From Octopus sinensis (taxonomy: Eukaryota), in the NCBI RefSeq assembly GCF_006345805.1, contig NC_043009.1, positions 5,828,001 to 5,892,000 of the forward strand: 64,000 nt of DNA, in the 5' to 3' direction. A program made the position numbers and the translations under genes. This document shows positions 1 through 64,000 of this stretch, one piece after another. The notes beneath the pieces are model-generated. The model was not told the DNA's origin and did no database searches. It saw only the letters and a program-made list of their open reading frames with translations. How positions within the stretch are numbered: position 1 is the stretch's first letter; each line of letters begins with the position of its first letter.

Positions 1-520
1 TCACAAAGCGCTGTACACAAGCTTGTTGAAGACAGAGCGGTAAAATATTTCAAGTGCGTCAGTGTAATGTGAGAACTAATAACAGATGCTTCATGAATTA
101 TTGAATCGATTGGATTCATAATGTAATGCAAATTCTTAAGTAATTAACTATTTTATTGATAACTCGTCCTCCTCTTATAAAGTTGTCAAATTTCAAATCG
201 TTGTCAAACATATTATTTTTATTTTTCATTTTACTCAAATCTAATAACATCCACCGGGCAAGATATTTATATTAGCTTACTGAGTTTTTATATTTTATTT
301 GGGAAGTTTTTATAAATTGGCTATAAATTTTCAACGTGTAGTAACTGACATACTGCTTTTCTGACAGCCAGAATGACAAATTACTGCCTGTAAACACAGT
401 GGACTTCAAAAAGACTTATTTCTGCCGATGTTTATAGCTTTCATTGATTCAAAAGAGTAGGCGCTGTATCCCGCTCAGGCCAAACCTGCCATAACATATG
501 ACAGTCATGTAATAATTATT

Positions 521-579
521 AAAGGCGGTGCTCCAGCATGGCCGCAGTCAAATGACTGAAACAAGTAAGAGTAAGAGTA
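521..579 (+). mobile_element. SINE family A 3' tail fragment
   Basis: AAAGGCGGTGCTCCAGCATGGCCGCAGTCAAATGACTGAAACAAGTAAGAGTAAGAG matches the tails at 31960-32020 and 37620-37687. Confidence 0.8.
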
Positions 580-1247
580 TGTACGCTTCCATTTTCTCAA
601 ACTCTGTTCGATCATTAGATGATAGTTTCCCAGCAGCCCTTTCGTGGATGAGAGGGGTCAATTTTCTTTTATTTTGGCTTGGTCACTTAGAAAATATCCG
701 CACCGAATTATACTTCATCTAACTTGATTGAGTCGTCTGTCCGATGTCCTATTTTTATCGCGATGCAACACGATCTGCAACACTAGTTAGTTTCGTTACC
801 ACCACGTATAATTTTACAACGTTACTGAGGAAATTTACGTTGCGGAGTCCGACACAGTTATACTGACGTCCTTTCATATACTGACGTGGAACCTGCATGG
901 GATAATTCAAACGGGTTACAAACGAAAACATACAATTCTCTCCGCAGTAGTGGATCAAGAGTCAGTCCATATATAACTGATGGATGTCTACATCAGTATT
1001 TGTCCGAGTTTAAAATCATATCGGTTCGGATAGCGAATGGACGTCTACTCTGTCTCCGGAGAATGCGCGTTGTTACTGTAAATGAAAGTAACCTAGCACC
1101 TAAGTGGCTTCTTGCAAAAAGTTGCAAATATAAACGATTGCACATTTTTCATTGGTACAAGTAGATCTGAGTCCAGCGGAGCCGCGTATATTGTCTGACC
1201 TCTCTATACTGTATTATATGGACGGTTGTAAATTGTTGTGGAAATAC

Positions 1248-1479
1248 TCTCTTTACTCTTTTACTCTTTTACTCTTTTACTAGTTTCAGTCACTTGACTG
1301 CGGCCATACTGGAGAACCGCCTTTAATCGAGCAACTCGACCCCGGGACTTATTCTTTTGTAAGCCCAGTACTTATTCTATCGTTCTCTTTTGCCGAACCG
1401 CTAAGTATCGGGGACATAAGCACACCAGCATCGGTTGTCAAGCAATGCTAGGGGGACAAGCACAGACACACAAACACAC

Positions 1480-1573
<94 letters not shown>

Positions 1574-1755
1574 CATATATATACATATATACGACCGGCT
1601 TCTTTCAGTTTCCGTCTACCAAATCCACTCCGAAGGCTTTGGTCGGCCCGAGTCTATAGTAGAAGACACTTGCCCAAGATGCCACGCAGTGGGACTGAAC
1701 CCGGAACCACGTGGTTGGTAAACAAGCTACTTACCACACAGCCACTCATGCGCCT
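1248..1755 (-). mobile_element. tRNA-headed SINE, family A (internal microsatellite, (TAAAAGAG)n tail)
   Basis: Head AGGCGCATGAGTGGCTGTGTGGTAAG...GGTTCAGTCCCACTGCG; homologous to other copies in this window. Confidence 0.88.
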
Positions 1756-2786
1756 GCCCATAATCAGATAAAGCTGAGCATTCTGAACCGCAAAACCTAT
1801 GATTAGCACTCAGTAACTTCAGGAGTGGTGGGCATGGGAAATTATATATCCTTAAATAACCCAAACTACGACATGTCTCAACTGGTTACAACTTTGCCTA
1901 CTAGCTGGTAACACTGTAACACAGATGTGACTACGCTACGAGGATTTGATGGTAACCAATACATTTCTAATTGAGAGACATACGACGCGTTTTCTGAACC
2001 TGTCACCTTGCCCTTTTCCCAGTGTTTAACAACGATACGTTCTGTTCCACATGATCTGTCTACTTTCAAAGAAGATAAATCGCTTCATGATTAATTTGAG
2101 TTCACTCAAATACGAAATTTAATGACACACTGCAGACCAACGTAATTTTGAATATATATACAAATTAGCAGTGTCGTCCATCCTTTAGAAATCTTGTTTG
2201 ATCCATACAGGTAAAACGGTGCTTATGTCGCATGTGTAGCACTGGCAAAAGTTTCATTTTGAAGTAGATGGTCCATATTCAAAGTTCGTTCATTGCAAGT
2301 ATGTTTATCTAAAGCTGAGGCTCAATTTCAACTTTTATATCTACTTCCGTCTGATTAAAATATATGATGCTGTTAGTTCTGTTCTTCGATTTAACGCTGT
2401 AGATGATCGAAATGTTATTACTGTTTTCTCTTATAATTTTTCGCCTTGTTTATACTAGATGTTTACATTCTAATATATAATTAAATTTGCTTTCTGCTTT
2501 TGCTTGATATTTTTCCCTGCTGCATTCAATTCAAAAACATGGGGTGGGGACGGAGTGTTCTCTTTCTGTCATCATCGGCTGAAGGTAAACACGGTTAAAA
2601 TTATGTTTAAATATCCGAAAAATGACAAACGGTGTTTATCATTCTACGTGATAGAAATGTTTTAGACATATTATCTAGAGAAATATTTCAAAATAAGAAC
2701 TATTTCAAAATTCCCTTCTTCAGTTATATTTGATAAATATCCAAATTTTGCAGCGCAACAAGACACATATCTTACATATGTCTAGC

Positions 2787-2806
2787 TAATAATAATAATA
2801 ATAACG

Positions 2807-2837
<31 letters not shown>

Positions 2838-2845
2838 TAATAATA

Positions 2846-2909
<64 letters not shown>

Positions 2910-2911
2910 TG

Positions 2912-2948
<37 letters not shown>

Positions 2949-3005
2949 TAATAATAATAATAATATAATAATAATAATATAATAATAATAATAATAATAA
3001 TAATA
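2787..3005. repeat. (AAT)n microsatellite
   Basis: Read directly. Confidence 0.98.
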
Positions 3006-3795
3006 ACATTACCATATTAACCATCGGCAAATTAATATCATATTATTAAAAACTCTCATTTCTTAAGTGCGTAATGTAGCACTTAAGACGGACTATATAC
3101 CCGGCTGTAAATTCTGGCAAGCGTCCAGTTAGAGCAATTAAACGTCAGTTTTTATTGATAAATTAATAATTATAATTCAATAATGGTAATCATCGATTTC
3201 CTGTTAGGGAATAAGTTTGTGAAGTGGATACATATATTTTATTCGTCCGTTTGATGTATTCTGAAATATAATTAACGTAAGTTCAATAGAAATTATATAG
3301 TTGCTATATTTATGACAAACACGTCTTCAACCGACCAATATTTATGATTATATTATTGATGGCTTGAATACAGCTATCGTCATAATGCAGCAGTCAATTT
3401 TTCAAGCTGGTTTCGAAACTTGTTTGAAGTTAACATATTTCAATTTTACAGGGAATAATCAAGTCATCAAATTCTCATGGCCAACTAATTTTCTGATTTT
3501 AAATACCTCCCGCGCTGAGGCTACATTATATACCGTGGCGTTCAACAATAAAAGAAAATCAGCACTATTTTGTTGGGATTGGCTGCATGAACTGCATATA
3601 TGCATTGCAGAGTAGCAGATAAAATGATTCTACAATCCTAATATTTAGTTTTTGATACAGTGAAGTTCCTAAAGTGTAAGCGAACACTCTCAATATAGGC
3701 AACTTGAAACAGGTGATGTACCAGCTTAAGCTACAGTATGACTTAGCAATGCGTTGGGAAGATTGCGATGTACATTAGTAGCCGGTAGGTAAGTA

Positions 3796-4365
3796 TTGGG
3801 TTGCCCGGAAAGTTCGTGCCGATAAATAGTAGCTTACATTTCGACTTATTTTAGAAGATGGTTGAGTCCATAAAAGAAGATTTGACTACACCTCCATTTA
3901 GAGCACAGTTTAAGCTATCTTTTCATGGAAGAAGGTTTATGTTCCTATAATCTGTGTTAATTCTGTGACCCTTTAAAATGGAAGATAAGAAAGTTCATTT
4001 TCGGCACTTGATGCTTTGGAAACCAGACAAAAATTGCTGCAGCTCGGCTGGGATGTGTTACCCAACCCTCCATATTCACCAGATATTGCTCCTTCGGATT
4101 TCTACTTATTCAGGTCTCTGTAGAATAGTCTTAATGGTAAAAATTTCAATTCCTTGGATGACGTAAAAAGATACCTTGATGAATTCTTTCTTTGCAATGA
4201 AACCACATCAATTCTGGGAAGAGGGTATTTTCAAGTTAAAGGAAAGATAGAAACGCATTGTGCAACAAAATAGTTCATATTTAGGTGATTAAAAATGTAA
4301 TGGCAAGTATTTATTGACCTTTTTCTTTCCTTTAAAAATCGGCACGAACTTTCCGGACAACCCAA
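3796..4365 (+). mobile_element. Internally deleted mariner (Tc1/mariner) element with 28-bp TIRs
   Basis: TIRs TTGGGTTGCCCGGAAAGTTCGTGCCGAT (3796-3823) and 4338-4365 differ by 1 mismatch. TA lies on the left and TG on the right. The internal remnant translates to HPPYSPDIAPSDFYLFRSL*NSLNGKNF...FWEEGIFKLKER. Confidence 0.92.
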
Positions 4366-4894
4366 TGTAATTTTCAAAGGCTGCAGTGCTAAGTATGTGA
4401 TAAAGAGGTAAATAGAAAATAAATGTGGAGAGATTAAACACAGTATTGCGTGAAAAAAATCGTATGTTGTAAGCCTGAAGTACAGATTTCTATTTCAGAA
4501 ATAGAAGCTCGAAGCTTCGCTTTTTTTATTTTATCCATTGCGGAATTATGAACAGAAAAGTTCATTTTAGTGCAATTTGAATTCAGAACGTTAAGAGCTG
4601 GAAGAAATGCTGCCAAATGTTTTATTCACTGGAATAACGATTCTGCCGTATCTCCGTGGCTTTGCAATAACAATAGAAAATTGAGTAAATTCGCGGACAA
4701 GCGAATTTTTCAGTAGCTCTTTCTTGTAGCTCTTTCTTGTTGTGGGTATTACTTTGAGTGTAGGGTGTACTGTGGGCATCAACTTGAGCCTACTGAGTGT
4801 ACAATTGCAGGATATCAAAAATGTAGTATAAATGCCTTCCTTAATATTCCATTTAAATGTTGGCACAAGGCCATCAATTATGAGGGAAAGGTTA

Positions 4895-5059
4895 AATCGA
4901 TTACAGCGAATCCAGTACTCAACCTGTACTTATTTTATCAACCCCGAAAGGATGAGAGGCAAAGTCGACCCCGGCAGCATTTGAACTCAGGACCTAAAGC
5001 TAGACGAAATGTCGCTAATCATTTCGCTCGGAATGCTAACGATTCTGCCAGCTCGCCGC
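4895..5059 (-). mobile_element. SINE family B (GCGGCGAGCTGGCAGAA head)
   Basis: Shares head and GCCT(T)TCATCCTTTCGGGG core with the other copies. Confidence 0.78.
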
Positions 5060-8000
5060 ATTTTATCTTCGTTAATGTTACTGACTGGTATCTTGCATAA
5101 ATGTTTGATGATGAATATACGAGTTGATTATAAGTCTTGTTTGTCATTCTGTTTTCGTTTATGTTGGTTACGTTCTATACAACGTCGAATGGATCTAGAT
5201 TTTTTCATTAGCAAAATATTCATTTTTTTAAAAGGAAGTAAAAAATCTGAAAATCGGATATAATAATGTAGTCTTCCAGTCATATTGCTTTGAATGTATG
5301 GTGTTGTGGAGAAAGAATTGGAGGAAAAAGTTACAGAGATTTAAAGATCGGAAAAATCTGTATTTTTAGCTAATGGGGAGACAGAATTTTTGGGGTTTAG
5401 TAGAGTGGAATCAACTCTAAGATTGTACCTTGTGAAATGTATAGCTTAGCGTCTGCAACATGACCTGTTCATTGTAGGATTCTAAATAAACAGAAATACC
5501 TAATAAAATCAACATGTATTATTTTACTGTTTCTTTTGTCTCTTCCTTAATTGTATATTACTATTTTTAAAAAAATTGTTTTATTAATATATTTCTCTGC
5601 ATTTGTTTTCTTTACGTGTTTTTCAGTATAATGTATACTTGTCATGTATTTGTGTACATCATTAATTATTAAGTGAATATGGATGTATGTATTCATATAT
5701 AAGTATATATGTACATTTGTGAATTCATGTGAGTGCGTGCGTGTGTGTATGTTTGTGTGTGTGTGTGTGTCTGTGTGCGTGTGTGTGTGAAGGGTAAGTA
5801 TATCCCTAAAACTCCAAAGCTGAATAACGTTTTCATACCTAGATTTGTAAACTACGCTAAGAATAACGCTAGTCAACAAATAATTTGTCGCAAGGAAAAG
5901 AATACCTGTATCATGTTTTTGCATGCAGAATTCAGACATAATGTCAAATTATCTGTATCACCCACAGTTTCTCTTCCACGATATCCCTCTCAGTTTCTGT
6001 TACGTGGGCTAACTTTCAGTTAAGCTGTTGAAATATGAAGCTATCAGTTTAAGAAATACTCCCAATTCAAATTTTTATGAATCGAATTAACCTAGTGAAA
6101 TCGTAAATCCAGGTGAGTCAATGAGTCCCAAAAATATATGAAATGAAAATTATGTAAAAATACTAACACAAAGAAAAAGGACAGAGAAATACTAACACAG
6201 CACAGAAAAATATGTAATATACTAACAAACAGAAAACTTAAAACATATCATGCAGGTGAAAAGAATATCGTGGTGTGAAGAGTCAAGTGTAAAAAATGAA
6301 CATAGAACAACGTGCGGCACAGGCACTGAACCACAACACAGCGTGCGGTTGTTATGGCAACAAGCTGCTAATGTCATGTTGTCTGCTGATTAGCTAAAGT
6401 TACCCAAATTTCCCAACTTTAATTCCAAATAACATCAGATTCTTTAATTTACGAGATAAAGTAATTGGTTGATCGTACTTAAAATTCAGAGTTGCATCGA
6501 TACATCAAATTAAGAGCAATCTAAACCAAATTAAAGGGGGCTCATTTTGCGAATGAAAAAGAATAGATCCATACGAATGTAAGAAATATATGTAGTTTGA
6601 CTTGGCATTGGTTTGGGGCATGCGTCCATATGTATATTAAGACGTTGTAGGAGCAACGCCTTAATATAAAGTTATGTGTATGTGTGTGTGTGTGTGTATG
6701 TGTGTCTCCGTGTTTGTATGTAACATACACACATATGAATGTATTTATATATATATATATATATATGTATATATAGTTATGGCATATTCTGTTAAAAACG
6801 TAATAGAGTACAGTATAAAGCTTATCTACATTCAGATTTACTCTGTACTATATGGTAGTAGTACCATACGTACTTCCAGGTTTGTGCTTGGGCATCTGTC
6901 GTGTGTGAATTGGCAATTGAAAAACTTGGATTCAAAAGGAAGGGGTACGATTAGAGATTTATATTTTCAATGACTACAATTGTTTCGACACAAAGTATTT
7001 TTCCGGGTGTGCAGGTACTTGATTTTTGCAACTGATTCCCTGTATTATGAGATCTAGTTGTTTCCTCAGGCGATATGTAAATATTTGTCTCCGTAAGCTT
7101 AAAATACTCGGCTTCAAGAACATCTTATCTGTGTTTCGTGGCCTGAATTTAGTAGTAGCCCTTGAGCTTATGAGGTTATTTTGTTGCGAGTGTAGGTATA
7201 TTTATATATGAGTATGTATATGAATGCGCCTACATAGCCGTATATGTGAGCGTGTGTGTATATATACGTATGTATATGTATATGTAGATGTGTGTATATA
7301 TATATATATATAGGTAAACAGTAAAAATAATTACATACATGGACAAGAACATGAAACACCACAGAGACGACACAAGAACCACAGGACGGGACATTCGAAG
7401 CCCTCAGTCATCAGTCAAGAACCAGATCATCTTAGCAATTTCGGCTGATTAATCTTGAGATTGCTCCGATATGGCCAGCCCGCCAAGGAAATCTAAGCCA
7501 AGCGCATTAGATCCCCTGGAAGAAAGCTTCGAATGTATACAACGCGAGGACGGAAAACGAACGAAGTACACAAACAAAAATACAGAATACGTGACACCAA
7601 TAAGAATACAAAAACGTAAAAACAATAACGGTAAAAATAAAAAATAAACAACAAAACAAAACCAGGACGTAGGACAAGGGTCTTTCGACAGGACGCGTTG
7701 AGTATGGGGCTGGCTTGTGAAGTTGTGCCTAATGGCCACGGGGAGACGAACAAATACGTGTTGCTTCTGCGACTGCTGAAAACGAAAAGAGCGCTCAACA
7801 GCGGCTAGCGGTCACGTGAGAACAAAAGACAGGAGAAAGGGACAGATAAAAAGAGAGAGAAGGTGGACGAGGGAGGAGAAGAAAGAGACAGATCGAGGGG
7901 CTGGAGGTGAGAGAGATAGAGAAACGTAGAAGGGGGTATTTGAAAGTATATATGTGTGTGTGCGGGTGCCTGAGCGTGTGTATGATAGTATATGTCCGAG

Positions 8001-8389
8001 CATTGAATCTTATATGCCAGTTAAAGACAAGAACAAATCAGCAGTACAAAGAAATAAAATACCTATCACATTAAAATGGCAACCGCAATAGTAGTAACAG
8101 AATCACCATTCCACTACGTCGTCACATTCAAAACAGTTTGCCGACGGCCTTTCAGCAACAACACACTCGCTGACTACTACCAACTTCAGACCACAACACA
8201 CAAATAGGAGGCTCTTGAAACCGAGGATTTCAAAATTACGGAGACAATATTTACATATTGCCTGAAGGAACACAACTAGATCAGGGAAACAGTTACAGAA
8301 TCAAGTGCCTTTACACCTGCAGAACTACGTTACTTTGAAACAATAGTGATTAAGAAATAAAACTGTTCATGTTGACTCCAAATTATACA

Positions 8390-8478
<89 letters not shown>

Positions 8479-9076
8479 TAAAATAGAAAGATGAATAATC
8501 TTGTTGCAGATTAATCAAAAGTTTAACCGATACCTTGGTAGCAAAAATCACAGCAGAAGAAAGCACGGTTGGAGATAAAACCATTTGGTGTTGCAACCGT
8601 GCGTTGGTGCGGATAATTGAATTTTAATATTATTAGTGAATTGAAGAAATGGAGTTGAACGAAGATTGAACAGAATTCCTTTTATTGCATTCTACACATG
8701 TTTCAAAAGCCACAATTTTCCAAATTCTGATTAAATAAGGATTCCATATTGTGACTTTCTCTTCAGGAAAAAAATAGGAATTCCGTTGGCAGAACAAAAC
8801 AGAACAGAGGCGCAGCAAAGCAATTTGAACGAGGAGGCTCTTTAAGAGCACATGGCTGAACTGATTATCATTGTACGTTGAAATCGGGTGGTGGGTGCGT
8901 TGAAGATATTTACAGGTCAGGCGGCGGTCAGAATTTTAGTTTTAGTCACACAGAACATCTCCACACCCCTTGCTCTCACCCACTGGATTTGACCGCCGCT
9001 CAAATACCGCCGAGATCGACTTTACATTTCAACCTTTCGGATTCAGTCCTACTGCACAGCACAGTGGGCAGTTGTA

Positions 9077-9117
<41 letters not shown>

Positions 9118-9125
9118 TGTATGCG

Positions 9126-9330
9126 TGTGTCTTTGTGTCTATGTTTGACCCCAACCCACCCGGCTCGAGAACGATGTTGGTGTGTTTACGTCGCCGTAAC
9201 TTAGCAGTTCCAGAGAAGTGACCGATACAACCAATACCAGGCTTACAAAGAATGAGACTAAGGGTCGATTTCATCAATGTAAAGGCAAATGACTGAAACA
9301 AGTAAAAGGATAAAAGAATAAATAAAAGAA
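9126..9330 (+). mobile_element. SINE family A 3' half, diverged
   Basis: GGTGTGTTTACGTCGCCGTAACTTAGC...AAATGACTGAAACAAGTAAAAG homology. Confidence 0.75.
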
Positions 9331-9409
9331 TGTGTGTTTGTGTATGTATACACACACACAACCACACACACACACAACCACACACACACACAACCACACA
9401 CACACACAA

Positions 9410-9441
<32 letters not shown>

Positions 9442-10827
9442 CCACACACACACACAACCACACACACACATATATATTGGTGTATCGGTTGAAGTATATG
9501 ACCTAATTCTGTAAAACGAAAGTCGGTATGAAATTTGTGTATGCAAGTAAATAAGTGAAATACTGACATATCAGTTAATTAAGGTAGGTTACGTTCTCTT
9601 GAAACTTCAAACCATAGAGTACATTTCTATTAAAGTGTTCAATATTGTACGCATACTTTTGGTGCATACTGTAGCAAAAGTTAACATAATAGCGTTAAAG
9701 GCTTCAGTAGAGTTCTAGAAATATCTTACATTGTGTATGTGTTATTAGATATGAACAATTCAAAAATTATGTAAAAAATACGAAACCAAAATACAGAAAT
9801 GGAAATAAAAAAGTAAAGGACGATGGTGGGGAATAAACTTCCTTGTTTAGCGCTGTTATATTTCATAAAAAAGTAAATATTTTCTACTGCAGTAATGTAG
9901 TAATCATATCAAAATATATCTTTCGTATATTATCAAATTTTTTTTCTCTCTCTGACACGTTTTCACAGTTTCTGTTGCAACTACATAGTTTAGAAAATAT
10001 TCACATATAGCCAGCCTTTGACTCGCTAGTGATCATTGCAGAGGAAATGTAGAAAACGCAAAAATTTGTTTTCTGAGGTCGCTGAAAATCAATATATAAT
10101 ACAATATTACCCTGCCTACTTTGAAAATTCCCTTAAAGGAAGCCTGGCTACGCTTATTTTAAATGCACAATGAAAACCATTTTCTTGCAACATAATTTGA
10201 CGAAATAACGTTTGATGAGACTGTTTAAGCGAAATTTATTCAGAAACCTTCTATCGTCCAGTCATTTCTTCAACATGCATGTGTTGGCTGGTGCTTGGCT
10301 TACAACACCCAATTACAGTCTAGTATAGATACGCAATATTAAAAGCTGAATCTTCTTTTCTTCCGTTCAACCTTCATCTATCATTGCATACAACTCTCAG
10401 ATCAAAGCTCAGAAGATTATAGTAAATTAGTTAATTTTGAAGAAATTGACGTTGAAGAAACGTATGGCGACTATGGCTTTTGACGTCCATCCCTTTAGGG
10501 CTTTGGCAGTTTTGTATTTTCTTTAAGAAGTCGGAAGATTCATTCACATGAGGGAATTAAGTCCAATCATTTGTACAGCTATTGGAGAATGAAAAAAATA
10601 TATATGTATCTATATAATGAAACTGCATTTCTACCTCTAGGGATATATTCTTTATACATACACACACTCACGTTCATACATGTATACTTATACATACATA
10701 CCTACACAAATATACATATATATATATATATATGAGTGTGTATATATATATATATATATATACATATATATACATACGAGTGATATGTATGCACGTGTCT
10801 CTATGTGCGCGTGTGTTCACTTGTGTA

Positions 10828-10880
<53 letters not shown>

Positions 10881-12471
10881 GTGTGTATGTGTGTGAAAGC
10901 ATGCATAAATGTTTACACGTATATATATATGCGTGTATGTTTGTGTGTTTGTGTGAATATGTGTGTATATGTATGTGTGTGTGCATCTGTATTTGTAGAT
11001 GTTTCGTGTATCTGTAGATATATGCGTTTAAGTAAATGTATATATGCATGTGCGTATATAAGCATGCATGTATATAAAATCAAATTCTATGAAGAAAAGA
11101 GTTTTGAGTTAAGATTTTTTTTAAAGTTACTGACAGAAAATGTTTCATATAAGTACAAAAAACAAAATAAAATAAAGCACGAAAACAGAAAATACAAAAT
11201 ATATAAATCATAAAATAAAGTGCAAATTATTTCCTATAAAACATAAACCTATATTCTCTTTAAAGAAATAAAGAAAACAAAAGTGCAACGTATGAAAAGA
11301 TGGAAAAAAAATAAACATCGCTCGTGGAATTCCATCTTTTTTTAGCTTCTCTTTCGGTGTTTTGATTGGTGGCGGAGACGCAGTATACGTTTTCAATGTC
11401 AAGGTTTATAATCATCCCCATCGAATATGAGATTTTTTTTTAGGAATGAGTAAGTTAGAGGTAAATATATGTAGGTATTAGACACCTAATATGACTCACT
11501 AGATTATATTAGATTTATCTGATTACTTCACGCATTTATTCTTAAGTAAATACGTGCTGCATCGTTCATTTTTCATTTCCTGTTTCGGTCAGTGTTATCA
11601 TTTCGATACTAAGTATTAGCGGAGCAGTCTTTAAATCAATGACTTCATTTACCAGGTTAATCGACACAAATTGATGTGAAATTTAGAAGGATATTATTAA
11701 TTTAAGATTATCTTAGTAGAAATATAATTTCCATATGAGAATATGTCCGAGTAAATAGCATTTAATAATGATAATATGAAAAAAGAATTTCGAACGCAAT
11801 AGAAGGAAATTGATGCGTTAGCTGATACCCCTTATCAAATTCAAAATCGCAAAGCCTGTCATAATTCTCGCGTTAGTTTAAAAATAGTGTTGTAAGAGAG
11901 ATAACATTCTTATTTAAGAGAAGATACATCGATCGCTGCAAAAAGACATGCTTGGAAAATCTAAAAGAATGCATTTGCTCAATATTGTGTATAAATTTTA
12001 TTTTACTTTCATTATCGCTTACATTGTAAATACATGTAAATAGCATGTTTAAGTACTCAATATATAAAGACAGCAGGTGAAAGCAAGACAACTAAAGTTT
12101 TAATGATCTATGAATGCCTAGAGAATTCAGGTGGGGGGGATATTTGCTCCTAGATTTATATATTCTTTCTTCTGGATCGTGTCACATTTACTCGGGTAAA
12201 ATATGTTTCCATGAGACAAGTATACGTACAGTATGAAAACTAAAGCAAAATGAAAAGAGAAATTAAACCAATGAAAACATTGGATTTTGTAGCAGCAACG
12301 CTGTCAACATGTATGTGTGAACAGACATGCTGAGACGCAGTCAAAAGCAGAACCAGATATTTCTAAACTAGTGAGAAATACTATAGAAGAAACCAAGAAA
12401 ACGACTTTGTGTTTGAAGACTAAGTAAAAATACAAAATTCCCATGAACATCATATGTGACTGAGTAATATT

Positions 12472-12542
<71 letters not shown>

Positions 12543-12912
12543 TATATAGATAGATAGATATATAGAGAGGGAGAGAGATAGATAGATACGGAAGTGAGAA
12601 TATGAATATAAAAACACCATCCATTATAGATATTCGGGATAAGCGTTGACTTAGTACTAAACGTCACCCGCATCATCATTGGCAACAATAGTAGGTTCTA
12701 AAATTAAGGAAGGTTATGACGTTATACAAACAAACATGACAGGCTACATGAAAAGTGAGGGTGTCTGTTGAGTGTCGTGAATTCACTCATCAAAAGCTGT
12801 CCAACTTATTCACAACAGACGTGGAAATACGTTACCGTTTTTGGTGTCTGTCTGTTTGTCCGTTTGTTTGTGTGTCTCTGTCTTTGTCTGTCCTCTCTTT
12901 TCTAAGGTGGAT

Positions 12913-14350
12913 ATCCTCGTTGCCAATCTTATAATGTGGATTTATATCATGGTATTATACAAAACCACGGAACGGAGTAGATACCAACTGTTACCACTTG
13001 ACTTAATCCCAAATGTTCAACCAACAAACGTCACCAAACGAAACGAACTATAACTACATCTCAACAATTTCCTGCATCTCCAAGAACTCATGAACAACAC
13101 ATTTCAACTTCTTGCGAATTCTCATCTCTCTCAGCGTAACAGGCTACTACTTACAACCTGTTATAACCAGTTGATCTAGCGAGTGGGGCCGGTGCACATT
13201 TATGCCGTCGAGAGGTAGCCCCCGAACTAGCGCACATTCTCCACTGATGACCCCATACACTTGCTGGCTTCCGGTATGTGAAGCTTTCGACTGGTAGCTC
13301 CTGCATGTGCAAGTTATTTGCAAAACATCGAGTTCGGCTAATCCATTCTCACAGTGGGTGTCAGGATTCTCGCAATACCATCTCCCGTTTGGGATTTTTC
13401 TTCTGTAGGAAGTGCAACTACCTTATTAAATTTTATTGGGGTTTTTTTTTCATTCCCACACCTCTCTCTTTTTTGAGATTTCAATTTTCTCGGAAGTTTT
13501 CGTATTTATTCCCCTTAGGGATTATTTTAGTCGTTCCGTTTGTTTCCGTTTTCTATTTCTTATCCACCTAAGTTCAACCAATTTTTGCGTGGAACATCGA
13601 ACCAGTCCTAAACTTCCATCGCTATTTCTACTCTTTCTTCGGTACGTCTAGTCTTCAACTTGTTCAAATGTGGTTTATGCTCTCCTATTTGAAGTTTTGT
13701 TATGTACATCATATTGCTTTTCTTTCTGCCAATATATCGTCCTCCCAACCTTGTCTTCCATTGTTATATATTTTGAAATGAACTTTCTCCTTCATTAAAA
13801 TACATTATTGTGTTTCTTGGGTTTTCCTTATATGCTATTGTGTAGGTAGTAATTTATCAACAATTGATTTTATCTTCCTGGCAAACATTAGCTCTGTAGG
13901 TGATTTGCCTGAACAGGTGTTTGTGTTATACTACCCCGTAAACCCTTAAAATTTGAGTTAGTGCTACATTGTTGCCTAATCCGTTTCCTGATGTTTTTAG
14001 TGCTTTCTGCTTACCCATTTGATCTAAGTTGGTACGACGGAGTAGAAATGTGATTTATTGCGTCAGTCAGTAATACAGTGATTCGATTGTGCATTGTTCT
14101 TCTGTCAAAGCAGACGCCTCCTTGTCTTTGGAAGAAGGAGCTGTGTGACCAACTCCACCACAAACAGAAGAACTTGGACTGGGACGTTTCGAAGCAGCTG
14201 GATGCAAAAATGATGTACATAGCTTTGAAAATATCATGGATATTATACCTGATTGAAAGCTGGCGAGATCTTGCTGATAATCATTTTAACTGCAATACAC
14301 CACAATTGCAATTTTGGCCGAAATGCCCTGATTTGGTTATTTATACCAAG
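12913..14350 (-). mobile_element. Degenerate, internally deleted Gypsy-type LTR retrotransposon remnant (integrase C-terminus, PPT, LTR, PBS-like motif)
   Basis: The minus strand gives HISTPSYQLRSNG...SGKSPTELMFARKIKSIVDKLLP (~14070-13860), then KVHFKIYNNGRQGWED...HLNKLKTR. Purine tract AAACGGGAGA (13390-13381) precedes a TG-starting LTR candidate 13380-12927, followed by TGGCAACGAGGAT (12925-12913). Confidence 0.7.
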
Positions 14351-16944
14351 ACTCCCATAAACAAAACTAAAACAAAAGCTGAAAACCCTTAAAAGTGTGG
14401 TTCAAATGAGCTCCTAACCACTTTCAGCTGATTATTTTAACCCAAGATATGATTCTTTTCCTGAATTAGCCAATCTAAAAACGTTGTGCACTCGTCAATG
14501 TTTATCGTGAAACCTGAGGCTCCATCTTGGGGTTGTTTTACTTAGAATCAGTAGTGAAATATAAACATGTTCTAAGTGCAAATTTTATGAAAACATTTAC
14601 ACAAAGATATTTTAGAAAAGAGAATTGTTAACATTCTCGTAATTAAATACAAAGGGTGGGAGAAACGTTAGACTACGAAGACATTGCTGTTATATATTTA
14701 TTATATTCTAAGAGCAAATTCAGACAAGTTATCCATCTTTTCGAAGTAGGTAACATATGTATCAGTAAGATGTTTCTTTATTTAGTCATTAATATTCATT
14801 TGTTGGCGTATTGGTATAGTCGTAAGAATGATAAGCAAAATGCTTTCTGCTTATCTTTTCATTACTCTTTCTAATTTGAGCTTATATCCTATAAGAGAGA
14901 TATTCCCTTTCCTCAGTTCCTCTTTAATAAACCAATACTTATCCAATGAAGAGGATTTCTTGAACTGTACCAACGAAATACTGGATCCCTGGAGATATTC
15001 GTTCCGACGCTTATCACCAAGGTGGGGCAACAGGCTCCACCTTGGTGTTATCCAGTTTCAGAGAAAAATAATTTTGTAAAAAGTAAAGAATTTAGTAAAA
15101 TAACTTTGCTGGTATTCCGAAAATAACAGGAAATGTTAACGAAATCTTTACATTTAAACTAATTTAATACAAAACTTTTGTATCATACAGTCAGAGGCAG
15201 CCTCAAGCGGATTGGTATCTAAGACGTTTAACAACAGTGCCTGGCACATTAGAATATTTAACGAATTCCTCTTTGACACAAAAAATTGGGATGAATTTGG
15301 GTTTGGATTTATTTTTTCAGCCCGTCAGTCTGTAAAAAGGGATATTGGCTATTTCTTCACGCTTGCTGAAAAGAAGGAATAAACTGTGTTAGTGTAATTT
15401 GGATTGTAGATTTGTTAATTCGTCACAGAAAATACTGTGAAGGATTTCATTACGTCACGTTAAGGAAATTATTTGACATTCCTCTTTCTACTTAGAGAAA
15501 AGGACATATCAAACAAAATTTATATCTAAGGTGCCTGTCATTTAGGTGTGACTCTGCTTCGGTGTCTGGAATAACCTTTTGCAGGATACGGGTACGGACT
15601 TCTCACCTGTCAACGTCACCGATAGTGAACTGAAAGGCAAAGGCCGATATGACACTGTACCTACATCATCGTAGAAGAGAACATGGACTGATACTCTGCT
15701 TTATTCACTCTGGAAGAGAGAATAGCAAAGTTGAACGAAAAATATATATAATCGGAAAAATCTTACGTAATCTTACGTAATCATTTGTCTCACAGTCGAG
15801 TGCTTCCGTGCACATAGTTCAATAGCGTAGACTATACTCTCAGATAAACTTCGCCATTTTTGAACAAGTTATGACTTTTAATCATTATCTGACTAATTTT
15901 ACTGTAATAGAAGAAACGAGCTACTTGATGCAGAAAAGGTCGTGGCTAAATTCTCGGTCGTTTTGAGTCACACCTTTTATTAGTTAATTAAAAATTAAGT
16001 TTAACACAATACACTTTTCTATCTAATGCTATATATCAAATAAGTACCAGTTATGTATGCGTGTCGCTTAACTTAACTAGATGTTTTTCTTAACTATCTC
16101 GACTATTTCAAGTGATGGAAGCAGTTATTGTCATTAGCGTTTATTACGATGATTTTGATATCATTAATGCTATAATTATTTTCGTTTTTAGATATAAAAG
16201 AACAAAACAATATAAATGTAGATGGGACGTTAATGTCAATATTTACAGATCTTCCCTTAGAACAAACGCATTTTTCTAATTCTTCTGTATTATTTAATTG
16301 TGCTTTCTTTACATCATTGTTTATAACGAACATTAATTAATTAATTTCATTTATTCATTTTCCAAATACTCTTTCATTAATGTAATTATTTTTGGCCAAA
16401 CTCTAAAGTGTAGAAAGTGAACATAAAAAAAAAAATTGGGATTGTATTTCGAAACTTCTCAAACAATGTAGCTGCTATGGTTTTTTTCTTTTTGATTGTT
16501 TTTTTCTAATAAAACTATTGTAAAGTCTTTATATTGTCAAATCGCTTTCGATTATGTTTTCAGTTAACAAAATTAAGATCAAGATTGGGAATTTGATTAA
16601 TCCATGAAACGAAACACATCTCTCGTTTTAACATAAAGAATCATTGAGAATGAAATTTATCATGCTTCTTTTTATTATTATTTTTATTGTTGCGTTGATA
16701 AAAATTTTCTTTATTAGAAAACGACTAAGAACAAAATTCCTTTTGATGCCATTAATATTTCACTTTGGTCCATGATACGCGGAAAAAAGCCGTAAGCATT
16801 TACCTCATTGAATTACTGGTATTTTAGCAACTATACACGTATAAGTGTTGAAGTTCTTGAAAAACCAAATAAAGGAATCGTCATCAATTTATGACAAACC
16901 GTACAACTATTTATTTGCTTTAAATGATCTTGCAATTGCCAACG

Positions 16945-17165
16945 AATCAGTAGACGGCGCTGAGCAGGCAGAAACGTTAGAACGCCGAGCGAAGTGCTTA
17001 GCGGTATTTCGATTTCCGTTACGTTCTGAGTTCAAATTACGCCGAGGTCGACTTTGCCCTTCATCCTTTCGGGGTCGATAAATTAAGTACCAGTTACACA
17101 CTGGGTTTGATGTCCTTGTTTGTCCCCTCTATCTTTAGCCCCTTGTGGGCAATAAAGATATAAGA
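16945..17165 (+). mobile_element. SINE family B
   Basis: GAGCAGGCAGAAACGTTAG...GTCGACTTTGCCCTTCATCCTTTCGGGGTCGATAAATTAAGTACCAG. Confidence 0.82.
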
Positions 17166-18757
17166 ATATGGTTCATCATCAAAATAAATATCTTCATTAT
17201 TTTACTTTCTCCCTCTTTTTAGATATTTTTCTGAAAGGTCAACGCTTACTTTCTTCCTTCTAGAATTCATCAACGAAGTACAATACAATATCATGTCACT
17301 CTTCTACAACCCCTTGTAAAATTGTTAAGTTTAACCCTTTTGATACTAACCTACTTAGAACTGCCCTTTCTTTTATGATACAAAATACTTGTTTTAAAGT
17401 AATCTATATCAAAATGTTACAAAATATTTCAAGTAAATTATCGTTTCAAATAGCAACTTAATTATTTTACTAAATACTTTATCATTTTCCCCTTATTCAA
17501 CTGAAACAATGGTTGTACATTTCAGAACAAAAAATAATAAATAATAGTACGGTAGCAAAAATACTTAAAGGATATTCGTAAAATGATAATGAGCAAATTG
17601 TAGGGAACATTATAACGGTGTGCCTCTAATGTTTTACTACCTATACTTAAATCCCTATAGAGAATAACATTACATCATTGATATTTACGAGTTCGAAACT
17701 ACAAATATATGTAGAATGTGTGACCAGTTCAACACAATAAAATACGATAATAAAATACTTATACAATATCAGAAGAAAACAACAGTTATATATTCATTTT
17801 TTTTTTCATTTCATCTAGTTTCAGCTTACGAGCTGTGGCCATGTTGGGGCACCACCATTCAGTGTTGCTACATGATTTTACTTCACGAATCCTTTTTAGC
17901 AATTGACATTTGGTGCATGAGAGAGTTTGATGCAGATGCCCTCATCTGCATATCCTGCCGTGAATCTGGTTCATCTGGGACACCTGAGAGGAAGAGGCTT
18001 TTATACATATTGTCACTCGAACATTTTGATAAATATAGCAAACTAGTTTGCTATATTTTCCCAATTCTACATGTTTTAAAATCTGTTATTATTGCAGTGA
18101 AAGACAAGTGAATTTCCATGTTAGATTCAGCAATGTTAACCACTCCACTGTTTTATAAAATAGATAAAATTGTGAACATAGGATGAATTTTACACTGAAT
18201 TCTGTCATGGTGATGTTATGTAACATTAAACACCGAAATATGAAACTACCCTTAATAGGAGCATCGTATGGATTACAGAATAGTTTTTCACGTTAGAGAT
18301 ATGATTTCTGAATTGCAAGACCTCATAGTTTCTTCAACGTTGTAGTAAGTAGGGTATGTTGTTTCATATAGAGATAGAAATCATTGTATTGAAACGACAG
18401 CAGCTAATCCTATTGCTGAATATGTGAACACGCTGATAGGCACAGATATATAATATAAAGTAATGCGAAATAGATAATGCAATATATATGTATGTAGGTT
18501 TGCATGTATGCACGTATGTATGTGCATATATACATGATCATGCATACCTATGTGTACATATATCTATATATACGTGTGTATGTATATGTATACATATATA
18601 TATACATATATAGGTACAAATATAGCGTATATATATTTATATACAATTATATACATTATATATATATTTATATATATAGATACATATGAGGGAATACAAC
18701 TACACATACACTTATGTACATACATACACACCACACACACATATACATACACCTATC

Positions 18758-18796
<39 letters not shown>

Positions 18797-18798
18797 AG

Positions 18799-18831
<33 letters not shown>

Positions 18832-19924
18832 GTGTGTATGCCTATATAGTTGTGCATTGATTTTCAGTAGAGATTCTCATATTTCCCCATTCATGACAAA
18901 TAATTTTTTTTTCCTTAAAGAGGATTCATATTTCCAACAAATTAATATCCGTTCAAATCCCTCTTTGCTTTTCATCCATAGATGAAACGAAAACTCTCTA
19001 AAAAAGATGCCACAGGCAAGTTTCTCTTTTCTCTGTAGGTTTTGTGATAACATATGTTCATCTTGCTTTAAATGAAGAAAACAAAATACATTTTTCGAAC
19101 ATGTCAAGTAATAATGGATAAAAAGAAAAAAAAAAGAAACCGAGTAGAGAATATTCTTTGTAATATATACGATTCCTATTATCTCTTTGTTAGTTGATAT
19201 AGCTACATGACTCGCTGCTAATGTCTAAATGTAATTTAAATATTTTTAAAAAAAGTTCACAAAAAAGGCTTAAAACAAAATCGCTAGAGCTGATCCTAGA
19301 TTTTATCTTTCTGTAGTACTTGGTGTTGAATATATTCTCGAATAATAACCATTACAATGGGCTCTCAGATTTAGAGTTACAGGAATATTCTATCGACTCC
19401 CTTGAATAAAATCATATTGACAAATATACTTATCAAATAGAAGTTGCAGTTAAGTGTCAGATTCTCTGAAGTGGTTAAACTGTTTTTCTAAAATATTTCC
19501 CTAAATAATTTTCAGTAATACTTCAATACTTTCAATGTATAATATTTCAGTTGGTCGCCGTAGATTTTTTTGTTTGTTTCGATTAACTAATAACTGGCAT
19601 TTCGAAAAAGAAGGCAGATTGCGAAATATATATTAGAGCTCAGGTGAAAATACTGTTAAATGGTTTAAGCGAATATTATCGAAATATCAGGTGTCAAACA
19701 TAAATTCTTTGGATACGAAAAAAAAAGTGAAAAAACATTAAAAGAAAAATTGCCGTAAATAAAATTTGGTTCCATACCAACTTTGAGTTTAAATTCTGCG
19801 CGGTTTATTGTAAAATGATATCTACTAAAGCAAATTGCTTCTTTAGTCTTCTACAGGCAGAGAACAAACACTGTAACAAAACACATACATATATACAAAC
19901 ATACCTCCATACATATATATACTT

Positions 19925-19965
<41 letters not shown>

Positions 19966-20067
19966 TATGTTTCAGTGTCTGTGTGTGCATATGTATGTGT
20001 ATGTATAGGTATGCACTTTTTTATGTGTGTATACATGTATTTGTATAGCATATATCTATCTATCTAT

Positions 20068-20378
20068 GTCCAATTCGCGCAGATCTACTACGATTTTTAA
20101 CCCCAAGAGGACAAATCTTCTGGCTGGTTGACGATGAACTGCATTGCATCCGATAAAATAGCGAGAGGAGAGCAGGAGAGCGAGCCCCTACCATCTCCTA
20201 GCAACGGAACCAGTAGATCGCTTGAAATATATATATATACCGGAGTAAACACATAAATGTGAAACAAGGTGGTAAAAAGAGTACTCAAATACCAGTGGTA
20301 GAGTAATATGCTTTATTTAAAGCAGCAGAAAATTCAACAAAACCTGTTACTCTGAGTTTCCCGTTGCCGTTCATCGGA

Positions 20379-20421
<43 letters not shown>

Positions 20422-20577
20422 CGGGCAACAGTGAACTGCTATCATTTCTTACAGATGACGTGTCCAGTACTGAGTAGTGGATCGCAATTCTATTGGATGC
20501 AGCTGCGCATCTTTAACCACCTAGAAGAGATGTCATCTTGGGGTTAAAAAGTCGAAGTAGAGTCCGCTCGAACAGAC
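20068..20577. mobile_element. MITE-like element with ~46-bp imperfect inverted repeats
   Basis: 20068-20113 (GTCCAATTCGCGCAGATCTACTACGATTTTTAACCCCAAGAGGACA) is roughly 80% identical to the reverse complement of 20531-20577. Confidence 0.6.
20343..20380 (-). ncRNA. Degenerate hammerhead-like motif in a short repeat between (TA)n tracts
   Basis: GT-CCGATGA-ACG GCAA CGG-GAAA-CTC A GAG-TA-ACAGG. It has a U4C core change, a mismatched stem II closing pair, and stem I 5' cut by (TA)n. Confidence 0.5.
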
Positions 20578-20821
20578 GACCGTAATAAGGCAGCTACGAA
20601 TATTATATATATGTATATACATATATGTATGTATATATATATATATATATGTATATATTCATCTGCATATATGTACGCGTGTTTACGGCTATATGTGCCC
20701 ATATATATGTAAATGTGTATGTACATGTGTATGTATGCATATGTTTGTGTGCACGTATGGATTTATATATGTGAGTGTGTGTATCCGAGTATCTGTGTGT
20801 GGGTTTCTGTGGCTGTCTATC

Positions 20822-20862
<41 letters not shown>

Positions 20863-21162
20863 GTGTGTGTGAATCTATGTGTACATTTCTGTATGTACGG
20901 TTGTTACGGTTACTACTCGTACGTACGTCTCTTCCAGGGCAAAAAAACCCCTCTAAGGTCATAAATCGCAGGTTCTCCAACAACATATATCCTTAATATA
21001 CTCATCCTTTCTTCAGAACAATTGTCTAGTTATCTACATAATAGATCTTTTCACGTTAGGTTTTTGAAGAACTATGTCCTCGTGTGGTTAAATACATGGT
21101 ATTCCATCGGACAAATCTTGGTAACAATGGTCCTGCCAGTACAGGATAAGACTCCCCCAGCT

Positions 21163-21318
21163 TTCTTCTTCTTCTTCTTCTTCTTCTTCTTCTTCTTCTT
21201 CTTCTTCTTCTTCTTCTTCTTCTTCTTCTTCTTCTTCTTCTTCTTCTTTTCTTCTTCTTCTTCTTCTTCTTCTTCTTCTTCTTCTTCTTCTTCTTCTTCT
21301 TCTTCTTCTTCTTCTTCT
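21163..21318. repeat. (CTT)n microsatellite
   Basis: Read directly. Confidence 0.98.
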
Positions 21319-21709
21319 CCTTCTTCTCCTCCGCTTTCGCCTCCTCTTCGTTCCCACCCCCTTACATATATATATATATATATATATCAAATTCAATTTA
21401 AGTTGAAAATCAACAAAGTTTGCTTTCGAAGCGTTGAGATGTATTGAAATATATATATATATAAGGATTAAATTTATTCTCAAACGCAGGATGATGCTAA
21501 AAATTCAGCATCAACAGGATCAACTATCCATATTTTGCAGAAGAATCTGTCAGCGGCCAACCAAGCGTCTCATGGCTGGTCGCCGACAGGTTTTCCTGCA
21601 AAATACGGATATCTTACGCTGTTCATGCTATATTATTAGCATTATCCTGCGTTTGAGAAAAAATTATTTCCTTATCTGTATCTTTATATATATATATATA
21701 TATATATAT

Positions 21710-21984
21710 CACGTAATCACGTGACCGATCAGACCATCAGATGTTGTTACACATCACTGGTAACAATGCGTTCGCATTGTTTTAGCCTTCGAATGACGCC
21801 ACCCGCTGACTAAGTGAGCAAGCCAACAGAAGAAAGAGTGTGAGAAAGAGTACAGCGGGGATCACCCCCCCCCCTGCCGGAGCTTCGTGGAGCTTTTAGG
21901 TGTTTTCGCTCAATAAACACTCACAACGCCCGGTCTGGGAATCGAAACCGCCATCCTGCGAAAGCGAGTCCGCTGCCCTAACCA
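21710..21984 (-). mobile_element. tRNA-headed SINE, family C
   Basis: Head GGCGCAATGGCCTAGTGGTTAGGGCAGCGGACTCG...GGTTTCGATTCCCAGACC (A and B box-like); homologous to 47812-48083. Confidence 0.88.
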
Positions 21985-22019
21985 CTAGGCCATTGCGCCT
22001 CCACACACACACACACACA

Positions 22020-22119
<100 letters not shown>

Positions 22120-23443
22120 AGAGTTAAGGAATGGGGTAGAGAAGTTCCGAGATACATATGTTTCATATTGGGCGGACCTTGGAAGTGATAAATATCCAAG
22201 CGACGTGTATACTACAGACTACTCTTCAGGCCAGGGATATCTTGAATATATAAAACTTTACATTGTCGCAATGAGTTACATGTTAATGCATGGAACATTC
22301 AATCAGAATGTATAGGGGTCACAGTAGGAGAGTAGATTATAAATGTAGAGAGAAATTAGGATTGAAAGAAGGAAAAAAGAAGAAAAAGCGCACAAGGAAT
22401 TGAGAAGACGAATCTAAGCAACGTCATTTCATTTGACTGGTTGTACACAGTATGGCTATTTTAGCCGAATCACAGAAATTAACAAGGTGAGTGGTATTTG
22501 AAAAAATAATACTGTGAAGGGGGGAGTGCGGGAAGATATTTTTGGTCAAGGTGGAGTGAAAGAGGTATGCATGAAGTAAGATAGAATGGGCAGGAACCGT
22601 GGTGGCTACTACTAAGAATCATTTAAGGAGTGTATATTGTGTGCAGTCAGCGTGTTTACAGTATGAAATAGTAGATGTGTATGTTGGCATTTGTACTTGT
22701 CTGTTTACAAGTTAGGAGGTGGAAGCAAGTGAATTAAAAGAAAAGAGTGAAAATGGTAAGGAAAATAGAGAGAGAAGTAAGAAACTGACAATAAGGAATT
22801 AAAGGGAAGAATCAGAGAAAAAAACACTATTAATGGTAAGGAAACATACCGAGAGAAGTATGTAAATGACAAAAATGAATTAAAGGAAGATATATGGTTG
22901 GTTTAATATTCTGTGATAGTGAGGGAAAATAAGAGGGAAAATTTATGAAGGCTAGGCGAAAAAGGCGTGGTGGGCTTTATATTTGCATTTAGAGAATAGT
23001 TTTTTGCGATCGATGCATTCTTATTCCTGTGAAATATAAAAGCTTCTCGCTCGGCGTGCTAACGGTTTGGCCAGCTCGCCACCTTGACATAGGAACTAAT
23101 AGTATAAATCTGTGTTTACCGTGGTTTCTCCAAAATTTTATCTGTAATTCCTAAATAAGAGTACCACAAAGTATGCTAGCTGCTTTACCAATATACTGAA
23201 AAGAAGACTATAATCATTCTTTACGTGGAGGTCTAACCCTAACAGCAGTAGTCACACCACACAACTCATTAGCCACTACACATTCTTTATTTTCTCTCCT
23301 TGTTTCTTTCTGTGTTCCTTTTCTGTGGAAGAGCTTAGGCTCGAAACGTTAAAGACTTTTTCATTTCCCGAACTTTGTACTAATACATCTGTTTGTTGTG
23401 TACACCACCTGTCTCCGTCTTTTGTTTTTTTTTGTAAATTCTT

Positions 23444-23494
<51 letters not shown>

Positions 23495-23787
23495 ATATAT
23501 ATATATATATGGACGAGCGAAGATATATTCATATGATCGTGTAATAAATCATATATGCATTGCGTGATAAATGATGTGTGTATATCTCATTTTAATTATG
23601 CAGTACGACATTATACCACTCTATATAGCTGCTACATAACGTTTATGTAACTCTCAAATAACACAAACACACACATGCATTTATTCTATCATACATAAAT
23701 TCTATTTATTTATAAGCATTAAGTATCCATTCAGGTTTGTATTCATATGCATTTATGTATGATTGTGTACTTACATCCGTGCATTTA

Positions 23788-23835
<48 letters not shown>

Positions 23836-23971
23836 CATATTTGCAAAGAGAATGAGAGGGAGAGAGGAAGAGAGATATGGTTAGAAAGATATAGACATAG
23901 ATATGCATGCATACATATCTGCATACATTTAATGTGTGTGTGTACATTATATATATATATATATATGTATG

Positions 23972-24091
<120 letters not shown>

Positions 24092-25017
24092 CGCGATACG
24101 CGCATATTTATACTTTTGTGCATATATAATAATGTATGTGTGAGTTTGTATGTGTCATTGTTACTTTTGTTTTTTATATCTTCATATACTATACATTGTC
24201 AAGTATAGCAAGAACACTTATGTATTACATTTGTTTACTAACAATGACATATACACCATATCACAGAAGAGAAGAAAAAAATATAATAGTGCTTCCGGCT
24301 TGAAGAGTATGTTGTCAAATCGAGAATGATATACTCTTTTAGCTCTAGTGGAAATTATAATGGAAAGCAATATTCAAATTGACTTTCCGATTGTCTGATT
24401 GCAGTGAAAATGTGTAGAAACTAAATTATATCAAAACCTCGAGGAAAAAAAAAGAGAAATTCGAGCTGTACACCAAGAGGTGATTGTACAAAATCTATTA
24501 TCTGTAATTGTATTTTCCTTCATCACAATCCAATGGCGCCAACGCATATTGCATTATATATATGTGTGTGTGTGTAAGTGATGGAGCGCGTGCGTTTGTG
24601 TATTTGTTTCAGTGTGTAATGCATGCATGCATGTCAGTGTATGTGTACGACACGCATATATATATTTGTATATTTACAGACATGTACATACTTACATGCA
24701 TACACATACAGATATACACATGCATATATATGTGCGTGTGGTTGTTTGTGTGGAAACATATATATATATACACACACGCAAACATATATATATATATGTA
24801 TATATATATTATATATATATGTGTATATATATATATATATATACACTTATATAGGTTTATATTTATATATGCATTACATGATATATTCGTTTTTAAACGT
24901 GTATTCTCATGCATGCATATATATGTATTTACACATACACCACATACACACACCAATATATTATATTATAATATATATATATATAGAAGAGAGAGAGAGA
25001 GATACATTCATACATAT

Positions 25018-25061
<44 letters not shown>

Positions 25062-27428
25062 CATATATATGTGTGTGTGTGTATAAATCTACGTGTCTCA
25101 TAATATACTCGTAGTATATGTGGTACACAGCTGACAGTCTATACAAACATCCATTAAGAAAAAGTATTGTACATTTATTTGGTATTTATATCCTTTTTTT
25201 TATTTGCATCATTTTAAATGTTCTGTTTTGCTGTCTCTCCTATATTTGATTTTAGTTTAGTTTTACAATTCCCGGATGCTCTTCATCTTCGTTCTTTGAT
25301 TTTCACATATTCCTATATTTCTCCTCTTTTGTTGCTAATAGATGTGAACTATATCCTCTTTAACTTCTATGCAATGTTAAAGCTACATTTCAACTGAGGT
25401 CTGATTTTTTTTTACTTTATTTTCTTTTTTAAACAAAACTGATCTACTGGAAGTGTTGAACTAGCGGCACGTCATAAAAATCTATAAATACAAACTAAAA
25501 GCAAAAATGAAAAAAAAAAAAAACAGAAAATGAACGGTCGAATACTATGTCTGAAAATACTATTTGTACAGAAAGTAGATTTTGATCGCTATTAGTGTTG
25601 TCTTTTCAAGTGACTTATAAACATTTTTTTCAATATCTGAACTAAGGAAAATATAATACAATCATGTTTAATCAAATGTATATTTTATCTGAATGTTTAA
25701 ATATATTTTGTTTATGAAGAAGTGAACTTTACAATTTCTCCTCATTGTATATCCCGTATACATAAGCTGTTTATGGGAAAAGTAAGCCGGAGTTAAGTAA
25801 AAAAAACAAAACATTCTGTCTTCCTACTATTATAAAATTACACTCCATAGAACAAAGGTTATCAAAATGAGCTGTTGTGCTCACTGACGTACATAAAGGT
25901 AGCTTGCCGTAATAGTAGCAGAATACTCAAAACAATGGATAGAAACGAAAGAAATACCGTACGGCACTTATTTTTTCTTCTGGACGCGCTAAGAATTCTG
26001 CCAGCTCACAGACACAAATCGTATTCATGAAGCTAGAGAATTTATGTTTAGCACAGACAGAAATGTTTATATTTGCTGCAAAAGGACGGTTAATTGTGTG
26101 AAAGCTTTTACTTGATTGTTATCTCATTATATCGGCTCCTAAAATCATGATAACCAAATTGAACCCAAGTGGAATTTTGACGGAGAAGGTAAAGAACAGG
26201 AACAAATTTCCCATGAGGTCCAACCCGGGTCTCTAACGATACGCCTAATAATTCTTACTCTATATTACGGACAGTGATGAGAATGTGATTGATATTTCTC
26301 TCCAAAAGTATTTTTCTGGATGCATGATTGCCTCGATGTCACAAGCAATTTCTTAAACGTAAATCGAAATTGCTTTTGTCTTTTGATACGGAAGTTCTTA
26401 AATGTCGATGTTTGGGTAATAATCTTCGAATTGCACATTGCGTCATCTTCTGCAAATAAGGATTTAATTATTGCCGGTTAGATCATGTCTTCTCTATGCG
26501 ATTTTCAGCATACAATTTCTATCTTCGAAAAAGTTGTTCGACTTGCAATCGTTAATATGTTTATGATCCATTCTTCCATTCTTCATTTCAGAAGAAGTTG
26601 ACGGAACTAAAGCCCACCAAGACTACTGGGTTAATATTCCACTTCGTGTCAGTGAATGGAATTAACGATTATATCCTAATAGCAAACTAGCACTTGAAAA
26701 TACTGTCGATGTTCTTTAAAATTCGTCTGAAGTGTTAACACCTTTTTTTGTAGTTGTTTTTGCGTTTGGAGTCCATTATATTCTACAACTTTCAGTGTTT
26801 GGGTAACAACTTTTCTAACCATTGCTCTCGTTGATGCGAAAATTTAGGGATCTCCTCACTGTGTTGGATGCAAGAACAGTTTCTTTAAATATGTTGATTT
26901 CTGCTGTAATGAATAAAATCTGATCCATTTGAGATCCAAAACGGCTGTAAATTTGTTGACGTGTCACCTTTGATATTCAAAATTCTCTGTTGTAATGCTA
27001 ATGGGAATTTTTAATGAACCTAATTGGAGTTGATGTAGAATAAGAATTCAAATAGCACATTTATATGATGTGACATTGTTACAAAGGTGGAGATTAGAAA
27101 AATAATTGAACTTAGGCCTTTCGAAATCAGTTTCCCATTCATGCTTGCGCGGCTACTGCTCCAAGCCGCAGGACTCCCATAGTGATATTAGGAGTAATTA
27201 AATCTCGATGTCAAGTTTTGCGTAACACAGAAGCATATTATTATTATTATCAACTGACGTATTTGAGCCGAATCAATTATATTTCGGCCTGTCAAGAACA
27301 ACACAAGGCCCAGCAGATATAGTGACAATAACGTTAAAAGTTAGAAAAATCCCATCAAAGGAAGTTTTTCTGTGTAAAAAAATATTCTAAAATTTATAGC
27401 ATTCGCCTGATAAATAATTCAAATATAT

Positions 27429-27835
27429 TCTTTTCTGCTCTTTTACTTGTTTCAGTCATTTGACAGTGGCCATGCTGGAGCACCGCCTGTACTCGAGCAA
27501 ATCGACCCCAGGACTTCTTCTTTGTTAGCCTAGTACTTATTCTATCGTTTCTTTTGCCGAACCGCTAAGTTACGGGGACGGAGACACACCAGCATCGGTT
27601 GTCAAGCGATGTTGTTGGGTGCTGGACAAACACAGACACATACATGCATTTTTATAGATATGCATATATACGATGGGCATGTTTCAGTTTCCGTCTACCA
27701 AATCCACTCACAAGGCTTTGGTCGGCTCGAGGTAATAGTAGAAGACACTTGCCCAAGATGCCACGCAGTGGAACTGAACCCGGAACCATGTGGTTCGTAA
27801 GCAAGCTACTTACCACACAGCCACTCCTGCGCCTA
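27429..27835 (-). mobile_element. SINE family A, near complete
   Basis: Collinear with 1248-1755. Confidence 0.88.
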
Positions 27836-27924
27836 TATCCGTTCATAATCTCATACAAGGGTTGTCCCGAAAGTAATTCAAACTAGGCACAACTCTGGTT
27901 TCAAAGTTTTAGCCCACGGCAAGC

Positions 27925-28075
27925 AACTTTAGGTGAAGGGCTAAGTCGATTACATCGATCCCAGTGCTCAAAAGGTACTTGTTTTATATAAGGCAAAGTC
28001 AGCGCTAACGGCATTTGAACTCAGAACACAAAGACAGCCGAAATGACGTTCAGGATTCTACCTGGCATGCAAACT
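27925..28075 (-). mobile_element. SINE family B, diverged
   Basis: AAGTCGATTACATCGATCCCAGTG and AAGGCAAAGTC homology. Confidence 0.6.
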
Positions 28076-28311
28076 ATTCTACCTTAATTAAGCATAATTA
28101 TTTAAACTGGATTTTGTCGTTCAAATTGAACGTGGTGTTAATTTTAGTCAAGAGTAATTTTCCTCCTTGTTATTCTTTACTGCAGACAAGAAATGGGATT
28201 CTAATAGAAAGAATATGTTGCTATTGAGTATGTGTGCAGGCTTTCCGTCATACTTAGAAACTTATAGGCTGTTTCGGAGATAACTAGTAGTCTGTCGGTT
28301 AATACGACGAG

Positions 28312-28572
28312 AGTATCAGTTGATCCGATGAACAGACTGCTCGTGAACGTAACGTAGAGGTGGCTGAGCACTCCACAGAAACGCGGAGGGATTCAGCGTA
28401 ATACAGAATGTGAAAAAGCTTGACCCTTTGAAATATAGCTACTATTCATTTTTATCAACTGTACAGACTGGAGTAACGTCAAATTAAGTGTCTTGCTCAA
28501 GGATAAAACGTCGCGCCGAGAACTGAACTCACGACCTTACGATCGAGAGTCGAACATCCCTAGCAACTAATC
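28312..28572 (-). mobile_element. Diverged tRNA-headed SINE (head related to family D)
   Basis: The minus strand reads GACTCTCGATCGTAAGGTCGTGAGTTCAGTTCTCGG...TCCTTGAGCAAGACACTTAATTT. Confidence 0.6.
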
Positions 28573-29386
28573 CAACTTCACCTTGCACGACCTTGTTAGT
28601 TAATGAAAAGTTGTTCAGTTTTCATTGCTTACAAGATAAACCAGATATATGTTTTAAACACTTGTTATGTTTTATATAAGTGGATCGGACAGATGTGATA
28701 TAGACAGTCTGTACCTGGAAACTGAGTGTCCAGTGCCCGAGCTGAAAGAATTTTTGAGTGGAAAATCAAATGTTATCCTACATATCTTGCGCCAGTGCCG
28801 GCCGTCGCAGAAGTTAACTTCAAACCAAAGAGAATCGGAACAAGTAAGGCATAGCATCCAGTCTCGTGACCAAACAAGTTATTGAATTAATTGCCCAGCA
28901 TTAATAATTTCTGTCAATGCAGACCTGATGGTTAGAGAGGGCAATGAGTTGGCAGAACTGTTTGCTAGAATTGTTAGCCAAATGATTGGCTGCATTTCTT
29001 TCAATACTTTCTGTTCGTTGTCGAACTCCCGCCAAGGTAAAAACCTATCTTTCATTATTTCGGTGAGGTTCAAATAAAGTTCCAGTCAAGAATTAAGTTC
29101 GAAGAGATTGACTTGTGACGACCCTCGAAATCGGTTCCCTTAAACACTGTAACAGACCAGCAGCTCATTCTGGAGTAATTTTGCGATCTAGGCCACTTGT
29201 GCACCAGGGAAACGGGATAAGCAGGATTCTCTGTCCATGGACCTCACCTCGGCGGTATTAGAACGCAGGGTGTATAGATTCGGCCTACATAATGCAAGGT
29301 ATTTTAATTTATACTCTAATGATTCTACCTATCTGCCACCTCAAACAAGAACATATTCTTACAGTGGGATGTTTCTTATCGATGTA

Positions 29387-29422
<36 letters not shown>

Positions 29423-30414
29423 TCCTTACCTTTACTTCCTCCCCTCAGCGGTCATTCAAATAACTCTTTTGTCTTAAAAACGGTCAACCACACAGTAATT
29501 TCCCTTTGTTTAACGGTCATTTTCGTAGCATTTTTTCCGATGGCCGGATAACTGAAGAGATGTTGGTGTGGATTACCACCCCAACATCCGAAATTCGGAG
29601 TTTTATCTTGGCTACCGAATAATTTACAGATGAATTCCTCTATTTACATAATATCGAGGCCTCTTTCATTCTTTTACTCTCTTACCATTTCTATCAATAT
29701 ATATATATGCATATATATATATATATATTTCTTTAATGCAGACAAATACATACAGAAAAAAGTACACTCATGCACACACACACACATGTAATGATATTCA
29801 GGAATCTATATGTACACGGACACACATGCATCCATATACACGTGCATAAGTATTAGTGTGTCGTAGTGCTTTTTTTCTGTACGTCCACACGTGTGTATGT
29901 GCATGAGAAAGTTGCCAATATACTGACACAATGGTATTTATTCCACCTGGGTTACACAATTATACATTTCTCAAAACCTCACCCAGGGAAAATGCAATGA
30001 GCTATTGGCTGGACCGTTGGAAATCTGCAACCAACGAACAAGTTATTTTTTAATAAATATACAGCGAAATAAAATACAACTAAAAAAAATATAACTAATT
30101 GGTGGTTACGTATTCAATGAGAATTCGTCAAAACGTCCATTTTGGAAAAAAAAAAGAAATTCTGAAATAATTATTCCAAATGTTACTATTATCGCGATTG
30201 TTGTATCCATATCGTATTCCATCTATATAAAGAAAATATGCCGCATGTTAAAATTAATTAGAAATCTGCATGTAAATAATGTATGTATATATATATATAT
30301 ATATATATACAATTATGAATAAAGATATATATATATACACATACAATTATGAATAAAGATATAGGTATATATATATACACATACATTTACATACATACAT
30401 ATATAATACATATA

Positions 30415-30525
<111 letters not shown>

Positions 30526-31650
30526 CATGTGTTTTTTTTATTTTACTTTATTTCCTTATTTGAAAATTAATTAACCATCAGGAATATAGAAGCTATTTTT
30601 AATTACAGTATATTTCAAGGGAATATCTACGTATCTGATACGGAAGTATTTCTCTTAATTAAAATGAATTAAAGAGCTGACACGTCATCGCAATTTCCAT
30701 GGTACGCTTTCTTGATAATTAATTTAGACTCGTTTTCAGTTTGTGCTGTTGTTACTTTTTCTTTATGAAACTTAGTTAATTCCTTTTTCTGTTTTTTTCT
30801 CCCTTCTCGTTTATCAGCAAAATTAAATGTGTTGAATTAAAACACCGCAATACCACATCGTTTGTTTGATTTTCCTTTAATTTCCTTTTGAATTCCTATG
30901 TAGTTCCTATCTATGAAGGCCACCATATGCTTTTACATACCTTGAGAACACATGTGAAATAGAATACGTCAAGATACGTTTGTACTGTTCCCAATTACAA
31001 ATATCCATATATTGTATCTCACAAGTTCTTGACCTCTCTATGGAATGATCTGGAAAATGAAAGCAAAATCCTTCTATTTCTATCAACGAAAGCTTACGTG
31101 TGTTTTCTTGGAAATCCACTATTAATGTTGAATATTACAACAACATTTTATTAATATCGTACTCCAAAATTTAAGACAAAAACAATACAAATATTTCAGC
31201 TGCTCAACTTCATCAATATACATTTCTGACTATGAATCGCAATGAATCGTAATTTGGAAAATCATAAATATGAAATGATTTTGTGCAGCTTTTTAAATAT
31301 ATTTCTTATAGTCATGCAAAGTCAATACGAATTGAAAGTATAGATATATATTATCGAGAAGTATTTGCGCAATGAATGATTACACACTTGGAACCAGTTT
31401 TAGATACATTTTTTTGTGTGATTTCCTTGTACAAATATGTAATGAGATCGTATTCCGATTATTAGCAAAACTGAAATATTTTCAGCTATAAACATTTTCT
31501 TTCTTTTGCTAGAGTATTATGTGTTTTGTACTCGGAGAATTTTATGGTGGTAATAGTGTATTTCGCCGTCTATTTTTCATTGCATGTTGAGGCAAATAAG
31601 CAAGTCCTTGTTATAATTATGTATATAATTATAATATATATATATATATA

Positions 31651-32019
31651 TAGGTGCAGTCGTCACTGTTTGGATAGTAGCTTGCTTACGAACCACATGG
31701 TTCAGTCCTTGGGCAAGTGTCTGATTTGCACATGGGTCTGATTTGTTAGACGGAAACTGAAAGAAGCCCTTCGTGTATATATATTTATATATACATTTAT
31801 GTGTGTGTGTGTATGTTTGTGTTTCTGTGTTTGTCCCCCGCATTGACAACCGATGCTGGTGTGTTTACGACCACGTAACTTAACGATTCGGAATGAGAGG
31901 CCAATAGAATAAGTACTACGCTTAAAAAGAATAAGTTCTGGGGTCGATTTTTTTCGGCTAAAGGCGGTGCTGCAGCATGGCCGCAGTCAAATGACTGAAA
32001 CAAATAAAAGAATAAAAGA
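31651..32019 (+). mobile_element. SINE family A, internally deleted
   Basis: Head AGGTGCAG..., AGACGGAAACTGAAAGAAGCCC and the 3' tail are present. Confidence 0.82.
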
Positions 32020-32052
32020 AGATATATATGCGTACGTGTATGTATATGTGTA

Positions 32053-32091
<39 letters not shown>

Positions 32092-32583
32092 TTGCTGGTG
32101 TGTTAAGACATTTACTCACTAAAATTATTTATTTCATTCTCACAAGGTCATCTATGTAGAGATGTTTCACAAGTGGATAAAACAACAATGACGACCAAAA
32201 TTTATTCCCTATTCATTCCGTTTAGGATCATGAAGAAGAAAATACAAAAATATGCATTTGAACTTACTGCCTTATTAAGCATGAAGAAATAATTAAAAGC
32301 ATGCCCGCTCGTTCAACAGTCTACAGATGGTTGCCCTTGTTTTCAGGCGCACATATTAATTTATAGATGGCTTAAGGGGTTTTCATTTCAGTCAAAACCT
32401 ATCAACCACGATTTCTGCTGAATAATACCCATTTATTTTCCCTACACAGTAGATTATTATAAACATATACAACAGATTCACGCTATACATTTTTTCTCAA
32501 TATCGTACGTTGTGCCAAACATACACTTACGTATAAATACGCAATGATATATTCCGTTATCATTTTTTTCTTTCAATCTTAAC

Positions 32584-32652
<69 letters not shown>

Positions 32653-33317
32653 AAAAACAGACTGAAATATAATTTGTAGGTTCTCCTCGCATTATACACA
32701 TACGCTTACATTGCTTACTTATGGGTATATCTAATTGGATAAATCTCAACGTGTGGTATTGTATATAATGTTTCGATGTGCTTTAGGGTGTTAAATTCGT
32801 AGGGCTGACATCGATCTTAAGCATCGCACCAGCAAACTGTTTTCAAATTGAATTTATTTTCAGTTTATTATATTAACAATAAACTTTACCACCAAGTGGC
32901 ATATAATGGCTGTACATTTTCTGATACATTTTCAGTTTTACTTAAAACTCTGCCAACTTTGTTTCTAATTCTTTTCAATTGTTCTATGTTACATACATTT
33001 CTTTCGATTTTTAGCATTGCACTAGTTGCACTTGTTCTGATTCAACGTATCTAAATTCTTTTAAACTGAATTAAGAACTTGTTTCACTTACACTCTTAAT
33101 GCATTATGTCCCTACCAATCTGTCTATCAATATGGGTGTGTGCGTGTATGTGTTTTTGTATCATACGTATATATGTATGCACATATGTATATGTACGTGT
33201 GTGTATGTTCATGTGTGTGTATTTGCTGGCGTTTTAAGGTATTTACTGCTTAAGATGTATTTATTTCATTCTCACAGGTCATCTATCTAGATATGTTATA
33301 TATATGTATATGTATAC

Positions 33318-33372
<55 letters not shown>

Positions 33373-33689
33373 TATATATATACATATATATATTACATAT
33401 ATATATTATATATATATATTATATATATATATAATATATATAATATATATATTATATATATATATATATATAATATATATATATATATACGTAGATATAT
33501 AAATACATATACAAAGATATGTATCTCTATGATATACATATACGAAGACACGTATCTCATAGTATATGAGTCTGATGTTTATCACATATAATGCAAATTG
33601 CTGTAGACAACTCCTCTAAATATACCAGTAATAGATTACCTGTTCTGAATACTGAGCTGTGGATAGAGATACTATGATCAACGGAATTG

Positions 33690-34741
33690 TTAAGCCCTTT
33701 TCACTCTGATGATGATGGCAAATTTACTGGTGAGTACTACTTCGTGCAAATTTACTGGTGAGTCCGTAGGTGATCAATAAGACCAATTCTTGCTTGAAAA
33801 GATCGGTCGCAGTGCGGACATCTAGTGCCGGAAGGGAGTGTCGCACGTGGTTGTTGTTGGCGCTCCTTCCGTCGTCGTCTTTTCTCCTCCAGCTCTGCAG
33901 ACCTTTTCGACTCGAAAGTCGCCGTTCCCTCATGGATGGTGGTTTTCTAGAGTGGTCTGTTTTTTGCCGTTTCCTCCCAGTTAATGAAGTCGATGTCACA
34001 CTTTTTGAGGTTCGTTTTCAGGGATTCCTTGTAGCGTTTCTTCTGGCCTCCTTTTGTACGCTTGCCGTCTTTGAGTTGGGAGTAGAATATCTGTTTGGGA
34101 AGTCATTCGTCAGTCATTCTAACCACGTGGCTGCTCCATCTTAGTTGGCCTTTGATGACATAGGCTTCGATGCTGGTCATATTTGCTTCTTGTAGCACGC
34201 TGACGTTTGTTCTTCTGTCTTCCCAGCTGATGTTAAGGATCTTCCGAAGACAACGTTGGTCAAATTTCTCGAGCGTTTTAAGGTGGTGACTATACGGGGT
34301 ACAGGTTTCAGATGCGTAAAGGAGGGTTGGAATAATGACTGCCCTGTACACCATGAGTTTGGTTTCGGTTCGGATGTCCCGATCAGCAAAAACTCTTGTT
34401 TGAAGCTTGCCGAAAGCTGTTCCTGCACACTTCAGACGGTGTTGGATTTCATCGCTGAGGTCTACGTTTGCTGACAGATGGCTCCCAAGGTAGCAGAAAT
34501 TGTTCACATTTTCCAGTGGAATTCCTTCTAGTTGAATCGATGACGGGTTGTCAATACGGGCATTGGAAGGAGGTTGGTAGAGTAAGTTAGTCTTCTTGAT
34601 GTTGATGCTCAGTCCAAGTTTAGTATATGCATGATGAAAAGCATTTAGGATCTGTTGGAGGTGATCCTCTCTGTAAGCTGCTACACTGTTGTCGTCGGCA
34701 TATTGGAACTCTAGCAAGCTTCGCGCCATTGTCTTTGACGT
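33690..34741 (-). mobile_element. 5'-truncated RTE-clade LINE (RT C-terminal half + C2H2-like finger)
   Basis: ORF 34729-34103 has QYADD, INIKKT, YLGS, LLYASET and QRCLRKILNISWEDRRTN. After a stop it continues LPKQIFY...NRPLWR...CPHCDRSFQARIGLIDHLRTH. Confidence 0.92.
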
Positions 34742-35240
34742 ACTTTTGAGTATTACAAACCTATGACTAAACCACTAGTAATCTGTAGATACGACCAAAG
34801 TCAACATCTTCCTGGCAGACTTAGATTAATTAGAAACCTATGAGCACCATTCCAACCACAAGAACGACAATAACACATCCAGCACAATATATCCCGAATG
34901 TAACGTTCTGGTTACACACACTCCCATAGAATCAGAGTGTACAAAAGATTCGAACGCATTCTAAGAAATGAGAAAAATGGTATATGCTCACTTACCGCAA
35001 CAATTTCTGGAATAGGTTGGGGAGAGACTCCTTCAAAAGAAATAAAAATAATACTTGGTGTGATAACAAGAAGCTTCACAGTGTTTGTTGGCGCTACACC
35101 TAGGAACGAATTAAGTAAATTATTGAAGAAAATCCTACGCACAACTGGCCTTAAGATCAAAGTGGCAGATAAGACAAGTAGGGCTTTGAAATCTGTATTA
35201 AGTAAATCGTACTCATTTGATTTTTCAGAATAATTGTGCA
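34742..35240 (+). mobile_element. Penelope-like element fragment (RT thumb / linker region)
   Basis: YKPMTKPLVI...KVNIFL...SGYTHSHRIRVYKRFERILRNEKNGICSL...FVGATPRNELSKLLKKILRTTGLKIKVADKTSRALKSVLSKS matches the PLE linker pattern. Confidence 0.7.
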
Positions 35241-35276
35241 CTTCTCCTGCCTACGGATTACACTGGACTCTTCTGT

Positions 35277-35313
<37 letters not shown>

Positions 35314-35329
35314 CATACATACATAAATA

Positions 35330-35492
35330 CGACCGGCTCCTTTTTTTATTTTCCGTCGGCCAAATTCATTGACAAGGTTTTTGTCGGCACGGGGCTACAG
35401 TAGAAGATACTTGACCAAGATGACATTAAGTGGAATTGAACCTGAACCTACATGCTTGGGAAGCCAACTTCTTACCACATAGCTATGCCTTC
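35330..35492 (-). mobile_element. SINE family A 5' part, diverged
   Basis: Homologous to 1584-1755. Confidence 0.72.
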
Positions 35493-36489
35493 GCGTACAA
35501 GCGTGGGCGTGCGTGAGTGTGTAATTTAATTTAGATTTGAATCTATAAGAATCCACTCACCATTTTAATGCTATTGTTAACGCGAATTAGAAAAGAAAAC
35601 TATTTATACAAACAGATCAAACATGCTTAGCTAAATAATGGATTATGTCGTGTAAAGGTTAACCAACGTAGATGGATTACTGTCAAAACTACTCCACATT
35701 CTGCACCTAATGACATGTTTATAAGGTGTGTACGTCCTACGCAGTAGTATATGTCTCAGATGCACTTACCTTTACATTCCCTCTCATAATCACAGTCCGC
35801 CATTTTCTCTATATTCCTGTCATATTAAACAAGAGTTTCATATATAAAATATATCTATATTCGTGTCCTGATTTTAACTAAAAGCTTGGAAGTATCGCAA
35901 ACCCACAGCTATTAATGGTGCTGCTGATGTGGTTGTTGCTGAGGTTTGTGTTTATACAAAAGAACAAGGTAGCAGTATTGAAATTGCTCCGTAAAAATGA
36001 TAGATTTTGTTTCGAGATGACATAGAGAGTTTGACAGCATGTGTGACTAAAGTGACAACGTCACAATATGTATGTATGTATATATGTAGGAATGTATGTA
36101 TATATGTATACATGCACACATATAGAACATATATACATATTCATACATGTATATATATTATATACACACACACACACACACACACCACACCCTATATTAT
36201 ATATAAATATATATATATATATCTATATATATATAGTATATATATTGTGTATAATCATATCTATCTATCGATCTTGCTATCTCTCTCTGTCTCCCTGTAT
36301 ATATATATATACATATATATATATATACAAATAAGGAAATGGAGAGACAAATTCATTTCGATCATTCAACTTACGGATATTACAATTTCACATTATTTAT
36401 TAATTATATAAATGGGAACTTCAAAATCGAACAAAACAATATACATCAATATGTAATATAATAATAGAAATGGATTCTGTACCATAAAA

Positions 36490-37020
36490 AAAAAGGTTCT
36501 TCGCAGTGGTTGAACCAAAATGAAGCACCATAAACCTTCCCTAAACCCGAAGTCTTCGAGAAGAAGATTATGGTAACTGCTTGATGGTGTACTGCTGGAC
36601 TCATCAATTATAACTTCTTAATGCCCGGAAAAATCCTTACTGCAGAAACATAATTCCATGAAATTTCTAAAATGAACGAAAAATTGCTGTTCCTCCGTCC
36701 CAGACTGGTCAACAGAAGAGGTCAGTCATTCTTGATGACATTATTCGACCACACATTTCACTAATGACGCTCCAGAAGTTAAGGAAACTTGGCTACGAAT
36801 TTCCTCCACACCCAGCTTATTCCCTAGACCTTTCTCCTACCGACTATCACTTTTTCAAGCACCTTGCTGGTTTCCTGCGAGAGGAGTTCAAAACTTTTTT
36901 TATATTTCCGGAATAAAGAAATTTGTAAAACGTTGGCAAAAATGTACTTACTTCGATGAATAAAATTTCCGCATTCTTGAAATATATTGGGCTGAATTTC
37001 ACGTTTGCAAATCGTTGCTT
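36490..37020 (+). pseudogene. Degenerate mariner transposase 3' half (Hsmar1/cecropia-like motifs)
   Basis: Translates with stops and frameshifts to KKIMVTA*WCTAGLINYNFL...QKLRKLGYEFPPHPAYSLDLSPTDYHFFKHL...KRWQKC. Confidence 0.88.
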
Positions 37021-37034
37021 GAATTTAACTCAGA

Positions 37035-37069
<35 letters not shown>

Positions 37070-37142
37070 AAGATATATATATATAATAGAGAGAGAGAGA
37101 GAGAGAGAGAGATAGATAGATAGATAAATAGATAGATAGATG

Positions 37143-37208
<66 letters not shown>

Positions 37209-37250
37209 TAGATACGTATGTCCATATATACATGTATGTATATATATATA

Positions 37251-37415
37251 TAGGCGCAGGAGTGGCTGTGTCGTAATTAGCTTGCAAACCAGCCACATGG
37301 TTCCGGCTTCAGTCCTACTGCGTGGCATCTTGGGCAAGTGTCTTCTGCTATAGCCCCGGGCCGACCAATGCCTTGTGAGTGGATTTGGTAGACGGAAACT
37401 GAAAGAAGCCTGTCG

Positions 37416-37446
<31 letters not shown>

Positions 37447-37687
37447 TGTGCGTGTGTGTGTGCGTGTGTGTTTGTGTGTCTGTGTTTGTCCCCCTAGCAT
37501 TGCTTGACAACCGATGCTGGTGTGTTAACGCCCCCGTCACTTAGCGGTTCGGCAAAGAGACCGATATAATAAGTACTGGGCTTACAAAGAATAAGTCCCA
37601 GGGTCGATTTGTTCGACTAAAGGCGTTGCTCCAGCATGGCCTCAGTCAAATGACTGAAACAAGTAAAAGAGTAAAGAGTAAAGAGTA
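37251..37687 (+). mobile_element. SINE family A, complete
   Basis: AGGCGCAGGAGTGGCTGTG head, internal (TA)n(TG)n, tail GTAAAAGAGTAAAGAGTAAAGAG. Confidence 0.9.
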
Positions 37688-37867
37688 TATATATATATAT
37701 ATCTTCACTCACTTCTATATAAATATATAAGCATAAAGTGTGTCTGTCTGCCTTCTTCTTTGACTGACAACATATGCTATCATTTAGAACGTAAAGCCAT
37801 TTTTATAAATTATTTTCTTTGCAATTTGAAGCGATGCAACAGTCTCGTATACATAATTATGTTTCGT

Positions 37868-37909
<42 letters not shown>

Positions 37910-38983
37910 GTACTCGTAATGTACACAGAACGAAAAAACTGTTTGACTACTGATAATCTTTATGGCAGTTACGAACAATGCCGTCAGTACCCGTTCTTGT
38001 GAATGAAACTATTCCCGGTTTAACTGGTTCTATTTTTGATAAACAATAAATTGAAAAGCATTATTCGATAAACAATAGTTTTCATTTTATTTATTTTCGT
38101 TATAGTTTTGCCTTTTTTTTTCTTTTCGTACAGATTGCGTTCGTAGCTATATTTTTCTGTTTACGCTACTGCTTCCTTTGTTTATATTACAGATTCTATT
38201 TTGATCGTATATTTATTGTTATATTGTACTATATCATAACATTCGATGTTGAAACTTGTGGACTGATACGCAGTACCATTATTTGTATATTGTTGTTCCC
38301 GTACTGTCTTGTGTCAACCCGTATCGAGCACATACATCATCAATGGTTATTATATTCACTATAAACGTCTCAGTACGTTTAATACTACATTATATTATAT
38401 AATCGTTTTTATTTTAAATATAACGGTGACATTGCAGAAACTCAGTCTACTAACAGTTATTGGAAACCACAAAGATGTTATGACAAATTCTACCTAGAGC
38501 TTCTATACTGCAAATATAATTAATAAGGTAGAAAGAGAGTTTGTGATATTCCTTTATTAGTTCTGTAGATTGTAACATTTATAAAGATTCAGCATATTAT
38601 TAGCTTAATATACCTACTGCAGATGAATGCATGTTCCGCTCAGCTTACGTTTCTCATAGTGTAACGCAGTGAATCTGTATACAGCAGGCATAAAACAACT
38701 ATAAATCATCGGTTAAAAGAGATGTGTCTGATAAGATGTTTTACCAAGCGTTTCGTAACAATGATTTCAATATTTCAATGGAAGAATTACGAATGAGTTT
38801 CGTTCTATTTTAGTATTGAATGAAATGTTATTACAATTGCAAGTGCTTCTACCACATTTTAACAGGCACAATAACGTATATAGGCACATACACACACACG
38901 CAAAAATGAGGCACCTTATAAAGGATAAAAATTGAGAATTTGTGGCATATATACATATACACACGTGTATATACATAAATACT

Positions 38984-39023
<40 letters not shown>

Positions 39024-39859
39024 TATATATATAGATATATATTGTGTGTGTATGTGTCTGTGTGTACGTGTGTGTCTATATATATATATGTATATGTATG
39101 TATGTATATTTAAAATATGAAAACATCACAAATATTTTAAAGTTATTGAACACATACATGTGGAAAAAATATATAAATGAACACACGAATTGTTCTCACA
39201 CATCCTTACACGCACATACACATGCATCTCTCATACATATATATACAATGGTGTGGGGCTGGAGTTTTACCTTCTTTGTATGCATCTATATGTGAGGCTA
39301 TATATACACCAATTCACCTATATTCGCGTACATATGGTGTATATATAATTAATTAAGATTCACTTTAATTAAGTTCTAAAATTGAGGCACCAAGCCAGTT
39401 CCATGGAGTTCGACAGCTCCAAGTAAGGTGAACAGAATGTAAATAAGAATCTAGGATGTCCAGGTACCAATACATCATGGCCGTTTCCAGCGGACTCATT
39501 TAATCGATCAATGAAAATATTACATCATTTCATTGGAATTGCTCTCCTTAGGAGAAGATGAAAATATAGATTAACAATATAAAAAAGAAACCATTTTTAA
39601 CAAGTTTATACCAAAACTTGAAACTGAAATAATTACGTTGTTTCTTAATGTTATATTTGTGGCAGAAGGAATTTAGAAATTAATACATATCTTATTAAGC
39701 CTACTAGAATTTAGAGAGCAGCAGAGGAAAAAGATATAGTAGAGAAATAGTTATTCATATTTAGAAGATTTTATACAGCATGTAGATTACAACCATTTGA
39801 AATTAAGTCCATTGGTATTTGTGAACTGTTTCCTAGTTGATGGTGATAAAATAGATCAC

Positions 39860-40730
39860 ATTTAACAACTCCCAATTCAGGTGCACATTTTGTGGGTCAT
39901 GTCGATTTTACTGCTTATGTGAGCAGCCCAGCTTATGTTGCCTAGAATTGCTCCCAAGTCGCTGATGTTGTTGGATGCCACGAGAATGTCACCTTAAGGA
40001 ATGGAGTATGCGTGTTTTAGGGTATTCCCCTTTTCTAAAGTGGACTAACTTATTATCTAGACTAATTTATCCTCGTTCAGCGCCTATTGGATAACAGTTA
40101 GTCGGTCAGACTGAGATCTTACCCGGTCACCCACTTCATTGATGATCTTCTGGAGTTCGGAATCATCTACAAAGATTCTTATGCTGCTGTGCTTGATGAT
40201 GTCGGTAACGCCATTAATGTAGATGATGAAAAGAAGTAGGTCCAGCACAGTGCCTTGTGGAACACCACTACTGACTTTGACAAGGATTAATTTTATTCCT
40301 TCGATTAGAACGTGTTGGGTTCTGTCTGTCGGAAAATATTTGATCACCCATTGACACCAATCTTGTATAGTTTTTTTTCAGTAGAATCTCATGGTCAATC
40401 CTGGCGAAGGCCTTGCTGAAATCAAGGGAGAGAGCAGCGGTGTTAGAGCCCTGTCCCAAAGCTCTCAAGATGCCATCAAATTAATGCAGAAGCTGTGTTA
40501 GGCAGTTCCTTCCATTACAGAAGCCATATTGGTTGGAGTTCAGCAGTCTGTTGCTTTCAAGAAAGTGGGTTATTCGCGATCTCATTACCCTCTCAAAAAC
40601 CTTGATGATATGAGAGGTGAGTGAGATCGGACGGTAGTTCAATGCAAGGGACTTGTTTCGCTTTTGGAAAAATGAGACAACAGACTGTGACAGAAAGTTT
40701 TTTTGGAATAAAGCTAGCATCCAATGGGTT
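39860..40730 (-). mobile_element. Degenerate CR1/L2-group LINE reverse transcriptase fragment
   Basis: NYRPISLTSHIIKVFER, NQYGF, LDFSKAF..IDHEILL, SGVPQGTVL.LLLFIIYIN and IFVDD, with stops and frameshifts. Confidence 0.9.
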
Positions 40731-40987
40731 CTTCTACAGATTAGCGAGGGGAGGTGTAAGTTGGTGACGATACACCTTCATGACACAAGTAGGGAACCTC
40801 TAGGGGCCTGGTGTTGAACTGTGTTTAATTCTGTTTATTGCCACAAAGATAGTAGGGGCGCCTAACGTTATTGCTGACATAGTGTGTTGGGGGTTGATAT
40901 CACCGATACAGTCCAGTTCGGCCGTATCAGGACTGCTGAAGACAGAGCAGTATTGTTTCTGCTGTCTCTCATCCATATATCTATCTA

Positions 40988-41070
<83 letters not shown>

Positions 41071-41389
41071 ATATATATATATATATATATATAACTCACA
41101 TCACAGATCTTTATGAATTCATGTTATAACAGACACTCATATGCTGATTATTTAGATACAAGCTTTCATACCTATTCGGATTTTGGAAAAATTAGAAAGT
41201 AAAGTATTAAGGAGAGACATTAGAAATGAAAGGAAAATATTCCAATTAAAGGACGACCATATATTAATTCGATGAAAGATATAATATATATGTTTGTGTG
41301 TGTGTGTGTGTATTGTGCTTGACACTGTTATTATTCGTTTGTTTAGTCAGATGTAGAAGTGAATTGCAACGTCAGCGGTGCTCCGCTGC

Positions 41390-41540
41390 AGCGGCCTTTC
41401 CATTGGACAACGTCGGATTGGTGGGACCTGTATGCATGGCCGACTGGTGGTCTTCCACAAACAACTATACCCCGACTTGCGTTTCGGAGATTAGTTTCTT
41501 AGGTTCAACACCATGGTCATTCGCGACCGAAGGAGATCTT
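41390..41540 (+). mobile_element. SINE family D 3' tail fragment
   Basis: Homologous to 47535-47700. Confidence 0.7.
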
Positions 41541-41996
41541 CATATGCATATCTACATACATGCATACATACCTATTATTTCATTTAATACGCAGTATATG
41601 AGTCAAACTAACTCAATCAAACAAGTTTACATTCAACAGGCATTTAGTATTGTTTCCTTGATAATTATGATACGAAACGTAGACATTGATATATACGCAT
41701 TTCATGTAAATATTCAGTTCTAAATCAACTTTAGCAGGTCTCCCAAAGATCCCACAGCACAGATATATCTTTTGTTGCCCTCTTCAATTCAAAATCGCTT
41801 GGTGTACGGCATACGCTTTATAACATACCAATACTGGAATGATTTGCATTCATCATACTCCATATTTATTATCATTGACATTGTATGCAAGGATGTCATT
41901 TTCATTGGGATTCTAGTATGTGTACGTATGTATAAATTTACGTAAATACATATATCCATCCATGTAACATAGAAACATAGACACACATATACATAT

Positions 41997-42039
<43 letters not shown>

Positions 42040-42108
42040 ACATACATATATATATATATATCGATATATATATATATACATTTATATGCATATATATTTG
42101 CACACACA

Positions 42109-42239
<131 letters not shown>

Positions 42240-42507
42240 ATATATATATTAGTATATATATATATATAATATATACTCTTATATATAAGTACTTGCAATG
42301 ACGAGAAGGAAAACAATACCTTACTGAAAATAAATATTTAATGCAATTCTCAAACAAGCTGATGGATGATAAAATAGATAGAGCATCTAAAATATCTGTA
42401 TACTGCCGTAATTAAGTTATGGATTTTGAATTATTGTGATTAGTGATGGTAGATACTACGTAACATTTCCGTCATGACGTACCACATATCTCCCGCTGTA
42501 ACAGAAA

Positions 42508-42527
42508 ATAATGATAATAATATAATG

Positions 42528-42559
<32 letters not shown>

Positions 42560-42597
42560 TAATAATAATATAATAATAATGATAATAATGATAAATC

Positions 42598-42660
<63 letters not shown>

Positions 42661-42680
42661 TAATAATAATAATAATACTA
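42508..42680. repeat. (AAT)n microsatellite
   Basis: Read directly. Confidence 0.97.
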
Positions 42681-43086
42681 ATAATAATCATAGTTTTCAT
42701 GTATTCATAATACACTACCATAGAGGATTTGTAATTGGCTGTCAGGAATTAAGTATGTATTCCACCTAAGAGGCAAAATGCTGGATTACTCCATGTGAAT
42801 ATTGACAACGAACATATTATGATTTAAGAGATGCACATGCAAGTTAAAGAGTAAAGTTTTATATTCAATTATAGCAGAACACACAAGTGAGATATCTTCA
42901 ACAATAAAATGACGCATTTGGAAAGATAACCTGTCACAATTCACAAGCTGACTTTTATCGGTAATCTCGTTTGTACAATGTTATAATATTGGCTGTATCT
43001 ATTCTTCGTAGATGCTCCTACATGCGAACATTCATGCATATATAAACTTATACCTATACATGCATGCGTATGCACATACGAATATA

Positions 43087-43117
<31 letters not shown>

Positions 43118-43120
43118 GTA

Positions 43121-43172
<52 letters not shown>

Positions 43173-43226
43173 CATACTTATATATATTTATGCATGCATA
43201 CCTATTTATCCATCTATAAATCTATA

Positions 43227-43258
<32 letters not shown>

Positions 43259-43298
43259 TATATGTTTATATATACATAATATATATATATACATATAC

Positions 43299-43342
<44 letters not shown>

Positions 43343-43504
43343 TATATGTATATATGTATACATATAGGAGTATATATATTAAATATATATTACATATGTG
43401 CGTACGTGCTTATATACGTAATATACATCCATAAGCACATTATGTTTAGATATGTAAACACACACATATCTGTAAATATATTTATTTGTATATATATATT
43501 TATT

Positions 43505-43538
<34 letters not shown>

Positions 43539-43582
43539 ATATATCTTATATATCTTTATATATATATATATATATATATATC

Positions 43583-43629
<47 letters not shown>

Positions 43630-45569
43630 ATATATGCATGTTATAATAGTTACGAGGAATGTTCATGCTTGTGTCAAGTTCAGTATGCATCTAACATGTG
43701 CAGATTTTAAATAATGGGAGGTCGACATTCAGATGTAAATTAGAGAAGATATGTGAAGAGGAAGATAATGAATAGGAGAAAATTGAGAAGGATTACGAAA
43801 AGAACCACGAGATGCATATGAAAATAGACATAAGATATGAACAAGGCTTTCTTTATTGGCCACAAGAATACTTGGAGCAACACGAGAAGCAATATACTGA
43901 ATTATACAAATATACTTCGAGTAAAAAATTAAAATACCAATGAATACTAATAAAAAAAAAAATTAAATAAGAACAAAATCAATTTCTCCAATAGAGATGG
44001 AAATATATAGGACTAATCAAGGATCAGTAGAGATTGGATTAGTCTTAGCATGAAGTGTTAGTATCGTTCACTAGGTGTTACTTGATTTTACTTGATTTTA
44101 CTTGACGTTACTTTTCGGTCAACACTCGTATGCGACTAAGAAATGCCCTTTGTGTGTAAGTTATTCAACAAAATTCCCTGGGAGTTATTAGGTCTACACT
44201 AAAAATGCACAACGTACTTTGTAAGTGAAGAATAAAAAAGGGCAATGACCTTTCAGCCTCCAATAACTCCATGTTTAGATAAAGCCATAACCAATAAAAG
44301 TGTATGTCCATCGAGTCCCAAAGAATTTGTCGGGAATAATCTAAGATTAGACACGTCTGATAGCGGCTGTTGTGTTGCTTGTACTAAATTTTTTTTTTAT
44401 TTGTTGTTATTCATTGATATTTTAATTTTTTACTCGAAGTATATTTGTATAATTCAGTATATTGCTTCTCGCGTTGCTCCAAGTATTTGATAAACATCCT
44501 TATTTCTACAAACTCGGACGCTGATCGAGTGTAAGTATATTCGATTCAGTAGTTTTGTATATAAGAGGGGTAGCACTTTTTGAAAACATTCCCCTACTTA
44601 CATTATTTACATTATTTAAATTATTTACATTCGATGGATATTTGTCCTCATCCTGTTTGTTGTTAACACCTCGTTAAAGAAGACTGCCATGAATATTATG
44701 ATCTGACCATGTCAGATTCCGCATCTGAAATCCGTAGCAAATATTTAGGCCTATACTGATCATGAATAAATAAATAAATAAAGAATAGAAAGAAAGAAAG
44801 GAAGAAAGAAAGAAAGATTACCAAATATAGTCAACATTAGACCCAATGATGGATGAAGGGGAAAGTATTAACGTAACTTGGTTTAAATAAGAATGTGATA
44901 TTTGACCAAATAGAGCAAAGGGCCGTACTAATGAATACCAATTTGTAGACATACTTTTATATTTTTGTTGTCTCATGGTATTTTAATAGTAATAAAACAG
45001 ATTCTAACAATTATTTAAAAAAAATTTATTTGCCTCTATGATCTATACCCAGGAGTGCTTTACTTATTGGGCAGCGATTATTAGTCCACGATTATCATTT
45101 TTTTGAAGCTGGTAAATACGTGCTTATGATAGACCTCACGTGTTTATATAAATTCATCTATGTTTATTCCGATTGCTTTGTTTCAAGTGATAAAAATCAT
45201 GAAAACAGAAATTTTATCTGAGTAATATAACGGTAATTACGTCAATCCAAATTTACTTAGCTATTTCGACATATTATTGATATCCACGAAAAAAATATTA
45301 TTTACATTGGGAGTTCGCCAATATTAGCGAATATAAATGTCATGTTTTTTCTCACATCACTTCATATTCGTGGTTTATATTCCCCATATCATTCTGAATA
45401 TCATATTCTCTACCACTTACAAGCAATAAACATCAAACTTGAATTCACAAACATGAACACAATATGGTATTCTGAAGCAATTTAGATATAATTAGTTCCA
45501 AATTAGTATTAGTGATTTATATGCATCACTATTATAATCATTATAAAACGATTATACTTCGACTTTCTG

Positions 45570-47150
45570 TTTCGCTATGCCTGTTGATAATATCGTGCCA
45601 TCCAGTAAATACATCATGTATCTAAAATCTTCTTTATCTAGATCATCATACAATCTCCTGATGTTTTATATAATGCGTTATGTTGTGCGTATTATACGCG
45701 CGCACACAGGCGGACCACAAAGCACTGCAGAGCGCTGGAGTGGCTGGATCATACCCACCCTGGATCATACCCACCCTGAGAACATCAACCAGGTGAAAAG
45801 AATGGCTGTACATGTAATAGGGGCTAGCATAAGAACCACTTTGAAGAGCCACATAGTAATATTTAACAGGAAACTTTACATGCCCGTTCAAGGTGCAGCT
45901 ATTGTAGTCGAAGGGTCTCTAGAGATGTGGCAGACCTTTTCATGAACTGCCGGGACAGAAAACTTAAACAATACTTAGCGGACCAATCCACAACGGTTTT
46001 AATTTACTGTGGGTATGCAGATGACATTAATATTATAGTTGGGACAAATTCTATTAACTGTAATGTAGAAACCGAGAGGAACATAATGGAGAACATCCAG
46101 CATTTAGCTAACTCCACCCACCGAAGTATGAATGTAACTATAGATTAACCTACTAAGCACCCTAACAATAGACTCCCTGATCTTGATACTGAGATTTGGT
46201 CAGAGACTGTGAACAACAGAGTGCAGCTCCTGCATTCCTGTTACGTGAAACCCATAGCTTCTAAACATGTTGGTCACATGAACTCGACTTTGTCACACAA
46301 TATGAAAATCAACATTCTGATAGAATAAGGAACAATGTGCCCCCTGCATGCAAAACCTACGAAACAAACAAACATGTACAAAACTTCATGCATCGCATGC
46401 AATTCTCTGGATATGATTAGAAACATACAGTTCGGGCATACAGAGGAGCTAGAAAGAAGTTAGATAGCATTATATGTAATGAAATCCGTGGTACCTGCCC
46501 AAGATATAGAAATAAAGACTAGAATAGGATACAAAGAGTTTGTGACAAAGCACATGGGAAGGGCACGTAATACAAGACCGAAAAATATCAATGATTGTAG
46601 ATGCCACAGCCCAGGTTGAATTAGCCGGAAGATGTAAGAAAGCTCTGAAGGAGGCCAAACGCAACATTAAGGCAGTTGAAAATCCAGGAAGCCCCATCAG
46701 ATCACAACTACGTGGGACGCGTCCCCTTGTGAATACCACATGGAACAATGATAACTTCATGGCATGTAAAATTAACTCTGGCATTAACTGTAGAACTAGA
46801 GATGTATTCTACAGAACAAGGTACATAGAGGGCTCTTGTAAAGACAAGGACATGGTATACAAAGGGAGAGATCTAGAAGCATTTTGGAGAGCCTACATGG
46901 CATTTGACACAATATGACGGCAAAAACAGTTCTCCATACTCTTTTCTATCAACAAGCCAATGACCAATATGGAGGCACACTAGGTCACCTTGACATCCAC
47001 AATTTATCCAAGCACCCGGAGGACCCAAAACCCAGACAAATACAGGAGTACGTCTTCATGGAGGGAACATCTGTACTAAATACGAAATATACGTTGAAGG
47101 TAGTCACATTCCAATAACCTCACTATATATACACACAGGTAGAGTTGTTA
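45570..47150 (+). mobile_element. Degenerate Penelope-like retroelement (RT + GIY-YIG-like endonuclease)
   Basis: KSHIVIFNRKLY..VQG, MADLFM..DRKL, YADD (46014-46025), LDTEIW, YVKPIASK, KINIL, VDATAQVELA..CKKALK, CRTRDVFYR...YKG(E)RSRS and RQIQE...LNTKYT. Confidence 0.85.
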
Positions 47151-47395
47151 GTAGGCTGTTATACAGAGAAATGTATATGTATATATGTATATGTGTATGT
47201 GTGTATGTGTGTGTGTAGGTAAATGAATATGTAAGTAAACAGATAAACAGATAGGTACATAGGTATTACGGACTGACGGCACACACAAATACATATGCAC
47301 ACATACAAAGACACACTCACACACAAACACATGAATATGCAGAATACATACATATGCAAACGTACACACGCATATATATATATATACATGAGCGT

Positions 47396-47700
47396 CGAGC
47401 TTACGATCGTGAGGTTGTGAGCTCGAATCCCGGACCGGGCTGCGTGTTGTGTTCTTGAGCAAAGCACTTTATTTCACGTTGCTCCAGTTCACTCAGCTGT
47501 AGAAATGAGTTGCGACGTCACTGGTGCCAAGCTGTATCGACCTTTGTCTTTCCCTTGGATAACACTGGTGGCGTGGAGAGGGGAGGCTGGTATGCATGGG
47601 CGACTCCTGGTCTTCCATAAACAACCTTGCCCGGACTTGTGTCTAGGAGGGTAACTTTCTAGGTGCAATCCCATGGTCATTCATGACCGAAGGGGGTCTT
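47396..47700 (+). mobile_element. tRNA-headed SINE, family D
   Basis: B-box-like GCTCGAATCCC and tail CCATGGTCATTCATGACCGAAGGGGGTCTT; the tail recurs at 41390-41540. Confidence 0.75.
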
Positions 47701-47733
47701 AAGAGAAGAGAATATATATATATATACATATAC

Positions 47734-47811
<78 letters not shown>

Positions 47812-47813
<2 letters not shown>

Positions 47814-48083
47814 ATGCGCAATGGCCCAGTGGTTAGGGCAGCGGACTCGCGGTCGCAAGATCGCGGTTTCGATTCCCAGACCGGGCGTTGTGTGTGTTTA
47901 TTGAGCGAAAACTCCGAAAAGCTTTACGACGCTCCGGCAGGGGGTGGTGATCCCTGCTATACTCTTTCACTACTCTTTCTCCCACTCTTTCTTCTGTTGG
48001 CTTGCTCGCTAAACCAATGCGAACGCATTGTGACCAGCGATGTGTAAGAACATCTGATGGTCTGGTCAGTCACGTGATCACGA
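47812..48083 (+). mobile_element. tRNA-headed SINE, family C
   Basis: Same head and the tail AACATCTGATGGTCTGGTCAGTCACGTGATCACG as 21710-21984. Confidence 0.88.
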
Positions 48084-48571
48084 TATATATATATATATAA
48101 ATAAATATATATATATATATATGTATGTATGTGTATATTTATATGTATATGCATACACAATCAGGCACATACACGCATACACACACAGAAATACATACAT
48201 ATGTGTATACACATCCACCGTGACGCACACAGATGCGCATAAATATGAAACCAACGAAAAGAACGCCGCTCTGATAATAGACCGAGTCAACGTCTATTGA
48301 AAAGGTTGCATCTTTAAGGCACCGATAATACCGCGCCTTAAACTTTAGTTTAATATAATAAAAAACAAAAGAGAACAAAAACAAAACAATTCAACAACGC
48401 GAGAACGTGGTACATGTGAATTATTAGCAGACGCTCAGGGAAGAAAATAAATATGGTTCAACGTATCGGGCGGACGCGCTTCTTTGGAAACAGAGGAAAG
48501 TTCAATAGAATGGAAGACGAAGGAATAAAATTGCCAACGATTAACGTTTGGTTACATTTTGAAATGACCGG

Positions 48572-48606
<35 letters not shown>

Positions 48607-49514
48607 ATTGTAATGTAATAATTCTGTATTTGTACCACGTACAGTGACATCTGGAAAGGTTGTTGCATATGTATACTTAATACTTCTAGGCAGAAGATTT
48701 AAGCCGGTCAGTGAACTGAACCTCAGAGGAGAATAACATCTCCCTTTTATGACGACGGTGTGTTCAACACACTCGTCTCATTGACACACGACATTCCAGG
48801 TCAGCGGTACTGCAATAGTTGCCATGTTGCGTCTCTTCAACCAAAGGCAGCTTGGAATTCGAGCCTACACGCACGCACACGCACACACACGCACACACTC
48901 ACAAACATACATAGATACGTACATTCAAACATATACATACACAGACACACACGCACACATATGCAATGGAAAATAAACTTTACTGTACGGTTCTGTTACT
49001 ACATATTTCTCGCTCAGAGATTTAAAGATAGTCGTTTTTCTCCTTAGGAAATGAGCGACTGCGTGTCGCTTTTAAAGTATACACTGGAAGAGCAAGAGAT
49101 TGCTATCTCTAGCTAGCGGTTGTCCTGTACCAAGGAAGGGAAATTACCCGGATACCATTGGCCTACAGGTATCGCTACGGTTATAAAGTGGGTGGTAGAC
49201 ACCCCTGCTAACAGTATACGGATTCATTGTCGGTAGCTAGCTGGAAAAGATGGTCTTTTACGGCTAAAATGTTGTAACATCGCCCTACGTAGGCCTAACA
49301 CGTGGCGTTGGCAAATAGAATTTAATATATATATATAAGCATCTTGATGTATGTATTAAATAAAATACGCTGAATCCAATGTCCACTGAACTATTCGAAT
49401 TATACGTTGAAGAGTTAACACACAGAAGCTTATGTATATCTGTGTGAGCGTATATCTGCGTATAAGTATGTGCCTATATGCAGACATTTATTCATATGAA
49501 TAATATATATTTCT

Positions 49515-49738
49515 TTGCTACCCACAAGGGGCTAATCACAGAGGGGACAAACAAGGACAGACAAACGGATTAAGTCGATTACATCGATCCCAGTGCGTAA
49601 CTGGTACTTAAATTATCGACACCCAAAGGATGAAAGGCAAAGTCAACCTCGACGGAATTTGAACCCAGAACGTAACGGCAGACGAAATCCGGCTACGCAT
49701 TTCGCTCGGCGTGCTACCGGTTCTGCCAGCTCGCCGCC
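49515..49738 (-). mobile_element. SINE family B, complete
   Basis: Collinear with 16945-17165 in reverse orientation. Confidence 0.85.
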
Positions 49739-50368
49739 TTATTTATTCAGATAAATATTATAGCTCATTTATTATTTAGAAGTTTGAAATTGAACATTCG
49801 TTCAGTCTCGTCAATGCTACATTTACGCACTTGTGCTTTCATTCAGTGAAAATGCATATATTTTATACCTACACGTACTGTTCGTCGACTACATCTACTT
49901 AGGTGCCAACAGTCATTTAATGATGTACATCTTCCTGTTACACACATCGAAGCGTGATGGATGAATAAAATATACATTGAAACACAATCACCGAAGCTTT
50001 CCCTCTCTCTATATATGTGTGTGTGAGTGTGCATGTGAGTGTGCATGTACGAGTATGTAAGTATGTATGTATGCATATCATCACATCACTAATATGAAAG
50101 GATACATAGACTAAATTAAAACTTATATTAAAGGCAACGATTGACAAATATACGTGCTTTCATTAAACGCTGGAAGTTATATATCATTGCTAATGTTCGC
50201 CGAAATATTTTACAGTTTATGCAATTCCGTTTACGAGACAGATTTCATTTTCAATTTTTTTTTTTCTTGCATTCAAACACCATTCATCAGAAATTTTATG
50301 ATTTTGAGTAGTTTCTTTCTCAGCTTTGGGGGCTAATGTAATGAAAAAAACAAACAAACAAACAACAA

Positions 50369-50433
<65 letters not shown>

Positions 50434-50571
50434 AATATATATACGTACATATATATAAATGTGTGTGTGTGTATGTATGTATGCATATATACATACATAT
50501 ATTCATATGTGCGCATATTGATGTATGGATCTCTCTTATTCTCTCTCCCTTCTATCTCTCTGTACCTAAAT

Positions 50572-50619
<48 letters not shown>

Positions 50620-50675
50620 CATATGAATACGCATATATATATATATACATATATACTTATATATACATTTATATT

Positions 50676-50713
<38 letters not shown>

Positions 50714-50780
50714 AGTATATATGTATATATACATATAAATATACGTATGTATATATGTATATATATATATAATATATATC

Positions 50781-50823
<43 letters not shown>

Positions 50824-50903
50824 ATGTATGTACATATATATATATATACATATATATATATGTATATATATATACATGTATATAGAGATAGATAGATATA
50901 CAT

Positions 50904-50955
<52 letters not shown>

Positions 50956-51744
50956 GCATGAATGTATGTATGTAAATGTATAAGCGGAGAGAGAAAAATA
51001 GAGAGTGAAATTGCAGAGTGTGTCTATATATTTCTATGTGTGTGTGAGTGTGAGGGTGTTCGCATGTATGTATATATGTATGTTTCAATACTGACAAAGC
51101 TAGAGAATCAAGTAGTTATGTGGAACTTTGTGAGACGCCGAAATATAGACTTTAATTCCAATTCCTTTCGCTGACCATAAACATATAATTAAGGAAACAC
51201 TTTTATATGTTTGTGATATTGGTGTGGCTATATAAATTTGCCTTTGAGGACAAAGTTTCTACATACGTATATACGTATGTATGTATGTACATTTAGACGT
51301 ATGATTGTATAAAAAGCTACAGTCACAAACTTACATGAAATATGAGTGGCTGCAACGGAAATGTTAGAGAATATAAAACTAGTTTCTGTTTTATGTTGTG
51401 AATTATATGGAAAAGAAAACACAAATATCAAAACGCAGAAAAATTATGAAGTTCTTTTAAAACTTTTCTAAATGTTAACTGAAATTTATGTTCTGAAGTC
51501 ATTAACTACAGATATGGTAGTTACTATTTATGAGCAACTGTTGGAGATGCTAGGAATACAATATATTTAAATCTAGTTCAAAGGTTGTGACTAAGTACTA
51601 AATACATTATTTGAACTACGGGTTTTGTGGTATCACTAATTTGTCACATAAAATATATACGTTACTTCTTGCATCCCTTAACAAATTAGAATCAGCGTAG
51701 AAAGATATAAACAGCGACGCACATACACAATCAAATACGGTGGT

Positions 51745-51750
51745 GTATGA

Positions 51751-51810
<60 letters not shown>

Positions 51811-51820
51811 TATATATATA

Positions 51821-51870
<50 letters not shown>
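51745..51870. repeat. (TA)n tract, left flank of ribozyme/LINE locus
   Basis: Read directly. Confidence 0.95.
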
Positions 51871-51878
<8 letters not shown>

Positions 51879-52411
51879 GAGGGCATCATACATACATGCC
51901 AGAGAGCATCACACATACATGCCACACGCTAAGAGGGACAATTAGTCATTTCTACCAAAAATATTACTAATCCCACCGAATGCAATTTTTCAAAGTAAGA
52001 CATTTAAAAAATATAGACCTGTATCACAGTGATTTCATACTTACGTATTGATCAGCAGGCCCGAATGTATCATAAATAAACGACCCTGCCCCGCTTAAGC
52101 CGATCAGCTAACTGATCAACATCAACGAAGCACATGGGTGAGTTTACATATATTACATCCTGTAAATGGCGAACTTTTACGAATTGCATTTCGGGAAAGG
52201 AAAAGTTTTTTCGGAATAAAAATTTAGCAATTAAGGACAACTACTTAATAAGGAAAACTTAACAAGAAATTGTCAGGTAGATAGCGTGAAAACCTCATAA
52301 GAGAATAAATTTCGAAAATAATTATTTCTTATTGAACATATTAATTTATATATAGAGGGCATCATACATACATGCCAGAGAGCATCACACATACATGCCA
52401 CACGCTAAGAG
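51871..52411 (-). repeat. Inverted copy (~1.1 units) of the ~476-bp ribozyme repeat
   Basis: Reverse complement of the array unit, from ...CTCTTAGCGTG (52411) to ...GCCCTCTATATATA (51871), where it merges into (TA)n. Confidence 0.95.
52016..52061 (-). ncRNA. Hammerhead ribozyme with mutated core (CTGATCA, G8C), probably inactive
   Basis: The minus strand reads GGCCTG-CTGATCA-ATAC GTAA GTAT-GAAA-TCAC T GTGA-TA-CAGGTC. The substitution is at 52050. Confidence 0.8.
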
Positions 52412-52550
52412 TATGAAATCACTGTGATACAGGTCTATATTTTTTTAAATGTCTTACTTTGAAAAATTGCATTCGGTGGGATTAGTAATATTTTTGGTAG
52501 AAATGACTAATTGTCCCTCTTAGCGTGTGGCATGTATGTGTGATGCTCTC
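52410..52550 (+). repeat. Forward partial unit of the ribozyme repeat (3' half of hammerhead to GATGCTCTC)
   Basis: Starts in stem II (AGTATGAAATCACTGTGATACAGGTC...) and ends at TGATGCTCTC, where it abuts the LINE 3' end. Confidence 0.95.
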
Positions 52551-52808
52551 TTATTTCTTTATTACGATTATACAATCGTTACATAGAAGGACAAATACAG
52601 GACATACATGCAAAAAAACAGTTAAGAGATTCGATTAAAAATTTTCCATAACATTTGGATTATTCATTATAAAAATTCGTCTATAAATTGTCCTTTACGT
52701 GACCAATAGAATATTAAAACATTTTATAACCTTTCGATCTTACCGAAGTTTTAAACCCCGGCAATTTATAAGGCCCCGCAGCTTTTGTTTCCTCTACTCC
52801 CTCCATAG

Positions 52809-55800
52809 TTAAGCTGGGTTTCTGACACCCACCTTTTTTTCCACTTCCTTCCATCTTTTCTCATACACACCCCGTGGTAGGATCCTCTTTTCCAGCCCCA
52901 TTTTGCTCTTCAGATGATATCTGAAGTAAGTGAGCAAGCCGGGGCCCGAGACAAAGGATCCTATCGCGACTCCTTCCATTCTTGTTCGCCACATGCATTC
53001 TTTTACTACTGCAACCGTGCAGTGAAAACATGCCTCACCTTCCTTCGAGAGTCCAGTTGGCGGTATCATCTTAATCATAGACTCAGCCGACAGCTGTACT
53101 CGTCCCAGATGCGATAACACGTGTTCTGCGTAACTTATCAAGTCGGACAACTTCCGACAGTGTACAAAAGCGTGCTGGACGGTTTCATCGTCCAACTCGC
53201 ACCTTGGACACGTCGGTGGCACTGAAATTCCGTGCCGCGATAACTTCTCGCGAACAGGTAAAGCATTCCTATAGCACTGCCAGGCCAGGGATCTTTGGAA
53301 ATTATCCAAGTACCCCGTCCTGAAAGTCTTTTTAACAGGTTGGTAAGCTGGTCTTCGTCAAACCCCAGAGCCCCTCCTAGGACGTCGTCGTTCTTTGCCT
53401 CTACCAGCCTTCTATAAAATAAGAGGTGGTATTTCCGCAGCCGGCCTTGCCCGCCTTGTGGATCAGCGTGAGTGCCTGTCGGCACTCCTTTTGCCATAAA
53501 GTCAGTTTCCATCTTTTGATGCGACCGGGTTTAAAATTCACTAAGGAGGCCGGTCTCGGGAAAAATTCCCCTGCCAGCGGACTCCACACCTTATCACCCT
53601 CCAGGTGGTGCCAGAGATGCTTCAGCCTCAACGCATGTCTGCGCATCATCAACCAAGGCATTCCTAACCCACCCTTTAACGGTTCCTGGCAGCAAACGGA
53701 GCGCCTCACAAGTGGCTTTCCTCCCTTCCACAAAAAGCGGAAAAGGATTCGCTCCAACTTGCTAAGCCATGAATCGGGGCAAGGGACAACGGTCAGGCGG
53801 TAAGTGATTACAGATGCAATGAACATCTGTACCACCTCCACCCTTCCTTTCAAGGACAGAAACCTTCCGGACCAGGTCCGTACTATGGCCTCCACCTTGC
53901 TCGTCACCTCACTCCAGTTCCTCTCCGTTTGGGAGTCTGGCCCAAACCAGACTCCTAGCAACTTAACAGGGCCATCCGTCCAGTGTCCCACGACACTGGA
54001 CGATATCGACTTGCTCCTCCAGGTGCCGAGGCGCAAGCCAACCGACTTGTCCTTGTTAACCTTTGCTCCTGCCACCGCCTCGTATCCTCTGATAGCCTCT
54101 TCCACACAAGGTAGCTGGGCCTCATTGGACACGATGAGGGTGACGTCATCCGCATAAGCAGTAACCGTCCTCCCACCTCCGATCTCATCCGAGTTACTTC
54201 CCAGCCTCTCCAACTTTCGCAGCAATGGCTCAAGAGCCAACACGTACAAAAGTGGTGACAAGGGGCACCCTTGACGAACTGAACATTCGATCGAAAACGG
54301 TTCCGTTAGGTAACCGTTTATCTGGACGGTGGACTTGATGCCGCTATACATAGCGGAGATCCACCCGCGAAATTCAGGGCCCAGTCCAGCCGCTTCGAGG
54401 ACCGTCGCCAGGTACTCATGGTCTACCCTATCGAACGCTTTACTTTGGTCTAAATGGACCATTACCCCCCCCCCTTGCCGGTTAATTTACCCACCCTATC
54501 TAAGGTGTAGCGTATAAGGTGAAGATTGTCCTGGATCGACCTGCCTGGAATTGCACATGTCTGTGCTCTCCCTACAAGTTTCTCCACGACAACCGTCAAC
54601 CTTTTTGCCAACACCTTGGCCAAAATCTTTAACTCTACATTAAGTAGAGTTATGGGCCTGTAGTTACTAATGTTATCCCCCTTGCTCGGGTCTTTCTGGA
54701 TTAGCGTCACCACTCCCCGGCTTACAGAACTGGGAATTCTCCCATTCTGCTGCCAGTTCGTGTAGACGCCTGCCAATATTCCCCCGAACAAGTCCGGCAT
54801 ACTTTGGTAAAACTCGTAGGGCAGACCATCCAACCCCGGCGACTTCTCCCCGGCGCATCCGGCCAGTATCCCCTCTATCTCCGCGGGAGTGATCGCTTCT
54901 TCCACAGCACTCCACCTCACGCCCCGAGAGCCGCGGTCCGCCGGCCAGGAAGTCCTTTAAGGTCCTCCCCCGCTCCGGCGCCACACCACCCCCGAACACG
55001 CGGGCGAAATGCTGGTGAAGAAACTTTTGCATCTCCTCCTGTCCATAGATCTTTTGTCCCTGTTCGTCAGTTAAAGACTTGATTGAGGCTTTGTTACCTC
55101 TCTGACTCTCCACTCGACGGGCCCATCCGGCAACGTTAATACCTTCTCGTTTCCCAGCGCGTAGCTTAGCTCTGACTCTGCAACCTTCGTGTTTGGAGTT
55201 AAGGTGACGGTACAATACCGTCCTTGCCGCCATCACTCCGGATGCAGAGCCAGCTTCCATTGCCTCGTTTAGATTCTTAACTAAATCGTCCTCTATCCTA
55301 GACCTATCTAACCTTAGCTGATTGCTAAATCTAATGGACTCTGAACGAATGGCTCTTTTGAGGGAGTGCCACCATCTATTGTTAATGATGGTGCCACACA
55401 ATGCCCTCTGTACTAACACCTTAATCCGGGTACGGAAGTCTTCACAATTCAAAATAGCCTTGTTCAGCTTCCAGTACCCGGGTCCCTGTCTATGACACTT
55501 GTCTAATTGCATCCTACACGTCACAAATTTGTGATCCGTGTAAGGCACAATGTGAAACTGTGGACAACTAAACGTATCCTTATCTCTTTTCTTAATAAAT
55601 ATCCTATCTAAATACGATCTGTGTGAGCCGTCGTTGTTACTCCACGTCCACTGTGGAACGCTCGGCTCATCCAGTCGGTAACGGTCCACTAGATCAAAGC
55701 TCTCTAGTAGACCCTTGAGGCTAGGGTTCCCCTTCCTATTGGTTGAGCCAACACTGTCGACCCGCGCTTCAAGGACAGTGTTAAAGTCCCCTACTAGGAT

Positions 55801-56198
55801 TACCGTTTTCGACGTCGCTAAAAAGGGCTCCAGGTTCCGAAAAAACCCGTCTGTCTACTCTCGTTCGGAGCGTAGACAGCTACCAACCTGAAGGACTGTT
55901 TACTTACGTGGGTCACATCCAGAACAACCAGCCTGCCTTCTGGGTCCAGAAAGACAGTACTTACCTGCAAGTCCAAGCTCTTCCTGATAAGGACTGCCAC
56001 GCCTCTGCCTCTTCCTCGGCTAGGAGAAATAAATTTCTCGAACCCATTTAGAAGAGGCGAGAACGCTTGGGCCTCGTTCATCTTGGACTCGGTTGCAATA
56101 GCTATGTCTACTCCATGTGTCGTGAGGTCGTCCAGGAAGCAAATTTGTTTCCATTCCGACCCCATTCCACGTACATTCACACAACCCAGCTTAGCCAT
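52809..56198 (-). CDS. LINE ORF2: apurinic-type endonuclease + reverse transcriptase + C-terminal zinc finger (5 single-base frameshifts)
   Basis: EN motifs CVNVRGM, VYAPN, LVGDFN, SYLDRIF, YTDHKFV. RT motifs NYRPITLLN, LDQSKAFDRV, VRQGCPLSP, AYADD, KLLGV. C-terminal CPRC..ETVQHAFVHC. No in-frame stop was found once frames are switched. Confidence 0.93.
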
Positions 56199-57655
56199 TG
56201 TCGGTGAGAGAAAAAATAAATGAACTTACGGTTGAGAAAGGGAGCATGACAGTTTAATCTGCCCGCTTCCCCTTCTTCCTCCCTTGTGGTCGTAGCTGCA
56301 GGGCTCTTAACCGGCGTTGCCACCGGGCTCTGGGTAGGTGTGGTTGCCGGGGTTATCACAAGTTTACCCTCCAGTACTTCTTTTGTTACATCTCTAATCA
56401 GTCTATTCTTTAGATGTTCCTGCAGTACTTCCTCCTTCCACTCGTCTTCCTCCCACTTTTGCGAAGCGAGTGGTTGCTTTGTCTGTAGCCTTGCTAAATA
56501 GTTTAAATTTTGAAAATTTATAGTATTTATATACCCTTTCGTTTTTTTCATCAAAAGCAATGATCTTATCATTTTTTTTTAAAGACTTTTTCACATCTTG
56601 TTTTATGGGGAGGGGCTTGGCGAACTGTTTCCCAATGAATACAGTGCCATGGGGGTAGGGCTGAGGAATTTGCTTTGTGTGTGTGTCTGCGGTGCTTGCT
56701 GATTTTTTCCTTGTTTGGGGAGGGGAGTCCAGGGTGTTGTCTTTTTTTCTTTTGTGTGTCACCTGTGTAAAATCCATTTGTTCGGTACAATCCGTTTCTG
56801 TTTCTTTCCTTGTCGTCGTCTTGTTTTCTTTTTCCGCCTTCTCCCCTTCAGTGTTAGAAGCACTTTGAGGAGGGGCTTCATTGGTTTTCTTTTTTTTTAA
56901 GCAGTTCGAGCGGACGTGACCCTTCTCGCCACATTTAAAACATCTAGGTCTGCGCCCCTCCACTGACACTCTCATGGACGTTCCATCTTCGTTAAATATC
57001 CTATCGGGCAGGTTCTCCAATATCTTGTTTCTGCCTGAACGAGGAGTTCCAGCGTCTGTCCCTTCCAGCGTACCTCCTCTTTCCTTCTCATCTGCAGAAT
57101 CGAAATTTCCCGCTCTACATTGTGCAGGACCGCCGCTGCTACCCACATAATATCATACCCTCTCGGTATGTCCTCTACCAGCAGTTTAGCTGTTCTTTTT
57201 CCCATATACGAGGGTAACAGCATGATATCATCATTTTTCAGGGTCAATGATGACACCTCTCTTGCTACCTCAGCCGAGTCAAAATGTGCTTCAACAGTAG
57301 CACTGCGAGCACCTCGAACGACATGGCGAATTTTGTCCCACACCGGGGACAAGCACTTTTCGACAATTTCGTTTCTGACGTCCATAATTTTCGTTTCTTT
57401 GTAGCTATACACTTTGTATATAACTGTTTTTTCCTTTATTTCTTGTACCTTCGCTTGCGGCGGTACAAGTTTGATCTCGTTTCCTTCCATTTTCACCAAG
57501 TTCCTAAATTCGAATAGTTGTTCGATCTTGAATTCAACGTCCATCATGGTTCCGCCTACCGCGGCCGAAAATGACTGTTTTGTTACTTCAGTGTCCTTTA
57601 ATTCACTTGTTCCCATCGCGGGAAAATCATTCTTCGACGCCAAGTCGAAATCCAC
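56177..57655 (-). CDS. LINE ORF1 (Gag-like nucleic-acid-binding protein with CCHC zinc knuckle), frameshifted in this sequence
   Basis: Joins ORFs 57655-56972, 57146-56403 and probably 56572-56177. CFKCGEKGHVRSNC lies at 56942-56901. The first ATG is at ~57616. There is a frameshift at the T3 run 57028-57030 and a second near 56.5 kb; the true end is uncertain. Confidence 0.8.
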
Positions 57656-57855
57656 TTCCCAAAAAATGTCTCAAAAATTACCTCGAAGGCAACAACAATC
57701 CCAAATACAGAACTTTCCTTTCCCGAAATGCAATTCGTAAAAGTTCGCCATTTACAGGATGTAATATATGTAAACTCACCCATGTGCTTCGTTGATGTTG
57801 ATCAGTTAGCTGATCGGCTTAAGCGGGGCAGGGTCGTTTATTTATGATACATTCG

Positions 57856-57901
57856 GGCCTGCTGATGAATACGTAAGTATGAAATCACTGTGATACAGGC
57901 C
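57856..57901 (+). ncRNA. Type I hammerhead ribozyme, copy 1
   Basis: GGCCTG (stem I 5') - CTGATGA - ATAC/GTAA/GTAT (stem II, GNRA loop) - GAAA - TCAC/T/GTGA (stem III) - TA (AUA triplet, predicted cleavage after 57895) - CAGGCC (stem I 3', perfect pairing). Confidence 0.9.
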
Positions 57902-58326
57902 TATATTTTTTAAATGTCTTACTTTGAAAAATTGCATTCGGTGGGATTAGTATATTTTGGTAGAAATGACTAATTGTCCCTCTTAGCGTGTGGCATGTAT
58001 GTGTGATGCTCTCTGGCATGTATGTATGATGCCCTCTATATATAAATTAATATGTTCAATAAGAAATAATTATTTTCGAAATTTATTCTCTTATGAGGTT
58101 TTCACGCTATCTACCTGACATTTCTTGTTAAGTTTTCCTTATTAAGTAGTTGTCCTTAATTGCTAAATTGTTATTCCGAAAAACTTTTCCTTTCCGAAAT
58201 GCAATTCGTAAAAGTTCGCCATTTACAGGATGTAATATATGTAAACTCACCCATGTGCTTCGTTGATGTTGATCAGTTAGCTGATCGGCTTAAGCGGGGC
58301 AGGGTCGTTTATTTATGATACATTCG

Positions 58327-58372
58327 GGCCTGCTGATGAATACGTAAGTATGAAATCACTGTGATACAGGTC
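58327..58372 (+). ncRNA. Type I hammerhead ribozyme, copy 2
   Basis: Same architecture; stem I GGCCTG/CAGGTC with one G-U pair; predicted cleavage after 58366. Confidence 0.9.
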
Positions 58373-58803
58373 TATATTTTTTAAATGTCTTACTTTGAAA
58401 AATTGCATTCGGTGGGATTAGTAATATTTTGGGTAGAAATGACTAATTGTCCCTCTTAGCGTGTGGCATGTATGTGTGATGCTCTCTGGCATGTATGTAT
58501 GATGCCCTCTATATATAAATTAATATGTTCAATAAGAAATATTATTTTCGAAATTTTTTCTCTTATGAGGTTTTCACGCTATCTACCTGACAATTCTTGT
58601 TAAGTTTTCCTTATTAAGTAGTTGTCCTTAATTGCTAAATTGTTATTCCGAAAAACTTTTCCTCTCCCGAAATGCAATTCGTAAAAGTTTGCCATTTATC
58701 CGGATGTAATATATGTAAACTCACCCATGTGCTTCGTTGATGTTGATCAGTTAGCTGATCGGCTTAAGCGGGGCAGGGTCGTTGTTTATTTATAATACAT
58801 TCA

Positions 58804-58849
58804 GGCCTGCTGATGAATACGTAAGTATGAAATCACTGTGATACAGGTC
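58804..58849 (+). ncRNA. Type I hammerhead ribozyme, copy 3
   Basis: Intact CTGATGA/GAAA/TA core with stems I-III; predicted cleavage after 58843. Confidence 0.9.
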
Positions 58850-59282
58850 TATATTTTTTAAATGTCTTACTTTGAAAAATTGCATTCGGTGGGATTAGTA
58901 ATATTTTTGGTAGAAATGACTAATTGTCCCTCTTAGCGTGTGGCATGTATGTGTGATGCTCTCTGGCATGTATGTATGATGCCCTCTATATATAAATTAA
59001 TATGTTCAATAAGAAATAATTATTTTCGAAATTTTTTCTCTTATGAGGTTTTCACGCTATCTACCTGACAATTTCTTGTTAAGTTTTCCTTATTAAGTAG
59101 TTGTCCTTAATTGCTAAATTGTTATTCCGAAAAACTTTTCCTCTCCCGAAATGCAATTCGTAAAAGTTTGCCATTTATCCGGATGTAATATATGTAAACT
59201 CACCCATGTGCTTCGTTGATGTTGATCAGTTAGCTGATCGGCTTAAGCGGGGCAGGGTCGTTGTTTATTTATAATACATTCA

Positions 59283-59328
59283 GGCCTGCTGATGAATACG
59301 TAAGTATGAAATCACTGTGATACAGGTC
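59283..59328 (+). ncRNA. Type I hammerhead ribozyme, copy 4
   Basis: Intact core and stems; predicted cleavage after 59322. Confidence 0.9.
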
Positions 59329-59757
59329 TATTTTTTTAAATGTCTTACTTTGAAAAATTGCATTCGGTGGGATTAGTAATATTTTTGGTAGAAATGACTA
59401 ATTGTCCCTCTTAGCGTGTGGCATGTATGTGTGATGCTCTCTGGCATGTATGTATGATGCCCTCTATATATAAATAATATGTTCAATAAGAAATATTATT
59501 TTCGAAATTTTTTCTCTTATGAGGTTTTCACGCTATCTACCTGACAATTTCTTGTTAAGTTTTCCTTATTAAGTAGTTGTCCTTAATTGCTAATTGTTAT
59601 TCCGAAAAAACTTTTCCTCTCCCGAAATGCAATTCGTAAAAGTTTGCCATTTATCCGGATGTAATATATGTAACTCACCCATGTGCTTCGTTGATGTTGA
59701 TCAGTTAGCTGATCGGCTTAAGCGGGGCAGGGTCGTTGTTTATTTATAATACATTCA

Positions 59758-59803
59758 GGCCTGCTGATGAATACGTAAGTATGAAATCACTGTGATACAG
59801 GTC
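59758..59803 (+). ncRNA. Type I hammerhead ribozyme, copy 5
   Basis: Intact core and stems; predicted cleavage after 59797. Confidence 0.9.
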
Positions 59804-60233
59804 TATATTTTTTAAATGTCTTACTTTGAAAAATTGCATTCGGTGGGATTAGTAATATTTTTGGTAGAAATGACTAATTGTCCCTCTTAGCGTGTGGCAT
59901 GTATGTGTGATGCTCTCTGGCATGTATGTATGATGCCCTCTATATATAAATTAATATGTTCAATAAGAAATAATTATTTTCGAAATTTATTCTCTTATGA
60001 GGTTTTCACGCTATCTACCTGACAATTTCTTGTTAAGTTTTCCTTATTAAGTAGTTATCCTTAATTGCTAAATTTTTATTCCGAAAAAACTTTTCCTTTC
60101 CCGAAATGCAATTCGTAAAAGTTCGCCATTTACAGGATGTAATATATGTAAACTCACCCATGTGCTTCGTTGATGTTGATCAGTTAGCTGATCGGCTTAA
60201 GCGGGGCAGGGTCGTTTATTTATGATACATTCG

Positions 60234-60279
60234 GGCCTGCTGATGAATACGTAAGTATGAAATCACTGTGATACAGGTC
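60234..60279 (+). ncRNA. Type I hammerhead ribozyme, copy 6
   Basis: Intact core and stems; predicted cleavage after 60273. Confidence 0.9.
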
Positions 60280-60705
60280 TATATTTTTTAAATGTCTTAC
60301 TTTGAAAAATTGCATTCGGTGGGATTAGTAATATTTTTGGTAGAAATGACTAATTTGTCCCTCTTAGCGTGTGGCATGTATGTGCGATGCTCTCTGGCAT
60401 GTATGTATGATGCCCTCTATATATAAATTAATATGTTCAATAAGAATAATTATTTTCGAAATTTATTCTCTTATGAGGTTTTCACGCTATCTACCTGACA
60501 ATTTCTGTTAAGTTTTCCTTATTAAGTAGTTTCCTTAATTGCTAAATTTTTATTCCGAAAAAACTTTTCCTTTCCCGAAATGCAATTCGTAAAAGTTCGC
60601 CATTTACAGGATGTAATATATGTAAACTCACCCATGTGCTTCGTTGATGTTGATCAGTTAGCTGATCGGCTTAAGCGGGGCAGGGTCGTTTATTATGATA
60701 CATTC

Positions 60706-60751
60706 GGCCTGCTGATGAATACGTAAGTATGAAATCACTGTGATACAGGTC
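60706..60751 (+). ncRNA. Type I hammerhead ribozyme, copy 7
   Basis: Intact core and stems; predicted cleavage after 60745. Confidence 0.9.
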
Positions 60752-61017
60752 TATATTTTTTAAATGTCTTACTTTGAAAAATTGCATTCGGTGGGATTAG
60801 TAATATTTTTGGTAGAAATGACTAATTTGTCCCTCTTAGCGTGTGGCATGTATGTGCGATGCTCTCTGGCATGTATGTATGATGCCCTCTATATATAAAT
60901 TAATATGTTCAATAAGAAATAATTATTTTCGAAATTTATTCTCTTATGAGGTTTTCACGCTATCTACCTGACAATTTCTTGTTAAGTTTTCCTTATTAAG
61001 TAGTTGTCCTTAATTGC

Positions 61018-61077
<60 letters not shown>

Positions 61078-61103
61078 TATATATATATATTATATATATA
61101 TTA

Positions 61104-61150
<47 letters not shown>
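61018..61150. repeat. (TA)n tract, right flank of ribozyme/LINE locus
   Basis: Read directly. Confidence 0.95.
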
Positions 61151-61170
<20 letters not shown>

Positions 61171-61336
61171 ATATATATACATATACTTGACTGATAAAGT
61201 TATTGATCAATTATCGGGCCATGGATGTTGGAGACTAACAAATTGTGGTTTGCCACGATCACTAAGCAGATCATATTACTATATAGATATATATGTGTGT
61301 GTGTGTGTGTGTGCAGATATATATATGTGCATATTA

Positions 61337-61373
<37 letters not shown>

Positions 61374-61391
61374 ATATATAGATAGATAGAT

Positions 61392-61470
<79 letters not shown>

Positions 61471-62079
61471 TATAGATAGACATGCGAGTGTGCGACCGAA
61501 TCCCTGCAGCCACGTTAGTTTATTTGTAATAACGTATTTTGAAGTATGAAAACATTTTGGCAAACGTCTGAACTTATCTTGCTTACAAAAGATGGCTGCA
61601 TCTATAAAACATGAAATATATGGATAAATGTTTATCAGTTTCGTTATTGAATATGTCTGCAAAATATCCCATTGTGGATACGAATGTATGTATGTATGTG
61701 TGTGTACATGTGTATATGTAGGTAATGGTGTGCATGTGTCAGTGTCTGTATTATGTGCCTGTGTGGTTGTGAATGCACGCGCATTTTTGTGCAAAAATTT
61801 ATTCTACCTCACATTTTGATTGACCCCGGAAGTTGGAAAATTGTGGAATTAAAAGACTATTGGACTTGTCAGAAACTGTAACTAGTAATTTTAGTAGAGT
61901 TCCTGGATACTGACTTATGCATACATGATTCAAGCAGCATAGCCTAAGTGCGATATCTCATCCATCTGGACGTTCTTGCTTTCGTATTGATAATATTTAT
62001 CTTAAAACATCCTATAGTAAGAAATTGAATAATTAATGTGAGCAATATCTAATATCACTGCCAGATTCTTTTCTACACT

Positions 62080-62470
62080 AGGCACAAGGCACGAAATCTT
62101 TGGAGAGGTAGGGCAGTGAATTAGATCGACCCCATTACGCAACTGGTACTTAATATATCGACCCTGAAGGGATGAAAGGCAAAGTCGATCTCGACAGAAA
62201 TTGAAATCAGAACATAACGGCAGGCGAAATACGGCCACGCATTTCGCCTGGCTTGCTAACATTTCTTATTTCTTTAAGGGAGCTAAACATAGAGGGGACA
62301 AACAAGGAATAACAAATGGATTAAGTCGATTATTTCGACCCCAGTATGCAACTTGTATTTAATTTATCGACACTAAAGGGATGAAAGGAATTTGAACTCA
62401 AAACGTAGCGGCAGACGAAATACCGCTAAGCATTTCGACCGATGTGCTATCGTTTCTGCCAGCTCGCCAC
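62080..62470 (-). mobile_element. Two adjacent SINE family B copies (about 62080-62260 and 62262-62470)
   Basis: Two successive head/core matches. Confidence 0.8.
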
Positions 62471-63111
62471 CTTATAGTCGTACCAGATTCACGTTATAGT
62501 ACCATGCTGAAGAATAATCTATAGAATGATTCATCTGTAGTAACCTCAGTGTGAAATAACTTCCTGGTTGCAGCAGTGTTAAATAACATTAAATCGAAAT
62601 TTAAAGTAGGATAAATTGAATTATAACACTAATAAACAAATAACTCATATGTAGCTCAGGCTACAGGAATCGAAGAAAATAGTAGTAGTTCAAATAATTA
62701 TTACGGATGTCGCAAATTGGCTTAATCTGCATGTAAATTAGAAAGTTAGATAATTACCTCAGAAGAGGGTAGAGCAGGAAATAGTGTAGTATCAAATATA
62801 ATAAGCACTGATAATACCGTGACATTCACAAGCATATCACAGCAGTAATTATAATTCTTATGATATTAATCATATACATAGCAGGATTCACCTTAATAAG
62901 GATGATATAATAAGAATATCAGATGTGATGATGTGGTACCAGGATAATGATTTCAAATATAGACCAGTAGTGCTGACCACTTGTTGAATTCATAAGAAAT
63001 CCGAGTGTCAGAATATCCTATTTCACAGAATGAGGTAATATGTATATGTGTGCACCTGTGAAGGTGTTTTCAGTATATATTCGTGTGTATGTATATCATA
63101 TATATATATAA

Positions 63112-63147
<36 letters not shown>

Positions 63148-63164
63148 ATGTGTGTATGTATGCA

Positions 63165-63307
63165 GGTGAAAGCTTGTTTCTGAACAACATGCTTCTGGCT
63201 TCAGTCACACTGCGTGGCACATTCGGCAAGGGCCTTCTAGTATAGCCTCCGTTCCGACCAGATGTTTGTAAGTTGAATTAGTAGACAGAAACTGAAAGAA
63301 GGGCCTC

Positions 63308-63309
<2 letters not shown>
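63165..63309 (+). mobile_element. SINE family A 5' part, diverged
   Basis: CTTCAGTCACACTGCGTGGCAC...AGACAGAAACTGAAAGAAGGGCCTCGTA. Confidence 0.7.
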
Positions 63310-63350
<41 letters not shown>

Positions 63351-64000
63351 TATATATATATATACATATATATATAAAGAAAGATAGAGAGAAACAGAGA
63401 GACAGAGAAAGACGGAGCGAGACAGAGAGACAGGGAGATAAACAAGTTGCATAAATCTGGATGACAGATATGTAATTCTTCTACGTGTTGATAAAATATT
63501 TCATGCAAGAATTATGGTTTGTGATGTTTTCCTAGTATTCTATTACCCTACTTTCCATCATTATCTGATTAATTATAGCATCTTACAACTCTGTACAAGG
63601 TGCGATTAAAATACCATTCTTGCGTCTAACAAACCCAAACATTGAAACCTGTTGAAATATGATATTCACTTAACAAAAACGCACATTTTCTCTTAAGATT
63701 TTCTCTGGAGCAACCTTAATATCCATTTTTTTTTTCTTTTATACTCCTTTTTCATATTTAGTATGCATTTGTGTTATAATTCTCAGATTTCGTTCACATA
63801 ACTCTCCCCTACTTTCCTGACATTCTTATAATTGATTCACTTATTTTTTTCCCCTACTTTCGAACAGTTTATGATTTTGTTTTCCTATTGTTAAACCAAC
63901 ACAAATACATTTTAGTTCCAATAACATATTTATATTGATAATCTACAATAACTGAAATGTGATTTTTTTTTATGAACATGATAACAAATCTCATATTTGT

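What the first reader, a model, noticed from the sequence alone, without database searches (positions are those of the whole stretch)
52551..57710. Tx1/L1-clade LINE inserted inside the ribozyme array: possible retrotransposon that targets a retrozyme repeat
Seen: both LINE junctions are ribozyme-repeat sequence. The 3' end abuts ...TGTGATGCTCTC (52550) and the 5' end abuts AACTTTCC (57711). About 170 bp (plus any whole units) of repeat are missing between these points, and there is no target-site duplication. The LINE is antisense to the hammerheads of the main array. Established: Tx1-clade LINEs are often sequence-specific for multicopy targets (Keno in U2 snDNA, Mutsu in 5S rDNA, Dewa in tRNA-array spacers, Tx1L in the Tx1D transposon). 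Inference: this may be a family specialised on a ribozyme array, a target class I have not seen reported, or it may be the enzyme donor that mobilises the repeat.
Basis: partly seen in the sequence, partly recalled or inferred. Interest (0 to 1): 0.88.

Follow-up and report, generated by a model that had tools for sequence, protein, structure and literature searches.

The report
Dead LINE nested in ribozyme repeat
A broken L1/Tx1-type jumping gene really does sit inside a tandem array of hammerhead-ribozyme repeats, but it looks like an ordinary one-off nested insertion, and nothing testable here shows that it targets or mobilises the repeat.

Summary
A 5,160-bp two-ORF non-LTR retrotransposon lies on the minus strand at 52551-57710. 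It interrupts a ~476-bp tandem repeat whose forward units each carry a canonical type I hammerhead on the plus strand. Both junctions are repeat sequence in the same orientation. About 168 bp of one unit (plus possibly whole units) is missing, and there is no target-site duplication. The element is an L1-superfamily LINE: APE, RT, zf-RVT and a CCHC ORF1, with human L1 ORF2p as best solved-structure match. It is dead, with at least 6 frameshifts. The Tx1-clade label could not be tested.

No second copy of this family could be found in any reachable collection, so target specificity is untestable here. Indirect evidence leans against it. Relatives at 45-62% amino-acid identity, including a near full-length copy in Argonauta hians, lie in flanks with no hammerhead or repeat similarity. 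All 9 other copies of the site in the window are empty. The junctions look non-canonical. LINE remnants are frequent enough (about 1 per 20 kb) that chance is adequate.

The "enzyme donor" idea is weak. The array has a Penelope-like insertion signature: an inverted leader copy and (TA)n on both sides.

The parts
52551..57710 (-). L1-superfamily (L1/Tx1-group) non-LTR retrotransposon, 5,160 bp, apparently near full length, degenerate
   Evidence: Single copy in the window. Pfam hits: Exo_endo_phos (weak), RVT_1, zf-RVT, zf-CCHC. Frame map against relatives shows 5 frameshifts in ORF2 and 1 in ORF1.
56403..57616 (-). ORF1 in two overlapping frames, with a CCHC zinc knuckle at about 56901-56945. 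A 5' UTR of about 95 nt lies upstream (57617-57710), with an in-frame stop.
   Evidence: zf-CCHC, E = 1.9e-4. 28% identity to the ORF1 of the Argonauta hians relative. No homologues by word-based search. AlphaFold model unusable, pLDDT 33.
55500..56198 (-). APE-type endonuclease domain of ORF2, with a frameshift at about 55842 in a T6 run
   Evidence: Pfam PF03372 at E = 0.006, below the curated cut-off. tblastn match to the APE-bearing protein of relative L005. Best solved-structure matches are L1 endonuclease and L1 ORF2p.
53947..54680 (-). Reverse transcriptase domain of ORF2, split by a frameshift in a G10 run at about 54465
   Evidence: RVT_1 at 3.6e-21 and 2e-7. Human L1 ORF2p at 4e-27 against R2 at about 1e-14.
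52809..53309 (-). C-terminal part of ORF2 with the zf-RVT CCHC motif (CPRCx8Hx4C, about 53151-53291) and the stop codon
   Evidence: zf-RVT at 2.3e-10. Nearest named relative is an Argonauta hians hypothetical protein at 53% identity.
52551..52808 (-). 3' UTR. It holds a terminal hairpin (52564-52579) followed by AATAAAGAAATAA, with essentially no (ATT)n tail.
   Evidence: Relatives end AATAAAAGAAAT followed by (ATT)4.7 in L006 and by more than 30 ATT units in L002.
52410..52550 (+). Left flank: a 139-141 bp forward partial repeat unit holding only the 3' half of the hammerhead. It ends at the nick site ...GATGCTCTC.
51870..52411 (-). Inverted leader, about 1.07 repeat units in reverse orientation. 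Its hammerhead (52016-52063, minus strand) carries CTGATCA, a G8-to-C change that should be inactive.
57711..61022 (+). Main forward array of about 7 units that are 96-100% identical. Type I hammerheads lie at 57855-57902, 58326-58373, 58803-58850, 59282-59329, 59757-59804, 60233-60280 and 60706-60751.
   Evidence: The monomer RNA 58367-58843 folds at -136 kcal/mol, z = -6.5.
51751..51878 (.). (AT)n microsatellite at the left edge of the array
61018..61150 (.). (TA)n microsatellite at the right edge of the array

Best explanation
This is a single, incidental, now-dead insertion of an L1-superfamily LINE into a pre-existing hammerhead ('retrozyme') tandem array.

Shown:
- The LINE is contiguous from a short 5' UTR to its conserved 3' terminus and interrupts the array.
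- The plus-strand 3'-OH at ...GATGCTCTC (52550), exactly between two 23-bp sub-repeats, is joined directly to the cDNA of the LINE 3' end.
- The 5' end is joined 168 bp (plus n units) further along, with no TSD and almost no (ATT)n tail.

Inferred:
- Integration was by target-primed reverse transcription with non-canonical resolution. This was either a deletion-associated event or an endonuclease-independent, break-repair type event, possibly favoured by the inverted-repeat junction 139 bp away. Later intra-array recombination may also have remodelled the junction.
- The array itself was laid down earlier by a Penelope-like mechanism, not by this LINE. The evidence is its head-to-tail units, its inverted truncated leader copy and the (TA)n on both sides.
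For: Anatomy.

LINE identity: Pfam domains and best solved-structure matches to human L1 ORF2p for the APE, linker and RT regions.

Dead copy: 5 frameshifts in ORF2 and 1 in ORF1, of which only 2 lie in homopolymer runs of 6 or more.

Non-canonical junctions: no TSD, a 168-bp loss, and a tail reduced to about 'TAA'. Relatives carry (ATT)4.7 to more than 30 units. Absence of TSDs, target deletions and atypical sites are the described hallmarks of endonuclease-independent L1 insertions (PMC1920257).

Chance is sufficient: at least three LINE-type RT remnants lie in 64 kb. A 4.3-kb array would therefore be hit with probability of roughly 0.2. LINEs make up 12.9% of an octopus genome, with 13 recently active L1-Tx1 families (PMC13282606).

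Relatives are not associated with ribozyme repeats. The 9 other identical sites in the window are empty.

Array architecture matches the published features of Penelope-like element (PLE) insertions (PMC8557442). Animal retrozymes are argued to be PLE derivatives (bioRxiv 10.64898/2026.07.22.740005; PMC7229834).
Against: Only one copy of the family could be examined, so specificity is untested rather than refuted.

The nick site CTCTC|TGGCA is G+C-rich in a genome of about 33% G+C. It does not resemble the T-rich sites of non-specific L1 endonucleases, which is what a sequence-specific enzyme would also produce.

The relatives examined are different families (45-62% amino-acid identity), probably from other species.

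The chance estimate rests on one window.
Confidence: 0.6

Rival explanations
1. This is a target-specific family. The LINE's endonuclease recognises the GATGCTCTC|TGGCATG site of the retrozyme unit and the family lives in these arrays, as Tx1-clade elements live in U2 genes, microsatellites, satellites or other transposons.
For: Many Tx1-clade families are target-specific, and satellites are among the known targets (PMC4494074). The nick site is unusual for an AT-rich genome and lies at an invariant position between two 23-bp sub-repeats. The short 5' UTR of about 95 nt is compatible with reliance on read-through transcription.
Against: There is no second copy to compare. Nine of the ten sites in the window are empty, with no truncated 3' remnants. 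The large deletion and lack of a reproducible junction structure do not fit well. Relatives sit in unrelated flanks. Tx1 membership itself is untested. The antisense orientation rules out co-transcription with the ribozyme strand.
Confidence: 0.15
2. This was a canonical TPRT insertion with a short TSD. Later unequal exchange, gene conversion or deletion within the tandem array removed one TSD copy and about 168 bp.
For: Units are 96-100% identical and fall into two interspersed subtypes, so the array has been recombining or homogenising. An inversion junction lies 139 bp from the LINE.
Against: Both LINE termini are intact to the last base that can be judged. The near-absent tail would still need a separate explanation.
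Confidence: 0.15
3. The LINE family is the enzyme donor that mobilises the retrozyme in trans.
For: PMC7229834 leaves LINEs open as possible mobilisers. The repeat unit contains AATAAGAAATAATTATTTT on the hammerhead-sense strand, which resembles the LINE-group terminus AATAAA(A)GAAATAA(TTATTATT). The last 62 nt of the LINE align end to end with unit positions 7-61 at borderline significance, p about 0.05 against genomic background.
Against: The similarity is marginal and AT-rich. It is not significant against shuffles of the UTRs. This copy is dead. The array has the tandem, inverted-leader and (TA)n architecture described for Penelope-like elements and not for LINE TPRT. The literature favours PLEs. 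The unit ends do not coincide with the motif.
Confidence: 0.05
4. This is an assembly artefact: a LINE-containing sequence was wrongly joined into a collapsed repeat array.
For: Tandem and inverted PLE-type structures are known to cause assembly problems (PMC8557442). Two of the frameshifts lie in long homopolymers.
Against: Neither junction lies in sequence shared between the LINE and the repeat. Both flanks have the same orientation and a phase explained by one simple deletion. Reads could not be examined.
Confidence: 0.05

Closest known systems
Target-specific Tx1-clade LINEs (Tx1L in Tx1D, Keno in U2 snRNA genes, Kibi/Koshi in (TC)n/(TTC)n, Tx1 families in satellites and DNA transposons; Kojima & Fujiwara 2004; Kojima 2015, PMC4494074)
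   Same: An APE-type, two-ORF LINE of the L1/Tx1 group found inside a multicopy repeat.
   Different: Specificity in those families is shown by many copies at one site (20% or more of flanks). Here there is one copy with a 168-bp target loss. Clade membership is not established. A hammerhead or retrozyme repeat is not a reported target.
L1-Tx1 LINEs of octopod genomes (Octopus vulgaris repeat annotation, PMC13282606) and the Argonauta hians relative (locus L006, GCA_054771915.1)
   Same: Same domain organisation: ORF1, then an APE-RT-zf-RVT ORF2. About 66% nucleotide and 53-62% amino-acid identity. Shared terminal AATAAA(A)GAAAT motif preceded by a small hairpin.
   Different: The relatives carry an (ATT)n tail and L006 lies in unique, non-retrozyme sequence. 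The window copy has almost no tail.
Endonuclease-independent or deletion-associated L1 insertions (Morrish 2002, from memory; Sen et al. 2007, PMC1920257)
   Same: No TSD, loss of target DNA, an insertion site unlike the usual consensus, and a reduced tail.
   Different: Those events were described for human L1. The endonuclease preference of this family is unknown, so 'atypical site' cannot be judged. The 3' terminus is not clearly truncated and no extra nucleotides are evident.
Metazoan non-LTR retrozymes (Cervera & de la Pena 2020, PMC7229834)
   Same: Tandem AT-rich units, each with a type I hammerhead. The monomer RNA is highly self-paired.
   Different: The unit of about 476 bp is longer than the reported 170-400 nt. 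Rfam models do not recognise the motif (stem II starts with A10.1-U11.1). Expression and circularity are untested.
Penelope-like element insertion architecture (Craig et al. 2021, PMC8557442)
   Same: Head-to-tail partial tandems, an inverted 5'-truncated copy at the upstream end, and insertion into (TA)n.
   Different: No PLE ORF (RT/GIY-YIG) was identified in the window, though this was not searched exhaustively. The array is non-coding.

Membership tests
L1 superfamily (L1/Tx1 group) non-LTR retrotransposon | ORF2 with an N-terminal APE endonuclease, a central RT and a C-terminal CCHC (zf-RVT) domain, in that order | tested here: met
   Pfam RVT_1 at 3.6e-21 and zf-RVT at 2.3e-10. Exo_endo_phos reaches only 0.006, below its cut-off. 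The APE is confirmed by tblastn to a relative's APE protein and by L1 endonuclease / ORF2p matches.
L1 superfamily (L1/Tx1 group) non-LTR retrotransposon | RT and thumb region closer to L1 ORF2p than to other LINE groups | tested here: met
   Human L1 ORF2p at 4e-27 over residues 2-329, against R2 proteins at about 1e-14 over the RT core only. This compares solved structures only and is not a phylogeny.
L1 superfamily (L1/Tx1 group) non-LTR retrotransposon | ORF1 of the RRM + CCHC ('type I') kind | tested here: inconclusive
   A CCHC knuckle was found. The RRM was not shown: no Pfam or PDB hit, and the AlphaFold model has pLDDT 33, with only a beta-alpha-beta-beta-alpha-beta order.
Tx1 clade | RT phylogeny clusters with Tx1 references rather than with L1 proper | not testable with these tools
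   No Tx1 or L1 reference sequences (Repbase) were available. Homologues returned are unnamed.
Target-specific LINE (Kojima 2015 criterion) | The same target sequence in 20% or more of the flanks of the family's copies | not testable with these tools
   No other copy was found in the protein database (best 62% identity; 53% for the C-terminus), in metagenome contigs (one chance hit), or in viral or prokaryote-genome contigs.
Target-specific LINE (Kojima 2015 criterion) | Recurrent occupation of the same site within arrays | tested here: not met
   The 9 other GATGCTCTCTGGCATG sites in the window are intact. This is a small sample and weak evidence.
Non-LTR retrozyme | Tandem repeat units each carrying a type I hammerhead with a complete catalytic core and three helices | tested here: met
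   The descriptor hits all 7 forward units, with 0.05 expected per random window. The core is invariant across units.
Non-LTR retrozyme | Recognition by the curated hammerhead covariance models (Rfam) | tested here: not met
   No hammerhead family at the gathering score or at E<=10.
Non-LTR retrozyme | Low G+C and a highly self-paired monomer RNA | tested here: met
   G+C is about 31-34% across the array. MFE is -136 kcal/mol, z = -6.5 against shuffles.
Non-LTR retrozyme | Self-cleavage and expression as circular RNA | not testable with these tools
   Needs transcription and cleavage assays or RNA data.
Penelope-like (PLE-type) insertion | Partial tandems plus an inverted 5'-truncated upstream copy, with microsatellite (TA)n insertion bias | tested here: met
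   compared with PMC8557442.
Penelope-like (PLE-type) insertion | A related autonomous PLE (RT + GIY-YIG) whose pLTR is homologous to the repeat | not tested
   Only selected window ORFs were scanned. None looked PLE-like.
Endonuclease-independent LINE insertion | No TSD and loss of target DNA | tested here: met
Endonuclease-independent LINE insertion | Insertion site diverges from the family's endonuclease consensus, with 3' truncation or absence of a tail | tested here: inconclusive
   The family consensus site is unknown. The tail is almost absent relative to relatives, but the terminal motif is intact.

The most novel reading that the evidence does not exclude
The LINE belongs to a lineage whose endonuclease homes to the GCTCTC|TGGCATG site of a hammerhead-ribozyme (retrozyme) repeat. 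That would be the first LINE known to specialise on a circRNA-producing ribozyme array. A second possibility follows if the AATAAGAAATAATTATT motif in the repeat is a true mimic of the LINE 3' end: the two elements could be a parasite-host pair.
Probability: 0.13. Interest if true: 0.7.

Novelty: new member of a known kind. Interest (0 to 1): 0.3.

Why it matters
If the family proved site-specific, it would add ribozyme-bearing retrozyme arrays to the list of 'safe-haven' targets of Tx1-type LINEs. It would also give a handle on how two retroelement classes interact. As it stands, the locus is a clear example of a nested TE insertion.

The more useful by-product is the array itself. It is a well-preserved invertebrate retrozyme array, probably from a cephalopod. 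Its inverted leader copy and (TA)n flanks independently fit the recent proposal that animal retrozymes are mobilised by Penelope-like elements rather than by LINEs.

Tried and rejected
1. Searching for other copies of the family. Viral and prokaryote-genome contigs gave nothing by DNA or protein search. Protein searches with the RT, the C-terminus and ORF1 gave at best 62%, 53% and no hits respectively. The source genome is apparently absent from every reachable collection.

2. Rfam confirmation of the hammerhead. There were no hits at three sensitivity levels, so I replaced this with an explicit descriptor and a random-sequence control.

3. Tx1 versus L1 placement. No reference sequences were available and cluster look-ups gave no useful names.

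4. ORF1 fold. The single-sequence AlphaFold model had pLDDT 33 and was discarded, so no fold search was run.

5. A shared 3' tail between the LINE and the retrozyme. This was not significant against shuffles and only marginal against genomic background.

6. Reading the junctions as a long TSD of about 305 bp. I rejected this because the left forward flank is only 139 bp long and is not the closest match to the right-hand unit.

7. An interim deletion size of 177 bp taken from BLAST coordinates. I corrected it to 168 bp.


Full report
**Observation**

The sequence at 51800-58500 and a BLAST of one repeat unit and of the LINE against the whole window give this layout, from left to right:
- (AT)n at 51751-51878.
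- About 1.07 repeat units in reverse orientation at 51870-52411.
- An inversion junction at about 52411, with 2 nt of microhomology.
- A 139-141 bp forward partial unit ending ...GATGCTCTC at 52550.
- A 5,160-bp element on the minus strand at 52551-57710, single-copy in the window.
- About 7 forward units from 57711 to 61022, which are 96-100% identical.
- (TA)n at 61018-61150.

Aligned against an intact unit, the stretch missing at the insertion is 168 bp, equivalent to 58014-58181. There is no short target-site duplication. One base (T at 52551) could be LINE or target.

In a tandem array a 168-bp loss is formally equivalent to a duplication of about 305 bp. The left forward flank is only 139 bp long, and it is not the nearest relative of the right-hand unit. 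I therefore read it as a deletion of 168 bp plus n units.

**Is the repeat a ribozyme array?**

Rfam gives no hammerhead hit at the gathering score, at E<=10 over 9.5 kb, or on a 101-nt slice. An explicit type I descriptor does find the motif. The descriptor requires an open stem I, CUGANGA, a stem II hairpin, GAAA, a stem III hairpin starting A15.1-U16.1, and H17.

It finds GGCCUG-CUGAUGA-AUAC(GUAA)GUAU-GAAA-UCA(CUG)UGA-UA|CAGGYC in all 7 forward units on the plus strand and nowhere else. About 0.05 hits are expected per random 64-kb sequence. The motif is invariant among forward units. The inverted unit carries CUGAUCA, which should be inactive.

The monomer RNA between cleavage sites (58367-58843) is strongly self-paired, at -136 kcal/mol and z = -6.5. 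This matches metazoan non-LTR retrozymes (PMC7229834), apart from the longer unit and the A10.1-U11.1 pair. That pair may explain the Rfam miss.

**What the element is**

The ORF pieces carry these domains:
- a CCHC knuckle in ORF1;
- Exo_endo_phos, at a weak score;
- RVT_1, at 3.6e-21 and 2e-7;
- zf-RVT, at 2.3e-10.

The best solved-structure matches for the endonuclease, linker and RT-thumb regions are all human L1 ORF2p or L1 endonuclease. The RT scores 4e-27, against about 1e-14 for R2. It is therefore an L1-superfamily LINE. Whether it falls in the Tx1 clade could not be tested for lack of references.

Mapping relatives' proteins onto the element shows five frameshifts in ORF2. In sense coordinates they lie at about 1866, 2800, 3237, 4290 and 4400. 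ORF1 has one more. Only two of the six lie in long homopolymers. This copy is dead.

The sense strand ends in a small hairpin followed by AATAAAGAAATAA.

**Relatives**

The closest RT homologues are 62% identical (unnamed JGI metagenome proteins). A large set at about 50% comes from ENA assemblies. The C-terminal search gives an Argonauta hians hypothetical protein at 53%. The host is therefore probably a cephalopod or another mollusc, though this is not established.

The A. hians locus L006 holds a near full-length relative, with ORF1 and an ORF2 at 5537-8966. It ends ...GGCTAATAAAAGAAATA(ATT)4AT and is followed by unique sequence. L002 ends ...AATAAAAGAAATC followed by more than 30 ATT units. 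The group therefore has an (ATT)n tail, which the window copy almost entirely lacks.

None of the fetched loci (L001, L002, L004-L010) shows similarity to the repeat unit or contains a hammerhead motif.

**Target specificity**

The decisive test is the flanks of other copies, and I could not run it. No second copy exists in the window. Every reachable collection lacks the family.

The indirect evidence is as follows:
- The 9 other GATGCTCTCTGGCATG sites in the window are empty.
- The junctions are non-canonical. Sen et al. describe the lack of a TSD, loss of target DNA and an atypical site as hallmarks of endonuclease-independent L1 insertions at DNA breaks (PMC1920257). The near-absent tail is a further departure from the relatives. 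An inverted-repeat junction 139 bp away is a plausible fragile site, though this is inference.
- LINE remnants are common here. RT fragments lie at 34106-34774 and 40271-40777. That is about one per 20 kb, so a 4.3-kb array is hit by chance with probability of roughly 0.2. Octopus genomes are 12.9% LINE, with 13 recently active L1-Tx1 families (PMC13282606).

In favour of specificity there are only two points. One is the prior that many Tx1 families are target-specific, with satellites already among the known targets (PMC4494074). The other is the G+C-rich nick site at an invariant position between two 23-bp sub-repeats.

I put specificity at about 0.13-0.15.

**Enzyme donor?**

The LINE UTRs show no significant similarity to the unit. 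An end-anchored alignment of the last 62 nt with unit positions 7-61 is only marginal, at p about 0.05 against genomic background. The same holds for a 14-mer shared between the unit (AAGAAATAATTATT) and the L006 terminus.

The array's own architecture is what Craig et al. describe for Penelope-like elements and state is not seen in LINE TPRT (PMC8557442). That architecture is head-to-tail units, an inverted 5'-truncated leader and (TA)n on both sides. A 2026 preprint argues that animal retrozymes are PLE derivatives. The 2020 paper already favoured PLEs. I therefore rate the donor reading at about 0.05.

**Verdict**

The most likely explanation is an ordinary, old, one-off nested insertion with non-canonical or later-remodelled junctions (0.6). 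The site-specific reading remains open but unsupported. The LINE family itself is a new member of a known kind. Interest is modest unless a genome-wide census shows recurrent insertion at the same site.

Noticed in passing
window 51751-61150: The whole retrozyme array is bounded by (TA)n on both sides. It starts with an inverted, truncated leader copy of about 1.07 units. This is the insertion signature described for Penelope-like elements, including their (TA)n bias.
   Followed up: partly
window 58058-58076 and the same position in the other units; also 52322-52333 (minus strand): Each unit carries AATAAGAAATAATTATTTT on the hammerhead-sense strand. This resembles the 3' terminus of this LINE group, AATAAA(A)GAAATAA(TTATTATT...). 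The motif lies inside the 168 bp deleted at the insertion. Statistically it is marginal, at p about 0.05.
   Followed up: partly
window 52528-52550 and e.g. 57991-58036: The unit boundary holds a 23-bp tandem sub-repeat, TGGCATGTATGTGTGATGCTCTC / TGGCATGTATGTATGATGCCCTC. The LINE sits exactly between the two copies.
   Followed up: no
window 52016-52063 (minus strand): The hammerhead of the inverted leader unit has CTGATCA instead of CTGATGA, a change at core position G8. It is presumably catalytically dead. The first forward partial unit (52410-52550) retains only the 3' half of the motif.
   Followed up: no
window 34106-34774 (-) and 40271-40777 (-): Two further, unrelated reverse-transcriptase remnants are present (RVT_1 at 2e-5 and 6e-6). 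The first has a QYADD box and a C-terminal ...LRWSSHVVRM motif typical of other LINE clades. The window is TE-rich.
   Followed up: partly
window 36671-36913 (+): An ORF fragment contains ...PAYSLDLSPTDYHFFKHL..., which looks like the C-terminal part of a Tc1/mariner transposase. There was no Pfam hit at E<=0.01.
   Followed up: no
window 52564-52579; L002 about 1993-2005; L006 about 9166-9177: A small hairpin with a 4-5 nt loop lies immediately upstream of the AAUAAA motif at the 3' end of the window LINE and of two relatives. The stem sequences differ, so it may be a conserved RT-recognition structure.
   Followed up: partly
window 54465-54474 and 55840-55847: Two of the six frameshifts lie in G10 and T6 runs. 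They could be long-read homopolymer errors rather than mutations. The other four do not.
   Followed up: partly
window-wide (e.g. 2787-3006, 24784-25070, 30282-30525, 33297-33542, 41987-42287, 43082-43594, 50371-50955): (TA)n, (TAA)n and (ATAG)n microsatellites are unusually frequent and long, and overall G+C is about 33%. The nearest named LINE relative is in Argonauta hians. Together these suggest a cephalopod or mollusc source.
   Followed up: no
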